Assembly: GCA_037444305.1 (NCBI GenBank)
Contig: JBBIMP010000014.1
Coordinates: forward strand, 47,316 to 111,315
DNA length: 64,000 nucleotides
Direction: 5' to 3'
DNA from: Acidobacteriota bacterium
GTDB taxonomy: Bacteria; Acidobacteriota; UBA6911
This document shows positions 1 to 64,000 of this stretch, piece after piece. Position 1 is the stretch's first letter. Each line of letters begins with the position of its first letter. A program made the position numbers and the translations under genes. Below the pieces are notes generated by a model. The model did no database searches, was not told the origin of the DNA, and saw only the letters and a list, made by a program, of their open reading frames with translations.

Positions 1-707
1 AGCGCGGCCATGGCAGAGCCCAGTTGCCCGGACGGGCCGTGCCCGCCGGCCATGTTGGTGACAACTGCGACCGCAGGCCGGGTGATGCGGCAGAGCTCGC
101 CGATCCCGCCCGGTCGCCTGGAATCGGCCTCGAAGATCGCGATGTGATCCGCCGGGCTGAGGCCGAAGAGGGACAGCGGCAGACCGCAGGGGCTCTCGTG
201 CGGGCAGGGCGGGCAGTAAACGCTGTGCTCGGACGCGAGCACCTGGCGGATGAATTCGCGGGTCAGCGTCTTCCCCAGGGCGCCCGCGACGGTCACCAGG
301 CTCCCGCGCCAGCGGCTGCGCACGGCGATGGCCAGGTCCCGGAGCGCCTCGTGCGTGTTCCTGACCCTCAAGAGGAGCCGTTCCCTCGGGAACCCCGGCG
401 CCACCCTCTGCGAACGGTCTACGACTGCGCCCGCGGCGCCCATCTGCAGCGCCTCCGCGATGCAGACCTGGCCTTCGCTCCCCGGCCGGGGAAGGGCGAA
501 GTAGAGGTTGCCGGGCTTCAAGTCCCCGGGATCGACGGCGACTCCGGTGGCATGATCGCCGCGCGAGCCGGAGACGAGCATCCCGTTTGTCACCATCTCC
601 ACCTCGCCCGCCGACAGGGACTCCAGAATCGGATCGCAAAAACCGTCGCCCGGACGGCTCGGCCACGGCCGAAAGGCCGGCATCTCGAGGCTGCTGTAGT
701 GGCTCAT
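1..707 (-). CDS. murF: UDP-N-acetylmuramoyl-tripeptide--D-alanyl-D-alanine ligase MurF, N-terminal part (runs off the window)
   Basis: The minus-strand frame is open to the window edge. The ATG at 705-707 overlaps the murE stop (ATGA). My own translation gives MSHYSSLEMPAF...GDLKPGNLYFALPRPGSEGQ...VTVAGALGKTLTREF (Mur-ligase N-domain plus GxxGKT loop). It sits after murE, as in the dcw order. It is absent from the ORF track because it has no end in the window. Confidence 0.85.
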   Translation of the reverse strand, partial: MSHYSSLEMPAFRPWPSRPGDGFCDPILESLSAGEVEMVTNGMLVSGSRGDHATGVAVDPGDLKPGNLYFALPRPGSEGQVCIAEALQMGAAGAVVDRSQRVAPGFPRERLLLRVRNTHEALRDLAIAVRSRWRGSLVTVAGALGKTLTREFIRQVLASEHSVYCPPCPHESPCGLPLSLFGLSPADHIAIFEADSRRPGGIGELCRITRPAVAVVTNMAGGHGPSGQLGSAMAA

Positions 708-2191
708 TGGTTCCGGCCTCCCCCGTCATGGTCCGACAGTCCCAGGATTTGCGCCGCCACCAGCCGGTCGTCGAACGGAATCGTGCGGCCTCCCGCGATC
801 TGCTGTGTCTCGTGGCCCTTGCCGGCAATGACGACAACATCGTTTGCCCTCGCGGCGGCGAGGGCTCTTTCGATGGCCTGCCGCCTGTCGGGCACGAGCT
901 GGAATTCGGCGCTCCCTTGCCGCAGGCCGGACTCGATTTGCTCGAGGATGCGGAGGGGATTCTCCGATCTCGGGTTGTCCGATGTGGCAATGACCAGCTG
1001 GCTCAGCCGGCCCGCAATTCTTCCCATCACCGGGCGTTTCTCGCGGTCGCGGTCCCCGCCGCAGCCGAACACCGTGATGATCCTGCCGTGCGGCAGGGAG
1101 CGGAGCGTCTCCAGCAGTTTCTCGAGCGCGTCCGGTGTGTGAGCGTAGTCGACTATCACGGTGAAACGCTGGCCCGCTTCGACCTTCTCCATCCTCCCTG
1201 GAATCCCGTCGAGCCGTTCTATCCCGTCGCGGATGGCGGCGAGGTCGATCCCCATAGCGAGCGAGGCGCCGGCGGCAGCCAGGATGTTGTAGCCGTTCGG
1301 CCTGCCCACCAGGCGGGTCTGCAGCTGAACCTCGCCGCGGGGGGTGCGCAGGCGCAGGGTCGAACCGGAGGTTTCGTAGCGGGCCTCCATCAGCCGGATG
1401 TCGGCGGACTCTGATTCGCCGAATCGCAGCACGGCGCACGCGGTTTCGCGGGCGAGGCGCCGGCCGTAGGCGTCATCCGTGTTCACGATCGCAGTCCGGA
1501 CGTCATTTCCGCCTTCGGGCACGAACAGGAGCCGTTTGGCCTGGTAGTACGTTTCCATGTCGCCGTGAAAGTCCAGGTGCTCGGGGGTGAGGTTGCAGAA
1601 GATCGCGGCGGCAAATTTGGCCCCGAGGACCCTTTTCATCGCCAGGGCGTGCGAGGAAACCTCCATCACCCCGTGCGTGCATCCCTCATCCGCCGCCTCT
1701 TTCAGAAACCTCATCAGATCCGGCGCTTCCGGGGTGGTGTGCGGGTTGGGAACGAACTCCCCGGCCGCCCTCATCCCGATCGTTCCCGCCAGCACGGGCT
1801 TGAGTCCCGCGCTGCGCAGGATCGCGTCGACGAGGAACGCCGTGGTCGTCTTTCCGTTCGTGCCCGTCACGGCTGCGAGCTTCAGCCGCCGGGTCGGGTA
1901 TCCGTAAAACCGGGCGGCTGCGGCGGCCAGAAAAGCGCGCGCGTCCCCCACTTCGATCACGGGCCCCGCAGGAGACGGGCCGGGCGCGGATTCCGACGCG
2001 ACTGCGGCGGCCCCCCTGGAAAATGCCTCCCCGATGAAGCGGCTGCCGTCCGCGTTCGCGCCGCGGATGGCCACGAACAAAAAGCCCGGCTCCACCCTGC
2101 GCGAGTCGTGCGTGATGCCCGTGATCCGCACGGCTGCATTCGCTGTCATGCTCGTGCCCGGTAGCCCTTCCAGAAGCTGATGCAGGAGCAT
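704..2191 (-). CDS. murE: UDP-N-acetylmuramoyl-L-alanyl-D-glutamate--2,6-diaminopimelate ligase
   Basis: 495 aa. The N-terminus ITGITHDSRRVEPGFLFVAIRG, the P-loop VTGTNGKTTT and the C-terminal DNPRSE motif are typical MurE. It is flanked by ftsI and murF. Confidence 0.95.
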   Translation of the reverse strand: MLLHQLLEGLPGTSMTANAAVRITGITHDSRRVEPGFLFVAIRGANADGSRFIGEAFSRGAAAVASESAPGPSPAGPVIEVGDARAFLAAAAARFYGYPTRRLKLAAVTGTNGKTTTAFLVDAILRSAGLKPVLAGTIGMRAAGEFVPNPHTTPEAPDLMRFLKEAADEGCTHGVMEVSSHALAMKRVLGAKFAAAIFCNLTPEHLDFHGDMETYYQAKRLLFVPEGGNDVRTAIVNTDDAYGRRLARETACAVLRFGESESADIRLMEARYETSGSTLRLRTPRGEVQLQTRLVGRPNGYNILAAAGASLAMGIDLAAIRDGIERLDGIPGRMEKVEAGQRFTVIVDYAHTPDALEKLLETLRSLPHGRIITVFGCGGDRDREKRPVMGRIAGRLSQLVIATSDNPRSENPLRILEQIESGLRQGSAEFQLVPDRRQAIERALAAARANDVVVIAGKGHETQQIAGGRTIPFDDRLVAAQILGLSDHDGGGRNQ

Positions 2192-2210
2192 GACCGTCTC
2201 CCTCGTCCCT

Positions 2211-4274
2211 TTACTGCTGTTTCGGAGGTGTGGGCGCCGGAGCCAGCCGCGCCGGCAGGTTCTCGCCGCGGGCGAAACTCACGTAGCAGATTTCTCCCGG
2301 CCCCACCGGAGTGCCCGCCGGGGGCACCTGCGAAACGGCGGCGCCGGAGCCGCTGGTCTGCACCCGGATCCCCAGCACGGACGCGCGCTCCACCACGTCT
2401 CTCTTAGCCAGCCCGTGGAAATCGGGAACGATCACTGTGTCGCCCGCCGGCATGGTGATCGTGTTGTCCTCGGTCCGGGCCGCGAATCGCGCCCAGGCTT
2501 CGGCCGGCACCGGTCTGAGCGGGGTTGCATCCGGCAGAAAGTCCTCTGCCGCGACCGCCAGCTCCGGCTTGGCGCGCGGCGGGGCCACGATCCGGTCCGG
2601 CGCCACCTTGAGTTTCATCAGGGTTTCCTGGGCGATCCGGGCGAATACCGGCGCGGCGACTTCGCCGCCGTAGATGGCCCCCCGGGGCTCGTCGATCTGC
2701 ACGAGAACGGTGATGCGCGGGTGGGGCAGCGGGGCAAAGCCGATGAAGGAGGACAGGTATTTGGATTTGGAATAGCGCCCGTCGACGATCTTTTGGGCGG
2801 TGCCGGTCTTGCCCGCGGCGCGATACCCCTCCAGGGCCGCGCGGCGGCCCGTCCCGCGGATCACGACTCCCTCGAAGGCATCCCGCACCGTGGCCGCCGT
2901 TTCCGGGCGCATGATGCGGGTGACTTCGGAACTCCGGGAGAACACCAGATCGCCCTCCTGGTCGATGATTCTGTCCACGACGGACGGCGTCACGCGGTAT
3001 CCGCCGTTGGCCACGGCGTTGGCCGCGACGAGCATCTGCATCGGCGTCACCCCCACCTCCTGGCCGAAGGAAATGGCGCCGATGGAGAGAGCGGACCACT
3101 TCTGCCAGTCGCGCACCAGGCCGACGATCTCTCCCGGCAGGTCCACGCCCGTCTTGCTGCCGAAGCCGAATCGGCGAAGCGATTCGTACAGGCGCCTTTC
3201 CCCGAGACGGAGGCCGAGCTTGGCGGCGCCGACGTTGGAGGAGAACTCCAGGACCTGGTTGTAAGTCAGGAGGCCGTAGGGTTTGTGGTCGCGGAAGGAA
3301 TGCCCTCCGATGCGGATGGAGCCCATCTGGCAGTCGATGACCTCGTGGGCGTGGGTAAGCCCCTCCTCCAGGGCCGCTGCCGCCACGACCACCTTGAAGG
3401 TGGAGCCCGGCTCGAACATGTCGATCACGGCCCGGTTCTTGTGATATTCCGCCGGTGCGAGATTGAAGCTGTTGGCGTCGAAAGTGGGATGGTTCGCCAT
3501 GGCCAGAATCCTTCCCGTGTCCGATTCCATCACGATCACGGTCCCGGACGACGCCCGGTATGCCTCCATCACGGCGGCGAGTTCCCGCTCGACGGTGTAC
3601 TGAATGGACTTGTTGAGGCTGAGGACCAGCGAATGACCCTGAACCGGCGGTTTTTCCACGCGGCCGTCGAAGGAGCGACGCCGGGCATCGACGGTGAACG
3701 ACATCTCCCCCTGCGCACCCCTCAGGGTCCGGTCGTACTGCAGCTCGAGGCCGGCCCCGGGCTCCCCCTCCAGGTTCACGAATCCCAGGACATGCGACGC
3801 CAACTGGCCGTTGGGGTACGCCCGCATGCTCTCCTCGAGGAAGTACACCCCCCGGAGCTGAAGGTCCTGGATCTGCAGGGCCGCCTTGGGATCGATCCTC
3901 CGCTTGACGACGACGAAGCTCTTCTTTGCAGGGTCGGCCAGCCTTTTTTCCAGGGTCCGCGGCTCGAGTTCCAGGATGGCGGCCAGGCTGCGGGCCGCCT
4001 TCCGCAGGTCCTGGATGTTCTTGGGCTCGGCCACGACGGTGTTGACGGTGACGCTGGTAGCCAGCTCATCCATCTGCGAGTCGTAGATCAGACCCCGCGG
4101 GGCCTGGACGGTCCTGGTGATCTGCAGGCGTTCGCGCGCGGCATCCGCGAGCTCCTGATGCCGCAGGATCTGCAACTGTCCGAGGCGCGCGCAGATCAGA
4201 CCGGTCCAGAGAGTGATAAACGCCATCACCAGGGCGATTCTGCCTGAGTTGGATCGCCTGCTGATGCCGGACAT
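2211..4274 (-). CDS. ftsI: Peptidoglycan D,D-transpeptidase FtsI (class B PBP) with a C-terminal PASTA-like segment
   Basis: 687 aa with an N-terminal TM anchor. Transpeptidase motifs are GSTFKVV (SxxK), SSNVG (SxN) and KTGTA (KTG). It sits between ftsL and murE in the dcw cluster. Confidence 0.9.
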   Translation of the reverse strand: MSGISRRSNSGRIALVMAFITLWTGLICARLGQLQILRHQELADAARERLQITRTVQAPRGLIYDSQMDELATSVTVNTVVAEPKNIQDLRKAARSLAAILELEPRTLEKRLADPAKKSFVVVKRRIDPKAALQIQDLQLRGVYFLEESMRAYPNGQLASHVLGFVNLEGEPGAGLELQYDRTLRGAQGEMSFTVDARRRSFDGRVEKPPVQGHSLVLSLNKSIQYTVERELAAVMEAYRASSGTVIVMESDTGRILAMANHPTFDANSFNLAPAEYHKNRAVIDMFEPGSTFKVVVAAAALEEGLTHAHEVIDCQMGSIRIGGHSFRDHKPYGLLTYNQVLEFSSNVGAAKLGLRLGERRLYESLRRFGFGSKTGVDLPGEIVGLVRDWQKWSALSIGAISFGQEVGVTPMQMLVAANAVANGGYRVTPSVVDRIIDQEGDLVFSRSSEVTRIMRPETAATVRDAFEGVVIRGTGRRAALEGYRAAGKTGTAQKIVDGRYSKSKYLSSFIGFAPLPHPRITVLVQIDEPRGAIYGGEVAAPVFARIAQETLMKLKVAPDRIVAPPRAKPELAVAAEDFLPDATPLRPVPAEAWARFAARTEDNTITMPAGDTVIVPDFHGLAKRDVVERASVLGIRVQTSGSGAAVSQVPPAGTPVGPGEICYVSFARGENLPARLAPAPTPPKQQ

Positions 4275-4276
4275 GA

Positions 4277-4735
4277 TCAGTTATCGTTGGAAGTTTTTCC
4301 CGACGCTCCCGATGCGGGCTGTGACTCGGCCAGGACTAATGTCGTCTCGCCGCCGGCCTCCACGCTCCGGATCCTGCCGGGTAAAATCTGTTCTAACCGG
4401 ATCGGCGCCATGCCCAATTGCCCCACTGCGAAGGCTTCGATTCGGGCCGGACGCTTCAGGTATTCCTCCTCGAGTATCAGCTCGCCGTGGAGGCGAAGGG
4501 CTGTGTTCTCGCGCTTCAGCAACTCCTGGGTTTCGTATCCCATGTCGACCATCCGGACGCGGATCCAGAGGTGGAAGCCGAGGACGCCCGCCACCATGAG
4601 GATGCAGATCAGGGCGGCCAGCATTTCCTGCAGGTTCCGGATGTCCATGTGCCGGGCTATCGTGTAGTTTCGGCCTTCCATGCCCTCTGCCCAATCTGCC
4701 ATCGCCCCCTCCATTCTCACGTTCGCATGCTGCAT
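4277..4735 (-). CDS. ftsL: Cell division protein FtsL-like (small bitopic membrane protein)
   Basis: It has a single TM segment (LAALICILMVAGVLGFHLWI) followed by a coiled-coil-like stretch. It lies between rsmH and ftsI. The exact start is uncertain because there are several in-frame Met codons. Confidence 0.6.
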   Translation of the reverse strand: MQHANVRMEGAMADWAEGMEGRNYTIARHMDIRNLQEMLAALICILMVAGVLGFHLWIRVRMVDMGYETQELLKRENTALRLHGELILEEEYLKRPARIEAFAVGQLGMAPIRLEQILPGRIRSVEAGGETTLVLAESQPASGASGKTSNDN

Positions 4736-4813
4736 CGGCCGTGGCGTCCTTCAGCGCTTCCGGCACCGGGTCCGCAAGCTGTTCAGCGCGCCGGTGAGCC
4801 GGGCGCGCACGGG

Positions 4814-5770
4814 TCAAATCCTCTCCAAGGCCCTCAGGCGGGCGCTCCTCGACCGGGGATTCGAGGCGATTTCCGCGGCGCTTGGGGTTCGGGATCGCGA
4901 AAATACCGGCCGCGCGAGCGCCCGCCTGGGGCAGGTGCAGAGCGCGGGCGCTCTATTGCAGACGCACCGTCCGCTGAGCATCCGGAACGCGGACTTGACG
5001 ATCCGGTCCTCGAGCGAATGAAAGGCGATCGCAACGATTCTGCCGCCGGGCTTGAGGAACCGGAGCACCCCGGCGAAGAAGTCCTCCAGCCCTTCGAGTT
5101 CCTGGTTGACGGCGATGCGCAAGGCCTGGAACGTCTGCGTGGCCGGATGGATGCCGTGCGTGCGGCGCCGGCCGGCCGCCCGCGCGACGATTTCGGCAAG
5201 CTGGGCGCACCGGGTGATGGGTCCGTGGGCGCGGGCCGCGACGATGGCGGCTGCGATCCGGCGGGAGCGCTTTTCTTCGCCATAGCGGTAGATGATCCCG
5301 GCGAGCTGCTCCTGGCTGAGGTTGTTCACGAGGTCGGCCGCGGTGGGGCGCTGACCGCGATCCATGCGCATGTCGAGCATAGCCGTCGAACTGAAGCTGA
5401 AACCCCGATTTTCGCTGAGCAGCTGATAGCTGGAGATGCCGAGGTCGACGAGAATCCCATCCACCGGCCTCAGGTCCAGATTGTTCAGGACCAGCGGGAG
5501 GTTTTTGAAGTTCTCGTGGAACAGCCGTGTCGCTCCCTCATGTTCCCTGAGCCGGCGGCGGGCTATTTCCAGGGAGTCCCTATCCCGGTCGATCCCGATC
5601 AGCATCCCCACCGGTCCGATCCTCTCGAGGATGGCCAGGGCGTGTCCGCCCAGCCCCAGGGTCGCGTCGACGTAAACCCCGCCCGGTTCGCATCCCAGGG
5701 CGCCGATCACCTCCTCCACCATGACGGGCACGTGATCGGGTTCGCAGCTGTCGGTGAAGCTGTCTTTCAT
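4814..5770 (-). CDS. rsmH: 16S rRNA (cytosine1402-N4)-methyltransferase RsmH/MraW
   Basis: Motifs HVPVMVEEV, DATLGLGGHA and VDLGISSYQL are present. I prefer the start at ATG 5768-5770 (MKDSFTD...), which removes the overlap with mraZ. The ORF track has an upstream alternative start at 5842. Confidence 0.9.
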   Translation of the reverse strand: MKDSFTDSCEPDHVPVMVEEVIGALGCEPGGVYVDATLGLGGHALAILERIGPVGMLIGIDRDRDSLEIARRRLREHEGATRLFHENFKNLPLVLNNLDLRPVDGILVDLGISSYQLLSENRGFSFSSTAMLDMRMDRGQRPTAADLVNNLSQEQLAGIIYRYGEEKRSRRIAAAIVAARAHGPITRCAQLAEIVARAAGRRRTHGIHPATQTFQALRIAVNQELEGLEDFFAGVLRFLKPGGRIVAIAFHSLEDRIVKSAFRMLSGRCVCNRAPALCTCPRRALARPVFSRSRTPSAAEIASNPRSRSARLRALERI

Positions 5771-5822
5771 CGTGGTATGCAGGGACGTTCGCACTATCCC
5801 TCCCTCGCAGACAACGCGCATT

Positions 5823-6263
5823 TCAGAACCCCTGCTCGGCAAGCCTCTCGCGGTCCAGGTCCGTTAGAGGCGCGTCGATGAGAGCTTTTCGGATGGCCTC
5901 CGTGTTCCAGATCTCCAGGTGGTCGGTTTTTCCGATCACGGTCACTTCGCCCGTGAGGCCGGCATCGTCGCGCAGGAACTGCGGGATCAGGATCCGGCCC
6001 TGGGGGTCCATCTGCGTCAGCAGCCCGTAGTAGCTCGTGAACTTCTGGTATTTCAGCTTGGCGGGATCCATGCGTGGGGGCTGCTGCAGCTTCTCGGCGA
6101 TCTGCTCCCAGATGGGCAGGGGGTAGATCTGTGCGCAGCGCCCATCGTCGCTGGTCACAAAGTAGACGTTGTCGACGGTTTCGGGGAGGTCGCGGCGGAA
6201 CTTGGCCGGGACCTTCAACCGGAACTTATTGTCGATCTTTGCCGGAAAGCTGCCCCATAGCAT
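5823..6263 (-). CDS. mraZ: Transcriptional regulator MraZ
   Basis: 146 aa from ATG 6261-6263: MLWGSFPAKIDNKFRLKVPAKFR ... DPQGRILIPQFLR, i.e. the duplicated DxxxR SpoVT/AbrB-like halves. It is the first gene of the dcw cluster. Confidence 0.92.
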   Translation of the reverse strand: MLWGSFPAKIDNKFRLKVPAKFRRDLPETVDNVYFVTSDDGRCAQIYPLPIWEQIAEKLQQPPRMDPAKLKYQKFTSYYGLLTQMDPQGRILIPQFLRDDAGLTGEVTVIGKTDHLEIWNTEAIRKALIDAPLTDLDRERLAEQGF

Positions 6264-6341
6264 ACGTCGCGCACCGCATAACGACTCAATTCTCGGAAAG
6301 ACCCAGTTTAAGGGGGAAAGGCATCCAAAGTATCCCGCTCT

Positions 6342-6374
6342 GACCACTTTGGACCACTTTGGACCACGGCCCAC
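6342..6374 (-). promoter_or_regulatory. Putative MraZ operator: three perfectly 10-bp-phased GTGGTC(CAAA) direct repeats plus a fourth GTGGG
   Basis: The plus strand reads GACCACTTTG GACCACTTTG GACCAC GGCCCAC. The minus strand therefore reads GTGGGCC GTGGTCCAAA GTGGTCCAAA GTGGTC. It lies 79-111 bp upstream of the mraZ ATG and immediately downstream of the predicted -10. Confidence 0.6.
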
Positions 6375-6403
6375 ACAATATGGCGCTTCTCGACTTCTGT
6401 CAA
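6375..6403 (-). promoter_or_regulatory. Sigma70-like promoter of the mraZ/dcw operon (Pmra)
   Basis: On the minus strand: TTGACA (6398-6403), a 17-nt spacer, then TATTGT (6375-6380). It directly abuts the repeat operator. Confidence 0.55.
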
Positions 6404-6680
6404 GAAGTTCTTGGGAAATTTTGCGCTTCTGGGGCCTCGACCGCGATTTTGACCGGCCGCCTATGTGCCCGAGTCGCGGAAGAGGGGAAAATGCGCGGGA
6501 TTCGGCTGAGGGCCAGCTTTCCTCGACCGCTGATTCCCGGCTCCGGCAGGGAGCAACCCCTGGTCGTGCTAAGATGTTTTTCAGCCGAAAAGCTGCCGTG
6601 CCCGCCGTGTTTCCCCGCGGCGAAGCGGCGAACACGGACGGGGACATCATGGTCATGCCGGCAAGCCGGGAGGGATTCGC

Positions 6681-7790
6681 ATGAAGATCGGGATCGTCGG
6701 CTTACCTCATTCCGGGAAGACCACGCTCTTCAACCTGCTCACGCACGGCCATGCGGAAACCTCGGCGTGGGGCGGCCGGATTGAAGCGCACCTGGGGGTG
6801 GCGAAGGTTCCGGATCCGCGGCTGGAGAGGCTGGCGGAAATCGTGAAACCGGAGAAGACCACCCACGCCACCATTGAATACGTCGACCTGCCGGGCATGG
6901 CACGCGGCGAGGCCAGGGCGGCGGCCGAAGCGGGCGGGACGGATCGCGGGCTGCACCTGCACAACCTGAAGAATGTCGATGCTCTCGTCCACGTGGTGCG
7001 CGCCTTCGAGGAGGCAAACATCCCGCACTCCGAGGGCTCCGTGGATCCCCGGCGCGACGTCGAGCTGTTCGAACTCGAGATGATGCTCTCCGACCTTGCC
7101 ATCGTGGAGAAGCGGCTGGAGCGGCTCTCCCGCGACCTGGCGAAATGCCGGAGCGCGGAACTGGAGGCGGAAAACCGATGGCTGCTGAAATGCAGGGAGG
7201 CCCTCGAGCAGGAACGGCCGCTTCGGGAACTGGATTTGACGGAAGACGAGGAAAAGGGGATACGGGGATTCACCTTCCTTTCGGCCAAGCCGCTCCTGAT
7301 AGTGCTCAATCTGGGGGATGGCGATGCGCGGAAAATCCCCGATGCGGCCCGCGAATTCGGGCTCGACGAGTTCGAATCGAAAGCCGGGGTCGGGGTTGCG
7401 GCGGTCTGTGGCCGGATCGAGGCGGAGATCGACGCGCTCGATGCCGAAGACGCCGGCATGTTCATGGACGACCTGGGGCTGACCGAAAGCGGCCTGACGC
7501 GCATCGTCGAGAGGTCTTACGCCCTCCTGGGGCTGGTATCGTTCTACACAATTGTGGGCCCGGAGGTTCGCGTTTGGCCGGTGCCGGCAGACACCCCGGC
7601 GGAAACCGCTGCCGGCGTAATCCACACGGATATCCAGAGGGGCTTCATCAAGGCCGAGGTCGTCTCCTTCGAGGAAATGGTGGAACTGGGATCCTTTGCC
7701 GCGGCCCGGAACAAGGGAGTGCTGCGGTTGGAAGGGAAGGAATACCCGGTCCGTGATGGGGATGTGATTCTCTTCCGGTTCAACGTCTGA
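6681..7790 (+). CDS. ychF: Ribosome-binding ATPase YchF
   Basis: 369 aa: MKIGIVGLPHSGKTTLFN (G1), and a C-terminal TGS-like VIHTDIQRGFIKAEV. Confidence 0.95.
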   Translation: MKIGIVGLPHSGKTTLFNLLTHGHAETSAWGGRIEAHLGVAKVPDPRLERLAEIVKPEKTTHATIEYVDLPGMARGEARAAAEAGGTDRGLHLHNLKNVDALVHVVRAFEEANIPHSEGSVDPRRDVELFELEMMLSDLAIVEKRLERLSRDLAKCRSAELEAENRWLLKCREALEQERPLRELDLTEDEEKGIRGFTFLSAKPLLIVLNLGDGDARKIPDAAREFGLDEFESKAGVGVAAVCGRIEAEIDALDAEDAGMFMDDLGLTESGLTRIVERSYALLGLVSFYTIVGPEVRVWPVPADTPAETAAGVIHTDIQRGFIKAEVVSFEEMVELGSFAAARNKGVLRLEGKEYPVRDGDVILFRFNV

Positions 7791-7991
7791 TTCCCTGGGA
7801 CAAGTCCTGCCCGTGTCCGCCCCTCCATTGCCGCGCCGGGCGAAGGAAAAACGCTCCTCCGATGCCAAAGACGGCAAGAAGGCGGACGCGGGGAGCACGC
7901 ATTTCGCCCGCGTGGCGCACTGTAGTATGCTTGGCCGACGCGATCGGGCCGCCGGGTCCGGCAGCGTGGGTTGCCCTGTAACCGAAGCACG

Positions 7992-10745
7992 ATGCCGATG
8001 CCGAGACTTTCCATCCTTGCGGTGGTCACGCAGTTCTTCCTGGCTGCTGCGATGCCCCTCGCGGCACAGCAGCGCTCGGGCGAGGAGTTTTTCGGCCGGG
8101 TCGTCTCCGGCATCGATTACGTGGCCGATCGGCCGCTCGTGCGCGCCCATTTCGACCCGATGCTGGGGTGTGGTCCCGGCGAGGTCCTGACACGGACGGG
8201 CCTGAAGGCCGCGATTCAGGCCCTGTATGACACGGGTCAATTCTCGAGCATCTCGGCTTTCGGCGAGCCGGACGGCGACAAGGTCCGCCTGACGTTTCAT
8301 CTCCTGCTCAACTACTACTTCAACCGGTTTTTGATCGAAGGCGAGGTAGACCTTGGTGGTCGCCTCCCGGCCGAGGTGATGGACCTCCCCGTTGGGGCCA
8401 GGTTCACTCCCGAAAGGCTCGAGGAGAGCCGCCAGATCATGGGCCGGTATATGCGGGACCGCGGGTACTTCCAGGCTCGGGTCGAGACGAGCGTTGTGCG
8501 GGATGCGGAAAACCGGCAGGCGAACGTTACCTTCGTCATAGAGCAGGGAGAGCTGCCGACGATCCGCTCCGTAATTCTCACGGGGGTAGCCCCGGAGCAG
8601 GAGCCCGCTATCCTCGATAAATTCGGTTTCCTTCAGGGGAAGAAGTACGAGCGCTTCCGGCTGAGGCAGCGGGTGGAGAATCTCGATCAGTATCTGCTCA
8701 GACGGGGCTGGCTGGCCGCGGAAACCCAGCTCTCGGAGATCTTCGATCCCGACGACAACACGATCGCCCTGGAACTTCGAGTGCTGAATGTCGGGGAGGT
8801 CCGCGTGATGGTGGAGGGTTTCGGCATACCGAGAGACAGGTTGAGCCGTCTGCTGCCGGTCCTTTCGGGAGAGGGCCTTCAGCCCTGGCTTCTCGAGGAA
8901 GGTGCGCAGAATCTGCGGGAATACCTGGAAGAACAGGGCTATCCGGAGGCCGACGTGCGGGCAGAGCAGGAGGTGGACCGCACGGGCGCACGCACGCTGA
9001 AGTACGTGGTAGAGGCCGGCCGCAAGGTGACCGTAGGCGATGTCGAGTTCGCCGGCAACCGGGCATTCTCCGACGATGAGCTGCTTGCCTCGGTGCAGGT
9101 GCAGCCTGCCCGTTTTCTTCAGAAATCGGTGTACAGCATTTCGAAGCTGGATTCCGATGTCGAGAACCTCCGGCTCCTCTATCACTCCTCCGGCTACCTG
9201 GAGGCGCAGGTCATCCCCCTGGTGCAGGCGATGGGCGATTCGAGCAGCCTGAAGATCACATTCGAAGTGGACGAAGGAGACCTCTCGCGGGTGGCCGCTG
9301 TCGAGCTGCGCGGCTGCGCCCAGGTCTCCGAGGACCGGCTCAGGTCGAGGCTGGCCATGAGGCCCGGCAGCGCCTACTCGCCTCAGATCGCGGAACGGGA
9401 CAGACAGGCCCTGCTGGCAGCTTACAACGATGCAGGTTTCCTGCAGCCTCAGGTGGTGTACTCCGCGACCGAAACCGGCGGCGGCCGGTATGTGCTGCTG
9501 TTCGACATCGAGGAGGGCCCGCGCTCCTACGTGGACCGGGTCCTCATCCTGGGAAACGACCGGACTCGGAGATCCTTCATCGAGAAGAGAATCAGCCTCG
9601 GCGAAGGCGAGCCCCTCAGCCTGGGAGGAATGCTGGAAACACAGCGAGCGCTTTACGCCACCGGGGTGTTCGACCTGGTGCGCGTGTCGCCGCAGACTCC
9701 GGAAAGCCTGGCGCGGCATCAGAGCGTGGTGGTGCGCCTGACCGAATCGAAGCGGTACACGATCCGCTACGGGCTCGGATATCAGGAACGGGAGAGGGTG
9801 AGAGGCATCCTCGAACTGAGCGACGGAAACATCCTGGGGACGGGGCGCCGGGCCGACCTGCGCCTCAGGGGAAGCACCATCGAACAGGGCGCCATCCTGA
9901 GCTTCGAGCAGCCGCGAATCCGCTTCCTGCCGGTAAACTCCTACCTCACGCTGTCCGGCAGGCGCAAGCGGGAGGTCAGCTTCGATGTTCGGCGGCTCAA
10001 CTTCACCTATCAGTTCAGCCGGCCGGTGGGCACCCACGCGTGGGCGCTCCTGCGCTACAGTTTCCGCAACGTCCGGGTGTCGGACCTTAGGGTCTCCCCC
10101 GGCGAGCTCGGGCGCGAGGACATTCCGAGGAATCTTTCCACCTTTTCGGCGATATTCATCAACGACACCCGCGACAACTATCTGGATCCGGACCGCGGAT
10201 TCTTCACCTCGGCCGACCTCAGCCTCACGACGAAACTGATCGGCAGCAACAACTATGTCTCGCTGTTCACACAGAACAGCTATCACTGGAACTGGACGCG
10301 GTCGCTGCTCATGGCCGCAGGCCTGAGGTTCGGGGTGGCCCAGCCTTTCGGCGGCGACAGGGATCTGCCGATCAGCGAGCGGTTTTTCGGCGGCGGCGCC
10401 TCGAGCCTCCGCGGATTCGACACCGACCGGGCCGGGCCCCTGGATTCGAAAACGAACCAACCGGTGGGCGGCAATGCGATCCTGGTCGGCAACCTGGAGG
10501 CGCGCATCCCCCTGCTTAGCAGCCTCCGGCTGGCGATGTTCTACGACGCAGGAAACGTGTTCCGCTCCCTGGGGGCCATTCGCCTCCCGGACGTCAGTCA
10601 CACGGTCGGTCTTGGGCTGAGAGTGAAAACGCCGCTGGGTCCGCTCAGGATCGACTATGCAATCAACCTGAACCTCTCCGAACGGTTGCGGACGCTGGGA
10701 TACGACCGGCGGCAGTTCTTCATCACGATCGGGCCGCCGTTCTAG
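7992..10745 (+). CDS. bamA: Outer membrane protein assembly factor BamA (Omp85, POTRA repeats plus beta-barrel)
   Basis: About 917 aa. It has a signal-like N-terminus (MPMPRLSILAVVTQFFLAAAMPLAAQQ), repeated POTRA-like modules, a C-terminal barrel with GGNAILVGNLEARIP, and a terminal ...TIGPPF. The ORF track offers a TTG start at 7971. Confidence 0.9.
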   Translation: MPMPRLSILAVVTQFFLAAAMPLAAQQRSGEEFFGRVVSGIDYVADRPLVRAHFDPMLGCGPGEVLTRTGLKAAIQALYDTGQFSSISAFGEPDGDKVRLTFHLLLNYYFNRFLIEGEVDLGGRLPAEVMDLPVGARFTPERLEESRQIMGRYMRDRGYFQARVETSVVRDAENRQANVTFVIEQGELPTIRSVILTGVAPEQEPAILDKFGFLQGKKYERFRLRQRVENLDQYLLRRGWLAAETQLSEIFDPDDNTIALELRVLNVGEVRVMVEGFGIPRDRLSRLLPVLSGEGLQPWLLEEGAQNLREYLEEQGYPEADVRAEQEVDRTGARTLKYVVEAGRKVTVGDVEFAGNRAFSDDELLASVQVQPARFLQKSVYSISKLDSDVENLRLLYHSSGYLEAQVIPLVQAMGDSSSLKITFEVDEGDLSRVAAVELRGCAQVSEDRLRSRLAMRPGSAYSPQIAERDRQALLAAYNDAGFLQPQVVYSATETGGGRYVLLFDIEEGPRSYVDRVLILGNDRTRRSFIEKRISLGEGEPLSLGGMLETQRALYATGVFDLVRVSPQTPESLARHQSVVVRLTESKRYTIRYGLGYQERERVRGILELSDGNILGTGRRADLRLRGSTIEQGAILSFEQPRIRFLPVNSYLTLSGRRKREVSFDVRRLNFTYQFSRPVGTHAWALLRYSFRNVRVSDLRVSPGELGREDIPRNLSTFSAIFINDTRDNYLDPDRGFFTSADLSLTTKLIGSNNYVSLFTQNSYHWNWTRSLLMAAGLRFGVAQPFGGDRDLPISERFFGGGASSLRGFDTDRAGPLDSKTNQPVGGNAILVGNLEARIPLLSSLRLAMFYDAGNVFRSLGAIRLPDVSHTVGLGLRVKTPLGPLRIDYAINLNLSERLRTLGYDRRQFFITIGPPF

Positions 10746-10884
10746 CCCGGACGGGAGGAGTGAGGGAAGGCACTGGAAACAGGCTGCGGCGCCGCTATTT
10801 GCGGCAGCCAGCCGAGCCGCCGGAATCATGGCGGGGAATGAACCGGGCCTGCGGGCACCCGGGATGGGCAACCTGGCAAGGACT

Positions 10885-11571
10885 ATGAGCTTCGGAACAA
10901 GGATCTTCACAGCGGTCGCGCTCCTCCTCGCATGTCCTGCGGCGGCCCGGCCTTCACAGGCGCCGCCGGGGCAGGTGGAACTAGATCGGATGCTGGCGGC
11001 CGTGAATGGGAAGGTGCTCACGGACGGAGACCTGAAAATGGCCCGGGTGCTCAACGCCCTGCTCTCATTCGGCGAAGCGGGAACGGCCGGGCCGCGGAAG
11101 GAAGAGATCGACCGGCTCATCGATCTGGAATTGCTGCGACAGGAGCTGGCCAACTTCATGGTCGGGCCCGCGGACAGGGACGTGATCGACGAGCGGATGC
11201 AGGAGCTGGTCCGGGGCTATGCGGAGATAGGCGGCCTGCCGGGCCTTTTGAAGGCGCTGGGCATGCGGCACGAGGAACTGGAAGCCTATGTCGAGCTGCA
11301 GGCGCTGATCTTGAGGTTTGTGAACCTCCGCTTCCGGCCGTTTGTCGCAGTACAGGACGGAGAAGTGGAGTCCTACTATGATACGGTCCTGGTCCGGAGA
11401 CTGCGGGATGCGGGCATCGGCGCGCCCCCGATCGATGAGGTCAGGGACTACATCCGGATGATCCTCGTGGAAGAAAAGGTGAACCAGGCGCTCGAACGTT
11501 GGCTGGAAAACATCCGGGATCACTCCAGGATCCAGAAATTCTCCGCGCCGGGAGGAGATGGACGGCCATGA
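10885..11571 (+). CDS. Periplasmic SurA N-terminal-domain-like chaperone (no PPIase domain seen)
   Basis: It has a signal peptide (MSFGTRIFTAVALLLACPAAA) followed by ELDRMLAAVNGKVLTDGDL, which resembles the SurA_N pattern vDrIvAvVn..vIt..dl. Its stop overlaps the tamB ATG (ATGA). Confidence 0.6.
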   Translation: MSFGTRIFTAVALLLACPAAARPSQAPPGQVELDRMLAAVNGKVLTDGDLKMARVLNALLSFGEAGTAGPRKEEIDRLIDLELLRQELANFMVGPADRDVIDERMQELVRGYAEIGGLPGLLKALGMRHEELEAYVELQALILRFVNLRFRPFVAVQDGEVESYYDTVLVRRLRDAGIGAPPIDEVRDYIRMILVEEKVNQALERWLENIRDHSRIQKFSAPGGDGRP

Positions 11572-14500
11572 AGAGAAAGCTCTGGAAGGCTCTCCTCGTT
11601 GCCGGCCTGCTCCTCGGCGGGCTGGCAGCGGCCGGTGGTTTGTATGTGAGCAGCCGAGGTTTCCAGGAAAAGCTGCGGCTGTATGTCGTCGACAAAGTGC
11701 AGGAGGCGACCGGGCAGGTCTGCAGTATCGGTTCTTTCCACTTCGATCCCTTCCGGCTCTCCTTCCAGGTGGCGGGCCTGCAGCTCACTCCCGCGGCCGG
11801 CGAGCAGAACCGCTTCGGCCTGGCGGTGGAGCGTATCGAGGGGCGCCTGACGCTGAAGGCGCTCCTCCTGCCCCATGTGGAACTGGCGGAACTGGCGGTG
11901 ACGGGGCCGAGAATCTCCTTCAGGACCGGCGATTCCGAAGACGGCTGGAAGGCGGAGTCGTTTCTGCGGGTGCTGCGGCGCTCTTTCGACTTCGCCTCCG
12001 GCAGGGCGGAGGTCCGGGGAGGTTGGGTGGAATGGAATCAGGTCCGGATTCCGCTGGAGTTTTCGTTGGAAGACCTGGCGTGCGCCATCCGCTACCGGGA
12101 AGAACCTCTGGCCTACGGCATCGACCTATCCTACCGGAACGGCCGGGTGGCCTGGGGGGACAGGGAGATCCCTTACGACCTGCAGGCGCGGCTGGATCTC
12201 TCGATAGAGGGGATCGAGATCGAGTCCTTCCACGTCCGCCGCGGAATGAGTCATTTCCTGGGCACCGGCAGCATGAAGGACTGGCGGTCGCCCGCGCTGG
12301 TCGTCCAGGCCCGTGGCAAGATGACCGAGGAATCGCTCCCCCTTTTCCACTCCTCGCTCAGCGAGGCTCGCGGAGACCTCGAGGTGGCGGGAACCCTGCG
12401 ATGGGACCGGGCAGGTTTTTGGTCCGCGGGCCGGTTCTCGACCCCGGCCGCCGGATACCGGAAGGTGGGTATCGCCGCTCTCAGAGGCGACTATCAGATC
12501 AAGGATGACACCATTTTCCTGGCCGGGGTGGAAGGCCGGATCGGCGAGGGGCGAATTACATGCGAAGGGCACATGCACCTGAAGCGGGATCCCCTCACTC
12601 CGCATGACCTGACCTTCACCACCCGTGCGGTCCGGATCAGGGACCTGACGGCGATCATCAACCTCGACGGCTTCGACCTGGCCAACGCGGTGAACGCAGC
12701 CGCGCGAGTTTCCTGGCGGACCGGTGCGTCCGACCTGAAGGTCGAGGCGGACGCCGACCTGCTGCCGCCGGTGGCACAGGCGGCTGCGGCGGGGCGCTGG
12801 ACGCCCCTCGCGGGAACCCTGGGCTTCGGCTACCGGCAGGGAGCGTGGCATCTGCCGAAGGCGGATCTGCGCTCGGCGGACACCGTTTTTCATGCGGAGG
12901 GACGGGGGTGGGGCCGCTCCCGGATCCGTCTCCGCACGAAAGATCCTTCCGAGGTGCTCGAAATCGTTGGGGATTTTTCCCGGACACTGAAGGATCTCGC
13001 GGTTGAGAGACCGGAGAGGTTCGATCTTGCGGGAGAATTCGGCCTGGAGGGCGAGCTCCGGCTCGATGCCCCGGAGGGCGTCTCGTACGAAGGGCACATC
13101 GAATCGAACCAGGGAAGGTGGAGCACGTTCAAGACGGACCGCCTCGCCGCCGGCATCTTCTGGGATGGAAGCAGGCTCAGGCTGCGGGCCGCAACGGTGC
13201 GCGCGGACGCGCTCGCGATCGCAGGAGATTTGGAGCTCGAGGTGCCGCCGCCCGGGGAGTCGCTGAAGGACTGGAAGTTTTCCGGCAGCGTCGCCAACCT
13301 GTCCCTTGCCTGGCTCCGCGATGCGGGTGTAACTGCCGTCGGCGATGCCACGGGTTTGATCGAAGCGGAGGGCGTGGCAGGCCAGGAGGATGGAAAGTGG
13401 CTGGGGGACACGCGCTTTCAGATCGTGCAGGGAGTCTACCGGGACCTGGCGTTCGACCTGGCCCGCGGCAGAGCCCGGGTGCAGCAGGGCAGGCTGAATA
13501 TCATGGGCGGGAGGATATCGAGCGGGTCCGCCCAGCTGGAAGTCGATGGATTCCTCGAGCTGGACACCGGCGGGCTGGAGCTGAGCGCCCGGGCGACGTC
13601 CTTCCCGCTGGCGGATATCCCCGCGATCCAGCGCAACGAAATGCCGATACGGGGGCAGGCGACGGCCTCGGGGACCGTGGCGGGTACGCTGGACAATCCC
13701 CGCGCGGAGGGGAGCTTCGAACTCAAAAACCTGCAGTACTCCGACTGGAATCTCGGAAGCGGCAAAGGGACTTTCGAATTCGGCGGCCGCAGCCTGGCGG
13801 CTAAAGCCGCGGTGGCTTCCGAGCTGGGCAGGCTGCAGGGCAGGGTCCAGGTTTCGACCGGGGAGGACTACAGCGGGAGCGCGGTGGTCGAATTCGGCGA
13901 CTGGAATATCCAGAAGATGCTGGAGGGGAAGGTGCCCGAGTATTTCAGCGAGGTTAGCACAGCTCTCCAGGGACGGGTTGAAATCCGCGGGAATTTCGAC
14001 CAACCGGCAAAACTCGGGGCCCGGGGCGAGATGGACGGCGCCCGCTTCAGGATCGGCGGAGTCGAACTCCAGAACCGGGGGAAAATCGGATTTTCCGTGG
14101 CCAACCGGAGGCTTTATGTGAGCCAGGCCCAGTTGTCGGGCGAGGCGACGGATCTCGCCCTGGACGGCATCATCCCGCTGGACGACGGCCCCGGGCTCGA
14201 ACTCGCCCTCAAGGGGCAGCTCAATCTCAGGATTCTCGATCATCTGGCAACCAAGGTCGGAATTGTCGGCTCGGCGGACCTGGACGTGCGCGCTTCCGGA
14301 TCCCTGGGCGATCCGCAGGTGATCGGGCAGGCGTCGTTCCGCGATGTCCGTCTGGGTTTCGGCGATTTTCCCTATCCCCTCACCGCGCTGCAGGGGAAGG
14401 TGATATTTTCACGCAACTCGGTCGGCCTGGAAAACGTCCGGGGGAACTTCGCTTCGGGTTCGGTCACGGTGACGGGTTCGCTGGAACACCAGAATGCCGA

Positions 14501-15476
14501 GCTCCGGGCCTTGAACCTGCAGGCGGAGGTGAAGCGGGCCCGCCTGCTCTATCCCAGGGATTTCCGTTCCACGGTGGACGGACGGTTGAATCTACGGGGG
14601 AGCGGCGATGCCCAGCTTCTGACGGGTGAGGTGAAGGTGGTGCGGGCCGAGTATCAAAGGGACTTCAACCTGCTCGAACAGCTGGCGGCGAGGAGCGCGG
14701 CACCGGCCGGTCCGGGCGTCACAGATCCGTTCCTCGCGGGCATCCGGCTCAACGTCTCGATTCACTCCGAGGACGGGCTTTCCATCGACAACGAACTGAC
14801 GAAGCTGCGCGGGCGGATCAATCTCACGCTGCGGGGGACCGTCGCCTACCCGTCGCTCACCGGCCGCGTGGAGGTGACCGAGGGATTCATTTTCTTCCGA
14901 GGAAACCGCTTCGAGATTATCCGTGGAGCCGCGGATTTCGTGGACCGAAACCGGATCAACCCGACTTTCGACCTGAGGGCGGAAGCCGATGTCAAGACCT
15001 ACCGGCTGATGCTGGATGCCACGGGGGATCTCGGCAACCTGCGGTTCAACATGGCCTCGGATCCACCCCTTTCAACCGTCGACATCGTGGCACTGATGAC
15101 CACGGGGATCTCCGGCAGAGGCGACAGCACTCAGGCTCGGGCGCAGTCGGAAATCACCGGCCTCAGTGCGGCCAGCATCCTCTCGGAAAGCCTGTCGGGG
15201 GTGCTGGGCAAGAGGGTTCAGCGCATTTTCGGACTGGAAAGCTTCCGCGTCGATCCCTTCCTCGCGGGCGCCGAAAACGACCCGACGGCGAGGGTCACCA
15301 TCACCGAGCGGCTGTCCAAGGATCTTGCGGTCACGTTTTCCCGGAATCTCTCCACCAACGAGGAACAGATCGTGGTGGTGGAGTACGATGTGACCCGCAA
15401 CCTGTCCATCGTGGCCACGCGGGATGAGGAGGGAGCCTTCGGGATCGACTTCCGCTTCCGGAAGCGCTTTCGCTGA
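11568..15476 (+). CDS. tamB: Translocation and assembly module protein TamB (DUF490 C-terminus)
   Basis: About 1302 aa from MKRKLWKALLVAGLLLGGLAAAG (N-terminal anchor), with a long beta-rich body. The C-terminus FRVDPFLAG...VTFSRNLSTNEEQIVVVEYDVTRNLSIVATRDEEGAFGIDFRFRKRF is typical of TamB/DUF490. Confidence 0.85.
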   Translation: MKRKLWKALLVAGLLLGGLAAAGGLYVSSRGFQEKLRLYVVDKVQEATGQVCSIGSFHFDPFRLSFQVAGLQLTPAAGEQNRFGLAVERIEGRLTLKALLLPHVELAELAVTGPRISFRTGDSEDGWKAESFLRVLRRSFDFASGRAEVRGGWVEWNQVRIPLEFSLEDLACAIRYREEPLAYGIDLSYRNGRVAWGDREIPYDLQARLDLSIEGIEIESFHVRRGMSHFLGTGSMKDWRSPALVVQARGKMTEESLPLFHSSLSEARGDLEVAGTLRWDRAGFWSAGRFSTPAAGYRKVGIAALRGDYQIKDDTIFLAGVEGRIGEGRITCEGHMHLKRDPLTPHDLTFTTRAVRIRDLTAIINLDGFDLANAVNAAARVSWRTGASDLKVEADADLLPPVAQAAAAGRWTPLAGTLGFGYRQGAWHLPKADLRSADTVFHAEGRGWGRSRIRLRTKDPSEVLEIVGDFSRTLKDLAVERPERFDLAGEFGLEGELRLDAPEGVSYEGHIESNQGRWSTFKTDRLAAGIFWDGSRLRLRAATVRADALAIAGDLELEVPPPGESLKDWKFSGSVANLSLAWLRDAGVTAVGDATGLIEAEGVAGQEDGKWLGDTRFQIVQGVYRDLAFDLARGRARVQQGRLNIMGGRISSGSAQLEVDGFLELDTGGLELSARATSFPLADIPAIQRNEMPIRGQATASGTVAGTLDNPRAEGSFELKNLQYSDWNLGSGKGTFEFGGRSLAAKAAVASELGRLQGRVQVSTGEDYSGSAVVEFGDWNIQKMLEGKVPEYFSEVSTALQGRVEIRGNFDQPAKLGARGEMDGARFRIGGVELQNRGKIGFSVANRRLYVSQAQLSGEATDLALDGIIPLDDGPGLELALKGQLNLRILDHLATKVGIVGSADLDVRASGSLGDPQVIGQASFRDVRLGFGDFPYPLTALQGKVIFSRNSVGLENVRGNFASGSVTVTGSLEHQNAELRALNLQAEVKRARLLYPRDFRSTVDGRLNLRGSGDAQLLTGEVKVVRAEYQRDFNLLEQLAARSAAPAGPGVTDPFLAGIRLNVSIHSEDGLSIDNELTKLRGRINLTLRGTVAYPSLTGRVEVTEGFIFFRGNRFEIIRGAADFVDRNRINPTFDLRAEADVKTYRLMLDATGDLGNLRFNMASDPPLSTVDIVALMTTGISGRGDSTQARAQSEITGLSAASILSESLSGVLGKRVQRIFGLESFRVDPFLAGAENDPTARVTITERLSKDLAVTFSRNLSTNEEQIVVVEYDVTRNLSIVATRDEEGAFGIDFRFRKRFR

Positions 15477-15549
15477 TTTCCCGTACCATTTGCGTTACTA
15501 AATCAGTAGAATGGGCCGCAATTCGTGGATTCCGGTTACGGGGTGAGCT

Positions 15550-16218
15550 ATGAAGATTCTTGTGGTGGAAGACGAGGGCAAGGTTGCCAGTTTTCTGAAA
15601 AAGGGCCTCGAGCAGGCCGGGTACGAAGTCGACCTGGCCATGGACGGTGAGGAAGGGTACGACAAGTTCCGGGCGGCGGACTACGACCTGATCCTGCTGG
15701 ACCTCATGCTGCCGAAGATGACCGGGTGGGATCTGATCCCGCTTTTCCGCAAGCGAAAACCTACCATGCCGATCATCGCTCTGACCGCCAAGACCGCCGT
15801 GGAAGATCGTGTTCAGGGGCTCAACCTCGGGTGCGACGACTACCTGGTCAAGCCCTTCTCCTTTGCCGAGCTGCTCGCCCGGATCGAGGTTCAGGTGCGC
15901 CGGGGTGTGAGCATGGGGACTGCCGAGCTGCTCGCCGGGGATCTCCTGCTCGATCCCCTCAAGCGCAAGGTCTCGCGCGGCGGCAAGGCAATCGAGCTCT
16001 CCAACAAGGAGTTCGCGCTCCTGGAATACCTGATGCGGAACAAGGATCAGATCGTAACGCGGAACATGATCGTGGAAAATGTCTGGGATTCCAGTTTCGA
16101 CAACTTTACGAATGTCGTGGATGTCTACATCAATTACCTCCGCAAGAAGGTCGATTACCCGTTCGACAAACAGCTCATCCAGACCGTTCGCGGCGTCGGG
16201 TATTCCCTGAAGGGTTAG
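15550..16218 (+). CDS. OmpR-family response regulator (CusR/CopR-like)
   Basis: 222 aa. The receiver domain reads MKILVVEDE...LILLDLMLP...KPF, and the winged-helix output ends in VRGVGYSL. Confidence 0.9.
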   Translation: MKILVVEDEGKVASFLKKGLEQAGYEVDLAMDGEEGYDKFRAADYDLILLDLMLPKMTGWDLIPLFRKRKPTMPIIALTAKTAVEDRVQGLNLGCDDYLVKPFSFAELLARIEVQVRRGVSMGTAELLAGDLLLDPLKRKVSRGGKAIELSNKEFALLEYLMRNKDQIVTRNMIVENVWDSSFDNFTNVVDVYINYLRKKVDYPFDKQLIQTVRGVGYSLKG

Positions 16219-16223
16219 TCACC

Positions 16224-17669
16224 TTGAATGTGCGCAGCCTGCGCTTCAAGCTCGGGTGGACCAACGCGCTCCTGATCACGGTCGTGTTTCTCGCCATAGG
16301 GTTCATCCGGTACGAGGTACTCTCCTATCGCGCACACCTGAGCTTTGACAGCGATCTTCTCGAGGATGCGCGCGACTTCGCGACGCGACTCCACTTCCCG
16401 GAATCCGGTGCCGTCACCATTTCGACCGAAGGCCTGCCCCCCTCCGAGGTTCTGGCGCTGGAGCGGATACGGCCCTATTTTGCCGTGACCGATCTGAAGG
16501 GCACCGTCCTGCGGCCAGAACTGCACAGCGCCTACATCCAGGACATGCTGGATGCCGGGGCTCTGAGCGAGGTATTGCGCAGCCACTCGGGTTTTTCGCG
16601 GGCCGAAGGCGTGGATGGGCGGCAGATACGCTTTTACAGCCTCCCGTTCGCCGCAGGGGCCTCGGCGGAGCAGGTCATTCTCCACGTGGGCCAGTCGACG
16701 GAGCCGATAGAGGCAGTCATCCGGGAATCGCTGCTCATCTACCTCTATTCAGTGCCACTGATTATTTTCGTGTCGGGCGCCATAGGCTGGCTGCTGGCAG
16801 GAAGGGCGCTCAAGCCGTTCGAAGATGTGGCGCAGGTCGCCGGCCTCATCACCTCGAAGAATCTCAACATGAAGGTGGTTACCCCGCACAAGGAGATCGA
16901 AGTGCAGCGCCTCGTGGATGCGTTCAATTCGATGGTCGGCCGTCTGAACCGTTCGTTCGAACAGCTGCGGCAGTTCAACGCCGACGCGGCCCACGAGCTG
17001 CGGACTCCGCTGGCAATTCTGCAGGGGGAAACGGAGATTGCGCTGAATTCCATGGACCTCCCCGAGGACACACGCTCGCTCCTGGCGAGCAATCTGGAGG
17101 AACTGGACCGCCTGACAAGGGTGGTGAATGAGATTCTCACGCTTTCGGAGGCAGAGGCGGGAACCCGGAACATCTCGAAGGTTCCCCTGGATTTGAAGCC
17201 GCTGCTGGAAGACCTGGTCGAGCATCTGAATCTGCTCGCCCTCGATATGGACGTCAGGATTCACCTGCCGCAGCTTTCGGCCGCCGTGATCGAAGGGGAC
17301 GAGCTCTGGATCCGGCGCGCCATCATCAACCTCCTGGACAACGCCATCCGCTATTCGAAGCCTGGGAGCAACATCTGGGTAGCCGCGACCGTCGATGGGG
17401 AACGGGTCAGGCTTTCCATCCGGGACCAGGGCATCGGCATCTCGGCGGCCGACATACCTTTCATCTTCGACCGGCTCTACCGCGCGGATCCGGCGCGCAG
17501 CCGAAACAGCGGAGGATCGGGTCTGGGGCTTTCGCTGGTGAAATGGGTGGTGGAAGCCCACGAGGGCACCGTCCATGTGTCCAGCAGGCCGGACGAGGGC
17601 TCGGAATTCACGGTCGAAATCCCGCTCGCGCGTGCCCACAGCTCGATCTCGGGACTCCTCCAGGGCTGA
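16224..17669 (+). CDS. Sensor histidine kinase (two TM segments, HAMP, HisKA, HATPase_c; CusS-like architecture)
   Basis: H-box AAHELRTPLAILQGETEIAL, N-box LDNAIRYS, G-boxes DQGIGI and GGSGLGLSLV. The start is uncertain (TTG 16224 or GTG 16230), just after the regulator's stop at 16218. The ORF-track start at 15726 lies inside the regulator gene. Confidence 0.85.
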   Translation: MNVRSLRFKLGWTNALLITVVFLAIGFIRYEVLSYRAHLSFDSDLLEDARDFATRLHFPESGAVTISTEGLPPSEVLALERIRPYFAVTDLKGTVLRPELHSAYIQDMLDAGALSEVLRSHSGFSRAEGVDGRQIRFYSLPFAAGASAEQVILHVGQSTEPIEAVIRESLLIYLYSVPLIIFVSGAIGWLLAGRALKPFEDVAQVAGLITSKNLNMKVVTPHKEIEVQRLVDAFNSMVGRLNRSFEQLRQFNADAAHELRTPLAILQGETEIALNSMDLPEDTRSLLASNLEELDRLTRVVNEILTLSEAEAGTRNISKVPLDLKPLLEDLVEHLNLLALDMDVRIHLPQLSAAVIEGDELWIRRAIINLLDNAIRYSKPGSNIWVAATVDGERVRLSIRDQGIGISAADIPFIFDRLYRADPARSRNSGGSGLGLSLVKWVVEAHEGTVHVSSRPDEGSEFTVEIPLARAHSSISGLLQG

Positions 17670-17721
17670 AAAAGCACAACTGAAGGCGCACCATCCGGCG
17701 GCGCGAAACTCAATTTTGGGG

Positions 17722-17751
17722 TTGCCTTTTGTGGGCCGCGCACCGTAAAAT
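17722..17751 (+). promoter_or_regulatory. Sigma70-like promoter upstream of rplU
   Basis: TTGCCT (17722-17727), an 18-nt spacer, then TAAAAT (17746-17751). A GGAGG Shine-Dalgarno lies about 9 nt before the GTG start of rplU. Confidence 0.5.
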
Positions 17752-17780
17752 ACACGTTTTCCTATGGAGGTATCAGGATC

Positions 17781-18101
17781 GTGTACGCCGTGATCATGAG
17801 TGGTGGCAAACAGTACCGGGTGGCCGAAGGCGAGGTTGTCCGGGTGGAAAAGCTCGATCTGGAGACGGGTGCGAAAGTGGAGTTCACGGATGTCCTCCTG
17901 GTGGGGACGGATGAAGAAACGCACATAGGCCAGCCCTTGGTCAAAGACGCGACCGTCAGGGGCGTGCTCGAGGAGAGCGGCCGTGGGGACAAGGTGCTGG
18001 TTTTCAAGTACAAGGCAAAGAAGCAGTACCGGCGCACCCGCGGGCACAGGCAGCCCTACTCGGACGTGCGCATCGAAAAAATTGTCGTAGGGCAGGGATG
18101 A
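17781..18101 (+). CDS. rplU: 50S ribosomal protein L21
   Basis: 106 aa: [24 protein letters not shown]... (GTG start). Confidence 0.95.
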
Positions 18102-18145
18102 GACCCGTCCGCCGCAGCGGAAGTCGGCGAGTTTGAGAGGTTGGC

Positions 18146-18403
18146 ATGGCACATAAAAAGGGAGTAGGGAGTTCCAGAAACGGCAGGGACAGCCAGTCCA
18201 AGCGGCTGGGTGTCAAGCGCTTCGCGGGCCAACTGGTCCACGGAGGGACGATCCTGGTGCGCCAGCGCGGGACCAAGATCAAGGCGGGCCTGAACGTGGG
18301 GACCGGAAGGGATCACACGCTTTTCGCCAGGGCCGCAGGCACGGTCAGGTTCCAGGACCGGGGGCGTTTGGGCCACTTTGTGCACGTCGATGAGGTGTCC
18401 TGA
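18146..18403 (+). CDS. rpmA: 50S ribosomal protein L27
   Basis: 85 aa: [29 protein letters not shown]... Confidence 0.97.
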
Positions 18404-19474
<1,071 letters not shown>

Positions 19475-19666
19475 TCGGAAATATTCATGAATCGGGGAAC
19501 GGCAAACATCCTGGTACGCGGAACGCGGACCAACGCGGAAAGGGCGGCCTGCCGTCCCGGGGAGAGGACAACGGCGGACGGCGATCCGCCCTGCGGAGAA
19601 TGAAATAATGGAGTTGCGCGCCAAACGAAGTATCATGAAACCGATGGTCTGGGGCGCCCTGGATTT

Positions 19667-20368
19667 ATGAGCGGATCGGGCGGGAAAAAGGGCGGCATCG
19701 GCGTGCTGGGCGGGAGTTTCAACCCGATCCACAACGGGCACCTACACATCGCGCAGGCGGTCCGCGAGAGCTTCGGCCTGGCGGAGGTCCATTTCGTGGT
19801 TGCGACCACTCCCCCGCACAAGGAGGGGCGCAGCCTCCTCCCGCTGGCGCACCGGTACGCCATGGTCTGCCTGGCGACATCGGGAACGAGAGCCTTCCTG
19901 CCTTCGCTGGTGGAGCTCGCACCGCCGGCCAGCCCGTATTCGATCGATACGCTGGAAAAACTGGCCCGGCTTCTTCCGGCTGCCGGCCGGGACCTTTTCT
20001 TCATAGCAGGAATGGATTCCCTGCTGGAGCTGCACACCTGGAAGGAAAACCAGGCGCTGCTGCAGACCTACAGCTTCGTCTTCGTGGCGCGCCCGGGCAT
20101 CGTGCCCCTGCCGGCCGGACAGATCCTGCCGCCGGGCGCCGCCCGGCGGTTGGTGGATCTGCGGGGGCTCAGCCCGCGCGCACAGCGGCAAGCCCTCCGC
20201 GACTGCCGGGCATCGCCGGCAAACCGGATCTATCTTGCCGATATGGGAGCCCCGGACATATCCGCTTCCACAATTCGGCAAAGGGCGCGGGCCGGCAGGC
20301 GGTTCGGTCATCTGGTGCCGCCGCCCGTCGGCGCCTATATCAGGAAATTAAATCTCTACGGTGAATGA
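19667..20368 (+). CDS. nadD: Nicotinate-nucleotide adenylyltransferase
   Basis: GGSFNPIHNGHL (H/TxGH motif) and ISASTIRQR. Its stop overlaps the rsfS start. Confidence 0.9.
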   Translation: MSGSGGKKGGIGVLGGSFNPIHNGHLHIAQAVRESFGLAEVHFVVATTPPHKEGRSLLPLAHRYAMVCLATSGTRAFLPSLVELAPPASPYSIDTLEKLARLLPAAGRDLFFIAGMDSLLELHTWKENQALLQTYSFVFVARPGIVPLPAGQILPPGAARRLVDLRGLSPRAQRQALRDCRASPANRIYLADMGAPDISASTIRQRARAGRRFGHLVPPPVGAYIRKLNLYGE

Positions 20369-20769
20369 TGAAGGATACACTCAGAATTGCTCTCGCAGCC
20401 GCGGACAAGAAGAAAGCCGTCGACCCGGTGGTTCTGGACATCTCGGAAATAGCCTCCTTTGCGACGCACTTCATGCTTTGCTCGGGAGAGTCATCCCGGC
20501 AGATACAGGCCATCGCAGACGCCATCGAACTGGAACTCAAGCAGGCGGGAACACGCCCGCTGCACATCGAGGGATACGACCACGCCGAGTGGGTGCTGCT
20601 GGACTACGGCGATCTCGTGGTCCACATATTTTCGCCGCGCGCCCGGCAGTATTACGATCTCGAGCGCCTCTGGAGAGACGGCAGGACGGTCGAGATAGAG
20701 AAGCTGCTCGCCCCGGCGGTGTCCAAACGGTCCGCAGCCGGCAAGAGGCACAAAAAGGCGGGGTCCTGA
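20365..20769 (+). CDS. rsfS: Ribosome silencing factor RsfS (iojap)
   Basis: VVLDISEIASFATHFMLCSGESSRQIQAIADAI...WVLLDYGDLVVHIF...YYDLERLW. Confidence 0.9.
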   Translation: MMKDTLRIALAAADKKKAVDPVVLDISEIASFATHFMLCSGESSRQIQAIADAIELELKQAGTRPLHIEGYDHAEWVLLDYGDLVVHIFSPRARQYYDLERLWRDGRTVEIEKLLAPAVSKRSAAGKRHKKAGS

Positions 20770-21088
20770 CCCAGGTTTTTCCGTGTTCAAGCGGGCCGGG
20801 AAACGGGAACGGGCGCGGGCCTTCCCATTTCGCCGAGGGTTCGGGCTCGGCGCCGGGGAAACGCCGCCGGTCGAGCGCGGGCTGTCTGGAAAGAGGTAGT
20901 CTCCCAGGGTGAAAATCCTCGCGCGCTTCCTCGGCTCCGCCATTCGCGCGGCCCTTTGAAGAATCCCGCCGGCAAGCTGAAACGGCCGCTGGCGAGCGGC
21001 GACCGGCAGCGATTGAAATAGCTTTTTTCGTTCTGTAAAATTTTGCGCTCGCTGCACTCGGCGAGTGCCTTGGCTCATCGGCGGGATC

Positions 21089-21580
21089 ATGCGCATCAGG
21101 ATCTTTTGGGTTGGAAAAACCAGGAGCCCGCAGCTGCGGGCCCTGGCCGACGATTACCTGGCGAGGATAGGGCACTTCACCGCCTGTGAGATCGTGGAGA
21201 CGAAGGACCTGGCGAGAGGACGGCGGCTTCATGGCAGGGAGCTTCTGGCCGCCGAGGCCGCAGAAATCAAAAAATCTCTCAGTGCCGGCCACCGGAGAGT
21301 CGTGCTGGACGAGCGTGGCAGGGAATTCACTTCGCGCGAGTTCGCGCGCTGGCTCGAGCGACAGCAGATTCGCGGGGTGAAAGGGATCGAATTCGTCATC
21401 GGCGGTCCCGACGGGTTGAGCCGGGAGATTGCCGACGGAGCCGACCTCGAGCTTTCACTCGGCAGAATGACGTGGGCGCACGAGATATCGCGCGTCCTGC
21501 TGCTCGAGCAGATTTACCGTGCCTTTGGAATATTGGGGAACATCCCCTACCACCGGGAGGGGAGAGGGAGTCGCGACTGA
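21089..21580 (+). CDS. rlmH: 23S rRNA (pseudouridine1915-N3)-methyltransferase RlmH
   Basis: MRIRIFWVGKTRSPQLRALADDY...FVIGGPDGL...LSLGRMTWAHEISRVLLLEQIYRA (SPOUT). Confidence 0.9.
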   Translation: MRIRIFWVGKTRSPQLRALADDYLARIGHFTACEIVETKDLARGRRLHGRELLAAEAAEIKKSLSAGHRRVVLDERGREFTSREFARWLERQQIRGVKGIEFVIGGPDGLSREIADGADLELSLGRMTWAHEISRVLLLEQIYRAFGILGNIPYHREGRGSRD

Positions 21581-21936
21581 TGGATGCCAAGAAGCTGGAC
21601 TACTTCAAACGGAAGCTCGTGGAAAAGCAGCTCGCGCTGGAACAGATGGTCCAGAGATCGGACAGTTACGGCCGCGAAAAGGAACCAAACATCCAGGACA
21701 TTGCCGACATGGCGGCGGAATCCTACACGCGGGAGTTCAATTTCGGAAGAAGCGCGGGGGACCGCCGGATCCTGGCGCAGATCGGCGATGCTCTCGACCG
21801 GATTTCGAACCGCTCGTTCGGCATCTGCGTCCACTGCGAGGATGAGATCCAGCCCAAACGGCTGGAAGCGGTGCCGTGGGCGGAGTACTGCATCCGGTGC
21901 CAATCATTGCAGGAAAAGGGGATGCTGGACAACTGA
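21580..21936 (+). CDS. DksA/TraR-family C4 zinc-finger protein
   Basis: 118 aa. It has a coiled-coil N-terminal half and CVHCEDEIQPKRLEAVPWAEYCIRC (CxxC-x17-CxxC). The ATG shares one base with the rlmH TGA. Confidence 0.8.
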   Translation: MDAKKLDYFKRKLVEKQLALEQMVQRSDSYGREKEPNIQDIADMAAESYTREFNFGRSAGDRRILAQIGDALDRISNRSFGICVHCEDEIQPKRLEAVPWAEYCIRCQSLQEKGMLDN

Positions 21937-21965
21937 AAGCCGGGCGTGCGCCGGGAGCAGGGGAT

Positions 21966-22760
21966 GTGACCTGGAGAGACATTTTCCCAAATCATCAGCA
22001 CACCGCTCAATCCTTCCCCGGCCTTCTGCTCGACGGGGTTCTCAATCTTCTCTATCCTGAAGCCTGTGTCAGCTGCTCGGCTCCGGTGCAGCGGCGCGCG
22101 GACCGCGGCCTGTGCGGGGTCTGCTGGGGAAGGCTGCTGCAGCTGAAGCTGAAGCCTCCATGGTGCCCTGCCTGCGGGCTGCCACAGCCCCAATTGCCCA
22201 CGGACGAAGCCAGGCTCTGCATCCCCTGTCTGACGCAGGCGCCCCCCTTCACCGCCGCGCGCTCCTTCGGCTACTACTGCTCCGAGTTGAGCCGGGTTGT
22301 GCAGGCGTTGAAGTTCCGCGGGCGGCGCAACCTCGCTGCGCGGCTTGCCCCCCTGCTCGCGGGCCTGTTCTTCGAAACCTGGAGTCCGGCGGATTTCGAT
22401 CTCGTGGTGCCGGTGCCCCTCTCCGGGAGGCGCAGGCGCGAACGCGGCTACAACCAGGCGGCCCTGCTGGCGGCACCACTGGCGAGGACCGCGGGCCTTC
22501 GTTGCGACGAGAGCGTGCTCCTCCGCGTTCGCCACACGGTCCCGCAGGTCGGCCTGATGGATTCCGCCAGGCGGCTGAATCCCCGGGGGGCTTTTGTCTC
22601 CCCTGGGGGCGCCGGCATCCGCAGGATGCGCATACTGTTGATCGATGACGTCATGACCACCGGCGCGACGGCGGCGAGCGCGGCGGAGGCTCTGAAGGGC
22701 GCGGGGGCTCTCCGCGTCTGCGTCCTGACGCTGGCCCGAACTGCGCCGGGCGGGATGTGA
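21966..22760 (+). CDS. comF: ComF-family protein (phosphoribosyltransferase domain)
   Basis: The N-terminal Cys pairs are CVSC...CGVC...CPAC...CIPC. The PRTase motif is ILLIDDVMTTGAT. The start is uncertain: I propose GTG 21966, because the track start at 21876 overlaps the dksA-like gene. Confidence 0.72.
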   Translation: MTWRDIFPNHQHTAQSFPGLLLDGVLNLLYPEACVSCSAPVQRRADRGLCGVCWGRLLQLKLKPPWCPACGLPQPQLPTDEARLCIPCLTQAPPFTAARSFGYYCSELSRVVQALKFRGRRNLAARLAPLLAGLFFETWSPADFDLVVPVPLSGRRRRERGYNQAALLAAPLARTAGLRCDESVLLRVRHTVPQVGLMDSARRLNPRGAFVSPGGAGIRRMRILLIDDVMTTGATAASAAEALKGAGALRVCVLTLARTAPGGM

Positions 22761-22794
22761 GGGCGACCTGCCGCAGGGGAGCGAAAAGGAACAG

Positions 22795-23193
22795 CTAATC
22801 GCGGTTGCGCGATTTGTTCCGGGCGTCGACTTCCTTCAGTTGCTCCTCGAAGGCGGCCTTTTGCTGCTCGGTGAGAATCGCGCGGATCTTCTCGTTGGTT
22901 TCGTGGCGCAACGCCTGGTACTGCGGCTGAAACTGCTTGGAGAGGGCGCGGTATTGGTCCCTGCTATCCCTGATGATCTCGGCCAATTTCTCCTCTTGCT
23001 GCCCGTCCAGCTTCAGCCCGCGGGCCATCTCGCCGACGATTTCCTGGGGACTTTGGCGCCCTTTCGTCTTGGCGCTCGACGCCGTTGCCGGCTTTTCGAT
23101 CAGGCGGTGGGTGACGGCCCCGGCGATCCCTCCCAGCAGGAACGTCGCGATCAGCAGGATCGTGGCGCCGGTCTTGGATTTCATTGCCGACAT
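22795..23193 (-). CDS. Periplasmic Spy/CpxP-family (LTxxQ) protein
   Basis: 132 aa from MSAMKSKTGATILLIATFLLGGIAGA (signal/anchor). It is helical and K/E/Q-rich, with the LTxxQ motif ILTEQQKAAF. Confidence 0.6.
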   Translation of the reverse strand: MSAMKSKTGATILLIATFLLGGIAGAVTHRLIEKPATASSAKTKGRQSPQEIVGEMARGLKLDGQQEEKLAEIIRDSRDQYRALSKQFQPQYQALRHETNEKIRAILTEQQKAAFEEQLKEVDARNKSRNRD

Positions 23194-23203
23194 GCGCCTG
23201 GCC

Positions 23204-23695
23204 TCACTTCTTTCCGCCGCTCTTGACCGGCTCCTGTTCCGCCAGGGCCTGCAGGACACTCTCCTCGGTGATCTCGCCCTGTTCCGCGATGACCATGCGG
23301 ACCGGCCGGTCAACCGAAGTGAAGATCCGGTCGTAGGCCTGGTAAATGTCCGGCTGCGGGGAACTGAACTGCTCGTAAGCTGCGATCGAAACCAGAATCA
23401 GGGTGATGGCGGCCAGGGCCGGCACCACCTGCCGCGACAGGCCCCACAGGATCTGCCAGAGGGTGATGCTCTGCGATTCCTCCCGAATACGGGCACGCAG
23501 ACGCTCGTAGAAAAAAGGCGAGGGTTCCAGCGCCGGGATGAGACTCCCCAATTTTCTCGGCAAGGCCAGGATCCGGAATTCGCGCTCGCACGAGGGACAC
23601 CCGGCCAAATGCTCATGGAGGAGTGCACTGTCGGATTCGGACAGTTCCCGATCCATGAGCCGGAAAAGCCAGATTCTTGCGGTCTTGCATTCCAT
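23204..23695 (-). CDS. Zinc-finger (zf-HC2) anti-sigma factor, single-pass membrane protein
   Basis: MECKTARIWLFRLMDRELSESDSALLHEHLAGCPSCEREF (Hx3Cx2C), then a TM segment VVPALAAITLILVSIAAY. It lies directly upstream of the LTxxQ gene. Confidence 0.65.
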   Translation of the reverse strand: MECKTARIWLFRLMDRELSESDSALLHEHLAGCPSCEREFRILALPRKLGSLIPALEPSPFFYERLRARIREESQSITLWQILWGLSRQVVPALAAITLILVSIAAYEQFSSPQPDIYQAYDRIFTSVDRPVRMVIAEQGEITEESVLQALAEQEPVKSGGKK

Positions 23696-23938
23696 TTTCT
23701 CTCCCCTCAACCGCCTCCAACGGATACTACGCCGCGGTTCCGGCCTTATTTCACGCATCCGGTCGATTCCGCCTGCCCGGCAAGCCTGGAGAAGTCCCCG
23801 GAGAGCGCTACGGAGCCGGGAGACCTGCCCATTAAAACCCACAAGGCTCAAAAACACAACGATTTGCTTGGGGGATTTGCATCTCCGCCGGGGGATCTGA
23901 TCGGGCTCCTCGGGCCGGCAGGGCGTAACTCGAAAGGC

Positions 23939-24973
23939 TCAGAGAATCAACATGCAATCGCCGTAGCTGAAGAAGCGGTATCCCTGACGCACGGCCTCCC
24001 CGTAGCACTCCAGCATGAACTCCCGCCCGGCAAAAGCGCAGACGAGCATCAGCAGGGTCGAGCGGGGCAGGTGGAAGTTGGTCAGGAGACCGTCCAGCAT
24101 GGTGAAGGGAAAGCCGGGATAGATGAAGAGGTCGGCGTAACCCGAGCAGGGCTCGCCGGTCCAGCCCTGCCGGCCGAGATGTTCGAGGACGCGGGTCGTG
24201 GTTGTCCCGACGGCGACCAGGGCCCCGCCCCGCACCTTGCACTCGCGGATCTGCGCGCCGGCCCGGGCTCCGACCTCGAAATACTCCGCGTCCATCCGGT
24301 GGGCGGCGATCTCCTCGCAGCGGACAGGCTTGAAGGTGCCGTAACCCACGTGGAGGAGAATCTCGCATCTCCCCACCTTCGCGGCGTCCAGCCGGCGGAA
24401 CACCTCGGGTGTGAAATGCAGCCCCGCCGTCGGTGCTGCGACCGATCCCGTGTGCTGCGCAAAAACCGTCTGGTAGCGCACCCGGTCCTCCGGTAGATCC
24501 AGACCGGCCGGCCGGCGGATATAGGGCGGGAGAGGTATCCGGCCGACGCGTTCGATCTCCCCCATCAGGTCGGCCCTCGGCTCGAACACGATTGTTCGGC
24601 TGCCGTCCTCGGCCGCCCCGGTGACTTCGGCGCGGAGTCCGCTGACGTCCAGCCGATCACCGGGGGCGGCTTTGCGGGCCGGCCGGGCGAGCACGCTCCA
24701 TTCACCGGGCGACTTTTCACTCAGGAGCAGGAGCTCAATCCGCTCCTCCCGGCCGATGCGGCGCGCCCAGAGGCGGGCCGGGAACACGCGGGTGTTGTTC
24801 ATCACCAGCAGGTGGCGGGGTTCGAGAATCCCCGGCAGGTCGGCAAAAGACCTGTGCTCCCAGCTCCTCTCCCGCCGTCGTACAACCATCATGCGGGATT
24901 GATCCCGAAGCGGCAGGGGGTGCTGCGCGATCAGGTTTTCCGGCAGGGCGTAATCAAAAGAGGAAAGCTTCAC
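23939..24973 (-). CDS. queA: S-adenosylmethionine:tRNA ribosyltransferase-isomerase
   Basis: 344 aa from GTG 24971-24973: VKLSSFDYALPENLIAQHPL...PLPPYI...TAGLHFT...LHVGYGTF...VAVGTTTTR...FFSYGD. Confidence 0.95.
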   Translation of the reverse strand: MKLSSFDYALPENLIAQHPLPLRDQSRMMVVRRRERSWEHRSFADLPGILEPRHLLVMNNTRVFPARLWARRIGREERIELLLLSEKSPGEWSVLARPARKAAPGDRLDVSGLRAEVTGAAEDGSRTIVFEPRADLMGEIERVGRIPLPPYIRRPAGLDLPEDRVRYQTVFAQHTGSVAAPTAGLHFTPEVFRRLDAAKVGRCEILLHVGYGTFKPVRCEEIAAHRMDAEYFEVGARAGAQIRECKVRGGALVAVGTTTTRVLEHLGRQGWTGEPCSGYADLFIYPGFPFTMLDGLLTNFHLPRSTLLMLVCAFAGREFMLECYGEAVRQGYRFFSYGDCMLIL

Positions 24974-24981
24974 CGTTGAAC

Positions 24982-25920
24982 TCAGCGCTGCCGGGAGATC
25001 GGGCGGATGTCGGCGCGCCAGGCCTTGCGCTTTTCGGCACCTGACTCCGCGAGCGCAGCCGGGACCTCGCTCTGATCCAGCGCCGGGTCGTGCAGCTTGG
25101 CCGAGAAATGAGCTCCGAAAAGCATGATCAGGGTTGACGTGTAGACCCAGGCCAGGAGCATGATGATGGCGCCCGTGCGGCCGTAAACCATCTGCGAGTC
25201 GAACAGGGGGACCAGCTTCGCGAAGATGTAGCTGCCTGCCTCCCAGAGCGCGGCGGCGACGATGGCGCCGGAAAAGGCCTCCCGCCAGGTGACCTGGCGC
25301 TCGGGCATCAGCTTGTAAATGCAGAAAAAGACGACGATGGCGATCAGGAAGGTCGCCGTCAGCAGGACCGATGACCACATCCAGTTGATGATCTGGTCCT
25401 GGGCATAGGGAGGAATGTGGTCGGTGGTGTCCGCGCGCAGTGTGGCCACCGCGCCCGTGACGATCGCCGAAATGAGCAGGAGGATCCCGCCCAGCGTCAT
25501 CAAGGCCACGCTCCGGATCCGGCTCTCCCAGAAACTCCTCTTTCTCTCGACCTGCCAGGCGCGGTTCAGCGAGTTCTCCACCGAGGCAAAAATCCAGGTG
25601 GAGGACCATAAAATCACAACGACGCACGAAATGAAGAGCGCGGGCGAAGGTTCCGTGATCTCTCTGAGGTTGGCCTCGAGGAACTCGCGGGAGCCGGGGA
25701 AAAGAACCACGATTCTCTCCATCACCCTGTTGTGGAGTTGCAGCCACCCCAGAAAGGCGTCCACGATTGCGATCAGAACGAGGATCGCGGGAAAAATGGC
25801 GAAGAGGCTGAAGTAGGAAATGCTGCCCGCATCCCGAGGCGTTTCGGGGGTGAACATCGCCTTCCATGCTCCGCCCAAGGCGCAGCCCAACCTCCGGCAA
25901 GCCGGCACAAAGGATTCCAT
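24982..25920 (-). CDS. YihY/BrkB-family (ribonuclease BN-like) membrane protein
   Basis: 312 aa, multi-pass: SISYFSLFAIFPAILVLI...RSFWESRIRSVALMTLGGILLL...YGRTGAIIMLLAWVY. Confidence 0.85.
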   Translation of the reverse strand: MESFVPACRRLGCALGGAWKAMFTPETPRDAGSISYFSLFAIFPAILVLIAIVDAFLGWLQLHNRVMERIVVLFPGSREFLEANLREITEPSPALFISCVVVILWSSTWIFASVENSLNRAWQVERKRSFWESRIRSVALMTLGGILLLISAIVTGAVATLRADTTDHIPPYAQDQIINWMWSSVLLTATFLIAIVVFFCIYKLMPERQVTWREAFSGAIVAAALWEAGSYIFAKLVPLFDSQMVYGRTGAIIMLLAWVYTSTLIMLFGAHFSAKLHDPALDQSEVPAALAESGAEKRKAWRADIRPISRQR

Positions 25921-26138
25921 GGCACTGAAGTGTAGTGAGTAATTCCCGCGGTGTAAATAGGATTGTCGGCACCGGCTCCGCCGGACGATAATCGAGGACG
26001 GGCTTTATCGCCTTGAAAACAAATACTAATTCAGGATATTACCTGTTCCGCCGCATTCCGGTACGCGTAGGAGGCCGCAACCGTCCCGCGCCCCCGGGGC
26101 TGGATTTGGCCGCAGATGATTTCACCACGGCCGGTCTT

Positions 26139-26168
26139 TGACATTGCGGTCGCCGCAGGCCTAAGATC
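26139..26168 (+). promoter_or_regulatory. Sigma70-like promoter upstream of folE
   Basis: TTGACA (26139-26144), an 18-nt spacer, then TAAGAT (26163-26168). This leaves a leader of roughly 90 nt before the folE ATG. Confidence 0.5.
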
Positions 26169-26264
26169 CATGAGAATGGCTGCCCGGCGAAGGGCTCGCC
26201 GGATGTCCGGGGGTGCCCAAGCCGGGCCGGCGCCGAACGCTCAACAAATCGGGAGATCCAGCTG

Positions 26265-26816
26265 ATGGAGGATCTGATTCGGAAAATGCTGCTTGAACTT
26301 GGTGAAGATCCAACGCGGGAGGGCCTCCGCGAAACCCCGACGCGCGTGGCGCAGGCGCTGCAGTTCTTCACCAGCGGTTACGCCTCCGATCCGCAATCGG
26401 TGATCAACGATGCGCTTTTCGAGGTTGAGTACGACGAAATGGTGATCGTCTCGGACATCGATTTCTACAGCATGTGCGAGCATCACCTGCTGCCGTTTTT
26501 CGGCAAATGCCACGTGGGTTACCTGCCGAAGCAGAGGGTGATCGGCCTCAGCAAAATCCCGAGGCTCGTGGAGATGTTCAGCAGGCGGCTGCAGGTGCAG
26601 GAGCGCCTGACGACGCAGATCGCCGAAACGATCAACCGGAGCATCGCGCCCAGGGGGGTCGGGGTTGTGATCGAGGCCCAGCACATGTGCATGATGATGC
26701 GCGGCGTGGAGAAGCAGAACTCCCGGGCCATCACCAGCTCGATGCTCGGCACCTTCCGGAAGCAGGAATCGCGGATGGAGTTTCTGGATCTGATCTTTAA
26801 GGGCAACCGGCACTGA
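26265..26816 (+). CDS. folE: GTP cyclohydrolase I
   Basis: 183 aa: [17 protein letters not shown]...[22 protein letters not shown]...QVQERLT. Confidence 0.95.
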
Positions 26817-26904
26817 GGCCCGATCCGCTTCCGCTGTCTGCGGCCTCGCTCTGGTGCAGCCAGCGTTCGAGCAGCGGTCCTTTTCCTGCAATCTCGCAGA
26901 CCAT

Positions 26905-27166
26905 CAGGATATACATCGCTCTGGTCGGGTTCAGCGGGAAGCACGGTGAGCCGGAAGATCAGCCCGCTGAAAACGACCAGCAGAACCGCCCCCGGTGTCC
27001 GCAGGGGCAAGCGGAACAGACTCCAGAGGCAAAGCGAAAAAGCCGTGATTATGATCGCCAGGAAGGCTGCGGTGTGCTCTCTGAGAGGGCTCAGCCAATG
27101 GAGCAGGATCCAGAGGATTTCGAGCCCGATTGCAGCCGCTCCGATCGGGGCTAATTGCTTGAGCAT
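26905..27166 (-). pseudogene. Possible remnant: N-terminal membrane segment of a larger (GT-C-like?) membrane protein
   Basis: The ORF starting at 27166 encodes about 85 aa with three hydrophobic helices and ends ...VLPAEPDQSDVY. The frame then runs as low-complexity sequence antisense into folE with no plausible end. Confidence 0.25.
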
Positions 27167-27205
27167 TAAAGCAATATATCACCAGCCGGGCAGCCGGGAA
27201 ACTCC

Positions 27206-27233
27206 TTGACGAGCCCAGGTCCCTGTGATAATT
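27206..27233 (+). promoter_or_regulatory. Candidate promoter of the atp operon
   Basis: TTGACG (27206-27211), a 16-nt spacer, then ATAATT (27228-27233), with TG two bases upstream of the -10. Confidence 0.45.
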
Positions 27234-27323
27234 TTTGCGTTTTCTTTCGACCGAACAAGGGGCTCGCAGAGCGTCCGAACGCCGGGCGGAGAATCCGCGC
27301 TCCGATTCAGTTGCAGCCAGCTT

Positions 27324-27749
27324 ATGATCAATCTCGACGGCTCGATCCTTCCGGCCATAGTCATATTCCTGACCCTGATCTTCATCCTCAACAGGATTCT
27401 GTTCCGGCCTCTGCTGGAAGTTCAGGCGGAGCGTGAAAAGCGGACCGCAGGACGCAAGGCCGAGGCTGGAAAACAGTTGGCCCACCAGTCGGACCTTTTT
27501 CGGCGATACCACGAAACCATCAGGAATGCCCGGTTGGAAGGCTACCGGCTGCAGGAACAGGCCCGCTCCGAGGCCTTGAAGCGGCGTGCCGAAGCCCTGG
27601 ACCGGGCAAGGATCAAGGCCGAGGAGCTGACCCGGGAATCGCGCGAGAGCCTCCGCGAGCAGGTGCGCGCCGCCAGGGAGCAGATCGGCCGCGAGGCCGA
27701 CGGGATGGCGCGCAGCATCGCCGAGCGCATCCTGGGGAAACCGGTCTGA
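27324..27749 (+). CDS. atpF2: F-type ATP synthase subunit b' (second stator-stalk subunit)
   Basis: 141 aa from MINLDGSILPAIVIFLTLIFILNRILFRPL, i.e. a single TM segment plus a long charged helix. It lies immediately upstream of atpF. Confidence 0.8.
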   Translation: MINLDGSILPAIVIFLTLIFILNRILFRPLLEVQAEREKRTAGRKAEAGKQLAHQSDLFRRYHETIRNARLEGYRLQEQARSEALKRRAEALDRARIKAEELTRESRESLREQVRAAREQIGREADGMARSIAERILGKPV

Positions 27750-27808
27750 CAGTTTCATCTTTCGCGAGCAAGAGAGGCTGGCTGGTATCCGGTGAGGTCC
27801 GCAGGGAT

Positions 27809-28393
27809 TTGCCGATGAGATCACGAAGAACTGGCTGGCTTGCGCTGGCTCTTGTCCTGGTGCCCATATGTTTTCCGGTCGACGTCTTGGCCGCAGAAGG
27901 GAGCGAAGACCGCTGGGGACTGTGGTTCGGCCTGGGGCGGTTTTTCAACCTGGCCCTGGTGGTTGGAGTGGTGGTGTGGGCGGCGAGAAAGCCCCTGGCG
28001 AGCTTCTTTGTCAACCGGTCCCGCTTGATCCGCGAGGAGCTCGAGGAAGCGCAGAAGGCGCGGCATGACGCCGAACGCAGGCTGGCGGAGGTGGAGGCGC
28101 GCATGAGCAGGCTGGATGACGAGCTGGAGGAGATCCGGGCGGCGGCCGAGCGGGAAGCCCGGGAGGAGCAGGACCGCCTGCTCGAAGAGGCCGAGCGGGA
28201 CGCCGACAAGATAGTCGGGCGGACGAGGGCGGAAATCTCGGGCATGACGCGCGCTGCGCAGCTGGAGCTGCAGGCGCATGCCGTCGAACTCTCCATCAAG
28301 CTGGCGGAAGAACGCATCCGGCGTGATATCACCGACGAGGACCGCGGCCGCCTTTTCCAGGATTTCGTGGCTAAACTCGGGGGGAAAGAGTGA
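27809..28393 (+). CDS. atpF: F-type ATP synthase subunit b
   Basis: It has a signal-like N-terminal segment, then a TM segment (FFNLALVVGVVVWAARKPL) and an E/R/A-rich coiled coil. Its stop overlaps the atpH start. Confidence 0.85.
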   Translation: MPMRSRRTGWLALALVLVPICFPVDVLAAEGSEDRWGLWFGLGRFFNLALVVGVVVWAARKPLASFFVNRSRLIREELEEAQKARHDAERRLAEVEARMSRLDDELEEIRAAAEREAREEQDRLLEEAERDADKIVGRTRAEISGMTRAAQLELQAHAVELSIKLAEERIRRDITDEDRGRLFQDFVAKLGGKE

Positions 28394-28932
28394 TTTCGAG
28401 CGCCATCTATGCCAGGTATGCCAGGGCCCTGTCCGACGTCGCCCTGGAAACCGGCGAAGACCAGGCCATAGGCCGAGAATTGGGCATCTACAAAGCTATC
28501 TTCGAGGCCGTCCCGGACGTCCTGGAGGCGTTCCACAGTCCGGCTGTGGCGCACGACGCCAAGGAGAAGATGCTCACCGATCTGATGGCCCTCTACCCCG
28601 TCGGACGGACCACGGAGAACTTCCTGCGGGTACTGGTCGGGCACTATCGGATCCGGTATTTCCGGGAGATCGCCGATGCCTATGTCAAGACCGTCGAAGA
28701 ACGGCACGGAATAGTATCGGCGCGGGTCGTCTCCGCGACGCCGCTGGATGAAGGCAGCCTTACGCGGCTGCGCGAGGCGCTGGCGAAAACCACGGGCAAG
28801 TCGGTCCGGCTGGATGTCCGCGCGGATCCCGAACTTCTCGGCGGCGTCATCGTGCAGGTGGGCAGCACGGTGTACGACGGCTCGGTGAGAAGCCAGCTGG
28901 CCGAGCTGCGCGGGCAATTGACGGGTCGCTGA
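28390..28932 (+). CDS. atpH: F-type ATP synthase subunit delta (OSCP)
   Basis: 180 aa: [13 protein letters not shown]...[22 protein letters not shown]. Confidence 0.9.
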
Positions 28933-29029
28933 GCACGGCGGCGGGCACCCGGTTCCATTTATCCCCGCGTTCGCCGGCTGCGGCCGGGCGGCGCGGGACA
29001 GCGAGGCTGAAGCCGACAAGGAAGACAAC

Positions 29030-30562
<1,533 letters not shown>

Positions 30563-30570
30563 AGGCGCCG

Positions 30571-32926
<2,356 letters not shown>

Positions 32927-33006
32927 TCCCCGGCCGCCGCAGGACCGGGGTGAAGCCATCCCGCCGGGAGTCCGGTCGCGGCTCCGGCGAGATTTTGGAT
33001 AAGAAC

Positions 33007-33438
33007 ATGGCATTGCCTGAAAAAATCCGCCTCGAAATCGTGACGCCCGAGCGGCAGCTCTACAGCGGACTCGTGGACGCCGTCACGGTGCCCTCGAGCC
33101 GGGGATACCTGGGAATCCTGCCGGGCCACGCCCCTCTTCTGGCCGAGCTTGGGATCGGCGATATCAGCTACGTCCAGAACGGCGCGGAGGAGTTCCTTTC
33201 GTGCTCCTGGGGATTCGTTGAGGTGTTGCCCGACCGGGTGATCATCCTGGCGCAGACCGCCGAACTGGCCTCGGAGATCGACGTCAACCGGGCGGAACAG
33301 GCAAAGACGCGGGCACAGCAGGCCCTGCAGTCGAAGGACCCGAACCTGGATTATGCGCGCGCGGAGCTGGCGCTCCTGCGGGCCATCTCGCGAATCGACG
33401 CCGCCAAGCGCGCCCAGCTCCGAAAGACCTCGACCTAG
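33007..33438 (+). CDS. atpC: F-type ATP synthase subunit epsilon
   Basis: MALPEKIRLEIVTPERQLYSG...GILPGHAPLL... Confidence 0.93.
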   Translation: MALPEKIRLEIVTPERQLYSGLVDAVTVPSSRGYLGILPGHAPLLAELGIGDISYVQNGAEEFLSCSWGFVEVLPDRVIILAQTAELASEIDVNRAEQAKTRAQQALQSKDPNLDYARAELALLRAISRIDAAKRAQLRKTST

Positions 33439-33461
33439 AGCGAACTGCACAGCAGCTCACG

Positions 33462-33489
33462 CCCGGGATTCAGAGCGCAATATCCCGGG
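33462..33489 (+). terminator. Perfect 8-bp hairpin after atpC (no U-tract)
   Basis: CCCGGGAT, a 12-nt loop, then ATCCCGGG, starting 24 nt after the atpC stop. No T-run follows, so the terminator function is uncertain. Confidence 0.35.
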
Positions 33490-33720
33490 CCTGCCCGGCG
33501 GCCGCAGGCCCGATACGGGCCTCACCGCAAGATTTGAAATCCGGATTCAAAATACGTAAGCCACGGATAATTTCACCGATTCCACGAATTCAGACAGCCG
33601 GGTATGAAATCCTCCCTGTAATGGGTGAAATCCGCGGCCGGAGAAGCAGTCGCCCGGGACTGGCGTGGGTGGCGTTGCCGGCAGGAAAAAGCTCTGAACC
33701 CTCCGGGAAAGCTTTGCGGA

Positions 33721-34200
33721 TCAGGAAGTGCGGGAGCCGCCCCGGAACAGCGCCACGCCGATCAACCCGCCCAGGATCCCGAACACCACCGACAGGGCAA
33801 GCTGTCCCAGAATGCGGAAGAGCACGAGCACGCCCACAATCCCCCCCAGGTTTTCGAACAGGGTTTCCAGGACGGTGCGAAGGGTGTGGGGCATGCCGGA
33901 AAAACCGTGCAGAATCCTGCCCAGGAGGCCGCCCGCCGCGCCCCCGATCAGTAACACCAGCGGAATGGCGACAACTGCAAACATGGCCGTCCCGACCGCT
34001 CCGGAGAGCGCTCCCAGGATGATGCCGTCCTGGGCGCCGAGCGGCCTGGAGGGATTGGAGCTGCGATAAACGGCGACCGCGGCCAATGCGCCTGCCAGCG
34101 GCAGGACGAAACAGGCCAGGTTTAGGACGGGGACAAAGGGGGCGAGACCGGTGATCGCGCCCCCGATGAGGATAGCCTTCCACTTGCCTTCCAGATTCAC
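33721..34200 (-). CDS. Hypothetical Gly/Ala-rich multi-pass membrane protein
   Basis: 159 aa with 4-5 hydrophobic segments (AILIGGAITGLAPFV, VLPLAGALAAVAVY, IILGALSGAVGTAMFAVVAIPLVLLIGGAAGGLL ...). I recognise no named family. Confidence 0.5.
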   Translation of the reverse strand: MNLEGKWKAILIGGAITGLAPFVPVLNLACFVLPLAGALAAVAVYRSSNPSRPLGAQDGIILGALSGAVGTAMFAVVAIPLVLLIGGAAGGLLGRILHGFSGMPHTLRTVLETLFENLGGIVGVLVLFRILGQLALSVVFGILGGLIGVALFRGGSRTS

Positions 34201-34242
34201 AGGATCCCCTGCGCGTCGCCGCCTAGCAAGCGCGGATGGAAT

Positions 34243-35298
34243 CTAGATCTTAAGGGGCGGCATCCCAAGTTGTTCGCGGGCCTTGTTGTAGGCCTTCTCG
34301 ATTCCGATGGTCGTGTTGTTGTGCAGGGCCTTGTAGAGCTTGACCAGGTGTTCGTTCGCCTGCTTCTGCGTCTCGCCCTTCAGCAACTCGGCCTTGGCGA
34401 ACGAAAGGATGGCCTCCTCCACCTTGCCCAGCCGCCACTGCGACAGGCCGATGTAGTAGTACGGCGTGTCGAATTTTTCCACCTTCAGCGCCTGCTCGAA
34501 CGCCTGGATGGCCTCGGCAAACTTGTCCACGTCGTAGCGGTGCATGCCGATCATGAGGTAGCAGCTGCGCCGTACGAGGGTGTTGTTCTTGTTCCACTCG
34601 TCGGGCGTGATGGCTTCGGGCTTCTTGGCGGCATCCAGCGATTTGAGCGCCATCTGCGAGTATTCGGCGGCCTTGGCCAGGTCCTTCCGATCGCCGTATT
34701 TCTTGACCAGGGTCATTCTGAGATTGAAATCCCCGTCAAATTCCGGGTAGCCGAAAAGCTTGTGCGTCCATTCGAGGTGCTTGGCCTCATCGCGCAGCTT
34801 CTCGTAGCCTTCGGTGATGTAAAAGGCCAGGCTGGCAGACGGTTTCACGGCGTAAATCCGCAGGGCATAGTCGATGTATTTCTTGTGATGGCCCAGCTTC
34901 TGGGCCGCTTCCGCCGCGTAGGCCAGCATCTGGATGTCGTCCGGGAAGAACTTCATCCACTGCTCGGAAAGCTTTTCGAGCTTGGCGTAGGCCCCCTTCT
35001 GCTGGAGCTCGTACATCAGGCCCTGCCAGGCGATCACGATGTGCGGCTGGAGCTTGGACTTGGGAAACTTGTCCATGAATCCGATCAGGGCCTCGGCCTT
35101 CTTGTCCAGGTCGGTCTCATTGACCGCCTTGTCGTAGGCGTCGTATTCCTCTTCGGTATACTCCTCCTGCTCTTCCGGCGGCTGCTGGACCGGAGGTTTC
35201 TGGGCCTTGGCCTGCGCCAGGACCCAGCCGGATCCCGGCGACAGGATCAGCGCGCCGGCCAGAAGTACTAGAAACAGACTTTGATAGCTTCGCTTCAT
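34243..35298 (-). CDS. Secreted TPR-repeat protein
   Basis: It has a signal peptide (MKRSYQSLFLVLLAGALILSPGSGWVLAQA), an acidic linker, and repeated A/Y/L-patterned helices (e.g. AIQAFEQALKVEKFDTPYYYIGLSQWRLGKVEEAI). Confidence 0.7.
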   Translation of the reverse strand: MKRSYQSLFLVLLAGALILSPGSGWVLAQAKAQKPPVQQPPEEQEEYTEEEYDAYDKAVNETDLDKKAEALIGFMDKFPKSKLQPHIVIAWQGLMYELQQKGAYAKLEKLSEQWMKFFPDDIQMLAYAAEAAQKLGHHKKYIDYALRIYAVKPSASLAFYITEGYEKLRDEAKHLEWTHKLFGYPEFDGDFNLRMTLVKKYGDRKDLAKAAEYSQMALKSLDAAKKPEAITPDEWNKNNTLVRRSCYLMIGMHRYDVDKFAEAIQAFEQALKVEKFDTPYYYIGLSQWRLGKVEEAILSFAKAELLKGETQKQANEHLVKLYKALHNNTTIGIEKAYNKAREQLGMPPLKI

Positions 35299-35559
35299 GG
35301 ATACCTTTCCCCCTTCATTGTCTTTGCTATGAGGCGCATTCTAAGTTAATTCAAAAATTTAAATCAACTCCATAATTCGCATTTCCGTCCTGCCTTCGCC
35401 TGCCGCGCGCGCCTTCCGGGAGATGCCTGCCTCTGCTTTCGCCACGTGCCTTGGGCGGGTCTTCGCTGATTAGTGATGACGCGCGCACGGCGAAGTTGCA
35501 GGTTTCCGATGGCCGGACATTAACCCATGTGCAGCCGATCCCGGGGCTGTGTTTTGGGC

Positions 35560-35588
35560 TTGAAATCAGCTTCCCCATTTCTTAAGAT
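35560..35588 (+). promoter_or_regulatory. Sigma70-like promoter of tRNA-Gln
   Basis: TTGAAA (35560-35565), a 17-nt spacer, then TAAGAT (35583-35588), about 18 nt before the tRNA 5' end. Confidence 0.5.
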
Positions 35589-35606
35589 GAGGCTGTCCCG
35601 CAGTGC

Positions 35607-35680
35607 TGGGAGATCGTCTAATGGTAAGACGGGTGGCTCTGGACCATCTGATCGGGGTTCGAATCCCTGTCTCCCAGCCA
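35607..35680 (+). tRNA. tRNA-Gln (anticodon CUG), CCA encoded
   Basis: Hand-folded cloverleaf:
- acceptor TGGGAGA/TCTCCCA
- D arm GTCT-AATGGTA-AGAC
- anticodon arm GGTGG-CTCTGGA-CCATC (CUG)
- variable loop TGAT
- T arm CGGGG-TTCGAAT-CCCTG
- discriminator G, then CCA
The U1:A72 pair and G73 match tRNA-Gln identity elements. Confidence 0.9.
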
Positions 35681-35787
35681 ATCCGGCCTTCGACGCAAAG
35701 ATAATCCCGCTCGACGATGGGAAAAGGTAGCCGCTGATGCGGGCATGATCTGCGAATCCCTGTTCCGGCCGGAGGCCATGGAGACTC

Positions 35788-37545
35788 ATGAGCACGTCGA
35801 ATTCCGATAGCAGCAGGCAGAATCCCCCGAGCAGAGGGGAGCCGGAGGCGCCTTCCGGGAGTGCCGCGCCCCCCCTCGATTTCATCCGGACCATCATCAT
35901 CGAAGATCTTAGGACCGGCAAGAACGATGGCCGGGTGCACACGCGCTTCCCGCCGGAGCCCAACGGGTACCTCCACATCGGCCACGCCAAGTCGATCTGC
36001 CTCAATTTCGGCATTGCGGCGGATTTTCCCAACGGCCTCTGCAACCTCCGTTTCGACGACACCAACCCGAGCAAGGAAGAGGTCGAATACGTGGAGTCGA
36101 TCCAGGAAGATGTGCGCTGGCTGGGCTTCGACTGGGAGGACCGGCTTTACTATGCCTCGGATTACTTCGACCGGTTCTACGAGTACGCCGAGGAGCTCAT
36201 TCGGGCGGGCAAGGCCTACGTGGACAACCTGACGCCGGAGGAGATACGCGCCCACCGGGGAACGCTCACGGAGCCCGGCCGGCAGAGTCCCTACCGCGAC
36301 CGGCCGGCGGCGGAGAGCCTGGAGCTGTTCCGCCGGATGAAAGGCGGGGAATTCGAGGAGGGCGCCTGCGTGCTGCGGGCGAAGATCGACATGGCCTCGC
36401 CCAACATCAACCTCCGGGATCCGGTGCTCTACCGCATCAAGCACGAACCGCACCACCGCACGGGCGACAAGTGGTGCATCTACCCGATGTACGACTATGC
36501 CCATGCCCTCTCCGATGCCCTGGAGGGGATTACGCACTCCATCTGCACCCTGGAGTTCGAGGACCACCGCCCGCTCTACGATTGGGTCCTGGACAATCTG
36601 GACGTCCCGTGCCACCCGCAGCAGATCGAATTCGCGCGCCTGAATCTCAACTACACCATCATGAGCAAGCGGAAGCTCCTGAAGCTGGTCGAGGAGCGGG
36701 TGGTGCAGGGCTGGGACGATCCCCGCATGCCCACCATCAGCGGCCTCCGCAGGCGCGGTTTCACCCCGGAGGCGATCCGTGCCTTCTGCGACCGCGTGGG
36801 CGTGGCCAAGCGCGAAAATGTCGTCGACGCGGCCCTGCTCGAACACTTCCTGCGCGAGGACCTGAACCGGCGCGCCCAGAGGGTGATGTGCGTCCTCCGC
36901 CCGCTGCGCGTGGTGATCGCCAACTACCCGGAGGAGCGGGTGGAGGAGATGGACGTGGTGAACAACCCGGAGGATCCGTCGGCGGGGACGCGCAAGGTGC
37001 CGTTTTCCAGAGTGCTCTACATCGAGAGGGAGGACTTCCGGGAGGATCCCCCGAAGAAGTTCTTCCGGCTCGCCCCGGGCCGCGAAGTGCGCCTGCGCAA
37101 TGCCTACCTGATCACGTGCGTGGACGTGATCAAGGACCCGGAAACGGGTGAGCCGGTGGAGCTGCTCTGCACCTACGATCCCGAAACCCGGGGAGGGGAC
37201 GCGCCGGATGGGCGCAGGGTGAAGGCAACGCTCCACTGGGTCTCCGCCGGGCACTCGCTGGCAACCGAGGTCCGGCTGTACGACAGGCTCTTCCTGAGCG
37301 CGCATCCCGGCGCCGAAGGGGACGGGGGCGATTTCCTGGCCGACCTCAATCCCCACTCCCTCGAGATCCTCGAATCCTGCAGGATCGAGCCGAGCGTCGC
37401 CGGGGCGGAGCCGGGAAGCCGTTTTCAATTCGAACGCCAGGGGTATTTCTGCGTCGATCCGGATGCGCCCGGGGGCAGGCTGGTGTTCAACCGCACGGTT
37501 CCGCTTCGCGACTCCTGGGCCAAGATTGCAAAATCCCTCGAGTGA
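35788..37545 (+). CDS. glnS: Glutamine--tRNA ligase
   Basis: 585 aa: [11 protein letters not shown]...[17 protein letters not shown] (HIGH) and IMSKRKL (KMSKS-type). It has an N-terminal low-complexity extension of about 30 aa. Confidence 0.97.
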
Positions 37546-37816
37546 GGTCGGCGAGGGGACCCGAAGCGCCGGGCCCGCCGACGCTGATTCACGCTGCCGG
37601 TTTCTTATCCCGAGTTAAGCACCTTTTCGAGTGGCCGTAGGATATGAGGTCGGAATCCCGAGCGCAAGGAAATTAACTTTTTCCAGGGTGAAGGGACTGT
37701 GCCAATCCCGGGGCGCGGCCGATAAGGGGAAGGAAGGGAAGGCCACAAGAGGGCACTTCCACCGCACGCCCGGGCGGGCGCGCCGGCGGGACGGAGTGCC
37801 CGGGGGGGGACCGGCG

Positions 37817-38266
37817 GTGAACGGAAGCGATTCGACCACAATCGGCCAGATCATGCGCAGCGACGTGATCCGGATCGGCATGGATGCGACTCTCGCCGAG
37901 GCGATGACCGTCTGCCTGCAGCACCGCGTGCGTCACCTGCCGGTCGTGGACGGGGGTGAAAGGCTGGTGGGGCTGGTCACCGATCGCGACCTGAGGGTTT
38001 TCATCAGCCACCGGCTGGGAACGATGATGGAAAACAACGCGGACCGCGAAACCCTTCACCGCCGCGTGCACGTCATGATGGTGCGGCGCGTCGTGACCGC
38101 AACACCCCAAACGAGCGTGGCCGAGGCGGCTCTCCTGATGCTGCAGAATCACGTCGGCAGCCTGCCGGTCGTGGACGGATCCCAGCGCCTGGTGGGCATC
38201 GTGACCACCCACGACCTACTGGCGCTCCTTGCGGAGCAGCGCGTGCCCGTAGAGGCTGCTCTCTAG
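37817..38266 (+). CDS. CBS-pair domain protein
   Basis: There are two CBS modules: IGQIMRSDVIRIGMDATLAEA...RHLPVVDGGERLVGLVTDRDL and VMMVRRVVTATPQTSVAEAA...GSLPVVDGSQRLVGIVTTHDL. I propose a GTG start at 37817; ATG 37853 is also possible. Confidence 0.8.
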   Translation: MNGSDSTTIGQIMRSDVIRIGMDATLAEAMTVCLQHRVRHLPVVDGGERLVGLVTDRDLRVFISHRLGTMMENNADRETLHRRVHVMMVRRVVTATPQTSVAEAALLMLQNHVGSLPVVDGSQRLVGIVTTHDLLALLAEQRVPVEAAL

Positions 38267-38469
38267 CAGGGGCGGCAAAAGCCCTGTGCGCGGATCCCGT
38301 CCGGTACCTTTGGCGTTTTCTGCGCCTTTCCGCGTCCCAAGATTCCTGCCGCTCCCCAATTCACGAATTCTTCGGGCTCAAGCCGGCGCCGCGGGTGAAC
38401 ACGGAAGCCGTGCAGCGGCGGCGCGCGGAAATCCCGCTTTCACCCGCGGATGAAACCCGGTCAGTTCAG

Positions 38470-38940
38470 GCTGTCTTCCTCGATGACCGCCCGGGTGGTG
38501 TAGTCCTTGCCCCCGACCGTGTCCCCTTTGGCCGGACCGGAGGAGGACCGCCAGGGATACCGGGCGGCGCCGGTTCCCGGCAATCCCGCCGCGGTGGAAG
38601 AGATGCTGCGTTCCCATGGCAAGCTGAAGCTGGCCGAGGTTCTGGGGCCGGCGATCGAACTCGCCGAGAAGGCACCCTGAAGCCCAAAAAGGACGGGTGG
38701 GAGCTTTCCACCCTCTCCTCGCCCCGGTTTGCGGCGGAGCGAGCGGAGGAGATCAGGAAACGGCTCGAAGCCCGCTCCCAGCCTCCCGGTTCGGGCAGGC
38801 CTCCCCGGGAGTCCGACACCACACACCTGTCGGTGATCGACCGGGAGGGCAACGCGGTCTCCCTGACCACGCCTTCCGATTTTTCTCTACCCTTCGCAAG
38901 GGAAATGATCCGATTCGGGCGGATTTTGCAGGATCACTGA
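38470..38940 (+). pseudogene. ggt: Decayed gamma-glutamyltransferase gene (fragments in two frames, with a large internal and a C-terminal deletion)
   Basis: One frame reads ...VPGNPAAVEEMLRSHGKLKLAEVLGPAIELAEKAP*, resembling the GGT region around VPG..aG....yG.l.l.evl.PAI.lAe.G. Another frame reads ...LSSPRFAAERAEEIRKRL...ESDTTHLSVIDREGNAVSLTT, which is the autoprocessing Thr motif DTTH.svvD..GNaVs.T. No full-length frame exists. Confidence 0.7.
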
Positions 38941-39383
38941 TGCGCGGCCCGCGTGAGCCTGTCGGCCGAATATCGCAGTCTCGTCCGGACGAACAACAGA
39001 AAGAAGGCGGGCAGGAGGAACAGCGAGTCGCGCAGCAGAGTCAGGAGGGAAATCTTCTCTCCGATGCCGAAGCAGCCGCAGTCGGCCTCGATCCCGCGTG
39101 CATAGGTGATCGCCATGGCGATTATGAAGGCGGCCAACAGCGCCGCCGCAAAGCCGGCCGTCCAACGAATCGCAATGCCCGAAAGAATCACCAGGCCCAG
39201 AACGATCTCCAGCCACGGGATGATCTTCACCGCCCAGATCACGCCCCACGCGGGGAGCAGCTGATAGGCTTCGATGGTGGCGGCAAACTGCAGGGGAGAC
39301 GCCGCGAGTTTGGTATACCCGGCATAGATGAAAATGGCTCCGAGAAAAACCCGGCAAGCCCAGTGCAGGATGAGGATGCTCAT
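38934..39383 (-). CDS. MauE/DoxX-family membrane protein
   Basis: 149 aa with four TM segments: RVFLGAIFIYAGYTKL and the Cys pair DCGCFG typical of MauE-like proteins. Confidence 0.75.
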   Translation of the reverse strand: MSILILHWACRVFLGAIFIYAGYTKLAASPLQFAATIEAYQLLPAWGVIWAVKIIPWLEIVLGLVILSGIAIRWTAGFAAALLAAFIIAMAITYARGIEADCGCFGIGEKISLLTLLRDSLFLLPAFFLLFVRTRLRYSADRLTRAAHQ

Positions 39384-39387
39384 CGGC

Positions 39388-40008
39388 CTATTTCAAAACC
39401 CTGTCCAGGTAGTCCTTCAGAATGGGATAGGAAACACCGCCGACCACGCGCTGTTCCCGGCCGCCGACGCTGATGAAAAATGTGGGCGTCGACCGGATGT
39501 CCTTTTTTTCGCCGTGCGCGATTTCCTTTTTAATTTCCTCTTCGATGGACGGGTCCTGCAGCAGTTTCCGGACCCGGGTCATCTGCTCGGTTGAAAGCAC
39601 GCGGGCAACGACCGGCTCGATCTTTCCGTCCTGGGACCAGACTTCCTGCTCGGCATACAGGGCGTCGCTCACGCGCAGCCAGAGGTCGTGCCCGATGCGC
39701 CTGGCGGCGAGAGCGTAGCGCGTGGCCTCCCGCGCGTGGGTGTGCATCTGCAGGGGAAAGTCCCGGTATATAACCGCCACGCGGTTGCCCCTGGAATACT
39801 CGCCGATCACGGGCCGGACGGTCTCGAGGTAGAATGAGCGGCAGGCGGGGCATTGGTAGTCGGAAAAGACCTCGATCGTCACGGGGGCGCCCGGGCTCCC
39901 TCCCGCATAGTGAGGCGGCGTGTTCTGGGCCGGGGTGCGATCGCCTGCCATCAGAAGCGCCAACAGCGTTAGCCACACAATCGCGATCCAGGATCTGCCG
40001 GTTTTCAT
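39388..40008 (-). CDS. Secreted DsbA/thioredoxin-fold thiol:disulfide oxidoreductase
   Basis: It has a signal peptide (MKTGRSWIAIVWLTLLALLMAG) and the active site FSDYQCPACRSFY (CPAC). Its stop is 4 nt from the start of the mauE-like gene. Confidence 0.8.
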   Translation of the reverse strand: MKTGRSWIAIVWLTLLALLMAGDRTPAQNTPPHYAGGSPGAPVTIEVFSDYQCPACRSFYLETVRPVIGEYSRGNRVAVIYRDFPLQMHTHAREATRYALAARRIGHDLWLRVSDALYAEQEVWSQDGKIEPVVARVLSTEQMTRVRKLLQDPSIEEEIKKEIAHGEKKDIRSTPTFFISVGGREQRVVGGVSYPILKDYLDRVLK

Positions 40009-40275
40009 GCCTTCCCTTTCCTTGTCCTGTTCGAGTTGCCCGCCGGTCCTCCGGGCAGTGTCACTGCCGCCGGTCCCTCGGATCTCGACAAAGGTACCAC
40101 CGTTTATGCCGTTGTGCTACCATGCACTCTCTTTTGCCGGAGGACAGGCCATCGAATGCCGCCTCCCGCGCTGCTTTTTGAGACGCTGCGGGTGCGACGG
40201 CAGCCCGAACAGTTCCCGCAGCAGGGATATCCCTTGGGTGCAGGCTGCTGCCCCTCACACGACTAATCGAGAGAG

Positions 40276-41658
40276 ATGGTGCAAGAGAGAAGAAGTTTCT
40301 TGGGAAAAATCGGCGTTGTCCTGGTCCTGCTCGGACTTGTCGCGGTCATCGGCACAGGCATGTTTCATGCCGGGCCTGAGCCGCAGATCCGTATCTCTCC
40401 CTCTTTCCCGGCCATAGGGAAACGGACCGTGATCAAGGTGGAGGTGTCCGAGCCGTCCAGGGGGCTGAGCCATGTGCGGGTGGATTTCGTTCAGGGGGAG
40501 CGGACCGAACTGCTCGCGGAAAAGGGCTACGCGCACCGGTCGGCCCTCCAGTTCTGGGGAGCGATAACCGCCAGGGACACGATCTCGGTGCCCGTCGGCA
40601 GGGAAACGATCCAGGGGCTGAAGACCGGCAATGCCACGATCCGGATCACGGCCGGCAGGACCGGCGGCTGGCTGCGCAGCCCCGATCCCGTAGTGGAAGC
40701 GCTGGTGCTGCCCGTTCGCTTGTCGCCGCCCTCGCTCGAGGTTCTCTCGACCAAAACTTACGTGGCCCAGGGAGGTTGTGAGGTCGTGGTCTATCGCGTG
40801 GGCGAATCCTCGCTGCGGGACGGCGTCCGTGTCGGATCGGAGTGGTTCCCAGGCTACCCGCTGCCGGGAGGCGGCAGCCGGGAGCGGTTCGCCCTCTTTG
40901 CGATTCCCTACGACGTGGGCCGGCCGGAAGTCCGCCTGGTGGCGGTGGACGGGGCGGAGAACGAGGCCCAGGCAAGTTTCGTCGACCAGTTCTTCCCCAA
41001 GCGGTTCAAGCGCGACACGATCGAGGTCTCCGACGCCTTTCTCTCAAAGGTGGTTCCCGAGATCATGGGGGAAACCCCGGATCTGCAGGACAAGGGAAGC
41101 GACCTGGAGAACTACCTGGCCATCAACGGCGAACTACGGCGCAGACAGGACCAGCAGCTTCGCGCTCTCGGACAGGAGTCACGCGCGGAATTCCTCTGGA
41201 AACAGCCCTTTCTGTCCATCCCCAACGGCAAAGTGATGGCCGGCTTCGCCGATCACCGTAGTTACAGGTATGGCGGCCGGCTCGTGGATGAGCAGGTGCA
41301 CCTGGGCTACGACCTGGCGGTGACCCGGCGCGCCCCGGTGCCCGCGGCCAACAACGGTGTTGTCGTCATGGCCCGGTATTTCGGGATTTACGGCAACACT
41401 GTCATTCTGGATCATGGATACGGGCTGATGAGCCTCTACTCTCATCTTTCGTCGATGGCTGTGGGCGAAGGGCAGGAGGTTTCACGGGGCGACATCATCG
41501 GCCAGACGGGCGAAACGGGCCTGGCCGGCGGCGATCACCTTCACTTTTCCATGCTGCTGCGCGGCATTCCGGTAACTCCCGTGGAGTGGTGGGATGCGCA
41601 CTGGCTAGGGGATCGCATTGCGCGCAAGCTGGGGCCGGCCCTGCCGTGGGAGCGCTGA
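40276..41658 (+). CDS. M23-family metallopeptidase with N-terminal TM anchor
   Basis: C-terminal LytM motifs: HLGYDLA, GNTVILDHGYGLMSLYSHL and GGDHLHFSM. Confidence 0.85.
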   Translation: MVQERRSFLGKIGVVLVLLGLVAVIGTGMFHAGPEPQIRISPSFPAIGKRTVIKVEVSEPSRGLSHVRVDFVQGERTELLAEKGYAHRSALQFWGAITARDTISVPVGRETIQGLKTGNATIRITAGRTGGWLRSPDPVVEALVLPVRLSPPSLEVLSTKTYVAQGGCEVVVYRVGESSLRDGVRVGSEWFPGYPLPGGGSRERFALFAIPYDVGRPEVRLVAVDGAENEAQASFVDQFFPKRFKRDTIEVSDAFLSKVVPEIMGETPDLQDKGSDLENYLAINGELRRRQDQQLRALGQESRAEFLWKQPFLSIPNGKVMAGFADHRSYRYGGRLVDEQVHLGYDLAVTRRAPVPAANNGVVVMARYFGIYGNTVILDHGYGLMSLYSHLSSMAVGEGQEVSRGDIIGQTGETGLAGGDHLHFSMLLRGIPVTPVEWWDAHWLGDRIARKLGPALPWER

Positions 41659-41706
41659 CAGGATCTTTCGGCTGCCTCCGCGCTCCATCCCTTGCTTGGG
41701 TAGAAC

Positions 41707-42303
41707 ATGGGCATCCGCGACCATGCGTATGATCCCCTGATGAGGGCAGTCGACCGCCTTTACCTGGAACGGTGGCGGAGATGGGCCGCGACGGGTGCCG
41801 CAGGCTCGACGATTGAAATCGGCATCGGGACCGGGCTCAACTTGCGGCATTATCCGCCGGGACCGGCCGTGTATGGGGTCGACCCGGAGCCCGCGATGCT
41901 GGGGCGCGCCGCCAGGCGCTCCCGCCGGATGCGCGGCTCCAAGATCCGGTTGGCCGGTGCTGCCGCCGAAGAACTGCCGTTTCGCGAAAGCACGTTCGAC
42001 TTTGCCGTAGCTACCCTCGTTTTTTGCACGGTGGCGAACCCTCGCCATGTTCTCCTGGAGTTGAAGCGAGTGCTGAAACCGGGCGCGCCGGTACGCCTGC
42101 TGGAGCACGTCCGGGCCGGGCATCCGGTTGCGGGCAAGCTCCTCGATGTGATGACACCGGCGTGGAGCTGCGTGGCCGGCGGGTGCCGTCTCAACCGGGA
42201 TACCCTTGGGGAGGTCGGCAGCGCCGGCTTCGAGGTTTGCCGGGTGCAGAGTCTGCTGGGCGGCCTTCTCCTCGCGATCGAGGCCCGCGCTCCGCTCTCG
42301 TGA
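41707..42303 (+). CDS. Class I SAM-dependent methyltransferase
   Basis: Motif I TIEIGIGTGLN; also LKPGAPVRLLEH. Confidence 0.8.
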   Translation: MGIRDHAYDPLMRAVDRLYLERWRRWAATGAAGSTIEIGIGTGLNLRHYPPGPAVYGVDPEPAMLGRAARRSRRMRGSKIRLAGAAAEELPFRESTFDFAVATLVFCTVANPRHVLLELKRVLKPGAPVRLLEHVRAGHPVAGKLLDVMTPAWSCVAGGCRLNRDTLGEVGSAGFEVCRVQSLLGGLLLAIEARAPLS

Positions 42304-42362
42304 TGGTCGGATAACGGCCTCTCGCCTGAGGTGAATACCACAGAACAGCCCAGTGCCGAGGG

Positions 42363-43526
42363 CTACGGCTGGTTGCCCGGGCGCGCGGCGCCGAACAGCT
42401 TCTGCATCTCTTCCTCATAGATGAAGAGATTCGGCGTCCCGCCGGTATGAAGGAGCACCACCACGTCGTCTCTCTGGAAATGCCCTTTCTTGACGAGATC
42501 CGTGAGACCGGCCATCGCCTTGGCGGTGTACACGGGGTCCAGCATGAGCCCTTCCAGACGGGCCATGGTCGCAACCGCGTCGGCGACCTCCGCGGTCATC
42601 ACGCCATAGCCTTTGCCGCCGTACTCGTCGAAGACAATGATGTCCTCGGGCGCGAACTCGAACTCGAGACTCATGGCCTTCGCCGTCTGGTTGGCGATCT
42701 CCGCGACCGTGCGTTGAGCCGACTCACGGCTGTCGGGCGAGTGCCGGATGCCGATGATCTTCACGCCGGGCGCGAGCGCCTTTGCGCCGACGACGAGACC
42801 GGCCTGTGTGCTGCCGGAACCGGTGGTCATGATGATGTGAGTGACCCGCGCCTTCATCGCCGCCGCCTGGGCGTGGATCTCCTGATAAGCCCGCGCGTAC
42901 GCAATGGCGCCGAGCGGCTCTGCCATCGAGCCGCCGGTGCGCGATCCGCCGACGGAGACGACGTACGGCCGATGCCCCTTCTCTTTCTCCTGTGCGACGA
43001 CAGCGTTGAGCGCCTCGCGCTGATTCTGTCCGATCTCTACGAAGCGCACATCGGCGTCGAGGATGCGGTCGAGCCACAGGTTGCCGCCGGCGGCGGGCTG
43101 CACTTCGCTTTTGGAGAGGACGAGGACGGCCCGCATGCCGAGCTTGCGCGCGCCGGCCGCCACGGAGCGCGCCCAGTTGGACTGCACGCCCGCCGACGTG
43201 ATGATGACGCCGGCCTGCTGCCGCTTCGTGTCGGCCAGGATGAAGTCGAGCTTGCGTCCCTTGTTGCCGCCGAACGCGAGGCCCGTCTGATCGTCCCGCT
43301 TCACGAGCAACGTGGGACCGCCCAGCGCCGCGGTGAGCGCGGGCAGCGGCTCGAGCGGCGTCGGCAGATGGCTCATCTGCAGCGGCGCCCACTTGTCGAA
43401 GTCGAGGTCTTTGGAAGGCATCGGCGCGGGATCAGGCAATGTCGCAGCGGCCTTGGCGGGGCGAATGGCAAGCGCGCCTCCGGCGGCGGCGCTGCCGATA
43501 AACCGACGTCTGGAAATGAAATTCAT
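42363..43526 (-). CDS. PLP-dependent ACC deaminase/D-cysteine desulfhydrase-family enzyme with a twin-arginine signal peptide
   Basis: The N-terminus MNFISRRRFIGSAAAGGALAIRPAKA matches the Tat motif SRRxFxx. The body has LVKRDDQTGLAFGGNKGRKLDF (PLP-Lys region), TTGSGSTQAG and LLHTGG. Confidence 0.8.
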   Translation of the reverse strand: MNFISRRRFIGSAAAGGALAIRPAKAAATLPDPAPMPSKDLDFDKWAPLQMSHLPTPLEPLPALTAALGGPTLLVKRDDQTGLAFGGNKGRKLDFILADTKRQQAGVIITSAGVQSNWARSVAAGARKLGMRAVLVLSKSEVQPAAGGNLWLDRILDADVRFVEIGQNQREALNAVVAQEKEKGHRPYVVSVGGSRTGGSMAEPLGAIAYARAYQEIHAQAAAMKARVTHIIMTTGSGSTQAGLVVGAKALAPGVKIIGIRHSPDSRESAQRTVAEIANQTAKAMSLEFEFAPEDIIVFDEYGGKGYGVMTAEVADAVATMARLEGLMLDPVYTAKAMAGLTDLVKKGHFQRDDVVVLLHTGGTPNLFIYEEEMQKLFGAARPGNQP

Positions 43527-43570
43527 GCGTACCCTCCCTCATGCCCGCCGGAAACATTACCGGCAGGCGT

Positions 43571-44908
43571 TTAATCCCGCGCTTGTTCGGCTCTTTTCGA
43601 GGCGTCGGTTTTCCAGGCGGCAAACCAATCGATTCGGCGCGTCAGGTACATGACCAGAGCCAGGACGATGAACAAACCGATGCTGCCCAGCAACAACGCA
43701 TAGTCCTGAAGCTGCAGAATGACATAGAGAAAGCCATAAAGAACGACGAGGATGCCGGCAATCAGGGCGGAGAGCGAGTTGCTTGACAAGAGGCTCCGCG
43801 CGTAAACCGCAATCAAGAGCACGATGCTTGCACTGGCGACGAGGTAGGCGTACCGGAAGACGATATGTTCCGAGATCGACAGAAGCAGCGTGTAGAAGAC
43901 GATCAAAGCCAGGCCGATGAGGAGGTAATTGATCGGATGCAGGACCCTGGTGCTGCGAATCTCGATCAGGAAGAAGGCGACGAACGTCAGAACGATGAAC
44001 ATGATGGCATATTTTGCGGTGCGCATCGTCTTCTGATACTCGTCGATGGCCATGAGCAGCTTCACGCCGAAAGCAGAATCCTGGATCGCATGTTCGGCGC
44101 CGATCCATTTTTGGGGGAAATTTCTGTTCAGGTGCAGAACGCGCCACTCGGCCGAAAAGCCGCTGTCATCGATCTCCCTCGATTCCGGCAGAAACTCGCC
44201 CATAAAACTGGGATTCGGCCATGAAGAAGAGACCTTGACGCGGGTTTCCTTGCCCAGGGGGATGAAGCTCAGCGTTTCGCTGCCGTTGAGATTCAAGTCC
44301 AGCGAGAAGGTATTTGCCCCCTCTCTTGCCGAGCTGCCCGGAATTTTCGCGCTGATGCCCGAGGGGAGCACGTCCGTCGATTGGATGCCGGGTTCCACGA
44401 CGAGTTGGCGGTCGTTCCATTGAACCGCAGTCGTCCCTCTGATGCCTTTCATGTGAGAAATGCCTACCCCAAGGACAGCGTCATCCCAAAGGACCTCGTC
44501 GTTGTGGACGTTGAATCCTTCGATTGTCGGAGGGGAGAACCGGCCCGATACGCGGATCCTGGCGTTGTAGAGAATGACTTCAAAAATGCCGCGATACCGG
44601 ACTTCCGAGGTGAGAGAGCTCTCCATGTTGAGAACCTCGGGCAGGAAGTGCATGTGGCGGACCGTGGTTCGCGTGCGTCCCAGCTCATCCCTCTCTTCCC
44701 GCATGAACGGAACGATCAGGATCGGGCCGCCGACCGTTTGCGCATTCCCCCACTTGTCGCTGATCTCCGCTATTGCGCCGTCGCGGCGCTGCTCTCGCTC
44801 TCTGATGAGGCCTTGAATCATGAATGAGGGGGCAAGAAGCGCAAGAGCCAGAAGGCCGATCAAAACCAGCCTGAAACCCGCCGATTCTTTCAAGTAGCTG
44901 TTGGCCAT
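43571..44908 (-). CDS. creD: Cell envelope integrity protein CreD
   Basis: 445 aa from MANSYLKESAGFRLVLIGLLALALL...REREQRRDGAIAEISDKWGNAQTVGGPILIVPF. It has a large periplasmic domain and a C-terminal bundle of TM helices. The start is ATG 44906-44908. Confidence 0.8.
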   Translation of the reverse strand: MANSYLKESAGFRLVLIGLLALALLAPSFMIQGLIREREQRRDGAIAEISDKWGNAQTVGGPILIVPFMREERDELGRTRTTVRHMHFLPEVLNMESSLTSEVRYRGIFEVILYNARIRVSGRFSPPTIEGFNVHNDEVLWDDAVLGVGISHMKGIRGTTAVQWNDRQLVVEPGIQSTDVLPSGISAKIPGSSAREGANTFSLDLNLNGSETLSFIPLGKETRVKVSSSWPNPSFMGEFLPESREIDDSGFSAEWRVLHLNRNFPQKWIGAEHAIQDSAFGVKLLMAIDEYQKTMRTAKYAIMFIVLTFVAFFLIEIRSTRVLHPINYLLIGLALIVFYTLLLSISEHIVFRYAYLVASASIVLLIAVYARSLLSSNSLSALIAGILVVLYGFLYVILQLQDYALLLGSIGLFIVLALVMYLTRRIDWFAAWKTDASKRAEQARD

Positions 44909-45431
44909 ATCATCCGACCCCTTTCGTCGTCGATTGCTTCTTGATCGTGTCTCCGTGTCCCGCCCTGCGCATGAGACCGCGCCTCGGCATGGCAGGATTC
45001 TACACCCAGCAGACAGACTGCGAGCCGCGAATCCGCACTCTGGCGCTATGTCGCCTCGGGAGAATCTCGGCGCCGGCAATCCCATGCCCTGCAGATTCCT
45101 GAGATTACTCTGGTGTAATGGCGGTTTTTGGTGTGGCCGGTGCTGGAATCCTGCCCGAAAACCGGGCGCAGAGCCTCCATATTGACACCCTGATTCTCAT
45201 CCGATCTATTCTTGCCGTTGACTCAGCCATCCCGTGATAGAATCGCCATAATTTGGCGAAGCGGTGTGTTCAACGGTTTCTTTCCGGAGGCTCTGGATGC
45301 GTTCCGTCATGAGAGCGCCCGGCGAGAGCCTCCGGAAAGAAACTTGTTCGTTGGGCAGACCGGAGTCGCGCAAGGAACGATTGAGGCTGCCCTGTCCGGG
45401 CAGGGGGACGCCGGAGTAAAATAGTGGCCTC

Positions 45432-45890
45432 ATGAAGCCGCGGATCTATCCCGACACGTCGGTTCTGGGCGGTTCGGCGGACGACGAGTTCCGCGAGCCG
45501 TCACGGCGCTTGCTTGACGCATTCCAGCGTGGCGAGCTGACCCTGGTGTTGTCGGAGCTGACGATACGCGAGCTCGAGGCGGCTCCGCAGGCGGTGAAAG
45601 GCGTGCTGGGGCGGATACCGACCGCCTGCATCGAGACCTTGGCGGTGTCACCTGAGGCGGAGGATCTGGCGGCCGCCTACATTGTGGATGGCGCCATCGG
45701 GGCGCAGATGCGGGCGGATGCGTTGCACATCGCGCTCGCCACCGTGGCTCGGGTTGATGTCCTCGTGAGTTGGAACTTCAGGCACAGCGTGAATCTGAAA
45801 CGAATCCACGCGTACAACGCGGTCAACCTCAAGAAAGGCTGCCCGCTGCTTGAGATCCGAAGTCCCTGGGAGGTTACAGGCGATGAGTGA
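45432..45890 (+). CDS. PIN-domain protein (VapC-like toxin)
   Basis: 152 aa. The putative acidic residues are MKPRIYPDTSVLGG (Asp8), SELTIRELE and ADALHIALATVARVDVLVSWNFRH. Confidence 0.8.
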   Translation: MKPRIYPDTSVLGGSADDEFREPSRRLLDAFQRGELTLVLSELTIRELEAAPQAVKGVLGRIPTACIETLAVSPEAEDLAAAYIVDGAIGAQMRADALHIALATVARVDVLVSWNFRHSVNLKRIHAYNAVNLKKGCPLLEIRSPWEVTGDE

Positions 45891-46089
45891 GAGATCCTCA
45901 AAGACATTCGACTGTGTTCGAAGCATGCGCGAGGTTCGGGACAAGATCAGTGCCGAAATCGAGGGTAAGAGCTACGACGAGTTGGCCAAGTGGCTTCGAG
46001 CTCATCGGTACAAGGACCCGATCCTACGGCGGTTGGCGGAGAGGGCTGCCCAACAAGCCGCTCCAGCGGGCGGCCGGAAGTCCCCGTGA
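45883..46089 (+). CDS. Small protein overlapping the PIN gene's stop (candidate cognate antitoxin)
   Basis: 68 aa: MSERSSKTFDCVRSMREVRDKISAEIEGKSYDELAKWLRAHRY... The ATG lies within ATGAGTGA, which overlaps the PIN stop by 8 nt. Confidence 0.5.
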   Translation: MSERSSKTFDCVRSMREVRDKISAEIEGKSYDELAKWLRAHRYKDPILRRLAERAAQQAAPAGGRKSP

Positions 46090-46193
46090 TCGGCAGCTCT
46101 GTTCTCAAGAAGTGAGGGCGCAGTCTGGGCCGACCGCCGCTGAGCGGCACGATGGACGGACGCGAAAGGACTTCAACCGGACAGGAGGACCAT

Positions 46194-46706
46194 ATGAGCC
46201 GAGCATCCCGGTGCGTCGCGGCGGTGTTGGCGTTGACCATCCTTGCCGAACCCGTCGCCCTCGCGGTCGGTTCCGAGAACGCATCGTACTTCGGCGGTAC
46301 AATCACGGTATTCGGAGCTCCGAAGGACCCGGTCGAGGGGCGGCTGAACACCTCCAATGAGGAGGCGCTGGTCTTCACAGCGATCGACAAGAAGCTCGCG
46401 GGAAAGACGTTCTCGATTTCTTATGCGAGAATTCTGGACCTGGAATATGGCCGGAAGGCTGGCCGGCGCGTTGGCGCTGCAGCCGCCACCACCGTGCCGC
46501 TTGGGCCCGTCGGACTGCTGTCGCTGTTTTCGAAGAAGCGCAAGCACTTCCTGACAATCGGCTTCAGGGACGAAGCGGACAAGGATCAGGTCGCCGTGAT
46601 CGAACTTGGCAAGGACATCGTGCGAACATCTCTCGCGATTGCCCAGACGCGATCCGGGAAGGACATCGAGTACCAGGACGAGGAAGCCAGAAAGTCGGCA
46701 AAGTAG
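46194..46706 (+). CDS. Secreted hypothetical protein
   Basis: It has a signal peptide (MSRASRCVAAVLALTILAEPVALAVG) and an internal hydrophobic Gly/Ala stretch (RRVGAAAATTVPLGPVGLLSLFSKKRKHF). I recognise no named family. Confidence 0.55.
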   Translation: MSRASRCVAAVLALTILAEPVALAVGSENASYFGGTITVFGAPKDPVEGRLNTSNEEALVFTAIDKKLAGKTFSISYARILDLEYGRKAGRRVGAAAATTVPLGPVGLLSLFSKKRKHFLTIGFRDEADKDQVAVIELGKDIVRTSLAIAQTRSGKDIEYQDEEARKSAK

Positions 46707-46760
46707 TCTTCGGCCGAAGGCGCCGCCTAACCCTATTCGTCAGCGCGACAAAGCCCAGGG

Positions 46761-47012
46761 ATGGAGGCGCAAAGCGAGATGCACTTCGAGGTCATTGGCG
46801 AGATCGAGGATATCGAGGTCATCGCAAAGGGACCCTCGGTCAGGGAGAAGGCCCGACTCGTCGCCCAGTATGGACATGGTCGATGGAGGAAACTGAAGGG
46901 AAGGGGTACTGTTCGCCTTGCGAGTGGCGCAATCTGCCGCGTGGAGGTACACTGGTACGAAGCCCACGGCATTGGGCGCAGGAAGCTGAAGATTAAGCGA
47001 TTCTTGGAGTAG
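46761..47012 (+). CDS. Small basic protein of unknown function (first gene of a coupled pair)
   Basis: 83 aa: ...YGHGRWRKLKGRGTVRLASGAICRVEVHWYEAHGIGRRKLKIKRF. Its stop is 3 nt from the next ATG. Confidence 0.6.
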   Translation: MEAQSEMHFEVIGEIEDIEVIAKGPSVREKARLVAQYGHGRWRKLKGRGTVRLASGAICRVEVHWYEAHGIGRRKLKIKRFLE

Positions 47013-47015
47013 ACC

Positions 47016-47264
47016 ATGAGGACGGATCGGCCTCAATATGTTGTGTGCGTCCGGGTCGAGGACGCCGGAGACCTGGAGTTGCGCAAGCTCTACCGCGTGC
47101 TTCCAGACGGGGGCGCTACCGCCCGCGGGTACCTCCGGGTGGTTGACGAATCAGGGGAGGACTATATCTACCCAGCGGACTGGTTTGTCCCAGTTAAGAT
47201 CTCCGAGGACGCGGAGGCAGCTCTTGCGGCCGCCTCACCGGCACCAACATCCGGGGCGCGCTGA
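47016..47264 (+). CDS. Small acidic protein of unknown function (second gene of a coupled pair)
   Basis: 82 aa: MRTDRPQYVVCVRVEDAGDLELRKLYRVLPDGGATARGYLRVVDESGEDYIYPADWFVPV... Confidence 0.6.
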   Translation: MRTDRPQYVVCVRVEDAGDLELRKLYRVLPDGGATARGYLRVVDESGEDYIYPADWFVPVKISEDAEAALAAASPAPTSGAR

Positions 47265-47429
47265 TGGCGCGGCATGCAGCGTCCGCGCCTCAGCGCGGGC
47301 TTTGAACTAAATCGCTCCTATGGTAACTGGCGCCCTTTCGCCGGCCGCCGTTGGCTTCTCTTCTTTCTGATGGACGCAGCCCGGCGAGCCATCTTCGCCC
47401 ACGATAATGAAAGGCTCCATTCCGAGGCA

Positions 47430-48054
47430 GAATGTTGGTGTGGCATCAACTTCACCTCAGAAGCGGCAAGTTTCTCGCCTGTCACCGGCAGGCGTTTGAC
47501 GCCGGGAAGCTGAAGTTCCATGGAAGACCGGCGCGCTTTCGGACGGCCTCTTCGTACCGCCGGCGAGGCCGATTGGGTCGTCTACTGCAAGCCACCCCTG
47601 GGCGGCCCTGCTCCGGTGCTCGATTACCTGGGCCGCTATACGCATCGAGTCGCCATATCCAAAAACCGTCTTGTCCGGCTTGAAAACGGCAAGGTCACCT
47701 TCCGCTGGAAGGATTATGGCCAGGGCAGCCGCTTTCAGTTGATGACCCTCGGCGCAGACGAGTTTATTCGCCGCGTTCTCCTTCACGTCCTGCCCCCGGG
47801 GCATCATGCGCCTGCGGCACTATGGCCTCCTGAGCAACCGCGTCGAAAAGCTCGCCCTGTGCTGCAAACTGATTGCCCAGACCGAGCCCGCTGATCGCCG
47901 GCGCCAGCCATCTGCCGACTGGAAGGCGCGCTACGAAGCGCTGACCGGCGTCTCTTTGGATACCTGCCCGGCGTGTCGCCTCGGCCGCATGGTATGCGTC
48001 GAGACCCTTGCCGCGCGGGAAGATCGATCCCGCTGTAGAAATGGTGTTGCCTAG
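47430..48054 (+). mobile_element. IS91-family (Y2/HUH rolling-circle) transposase relic: C-terminal part only, at least two frameshifts and an internal deletion
   Basis: Three successive frames carry the fragments. The first reads LVWHQLHL-RSGKFLACHRQAFDAGKLKFHG. The second reads WVVYCKPPLGGPAPVLDYLGRYTHRVAISKNRLVRLENGKVTFRWKDYGQGSRFQLMTLGADEFIRRVLLHVLPPG. The third reads MRLRHYGLLSNR...CPACRLGRM. The N-terminal half is absent. Confidence 0.75.
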
Positions 48055-48230
48055 TGTAATATTTAATCTCAAAGGTCCTTCTGCATGAAATGTTATGCTG
48101 TAGATCTCCGGCCCGCCTGATGGTGTGAGGGCAGGAGAGCCTTAATGAGTATCAACCTCATGAGCAGGCTGCGGGCGCGGCCGTTTGCGCCTACTCGGCT
48201 GCGCCTGCCGCCGCTGATGCGGGGCGTTGA

Positions 48231-50459
<2,229 letters not shown>

Positions 50460-50849
50460 CGCTTACAAGGCACGCTGACGTCAAGAGGGACCATTCTTTT
50501 TACCGCCCTCGCTGGTACGCGCCTTCGTTATTGGATTTTGACACTCTGACTTGATTTCCGTCTTCGGGTGCAGCACCAGGACGCCCTGCACCCAACATTT
50601 GTCGAGGCTCCGGCGCTGGGATCATCCCGGCGCTGCGGCCCGAAATCCGTCTGCACCCTTGGGCAGTCCACATCAAAACAATGGTCGTATTGGCGCCATC
50701 TTCCCCAGGCCCGGTTGGGGGCCGGGCAGGAATACTTCGCTCAATCCGCCGGCCAACCGTTAGATTGGTAGCGGGGATCATTCCAACCGCCTCTTTCGGG
50801 CGCAGCCTGCGCCACTGGCGATCTCATCTTTTTTTGCCCGCGGTGTTTC

Positions 50850-52202
50850 ATGCAGCTTCTCTTCGATCGCGGCACGCTTCTGATCCGAGGGAACCCGGCA
50901 GAGGCAGGGCGCCTCCCCGGAGTTCTCTGGGATCCGCGCATCGGCGCCTGGCGAGCTCCGGCATACCGCCATGTCGAGCTGGCCAAAGAACTCGCACGGC
51001 GATATGCCGATTTTCACGACGAAGCCCGCCTGCAACTCCCCGCTCCGCCATCGATCGGGTGTCCCGGCCTCCGCCCGTATCAAGCCGCTGCGGTAGCTGC
51101 ATGGGAGCTTGCGGGCCGAAGAGGCATCATCGCACTCCCGACGGGCGCCGGCAAAACGCGCACGGCCATTGCCGCCATCGCCCGAACCGGTCTGCGGGCG
51201 CTATGTCTCGTCCCGACGCGGGTGCTCCTGGCGCAATGGGTCAAAATGCTCGGCGAAGCCGGCCTCGGGCCGATCGGCGAATATGGCGACGGGCGCCGCT
51301 TCGAGCATCCCGTGACCGTGGCTACCTTTGCGAGTGCCTGGCGCAATGTGGAGACTCTGGGCAACCGGTTCGACTTGCTCGTCGTCGACGAAGTCCACCA
51401 CTTCGGCTTGGGCGCCGGAGACGAGGCGCTCGAGATGTGCACGGCCGCTGCGCGGCTGGGCCTCAGTGCGACGCTGCCGGATGATCCGATCCGACGAGCC
51501 CGTCTCGACGCGCTGGTCGGCCCTGAAGTCTACCGGGCAAGCGTGGAGGAACTGGCCGGGCGCTATCTCGCTGCGTTCCAACTGGTCACGATCACGGTCG
51601 GGCTCACCCCTGAAGAACGTAGGGCTTACGATGCCGAAGTGTCGGTATTCCGTCCCTTGTGCCGCGCGTTTTTCGATTCGGCGCCGGGGGCCTCCTGGTC
51701 CGACTTCGCGTCGGCGGCCGGCAAGAGCGACGAGGGACGGCGGGCGCTCGCCGCCTGGCGGCGCTCCCGGAGCATTGTCCGTTACGGCACGGCGAAGCGC
51801 GGCGTCGTCCATGATCTGCTGCTGCGGCATCGCACTCATCGCATTCTCGTCTTTGCGGCAGACAACGACACGGCCTACGCCGTGGCTCGAGAGCATCTCG
51901 TCCAACCCATCACCTGCGATATCGGGCCCAAGGAGCGGGCGCGGGCGCTTCAACGCTTTTTCGACGGCGAACTGCGCATTCTGGTAAGCGCCCGCGTCCT
52001 GAACGAAGGCATCGACGTGCCGGCCGCCGACATTGCCATCGTGGTCGGCGGCAGCCAGGGCTCGCGGGAGTACATCCAACGGGTAGGGCGAGTGCTCAGG
52101 CCCTCCGAAGGAAAGGAAGCGGTCGTCTACGATCTCGTCACCCGCGGCACCTTCGAGGTGCGGCTCGCCCACCGGCACAGGAGGGCGCTTGCTTCCGGCT
52201 GA
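50850..52202 (+). CDS. XPB/Rad25(ERCC3)-like SF2 DNA helicase
   Basis: 450 aa. The N-terminus MQLLFDRGTLLIRG...WDPRIGAWRAPAYRH is like the XPB damage-recognition domain. Helicase motifs are I ALPTGAGKT, II VVDEVHH, III LSAT, V VLNEGIDVP and VI QRVGRVLR. Confidence 0.85.
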   Translation: MQLLFDRGTLLIRGNPAEAGRLPGVLWDPRIGAWRAPAYRHVELAKELARRYADFHDEARLQLPAPPSIGCPGLRPYQAAAVAAWELAGRRGIIALPTGAGKTRTAIAAIARTGLRALCLVPTRVLLAQWVKMLGEAGLGPIGEYGDGRRFEHPVTVATFASAWRNVETLGNRFDLLVVDEVHHFGLGAGDEALEMCTAAARLGLSATLPDDPIRRARLDALVGPEVYRASVEELAGRYLAAFQLVTITVGLTPEERRAYDAEVSVFRPLCRAFFDSAPGASWSDFASAAGKSDEGRRALAAWRRSRSIVRYGTAKRGVVHDLLLRHRTHRILVFAADNDTAYAVAREHLVQPITCDIGPKERARALQRFFDGELRILVSARVLNEGIDVPAADIAIVVGGSQGSREYIQRVGRVLRPSEGKEAVVYDLVTRGTFEVRLAHRHRRALASG

Positions 52203-53358
52203 TCGGCTCCAGGTTCGGATCGCGGGACGGGAGGCGGTGCCCGTGTGGCTGGGCCCGGAGGACCATGCCTGGCTGCGAGCCTTGATCGACGATTTTGCCA
52301 GGCTGGACGGCCGCCCATACCGCGAGGTCATTTCGTTCCTGCAGGAACCGTCGCGCACAGCTTCGCCTGCCGGCAAGCGGCGGATGGCAATCTGGATGCT
52401 CCAGCATCTCTGCACGCGCGACCGTCCGCCGCTCGATGCTGCGGCGCTGCGGGACGCGGTCGCCGTCGCGGCACAGCGGGCCCGCGATGCGGATCGGTTC
52501 GATCGATCGGAGGTGCTGGACGCTGGCTCCCGGTCCCTCGGGCTGTCTGCTGCCGCGGCCGATGAGCACCTGTTCGCAGATCTTCCGGGGGAGCGGCGAC
52601 TGCGCACTCCCACACCCCTCCCTGATCCGCAGGCGCTGGCGACACGCACCAATCTAGCGCTGGCGCAAGGTCTGCTCAGGCTCGCATTCGAGGTTTCCAT
52701 CGAGCTTTACGGCGGCGCCCGCGCCGTGGTTCGGCAGGTGCGCCTGCGGCGCCTCGTCTGTACCGTTCGCCGCAAGATGACGGACGGCGTTCGCTTCGAA
52801 ATATCGGGCCCGTTTTCGCTGTTTCGGCGCACGACGATGTACGGCCGCGCCCTGGCGTCAATCCTTCCGCTCCTCCCCTGGTGTGACCGTTTCGAGCTTG
52901 TGGCACGCTGCCTCTTGCGCGGCCACGCCGTGAGCGTGCACTTGCGTCCGGGTGATCCTATCGCTGCCGGCGAGCCGCCGCGGCCATACGACAGCCGGCT
53001 GGAAGAGCGCTTCGCACGCGACTTTGCGCGCGCGAACCTGGATTGGGACCTCATCCGCGAGCCCGAGCCTGTCCAAGCCGGCGAAGCCCTGGTGTTCCCG
53101 GACTTTGCCGTCGTTCACCGGCGCGATCCCTCGAAGCGTTGCCTGCTCGAGATCGTCGGTTTTTGGACGCCTGAATACCTGCGCGAGAAGCTCGATCGTG
53201 TGCGCGCCATGCCCCGCGAGCCGATGGTGCTCTGCATCGATCGCAGCCTGAACTGCAGCGCCGGTGAGCTGCCTGCGCACGCGCGCATCGTATGGTTCCG
53301 CAGGCGGATCGAGCCCGGCGCGGCGATGGCGGCAATCGAGGCGGCGGTAAAGAAGTGA
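52189..53358 (+). CDS. DUF790-family (Bax1-like) predicted PD-(D/E)xK endonuclease
   Basis: 389 aa. The TTG start overlaps the helicase's 3' end by 14 nt. Central ISGPFSLFRRTTMYGRALASILPLL. C-terminal YDSRLEERFARDF...LVFPDFAVV...CLLEIVGFWTPEYLREKL matches my recollection of the DUF790 pattern fDS.lE...PDF...EIvGFWtpeYL. Confidence 0.75.
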   Translation: MLPADRLQVRIAGREAVPVWLGPEDHAWLRALIDDFARLDGRPYREVISFLQEPSRTASPAGKRRMAIWMLQHLCTRDRPPLDAAALRDAVAVAAQRARDADRFDRSEVLDAGSRSLGLSAAAADEHLFADLPGERRLRTPTPLPDPQALATRTNLALAQGLLRLAFEVSIELYGGARAVVRQVRLRRLVCTVRRKMTDGVRFEISGPFSLFRRTTMYGRALASILPLLPWCDRFELVARCLLRGHAVSVHLRPGDPIAAGEPPRPYDSRLEERFARDFARANLDWDLIREPEPVQAGEALVFPDFAVVHRRDPSKRCLLEIVGFWTPEYLREKLDRVRAMPREPMVLCIDRSLNCSAGELPAHARIVWFRRRIEPGAAMAAIEAAVKK

Positions 53359-53450
53359 TGAGTTCAGCGCCCGCGACGAACCGGAGCGCGAGGCGCGGTT
53401 GGAGAGCAGAGTATCGGGATGCTGCCGGCGAGACCACAAGGCCCTTGGGT

Positions 53451-53470
53451 GCCGGCATGCCGGCTTTTCT
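53451..53470 (+). terminator. Rho-independent terminator after the helicase-DUF790 operon
   Basis: The palindrome GCCGGCATGCCGGC (5-bp stem, GCAT-type loop) is followed by TTTTCTC, 93 nt after the DUF790 stop. Confidence 0.6.
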
Positions 53471-53474
53471 CGGA

Positions 53475-53503
53475 TTGATGCACGGGAACATTATAGCTAT
53501 ATA
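53475..53503 (+). promoter_or_regulatory. AT-rich candidate promoter of the phd-like gene
   Basis: TTGATG (53475-53480), a 17-nt spacer, then TATATA (53498-53503). It sits in a local AT-rich patch, ATTATAGCTATATATATGG. Confidence 0.45.
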
Positions 53504-53531
53504 TATGGCCAAATTATCCTGGGGACGAAAG

Positions 53532-53768
53532 ATGCGCTTTGCGAGCGTTGCAGAGGTTAAAAACCAGCTCTCCCGACTCCTGGCGGAGGCAAAAAAAACG
53601 AGGGAGCCCATCGTCGTGACTCATCACGGTAAACCATACGCGCTGATCCAGGCTATTTCGGAAAGGGACCTGGAAGAGCTGGGGTGTTCGAGCCAGCCGC
53701 GGGAGAGAAGGTGTCCGCCATCGGCGGAGGCCCCGCCGGGCTGTCCGCGGCGCACGACCTCGTCCTGA
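53532..53768 (+). CDS. Phd/YefM-type antitoxin N-terminal domain with a non-homologous C-terminal tail (orphan, probably chimeric)
   Basis: MRFASVAEVKNQLSRLLAEAKKTREPIVVTHHGKPYALIQAISERDLEEL is a classic Phd/YefM N-domain. From about 53680 the frame continues as an out-of-frame read of the oxidoreductase fragment. No toxin gene follows. Confidence 0.55.
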   Translation: MRFASVAEVKNQLSRLLAEAKKTREPIVVTHHGKPYALIQAISERDLEELGCSSQPRERRCPPSAEAPPGCPRRTTSS

Positions 53769-54388
53769 TGGGATTCCGGCCGGTGGTGTACGAGGCGGAA
53801 GCGGTCTGGAGCGGGATGCTGGCCCTCGGTGTGCCCGAATACCGGCTGCCGCGCGAGTCGATCCGGCGCGAAATCGCCGTTATCCAGGCGCTCGGCGCCG
53901 AGTTGCGCCTTGAAGTGTGCGTCGGCTCGGACCTGTCGTTTGCCGAAATCCGGCGGGAATCCGCCGCGGTGATCCTGGCCGCCGGCGCGAAGCGCTCGCG
54001 GCAGCTGGGACTGCCGGGCAAGTCCGGCCCCGGCGTCCTCGGGGGCGTGGACCTGCTCCGCGCCGTATCGCTCGGTGAAACCTTGGAGCTGGGCGAGGAC
54101 GTGATCGTCGTTGGCGGCGGCAATGTGGCCTACGACGTCGCCCGCACGGTGGTCCGGCAGGCGGCCTATGACGCCGCCCGGACCGCGGCGCGGCTTCCGG
54201 GGACGCGGCGCGTGCGCCTGGTTTTGCTGGAGACGCTGGAGGAGATGCCGGCCGACACCGTCGAAATCCGTGAAGGCGACGAAAAAGGCGTCGAGCGGGT
54301 GAACGGCTGGGGTCCGGTGGAGATCCACCGGGATCCGCAAGGCATATCCCTTCGAGGCGCAATCGCTCGAACCGGGTTCTGCGCATAA
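53684..54388 (+). pseudogene. Truncated GltD-like NAD(P)H/FAD-dependent oxidoreductase (central part only)
   Basis: It starts directly at the dinucleotide-binding motif EKVSAIGGGPAGLSAAHDL and has a second Rossmann motif VIVVGGGNVAYDVAR, then LLETLEEMPADTVEIREGDEKGVE. The usual N-terminal Fe-S region and the C-terminal third are missing. Confidence 0.55.
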
Positions 54389-54395
54389 GGGGGAG

Positions 54396-54707
54396 ATGGA
54401 AGACCTCTACGCGCCGGCCCGGTCCGTCGGCTACGTCCGGGCGGGGCCGAGGACCAGCGCGGTGGAAGATCTCGTGGCTACCGGGCCCGGGACGCCGGCT
54501 CCCGCGGGACGCGCAGCCTCCGAGGGGAAGGGGATGAGAACCGGCGAGGGTTGGGCCGTTGTTCTGGTGCGCCCGCTGCCCGAAGGCCTGCGCCGGGGCG
54601 CCCGCACGCAGGCGGCCTACGCGGTTTGGGAGGGCTCCCAGGATGAAGTCGGGGCAAAGAAGATGCGCTCGGTCTGGATCCCGCTCCTGGTGGAGGCGGG
54701 AAAGTAA
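54396..54707 (+). CDS. Hypothetical ORF whose stop overlaps the TorD-like start (TAATG); coding status doubtful
   Basis: 103 aa with no recognisable motifs and GC-biased composition. The only positive evidence is the TAATG junction with the next gene. Confidence 0.25.
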   Translation: MEDLYAPARSVGYVRAGPRTSAVEDLVATGPGTPAPAGRAASEGKGMRTGEGWAVVLVRPLPEGLRRGARTQAAYAVWEGSQDEVGAKKMRSVWIPLLVEAGK

Positions 54708-55264
54708 TGGGCAAAAAAACCGTCGCCGATGAGGCTCGCGCCGCCTTGGCCGAGGCTGCCCGCTGGCGTATTCTGGGGCTGTTTTTCGAGCGCCCCAGGG
54801 AAGGCTGGCGAGAGGAACTGAAGAGCCTGGTCGGCGAGTCCGGAGACGAGGCGCTGCGCGCATTGTCGCGGGAAATACTGGAGTCTGACGAGGGCAGCTA
54901 CCTGAGATTGCTCGGGCCGGGTGGAGCGGTATCGCCCCGGGAAGTCGCCTGGCGGCCGCGCGAGGATCCGGGGCAGGTTCTGGCAGATCTCCGTGGGTTC
55001 TACGATGCATTCGCCTTCACCCCCCGGACCGAGGATCCCCCGGACCACATCGCGGTCGCGGCCGGCTTCATGGCCTTCATGAAGATGAAGGAAGCCTACT
55101 GCCGGTCGACCGGCGATGAGGAGGCCATGCTCATTGTGAGTAAAGGGTTGAGATCATTCCGTGAAAACCACCTGGATGCATTCGCCGCAGCCCTCGCCGA
55201 GCGTCTGGCCGATGCAGGCTGCTCCCCTCTGGCCCGCGCCGCCTCCCTGATGGTGGAGAGGTGA
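54707..55264 (+). CDS. TorD/DmsD/NarJ-family redox-enzyme maturation chaperone
   Basis: 185 aa: RWRILGLFFERP..., and the signature PPDHIAVAAGFMAFM (compare EPDHIavELeFma.L). Confidence 0.75.
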   Translation: MGKKTVADEARAALAEAARWRILGLFFERPREGWREELKSLVGESGDEALRALSREILESDEGSYLRLLGPGGAVSPREVAWRPREDPGQVLADLRGFYDAFAFTPRTEDPPDHIAVAAGFMAFMKMKEAYCRSTGDEEAMLIVSKGLRSFRENHLDAFAAALAERLADAGCSPLARAASLMVER

Positions 55265-55410
55265 ATCCACATTTCGAGGCCGACTTCGGAGAAGCCGGGA
55301 GCACGCGATAAGGTTCGTTCGAAAACTGGGGAACGCATTTGTCGAAGGCCCTGGTATCGCTTGGATGAATGGAAGGATACGCGATGGACCCTGAAAGGGT
55401 CCGACAGGAG

Positions 55411-55433
55411 AGCCCAGGGCGTCAGCCCTGGGT
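55411..55433. repeat. GC-rich palindromic hairpin repeat, copy 1
   Basis: AGCCCAGGGC-GTCA-GCCCTGGGT (8-bp stem). A separate perfect hairpin, GGACCCT-GAA-AGGGTCC, lies at 55386-55402. Confidence 0.6.
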
Positions 55434-55518
55434 AAGGCGGGATAAGGGGAGAGGAGAGCCCTGAGAGGCGACACGAGCTGCGCCGTCCTACAGGGCTCAA
55501 TCCCGGCATTCGCAGGAA

Positions 55519-55540
55519 AGCCCAGGGCGTCAGCCTGGGC
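55519..55540. repeat. GC-rich palindromic hairpin repeat, copy 2
   Basis: AGCCCAGGGCGTCAGCC-TGGGC shares the 17-nt core AGCCCAGGGCGTCAGCC with copy 1, 108 bp away. Confidence 0.6.
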
Positions 55541-55618
55541 TTCCTGGCGCTCCTTCTCCGTCGCGTCGAAGACCTTCTGCCATCGGGAAAAGTCGGCGAC
55601 CTTGTGTCGGACGAGCAT
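55535..55618 (-). pseudogene. 5' fragment of a small gene truncated at hairpin repeat copy 2
   Basis: The minus strand reads MLVRHKVADFSRWQKVFDATEKERQEAQ and then runs into repeat sequence. It resembles the N-terminus of roughly 95-aa small alpha+beta proteins of the type M.V.VRHKVADY.KWK..FD; this is from memory and is not verifiable here. Confidence 0.3.
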
Positions 55619-55708
55619 ATCCATAAGCTGTCCGAACCGGCGTATGGAGTGCTGGAAATCCAGCACCACGAAGGCGCCAAGGCACAAAGGGACACAAAGA
55701 ATGCCGGG

Positions 55709-57007
55709 TCAGGGGCGCTTGAGCGCAGCGCGCAGGAAGCGCGAAGTCACCTGTTCGCCGGCGATTATTTTTTGGGCGCCCGGCAGCGCGTTGAGCGCCC
55801 GGACCATCCGGTTCAGGAACCGGCTGCCCCGGGAGGCGCCTTCGTCGAAGAGCAGGTGCGCGAGGCGGCCGCGCTCGATCGCCATCCGGATCACGCGCTC
55901 CATGGAGTCGCGCGGGACGCGGGACCGCTCGGACCGCCGGACCATCTTCATCGATCCCTTCAGGCATGCGTCCGCGCACACGCCGCATCCAATGCAGCGG
56001 CCGGTGTCGATTACCGGAGTCAGCGTGTTCTTCGGCCGGGCCTCGACCCTCTGCGGATCCATCTTGATCGCCGCCACGGGGCACGCCCTCGCGCAGCGCG
56101 AGCAGCCGCTGCACTGGCCCGGGTCCGAATGCGCGAGGAAGCCGCTCGGGTTGACCGCGGGCAGGCCGAACTCGCTGACGGCGCACAGCTGCGCGCAGCA
56201 GCAGCCGCAGCAGTTGCAGATATAGGCCGGCCGGTTCATGACGTTGTCCGCAATCTGCACGAGTCCCCGCTCCCGGGACGCCGTCATGATGTCCATGGCT
56301 TCCGACCGGTCGATGCTCCGCCCGAAATGGCGGCGCACGACGAAATCCGCGCCGCCGTTCAGCGACAGGCAGATCTCCTGCGGGGCGTCGCACGCCTTGC
56401 CGAGGTGCTGAGCCTTGTGGCGGCAGTAGCACACGGCGACGGCCCAGGATTTGGCGCCGGAGACGACCTCCCGGGCGCTTTCCCAGTCGAGGACGTCGGG
56501 CAGCGCCTCCTCGGCGATGCCGGTTTCGTGGACCAGCGTGCGGCCGATGACGGTGCCTCCGCCGAAAGCTTCGCGGGCGAAGGTCTCGTCGCCGTGCATG
56601 TAGGCGTCGTAGGCCTCGGCCAGCCGCTTCTGCGGGAGCCGGTCATGTGCCCGCATGAGCGAAAACTCGAAAAAACCGACCACTGGCGGGGAAAGAAGGT
56701 AGCGTGGTCTGCCGCCGTCGGGCGGCACCAGGTCCATCACGATACCCTTCTCGCACATGGATTCCAGCCGCGGCAGGAGCTGGTCCGCCGGAATGCCGAC
56801 CCGGGCGGCGATCCGGTCTATGTCGGACGGCATGACAGGGAGCCTGGAAGCCAGCTCCGCCTCCTCCGGGGTGAACATGATCTCGAGGATTTCGCGCCAA
56901 CCCGCACGCGCCCGTTCGTCCGAAGGCTCAGGCATGGCGATCTGCCCAGCCTCCAGGCGCTTCACCAGGCTGCGGTATTCATCCTTCAGGTTGCGCCAGT
57001 GGCCCAT
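55709..57007 (-). CDS. Cys-rich 4Fe-4S dicluster-domain protein with an N-terminal winged-helix-like region
   Basis: 432 aa from MGHWRNLKDEYRSLVKRLE. It has an unusual cluster ICNCCGCCCAQLC, then two ferredoxin motifs CSGCSRCARACP and CIGCGVCADAC. The track's upstream extension to 57529 has no support. Confidence 0.8.
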   Translation of the reverse strand: MGHWRNLKDEYRSLVKRLEAGQIAMPEPSDERARAGWREILEIMFTPEEAELASRLPVMPSDIDRIAARVGIPADQLLPRLESMCEKGIVMDLVPPDGGRPRYLLSPPVVGFFEFSLMRAHDRLPQKRLAEAYDAYMHGDETFAREAFGGGTVIGRTLVHETGIAEEALPDVLDWESAREVVSGAKSWAVAVCYCRHKAQHLGKACDAPQEICLSLNGGADFVVRRHFGRSIDRSEAMDIMTASRERGLVQIADNVMNRPAYICNCCGCCCAQLCAVSEFGLPAVNPSGFLAHSDPGQCSGCSRCARACPVAAIKMDPQRVEARPKNTLTPVIDTGRCIGCGVCADACLKGSMKMVRRSERSRVPRDSMERVIRMAIERGRLAHLLFDEGASRGSRFLNRMVRALNALPGAQKIIAGEQVTSRFLRAALKRP

Positions 57008-57212
57008 GCGGAACACTCCTTTCGCGCAGTGCGGATTGTGATTTGCTTGAGATTTTGTGCGGATTGCGCAGTCAAATACAAGGTATTTTGTTGCGCTCCC
57101 CGGCGGCACCGTCTCGGCGGATCCTCCCGAGCAGCAGAATTCGGGAAAGCCGGGCGGAGATGACCATGAATTCCATGTGTTGCGCGCAGTGAGTGGATTA
57201 TCATCGGGCCGG

Positions 57213-58148
57213 ATGAAGACGATCATGAAAGGCAACCTGGAACTTCTGCTCCTGTGGCTGTTCTCCGCTGGATGGCTGCACGGCCAGAGCCATGAGCCCG
57301 TGCAGCTAAGGGCCAGGGTCGATCTGGTCTCCCTCGATGTCGATGTGCGCGACCGCGAGGGCAACCACGTCGGAGGGTTGGCTGCCACCGAATTCGTCCT
57401 CAAGGAGAACGGCAAAGCTGTCGAGGTCGCCCATTTCGTCGAACACGCGAACCGATCCGTCAGCCTGGTCTTCGTGCTGGACACCAGCGGCATGACACGG
57501 CAGCAGATGATTGTTGCGAAACAATACATATCCCGAATCTCTCATCTTCTCGACCCTGAAGACGAGATTGCCCTCTACACTTTTGATGTGCGGGACGCCT
57601 GGCTGGACATGGACTACACCAGGGATCGAACGGTCCTGACCGAGAGGCTCTCACAGATCGACGTTCCGTCGAGGCGCGGCCCTTCCATCATTAGAAGCCT
57701 GTTTGGCAGGACTCCGAAGACGGGTTTGGGGATAGACCTTGGTCTGGCCAAGGGACAGGAAGGGAAAAACGACAAGAAGGCGGTGATGGTGATTTCGGAC
57801 CGCTTCAAGGGCCTGGGGCCCGCCACCGTGGATCATGTCCGCGAGTCCGGAATCACGCTCGTCACGCTGAATTTCGGCAACAAGACCGAGGCAGTCGTGG
57901 GGCTTGGCGGGGACCTCATCAGCCGGAGAGCGCTTCTGAATGAATCCGGCGGCCGGCAGTTTGCCGCCGATGGCGAAGAAACGGGCACGATTTCGCATGC
58001 CGTGGTCCGTGCGCTGAAGCAACACTACACGCTGGGTTACCTCACGACCATCGCACCGGGGGATGACCAGCGGCGCAAGCTGGAGGTGTCCGTCCCCGGC
58101 CGGAACTTCGAGGTCCGCGCCCGCCGCAGTTTTGTCCCGCCGCGCTGA
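57213..58148 (+). CDS. Secreted VWA-domain protein (VWFA-related acidobacterial-type N-terminus)
   Basis: It has a signal peptide (MKTIMKGNLELLLLWLFSAGWLHGQ), then VDLVSLDVDVRDREGNHVGGLAATEFVLKENGK and the VWA MIDAS-like motif VFVLDTSGM. Confidence 0.8.
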   Translation: MKTIMKGNLELLLLWLFSAGWLHGQSHEPVQLRARVDLVSLDVDVRDREGNHVGGLAATEFVLKENGKAVEVAHFVEHANRSVSLVFVLDTSGMTRQQMIVAKQYISRISHLLDPEDEIALYTFDVRDAWLDMDYTRDRTVLTERLSQIDVPSRRGPSIIRSLFGRTPKTGLGIDLGLAKGQEGKNDKKAVMVISDRFKGLGPATVDHVRESGITLVTLNFGNKTEAVVGLGGDLISRRALLNESGGRQFAADGEETGTISHAVVRALKQHYTLGYLTTIAPGDDQRRKLEVSVPGRNFEVRARRSFVPPR

Positions 58149-58261
58149 TTCCCTTGCTCGCCCATCCCTGCATCCGTCCGCGGGGGTGCGCGATGCCGGC
58201 CTTCCGGCGCGCCGCAGCTCATAGCATTGCCGCCCGCCTCGATTGACTGCAGCCTGAGAGC

Positions 58262-58295
58262 AAGAAAAAGGGGAACGGGCCAGGACCCGTTCCCC
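58262..58295 (-). terminator. Rho-independent terminator of the TonB-dependent receptor gene
   Basis: The minus strand reads GGGGAACGGG-TCCTGG-CCCGTTCCCC (10-bp stem) followed by TTTTTCTTG, 45 nt after the stop. A second perfect palindrome, GCCGGGCTCGAGCCCGGC, lies at 58311-58328. Confidence 0.7.
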
Positions 58296-58339
58296 ATGAA
58301 GTGCCGCAGCGCCGGGCTCGAGCCCGGCCCTGCCAGGCC

Positions 58340-61300
58340 TTAGTTGAAGTTGTACTTGAGCGTGATCATGATCTTGTACACGTCGGGGAGGCCGGCCGTC
58401 TGCTCGAACGTGCGGTCCATCAGCTTGCCGCTGATCGATCTCAGCCTGTACTGCAGCGCCCCGCTCGCATCAGCCGAGGCGTTGGTCAGTGGGGCGCTGT
58501 TGACCATGCGCTGCCCAACCCCCCAGTTCTTGTTCAGCAGGTTTCCAAAATTCAGAATATCGGCCCTGATGGAGAAGCCATGGCGCTGGCCAAAGAAATC
58601 GGCGAACACATCCTGGGTCACGCTCAAGTCCATCCTCTTTACGAGGGGGAGGAAGACAGCGTTGCGCTGCGCATATTGGCCCCGATGTTTGCTCAGATAC
58701 TTGTCCTGAGCAATGTAGGCGTTCCAGGCTGCAGCCTGCTGATCGGGCGTGAAGGTCACGCCGCTGCTCGTGTACTGCTGGAATCTCATCTCGGACGTGT
58801 TGCGCGGGATGTAGATCAGATCGTTGTTGGAGGTGCTGCCGTCGCCGTTCGCGTCGCCCGAAAAGACATAGCTCGCGTTTCCGATCGTGCGCGCATCCCA
58901 GTAGACCGAAACCGTTGTCGCGCCGAAACCGAGGTAGTTCTTCGTGTACGATGCCGCGATGAAAACCCGGTGCCCCGGCGATGAGGCGGAGTAAGAGATG
59001 GGTACGTTGTTCGGGTTGCCCGATATCGGATTGCTGTTCCACGACCCGAGGGCGATGGACCCGGGATCGATCGTGTTCCGGGTCCTTCCGTAGCTGTAGG
59101 CGGCCTTGAAGTAGAGCCCGTACCTCGTGGTTTTGGCCAAGGTCTGAGCGATGTTCCAGGAGCGCCCGATGTTCTGGTTTTTCATGACAATGGCGTTGGC
59201 CACATGCTGGTTGGCGGGCAACCGGCTGGCTACCTGGCCCGAGGCCACCCAGCGCGGGCGCGTATCCGGGCCGGTGTAGGCCGACTGCGGTGCCGGGAGG
59301 TTGGCGTTGATGTAGTAGATTCCGTTGACGTCGCGGTCGTATATGAGTTCCGTGGTGGAGGTCATGCCCCAGAACAGATCTCTATCGGCCGCGATGTTGC
59401 TTCTCCAGACCTGAGGGAACCGGAAGTTCGGGTCGGTCAGCGCCAGCTCGTAGGTGGCCGCCGGCGCTCCCGTCGGGGCCGTTGTCGGCTTGTACCGGTC
59501 CGGGTTCGGGTTGAACGGCCGCGCCCTGGTGCTGCTGACCGCCTCGAATCCCGTCAGTACGCCCGTATTGCCGATCTGGTTCGAGATCCAGACGTAGGCG
59601 GGCTTGCCCGTGAAAACGCCCATGCCGCCGCGGATCTGCGTCCGGTAATCGCCGGTGACACCCCAGTTGAAGCCGATTCGCGGCGACCAAAGGAATTTCG
59701 GATCGGGAAGTTTCGCCGTCGAGTATTTGACCGTCTGGCCGTTCTCATCGCGGAAGCTCAGCGCGTCCGCGTTCGAGTTGGCATACCCGGTGTCCCCGAA
59801 ATTTGCGACATCGAACCGGATGCCGGCAATCAGCTTGAGGTTGTTCCTGAGGCTCCACTCGTCCTGAGCGTAGGCTCCCGTGTAGAGTACGTCCAGCGGT
59901 TGAACCGGCTTGTCTACGCCGGGCACGTTGATGTAGCGCACCTGGAAGAGCCTTAGCGTGACGGGAGACGTCGTGCGATTCGGATTGGCCAGGTAGTCGT
60001 TGGCGTCCGCGTAGAAATCCTCCAGCCTGTTGTAAACATACACGCTCTGCTTGCCGGGGAAGAACACGTTCTCGGAGTGGTATTTCTCCACGGATACGCC
60101 CAGGGTCAGAGTGTGCTTTTCGCCAAACTTCGTGAAGTTGTTCTGCAGTTGGAAGGTCTTATACCGGAGTTCGTTGTTGGGGGTGAACGGCTCGGATCCG
60201 AACGACGTGTAGGTTGTGTTGTCCCCGGCCAGGATGTCAACCGTCGGGAAGAGCTGGTCGATGGCTCCGCGGCTCTCGTCCTGGTGCGCGTACCCGATAG
60301 TGAGTTCATTGGCCATCGTGTTGCCGATGACCGCGCTCCATTGGCCTACGCCGGACCGGATGTTTTCCAGAATCGAGTAGTTGGAGCCCGAGAAGTTCAT
60401 CGCCAGCAGGCTGGAGCGCCGGTTGCCGTGGCCGAGCGAGGCGGAGTTGGACACCAGCACGTCGGCGCTGGAGTCGAGGTGGGTGTAGCGCAACGCCAGC
60501 TTGTTCTTACTGTTGATGTTGTAGTCAATCTTACCGAGAAACCGCTTGGCTGGAACCTTGAAGTCGTAGGCCTCGTACGTTCCAGGGTCGTATTTGAAGT
60601 TGGTCCTGAGGAAATTGCGGAGCGCGTCAAGATCCGAGGCCAGCACCCTCGTGGTGCTGCCGGCTACCGGTTCCCCACCCTTGTTCGCTCTGAAGGTCGT
60701 GCTGGGCGTGGTGGTGCTCTCATCTTCGTAGCTCTGGAAGAAGAAGAGCTTGTTCTTGATAATCGGGCCGGAGAGCCACTCGCCGATCTCGCCATAGGTG
60801 AAGGTGCCGGGATTTACGGCCAGGTCCTTCGCCTTCTCACCGACCATGCCCTCGTTGCGGAACCGGTAGTAAACGGAGCCACGGAACTGGTTCGTGCCAC
60901 TTCGGGTAACGGTATTGACGGCCGCACCGACGAAGTTGCCCTGCCGCACATCGAAAGGCGCGATGTTGACCTGCACCTGCTCGACGGCGTTCAGCGAGAT
61001 GGGTGCCACACCGGTCCGTCCGCCGGTAACGCCATCTCCCAGGCCGAACGAGTTGTTGAAATACGATCCGTCGACGGTGATGTTGTTCATCCGGCTATCC
61101 CGGCCGGCGAACGACATCCCGCCGCCTGACTGGGGGGTCAAACGCGTGATGGAGTCGAGCCGCCCCGTGATGTTCGGCATTGTCAGATCTTCTCGGCTCA
61201 GGGTTGTAGCCGCACCGGTTCTGTTCGAGGCGAACACCGGGTCCGCGGCCCCGAGGACGACGACCTCCGTGGCGACGGTGATCGGCTGCACGGCAACTTT

Positions 61301-61657
61301 CACATCGGTGGCGACCCCGAGAAACACTGTGATGTTCTCCAGAGTCTGCGGCGTAAACGCGCTCCCGGTTCCCCCATATGAAGCGGTGACGGTGTAGGGT
61401 CCGCCCACGCGCATGTTGGGAATGACGAATCTTCCATCTGCCCGGGTGACGGCCTGGTAGGACGTGCCCGAAGGTTCGTGGATCGCGGTGACGTTTGCAC
61501 CGGGAACGGGCTTCTGCCCGTCCGTCACGATCCCGCTGATGCTACCCGTTGTGATGCTCTGGGCAGAGGCAGGGCCGGTGGGCCACACCACAAAAGAAAC
61601 CAGCAACGCTAGCGCAATGAAAACTACCTGCAATCGAAACCCATTGAGCCATTTCAT
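58340..61657 (-). CDS. TonB-dependent outer-membrane receptor with an N-terminal carboxypeptidase-regulatory-like domain
   Basis: About 1105 aa. It has a signal peptide (MKWLNGFRLQVVFIALALLVSFVV...ASAQ) and a CarboxypepD_reg-like segment (GSISGIVTDGQKPVPGANVTAIHEPSGTSYQAVTRADGRFVIPNMRVGGPYTV). A plug follows (ITVDGSYFNNSFG), then a long beta-barrel. Confidence 0.9.
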   Translation of the reverse strand: MKWLNGFRLQVVFIALALLVSFVVWPTGPASAQSITTGSISGIVTDGQKPVPGANVTAIHEPSGTSYQAVTRADGRFVIPNMRVGGPYTVTASYGGTGSAFTPQTLENITVFLGVATDVKVAVQPITVATEVVVLGAADPVFASNRTGAATTLSREDLTMPNITGRLDSITRLTPQSGGGMSFAGRDSRMNNITVDGSYFNNSFGLGDGVTGGRTGVAPISLNAVEQVQVNIAPFDVRQGNFVGAAVNTVTRSGTNQFRGSVYYRFRNEGMVGEKAKDLAVNPGTFTYGEIGEWLSGPIIKNKLFFFQSYEDESTTTPSTTFRANKGGEPVAGSTTRVLASDLDALRNFLRTNFKYDPGTYEAYDFKVPAKRFLGKIDYNINSKNKLALRYTHLDSSADVLVSNSASLGHGNRRSSLLAMNFSGSNYSILENIRSGVGQWSAVIGNTMANELTIGYAHQDESRGAIDQLFPTVDILAGDNTTYTSFGSEPFTPNNELRYKTFQLQNNFTKFGEKHTLTLGVSVEKYHSENVFFPGKQSVYVYNRLEDFYADANDYLANPNRTTSPVTLRLFQVRYINVPGVDKPVQPLDVLYTGAYAQDEWSLRNNLKLIAGIRFDVANFGDTGYANSNADALSFRDENGQTVKYSTAKLPDPKFLWSPRIGFNWGVTGDYRTQIRGGMGVFTGKPAYVWISNQIGNTGVLTGFEAVSSTRARPFNPNPDRYKPTTAPTGAPAATYELALTDPNFRFPQVWRSNIAADRDLFWGMTSTTELIYDRDVNGIYYINANLPAPQSAYTGPDTRPRWVASGQVASRLPANQHVANAIVMKNQNIGRSWNIAQTLAKTTRYGLYFKAAYSYGRTRNTIDPGSIALGSWNSNPISGNPNNVPISYSASSPGHRVFIAASYTKNYLGFGATTVSVYWDARTIGNASYVFSGDANGDGSTSNNDLIYIPRNTSEMRFQQYTSSGVTFTPDQQAAAWNAYIAQDKYLSKHRGQYAQRNAVFLPLVKRMDLSVTQDVFADFFGQRHGFSIRADILNFGNLLNKNWGVGQRMVNSAPLTNASADASGALQYRLRSISGKLMDRTFEQTAGLPDVYKIMITLKYNFN

Positions 61658-62165
61658 GTTGAGTGCTCCCCCCAAAAAACCGGCGAATCAAGAACGAAGC
61701 GGTTGACATAATAAAGCGTGACCTGCCGTCAAGGACGGGATTCTCACAATCCCTTTTATGGAGAATCGCTTCCTGAGGCCTGGCAAAACTAGCACGAGGG
61801 GAGGGGAGTAGTCTATCGAAATATCCCGCAATTTGGAGGTGCGGATTCCGCTTCGTGAATTTCCAGCCCGGGAACTATTCCATCACCGTCCTGGTCCCCG
61901 ATTCAGCTACGACGAGCAGCGGCGCAATTTCCCCGGCCTGAGCATCTTCTCGAGCCCGAACTACCTGGACACGGTAGCCTGTCCCCCGTAATAAGAGGTA
62001 TAATCCCCCCGTGGTCTGACGAAGATCGCTCCTCCCAGGTGAGCAGGCCAGGAATCGGCCGCGCCATTGCTGCCCGGTTTACGGCTCCCCCCACGCGAAA
62101 TCGCCTCAGATCGGCGGCATAGGTGTGTGCCGACTCACCGGCATCCCACCGGCCGGGAGAGAGCT

Positions 62166-64000
62166 ATGTTCAGGCCTACGATCCGGGGCAGGCTGATTCT
62201 CACCTTCACCCTGGCGATTCTCATCCCTTCCGTGATCGCGGGCACGGTCGGCGTGAAGATGATCCGAGAGCAGGTCTACCTCCAGGCGCAGACCAAGATC
62301 AACTCGGACCTCGAGGGCGCGCGCGAGATCTGGCGCACCAGCCTCGAACGCCTCAAAGATGCCATCCGGATACACGCGACGAGGATGATCCTCTACCGCG
62401 CCCTCGACCGGCGGGAGCGGGACGGCCTCGGAGCCGAGATGGAGCGGATCATCCGCGCCGAGGGGCTGGACATCCTCACCCTCACCGACGTATCGGGGCG
62501 GATTTTCTACCGCACGCGCAATCCGGAGGCGACCGGGGATGACAGGGCGGACGATCCGCTTGTCAGCCGGGTTATATGGGAGCGCGTGCCGGTCTTCGGC
62601 ACGGTCCTGGTGCCGGAAACCGACCTTGCGCTGGAGTCGCCCGACCTGGCGGCCCAGGCACTGATGCTCATCACTCCCACCCCTTATGCCGCCCCATCCA
62701 GAAAAACGAGGGAAACCTCCGGCATGATGCTCAAGGCCGCCGCCCCGGTATTTTCTACGGACGGACGCTTTCTCGGAGTGCTCTACGGAGGCGTGCTCAT
62801 CAACCGCAACTATGAACTCGTCGACAAGATCCGCAGAATCGTCTTCAAGGACGAGCTGTACGATGGCAGGGATGTGGGCACCGTGACCGTCTTCCTGGAT
62901 GATGTCCGGATCTCCACCAACGTGCGCAACGAATCGGGTGCCCGGGCCATCGCCACCAGAGTATCCGCCGAGGTGGCCGAAGAGGTGCTCAACCGGGGAA
63001 ACACGTACCGCGGACGGGCCTTCGTGGTCACCGACTGGTACATCACGGCCTACGAGCCGATCCGGGATACGGCCGACAAAACCATCGGGATGCTCTACGT
63101 GGGCACGCTGGAGCGTCCATTCACCGACAGCCTGGAGCGCATCCTCTACACCTTCCTAGGCATCACGCTGCTCGGTGTAGTGCTGGTGGGAGTGCTCGCT
63201 GTCATCGTGGCGCAGCGCATTTCGCGGCCGCTCCGGATGATGACCCTGGCTGCCAAGCACATCGCGGAAGGGGACTACAGCCCGCGGGTCGAGGTCACCT
63301 CCAGGGATGAAATCGGTTACCTGGCAGAGAGCTTCAACCGGATGGTGCAGGAACTGGCCAAGGCAAACCAGGACCTGCGCGACTGGGCGTCGACGCTGGA
63401 GATAAAGATCGGCGAGCGCACCGAACAGGTGAAGGCCATGCAGCGCCACCTGATGCAGTCGGAGAAACTGGCGGCCATCGGCATGCTCGCAGCCGGGGTG
63501 GCGCACGAAATCAACAATCCGCTCACCGGGATCCTGACCAACAGCAGCCTGCTTGTCCAGGACATTCCGCCCGATGACCCGCGGCGCGAGGACCTGCAGA
63601 CCATCGTGGACGAAACGCTGCGCTGCCGCAAGATAGTCAAGGGGCTCCTCGATTTCGCCCGCCAGACCAAGCCGCAAAAGCAGCTCTTTCAGCTGAACAG
63701 CGCGGCCGAGGACGTCCTCAGCCTCATACGCAACCAGGCCGCCTTCCGCAACATCCGGCTGGCAGCCGAGCTGGATCCCGGATTGCCGCTGGTGACCGCC
63801 GACCGTGACCAGATCCGGCAGGTGATCCTCAACGCCGTCCTGAACGCCGCGGAGGCGATGCCCGGCGGGGGGAGCATAGTCGTCGGCTCACGGCAGGTGC
63901 CCGGCTCCGGGGAGTTGGAGATAAAAATCGCCGACGACGGACCGGGCGTTCCCGAGGAGATCCGCAGCAAGCTCTTCGAGCCGTTCTTCACCACCAAAAG
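62166..64000 (+). CDS. Sensor histidine kinase (double-Cache periplasmic sensor, HAMP, HisKA, HATPase_c), 3' end outside the window
   Basis: My own translation from ATG 62166 is open to the window end: MFRPTIRGRLILTFTLAILIPSVIAG (TM1). The Cache-like segment reads VFLDDVRISTNVRNESGARAIATRVS...YRGRAFVVTDWYITAYEPI...IGMLYVGT. HAMP reads RPLRMMTLAAKHIAEGDY, the H-box GVAHEINNPL and the N-box NAVLNAAEAM. It is not in the ORF track because it has no stop. Confidence 0.9.
   Translation, partial: MFRPTIRGRLILTFTLAILIPSVIAGTVGVKMIREQVYLQAQTKINSDLEGAREIWRTSLERLKDAIRIHATRMILYRALDRRERDGLGAEMERIIRAEGLDILTLTDVSGRIFYRTRNPEATGDDRADDPLVSRVIWERVPVFGTVLVPETDLALESPDLAAQALMLITPTPYAAPSRKTRETSGMMLKAAAPVFSTDGRFLGVLYGGVLINRNYELVDKIRRIVFKDELYDGRDVGTVTVFLDDVRISTNVRNESGARAIATRVSAEVAEEVLNRGNTYRGRAFVVTDWYITAYEPIRDTADKTIGMLYVGTLERPFTDSLERILYTFLGITLLGVVLVGVLAVIVAQRISRPLRMMTLAAKHIAEGDYSPRVEVTSRDEIGYLAESFNRMVQELAKANQDLRDWASTLEIKIGERTEQVKAMQRHLMQSEKLAAIGMLAAGVAHEINNPLTGILTNSSLLVQDIPPDDPRREDLQTIVDETLRCRKIVKGLLDFARQTKPQKQLFQLNSAAEDVLSLIRNQAAFRNIRLAAELDPGLPLVTADRDQIRQVILNAVLNAAEAMPGGGSIVVGSRQVPGSGELEIKIADDGPGVPEEIRSKLFEPFFTTK

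Follow-up and report, generated by a model that had tools for sequence, protein, structure and literature searches.

A discrete XPB-Bax1-type helicase-nuclease cassette in a soil Acidobacteriota genome, probably an accessory DNA repair module

The closest described counterparts of the gene pair analyzed here are the archaeal XPB-Bax1 pairs, represented by structures from A. fulgidus (6P66) and S. tokodaii (6P4F, 6P4O, 6P4W) and by P. furiosus Bax1 (8GY8). For the question of how XPB couples the opening of DNA to incision during eukaryotic-type excision repair, XPB-Bax1 provides the best structural model. The RED motif of archaeal XPB, which reads R-E-D in the Af, Mtb, and human proteins and R-D-D in St, is important for DNA binding and ATPase activity (PMC7672443). 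Acidic active-site residues of the Bax1 nuclease domain are E275, D305, and E318 in AfBax1 (PMC7293015) and D301 in SsBax1, and six further AfBax1 residues (F119, Y131, D133, E135, Y155, and N156) have been mapped to the XPB-Bax1 interface, a proposed N-terminal active site (PMC7293015). The cellular role of the pair is unsettled even in archaea: deletions of xpb and bax1 gave no phenotype in S. islandicus (PMC4471258) and only a marginal one in T. kodakarensis (PMC7690668), so that a repair role is unproven even in the reference systems.

In bacteria, surveys of the PD-(D/E)xK superfamily have described pairs of DUF790 (COG3372) proteins with COG1061 helicases, listing mainly Archaea, Cyanobacteria, Deinococci, and one actinobacterium, and RefSeq labels the two members of such pairs "DUF790 family protein" and "DEAD/DEAH box helicase family protein." Papers from 2005 and 2012 reported that COG3372/DUF790 is associated with SF2 helicases in prokaryotes, and the earlier of them already offered the same "repair or selfish" alternative that is weighed below. 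The locus analyzed here is one such pair, with no substantive difference from those in the surveys; as a member of a gene pair already catalogued it was to be expected, and it does not constitute a new system. The original prediction that it represents an under-described system was thus overstated, given that the association has long been in print.

The pair lies in a 64,000-nucleotide stretch (the window) of a soil Acidobacteriota genome (MAG). Positions below are those of the window, and the pair with its motifs and signals, katG, the transposase fragment, and the antitoxin gene are all on the + strand. The XPB-type helicase gene (50850..52202, ATG start, 450 aa) is followed by the DUF790/Bax1-type nuclease gene (52189..53358, TTG start, 389 aa), and the ORF coordinates give a 14-nt overlap. 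Direct reading of the sequence places a Shine-Dalgarno element, AGGAGGG, inside the 3′ end of the XPB gene (52179..52185), 3 nt before the Bax1 TTG. The Bax1 N-terminus, MLPADR, matches the ATG-initiated MLPADR of relatives and aligns with MLPKEL of AfBax1, indicating that the TTG start, which had been proposed together with the protein length and the overlap, is sound. The locus therefore shares with the archaeal pairs its protein families, gene order, overlapping genes, and Bax1 N-terminus.

The helicase matched the Pfam families XPB_DRD, ResIII, Helicase_C, and ERCC3_RAD25_C, with the DRD (PF18458) at aa 3-59 scoring 53.6 bits against a cut-off of 26. Motifs I (PTGAGKT, 51138-51158), Ia (LVPTRVLLAQW), II (DEVHH, 51387-51401), III (SAT, 51465-51473), V (VLNEGIDVP), and VI (QRVGRVLR, 52077-52100) are intact and conserved in 64 family members, in agreement with the earlier description of an SF2 helicase with an XPB-style N-terminal domain and motifs I, II, III, V, and VI. 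A. fulgidus XPB gave a full-length match (E=4e-84) covering the DRD, HD1, the ThM region, and HD2; the ThM region of AfXPB aligns to the window helicase without a major gap, as judged by sequence alignment. The RED-equivalent position (51477-51485) differs from that of archaeal XPB in reading PDD; the site is variable across the clade (family consensus "pPedp"), and its arginine is not conserved. The helicase scored 152.6 bits with the NCBIfam equivalog NF045503 (DNA repair helicase XPB), below the cut-off of 610. The only biochemically studied bacterial XPBs, those of actinobacteria (M. tuberculosis Rv0861c and Kineococcus radiotolerans), have, like the window helicase, an SF2 core belonging to the XPB/ERCC3 lineage, for which 3′→5′ polarity is to be expected. 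In the Mtb-type protein, however, a eukaryote-like N-terminal domain of 120-130 aa replaces the DRD, RED is strictly conserved, and there is neither a ThM nor a known Bax1 partner (PMC3353954). The window helicase has a short archaeal DRD, lacks RED, and aligns through the ThM region, unlike Rv0861c; with its DRD, putative ThM region, and Bax1 partner it is of the archaeal type.

The second protein matched DUF790 (PF05626) at E=6.9e-75 and 252.7 bits (cut-off 28.8), with protein residues 1-380 covering profile positions 1-384 of 387, and its PDB-chain matches were StBax1 (6e-25) and AfBax1 (5e-21). The profile searches proposed in the original prediction thus returned both DUF790 and XPB helicase models, and the reading of the locus as a self-contained operon of an XPB-like helicase and a DUF790/Bax1-like PD-(D/E)xK nuclease is upheld by the Pfam, PDB-chain, and Foldseek matches. 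The segments from which a C-terminal PD-(D/E)xK layout, and a match to DUF790, had been proposed, YDSRLEERF, FPDF, and LLEIVGFWTPEYLREKL, hold E273 (53005-53007), D305 (53101-53103), and E321 (53149-53151). These residues align to the catalytic E275, D305, and E318 of AfBax1 (PMC7293015), so that the proposed layout stands with its triad intact; among 65 relatives, D305 and E321 are invariant and E273 is nearly so. In and around the region corresponding to the XPB interface (FADLPGERR, 52573-52599), F129, D131, and N155 resemble the AfBax1 interface residues to which they align and vary little or not at all among relatives. Opposite Af E135 and Y155 stand P133 and T154, and P133 is followed two positions later by an invariant E135. 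An AF2 model of Bax1 (pLDDT 87.4, pTM 0.80) gave eight Foldseek hits in the PDB at E<=1e-3, every one a Bax1 chain, with alignments of ~400 columns and TM values of 0.56-0.60, and the protein is predicted from this model to have the three-domain fold (N-terminal helical, Cas2-like, and nuclease). Identity to archaeal Bax1 is 20-23%, in a bacterial host, and the scores with the archaeal endonuclease Bax1 equivalogs NF053695 and NF053694 were 124.6 and 106.5 bits, below the cut-off of 500. Like the helicase, then, the nuclease falls well under the NCBIfam equivalog cut-offs, and by the NCBI criterion its sequence would class it as a homologue, not an equivalog, of archaeal Bax1.

Comparison with close relatives defined the limits of the pair. 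Nucleotide homology to the closest relatives (loci L003 and L004, 84-85% identity) is confined to 50725-53347. The blastn alignments begin at 50725, and the conserved leader thus delimited (50725..50849) contains the element GCTCAA-N15-TTAGAT (50739..50765), which is invariant in 16 Acidobacteriota leaders and has a single match in the 64-kb window. Across the fetched loci the element sits just upstream of the XPB gene; two extra copies exist, in L013 (~750 nt farther upstream) and in the decayed locus L024. This cassette-specific element, which distinguishes the window cassette from the archaeal pairs, is a putative promoter- or operator-like signal, and we regard the pair as a discrete cassette with what appears from its sequence to be a promoter-like leader. 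At the other end, homology with relatives stops at a rearrangement breakpoint (53347..53348), 11 nt 5′ of the Bax1 stop codon, where the window reads IEAA before the break and VKK-stop after it. The closest relatives carry a C-terminal domain of ~125 aa, for which no Pfam match was found in the long forms; the window protein is a short form and differs from the archaeal proteins, too, in having no C-terminal domain. At the breakpoint the Bax1 gene evidently lost its 3′ end, but natural short forms of ~390 aa with the same end position are common in the family, so the loss need not inactivate Bax1. The intrinsic terminator that had been assigned to the pair did not hold up. A consensus scan found a weak terminator-like hairpin with a 5-bp GC stem, GCCGGCATGCCGGC followed by TTTTCT (53451..53470), but the number of such sites (2, against 2.3 expected from shuffles) was not above chance, and the hairpin was no stabler than shuffled sequence (fold z=0.38). 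Since it lies beyond the end of homology at 53347, it was not part of the ancestral cassette.

The surroundings are those described originally, with katG and an IS91 relic on one side and an orphan antitoxin and gene fragments on the other. The katG catalase-peroxidase gene (48264..50459) is unlinked to the pair in every relative, and the IS91-family Y2_Tnp transposase fragment (47520..47891; PF04986, E=8.6e-29) covers only profile positions 76-168 of 183. The Phd/YefM-type antitoxin gene (53532..53768) has a family match limited to aa 4-43, has no toxin gene downstream, and is overlapped by a Pyr_redox_2 gene fragment (53684-54388). Together with the loss of the Bax1 3′ end, these remnants bear out the decayed character of the neighborhood. 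XPB was directly upstream of Bax1, usually with an overlap of a few nucleotides, in 72 of the 79 related genome (MAG) loci, which span Acidobacteriota, Myxococcota, Methylomirabilota, Planctomycetota, and others, and the pairing also occurs amid IS elements on Deinococcus and haloarchaeal plasmids. None of the genes flanking the pair in the window recurs beside it in relatives, there is no recurrent neighbor family, and the position of the pair varies completely, including between relatives that share 85-89% protein identity. Some genomes carry two copies, decayed copies exist, and L024, in a related genome, shows outright deletion derivatives. Patchy distribution, plasmid carriage, multi-copy genomes, and decay are equally compatible with an accessory element that is selfish or defensive.

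The two-gene unit is real and apparently functional, the bacterial counterpart of the archaeal XPB-Bax1 DNA-cutting machine. We consider it reasonably probable that it is a horizontally acquired cassette with its own promoter-like leader, encoding a bacterial XPB-Bax1 machine that most likely serves in accessory, structure-specific DNA repair or structure processing. Complex formation, the enzymatic activities, and the repair role are inferred by analogy with the archaeal systems. XPB and Bax1, produced in a coupled fashion, would form a heterodimer like the solved archaeal complexes, with the N-terminal domain of Bax1 docked on the HD2/thumb region of XPB. XPB would bind distorted or partly unpaired duplex and prise the strands apart by ATP-driven 3′→5′ translocation while the N-terminal and Cas2-like domains of Bax1 hold the other strand, and the PD-(D/E)xK-type nuclease domain (E273/D305/E321) would nick near the junction of single- and double-stranded DNA. 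Such an activity could supply an accessory, non-essential pathway for bulky lesions, crosslinks, or persistent bubbles, supplementing the core systems. A spore-photoproduct-lyase-family gene directly upstream of the pair in D. gobiensis is consistent with repair; an RDRM search of two Deinococcus loci found nothing above chance, which counts against it, as do the replacement of RED by PDD, the missing C-terminal domain, and scores far under the NCBIfam equivalog cut-offs. In keeping with the original prediction, our literature search found no paper assigning a physiological role to the bacterial pair.

Genome maintenance other than lesion excision, at stalled forks, R-loops, persistent transcription bubbles, or in recombination or plasmid maintenance, would agree with the preference of archaeal XPB-Bax1 for forked and bubble substrates and its cutting at junctions (PMC7293015, PMC7672443), and with archaeal mutants that are not UV-sensitive. 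A ComM-like ATPase gene follows the pair in two syntenic loci, and the pair on D. proteolyticus pDEIPR04 is ~2 kb from parA/parB and ~4 kb from a replication-initiator gene. Bacteria generally already have UvrABC, which also favors such a role. We nevertheless think it unlikely: no conserved neighbor suggests replication, recombination, or transcription, and the ComM adjacency is limited to one lineage, although sequence data do not separate this role from repair. The lost 3′ end of Bax1, the IS91 relic, orphan antitoxin, and gene fragment alongside, and the deletion derivatives in L024 might instead mark the pair as a decaying, non-functional relic of a past transfer. This is very improbable, because neither ORF is disrupted, every catalytic and ATPase motif is kept, the promoter-like leader and Shine-Dalgarno element are intact, and short Bax1 forms are common in the family. 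Both genes are moreover under purifying selection, with dN/dS of 0.13-0.18 overall (0.125-0.145 for XPB against seven relatives and 0.127-0.18 for Bax1), a figure that averages both lineages and is therefore compatible with a very recent inactivation.

The setting of the pair had been taken as a signature of anti-phage or anti-plasmid modules, in which the helicase and nuclease would recognize and cut invading DNA, such as replication or recombination intermediates of mobile elements, by analogy with other helicase and PD-(D/E)xK nuclease defense pairs. Consistent with this idea are the two-gene architecture with a promoter-like leader, the wholly variable genomic position, plasmid carriage in Deinococcus and haloarchaea, the two-copy genomes and decayed copies, the archaeal deletions without repair phenotype, and the presence of PIN, DUF433, Fic, and Phd toxin-antitoxin genes among the commonest neighbors. 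Toxin-antitoxin genes abound in these soil phyla, however, so that their presence in <=6 of 79 loci is weak evidence. The best PADLOC hit of the helicase was PbeA (E=2e-51) and its second-best NCBIfam hit the Dnd-associated restriction helicase TIGR04095 (E=1.3e-36), components of phosphorothioate-linked defense, but the match to PbeA is confined to the helicase core (positions 253-633 of the 672 in the profile, with 1-252 unmatched), alongside weaker generic helicase models. The score of 126.6 bits is far under the 600-bit cut-off, no other Pbe or Dnd genes are evident among the Pfam labels of the neighbors, and the partner here, Bax1, is foreign to those systems. Bax1 had no hits in PADLOC-DB v2.0.0 and matched no PHROG family, and no copy was found in the phage genomes or IMG/VR contigs searched. 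Within 10 kb of the pair, neither the window nor any of seven annotated relatives has restriction-modification, CRISPR, or other known defense genes; the Pfam-labelled loci of the relatives contain housekeeping genes (ribosomal-protein, EF-Ts, RRF, and EF-P genes, sulfatases, a Ccm operon, TonB receptors, and the like) and small toxin-antitoxin genes only occasionally. PADLOC models matched similarly often near and far from the pair (96 among 134 proteins within <=4 kb vs. 76 among 134 proteins 6-10 kb away), mostly through generic domains. The signature is thus not borne out, the defense reading is not supported, and an immunity function seems rather unlikely. We lean toward repair because the annotated contexts look ordinary and unlike defense islands, and because no modification, self/non-self, or sensor partner gene, for example a methyltransferase, was found; a repair module acquired laterally would be the better fit to the data. 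It is likewise doubtful that the cassette is a mobile, self-promoted helicase-nuclease module, one that attacks foreign or selfish DNA or that is a selfish element in its own right, and no housekeeping repair factor, and equally doubtful that it has spread horizontally in that capacity among soil bacteria, Deinococcus, and haloarchaeal plasmids; such a module would account both for the nomadic positions and for the failure of archaeal xpb and bax1 deletions to show a repair phenotype.

With a probable accessory repair module as the preferred interpretation, the locus extends the range of DUF790-helicase pairs to Acidobacteriota and, through related loci, to Myxococcota, Methylomirabilota, and Planctomycetota. 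The archaeal-type pair emerges as a compact cassette under purifying selection, scattered over several bacterial phyla at unrelated positions. The findings support renaming pairs annotated as "DEAD/DEAH box helicase" and "DUF790 family protein" as XPB-Bax1-like, and the plasmid copies in culturable Deinococcus and Haloferax offer tractable genetics for distinguishing among repair, fork or bubble processing, and conflict with mobile DNA.

The proposed pair of overlapping helicase and nuclease genes was borne out. The XPB gene (50850..52202, +) starts with ATG and encodes 450 aa, the Bax1 gene (52189..53358, +) starts with TTG and encodes 389 aa, and the two ORFs share 14 nt. A Shine-Dalgarno sequence for Bax1 (AGGAGGG, 52179-52185) lies directly 5' of the TTG, and this start is well supported because the N-terminus that it gives, MLPADR, falls at the same point as those of ATG-initiated relatives; it also matches MLPKEL of A. 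fulgidus Bax1. In profile searches, the XPB protein contained XPB_DRD, ResIII/DEAD, Helicase_C, and ERCC3_RAD25_C domains, and it aligned over its whole length with the XPB of A. fulgidus (E=4e-84) and the XPB2 of S. tokodaii (E=2e-76), confirming the predicted XPB-style helicase. The suggested DUF790 membership of the second protein held over its full length (E=6.9e-75), and the protein matched the Bax1 chains of solved XPB-Bax1 complexes at E=6e-25 to 5e-21. The stretches put forward as nuclease motifs contain E273, D305, and E321, which align to E275, D305, and E318 of the A. fulgidus Bax1 active site (PMC7293015). When an AlphaFold2 model of Bax1 (pLDDT 87.4, pTM 0.80) was used to search PDB structures, all eight matches at E<=1e-3 were Bax1 chains (probability 1.00, TM 0.56-0.60). 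We conclude that the pair is very probably of the XPB-Bax1 type biochemically.

The window protein and 64 family members all retain intact helicase motifs I, Ia, II, III, V, and VI. The bacterial XPBs that have been studied biochemically, from M. tuberculosis and Kineococcus, have a eukaryote-like N-terminal domain and a strictly conserved RED motif and lack the thumb (ThM) insertion; as of 2012, bacterial XPB-Bax1 complexes were unreported (PMC3353954). In contrast, the window helicase is of the archaeal type, with a short DRD and a Bax1 partner, and it aligns through the ThM region. The RED position, which reads RED in A. fulgidus and RDD in S. tokodaii, is PDD in the window XPB and variable over the bacterial clade, so this XPB-defining feature is absent; without an intact motif, S. 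tokodaii XPB falls short in both DNA binding and ATPase activity (PMC7672443). Against the NCBIfam archaeal equivalog models, XPB scored 152.6 bits (cut-off 610) and Bax1 124.6 and 106.5 bits (cut-off 500), and because these scores are far under the cut-offs, we interpret both proteins as clear homologues of the archaeal proteins and not as near-orthologues.

The solved homologous complexes (PMC7293015, PMC7672443) suggest a likely mechanism: the coupled genes would give rise to an XPB-Bax1 heterodimer, in which the RecA domains of XPB would grip distorted duplex DNA and XPB would use ATP to translocate, wedging the strands apart. The N-terminal and Cas2-like domains of Bax1 would hold the other arm, and the E273/D305/E321 site would cut close to the junction. 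Our results directly establish which proteins these are, their intact motifs, their obligate pairing, the purifying selection on them, and the cassette behaviour, whereas we infer complex formation, the enzymatic activities, and the physiological role.

The window's nearest relatives are Acidobacteriota/Terriglobia MAGs. A locus scan with one genome per species yielded 79 loci from Acidobacteriota, Myxococcota/'delta proteobacteria', Methylomirabilota/Rokubacteria, Planctomycetota, Actinomycetes, and others. The two genes are obligately paired: an XPB homologue lies immediately 5' of Bax1 in 72 of the 79 loci, spaced -10 to +200 nt from it. Outside this count are three loci with almost no sequence 5' of the Bax1 match (L046, L076, and L077), one with Bax1 and no XPB (L022), one that is decayed (L024), and two with fragmented or second-copy matches (L030 and L045). 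Strong purifying selection acts on both genes (dN/dS 0.125-0.18 in comparisons with seven relatives), and the family is modest in size, with 2,190 clusters at 50% identity among 1.84 billion.

The pair behaves as a cassette. DNA homology with the closest relatives (84-85% nucleotide identity) spans exactly 50725-53347, and in no other locus does the pair adjoin any of the 14 genes that flank it in the window, even where the pair is 85-89% identical in protein sequence. Within the ~125-nt leader, ~85 nt 5' of the XPB start codon, the element GCTCAA-N15-TTAGAT (50739-50765) is invariant in the Acidobacteriota copies (L003-L020). In the fetched Acidobacteriota loci it lies just 5' of the XPB gene, with two extra copies (in L013 and the decayed L024). 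The element does not match the sigma-70 consensus; we read it as the cassette's probable own promoter or operator, and it could be a lineage-specific promoter or regulator-binding site. A role as a wider regulon signal was rejected, as there is no second copy within the 64-kb window.

DUF790 homologues are carried on 42 plasmids (12 from Deinococcus, the rest haloarchaeal), often amid IS elements, and a helicase gene precedes them in all three loci inspected. Plasmid-borne pairs include those of D. gobiensis P1 (DGO_RS15715/15720), D. proteolyticus pDEIPR04 (DEIPR_RS13565/13560), and H. volcanii pHV4 (HVO_RS03805/03800). A search of phage genomes, IMG/VR contigs, and PHROGs found none. A defined mobile-element vehicle was rejected: besides this lack of phage or IMG/VR copies, the ends of the cassette show no direct or inverted repeats of note, and no tRNA adjoins it (the sole tRNA in the window is tRNA-Gln at 35607). 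One Anaeromyxobacter MAG contig (L045) holds two complete XPB-Bax1 pairs (4856-6978 and 13056-15129) 8 kb apart, and two further MAGs (L023/L068 and L075/L078) have two copies each on separate contigs. The Acidobacteriota MAG locus L024 carries two deletion derivatives of the cassette (9800-10640 and 14100-14650), each with its own leader element: in one, XPB aa 1 to about 38 are fused out of frame to Bax1 aa ~177-386, and in the other the leader is fused to Bax1 aa ~244-386. The nuclease-domain reading frame remains open in both.

A conserved third gene was likewise rejected, since clustering of ~1,100 neighbour ORFs from the 79 loci, called by a crude GC3 heuristic that missed some small genes, did not reveal any neighbour that recurs. 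Part of the larger clusters consisted of the pair's own antisense or mis-called ORFs; the others were generic families present in at most nine loci (NtrC-type regulators, ABC ATPases, DUF433, Fic, and RND). Spurious 'conserved neighbour' clusters came from antisense ORFs in relatives, similar to a 499-aa ORF antisense to XPB/Bax1 in the window (51201-52700, -), which is a high-GC artefact. The sole multi-gene synteny at the pair in more than one Pfam-labelled locus belongs to one acidobacterial lineage (L088:11624-13645 and L090:11707-13993), where a ComM/YifB-like Mg-chelatase-family ATPase lies 3' of the pair and a Phd(-PIN) module comes after it. On D. gobiensis plasmid P1 (L082, 6105-10289), a 142-aa hypothetical ORF overlaps the DUF790 stop codon, and the spore-photoproduct-lyase-family gene, helicase, DUF790, and small ORF may form a four-gene operon.

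Around the window cassette, the predicted katG, IS91 relic (a Y2_Tnp fragment), toxin-less Phd/YefM antitoxin, and a gene fragment (Pyr_redox_2) were all found. The claimed intrinsic terminator is the weak point: the candidate hairpin (53451-53464, followed by TTTTCT) matches the consensus with a 5-bp stem, yet such sites are not enriched over shuffles, its fold is no stabler than shuffled sequence (z=0.38), and the conserved unit does not extend to it. The Phd/YefM-like protein (53532-53768) is 78 aa long but matches the family over residues 4-43 only, and its proline-/arginine-rich C-terminal half overlaps the start of the half-length Pyr_redox_2 ORF (53684-54388), which suggests a junction made by rearrangement. 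The Rfam Acido-Lenti-1 sRNA motif matches 55387-55432 (-) over the whole model but below threshold (31 bits, gathering score 37, E=7e-4), which is consistent with acidobacterial origin. A 152-aa PIN-like protein (45432-45890, +; sub-threshold only, PIN_3 22.8 bits against 27) is encoded by a gene whose 3' end is overlapped by ~40 nt by a small ORF (45850-46089, +), and the two may be a degenerate or unusual toxin-antitoxin pair.

The window Bax1 gene has lost its 3' end in a rearrangement. In the seven closest loci with downstream sequence (73-85% identity; an eighth, L008, stops at a contig edge and was left out of this comparison), Bax1 is 500-560 aa long, the extra length being a ~125-aa C-terminal domain with no Pfam match. 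This domain (HVERLGLGDLFIDWAGR...WTVPIVEV; for example, L004:11132-11542) occurs in L003-L007, L009, L010, L028, L031, L034, and L041 and is missing from many other members; the D. gobiensis small ORF does not match it. Window homology ends at 53347, after which the frame reads VKK-stop and Bax1 ends 11 nt beyond the break (53347-53358), whereas relatives read on with ...THVERLGLGDLF...; because homology stops there and tblastn found no remnant of the domain in the window, we conclude that the 3' end was lost by rearrangement, which is consistent with the decayed surroundings. A single deletion from an arrangement of Bax1, ComM-like ATPase, and Phd, as in L088 and L090, was rejected, as the window Phd is unrelated to theirs. 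Since short forms of ~390 aa with the same end point are natural and common in the family, the truncation need not inactivate Bax1.

The original prediction read the local debris as a defence signature, and comparison with other genomes does not support this reading. In seven relatives with precomputed Pfam labels, the pair sits in ordinary contexts: beside ribosomal proteins, EF-Ts, RRF, and EF-P in one; sulfatases in another; a radical-SAM protein, a Crp-type regulator, isochorismatase, amidohydrolase, and MFS transporters, with a BrnA antitoxin nearby, in a third; a cytochrome-c maturation operon and a tRNA synthetase in a fourth; TonB-dependent receptors in a fifth; and an M48 peptidase, an MFS transporter, and a ComM-like ATPase in the remainder. 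Conflict-type genes there are limited to one IS200 and a scatter of small toxin-antitoxin modules. Bax1 matched no PADLOC model. The helicase core's top matches outside the XPB family were the phosphorothioate-linked restriction helicases PbeA (PADLOC, E=2e-51) and TIGR04095 dnd_restrict_1 (E=1.3e-36), across the shared core only; XPB-like motors are thus reused in at least one defence context. A PADLOC scan gave 96 models for 134 genes within 4 kb of the pair and 76 for 134 control genes 6-10 kb away, mostly generic SNF2, kinase, Fic, and AAA models in both sets, so that the two did not clearly differ; as a crude comparison of per-model counts from one of three near batches, with no genome-wide background, it is weak evidence either way, and defence-island enrichment is not shown. 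PIN was the commonest Pfam family in the near set (4/134).

We nevertheless keep a defence or selfish role alive, given the nomadic positions, plasmid carriage, two-copy genomes, and deletion derivatives of the cassette and the fact that archaeal xpb and bax1 mutants show no repair phenotype or a marginal one (PMC4471258; PMC7690668). One pointer to repair is the spore-photoproduct-lyase-family gene directly 5' of the pair on the D. gobiensis plasmid. A search 5' of the Deinococcus plasmid copies for the RDRM (DdrO operator) consensus was uninformative: it found none in L082 and two one-mismatch matches in L083, not above chance. On these sequence comparisons, we give accessory DNA repair roughly an even chance of being the physiological role, and divide the rest between genome maintenance of another kind, a defence or selfish role, and recent inactivation.

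The association of DUF790 with a helicase in prokaryotes was published in 2005 and tabulated again in 2012 (PMC3424549), and RefSeq annotation already includes such pairs, so the locus is a further example of a catalogued gene pair. Our literature search found no paper on the function of a bacterial archaeal-type XPB-Bax1 pair and none tying XPB or Bax1 to phage defence, and a 2026 review still presents XPB-Bax1 as archaeal. Some of its traits are specific to the clade, namely the missing RED motif, the optional uncharacterised C-terminal domain, and the conserved leader. The cassette would be of real interest only if it were shown to be a conflict system.
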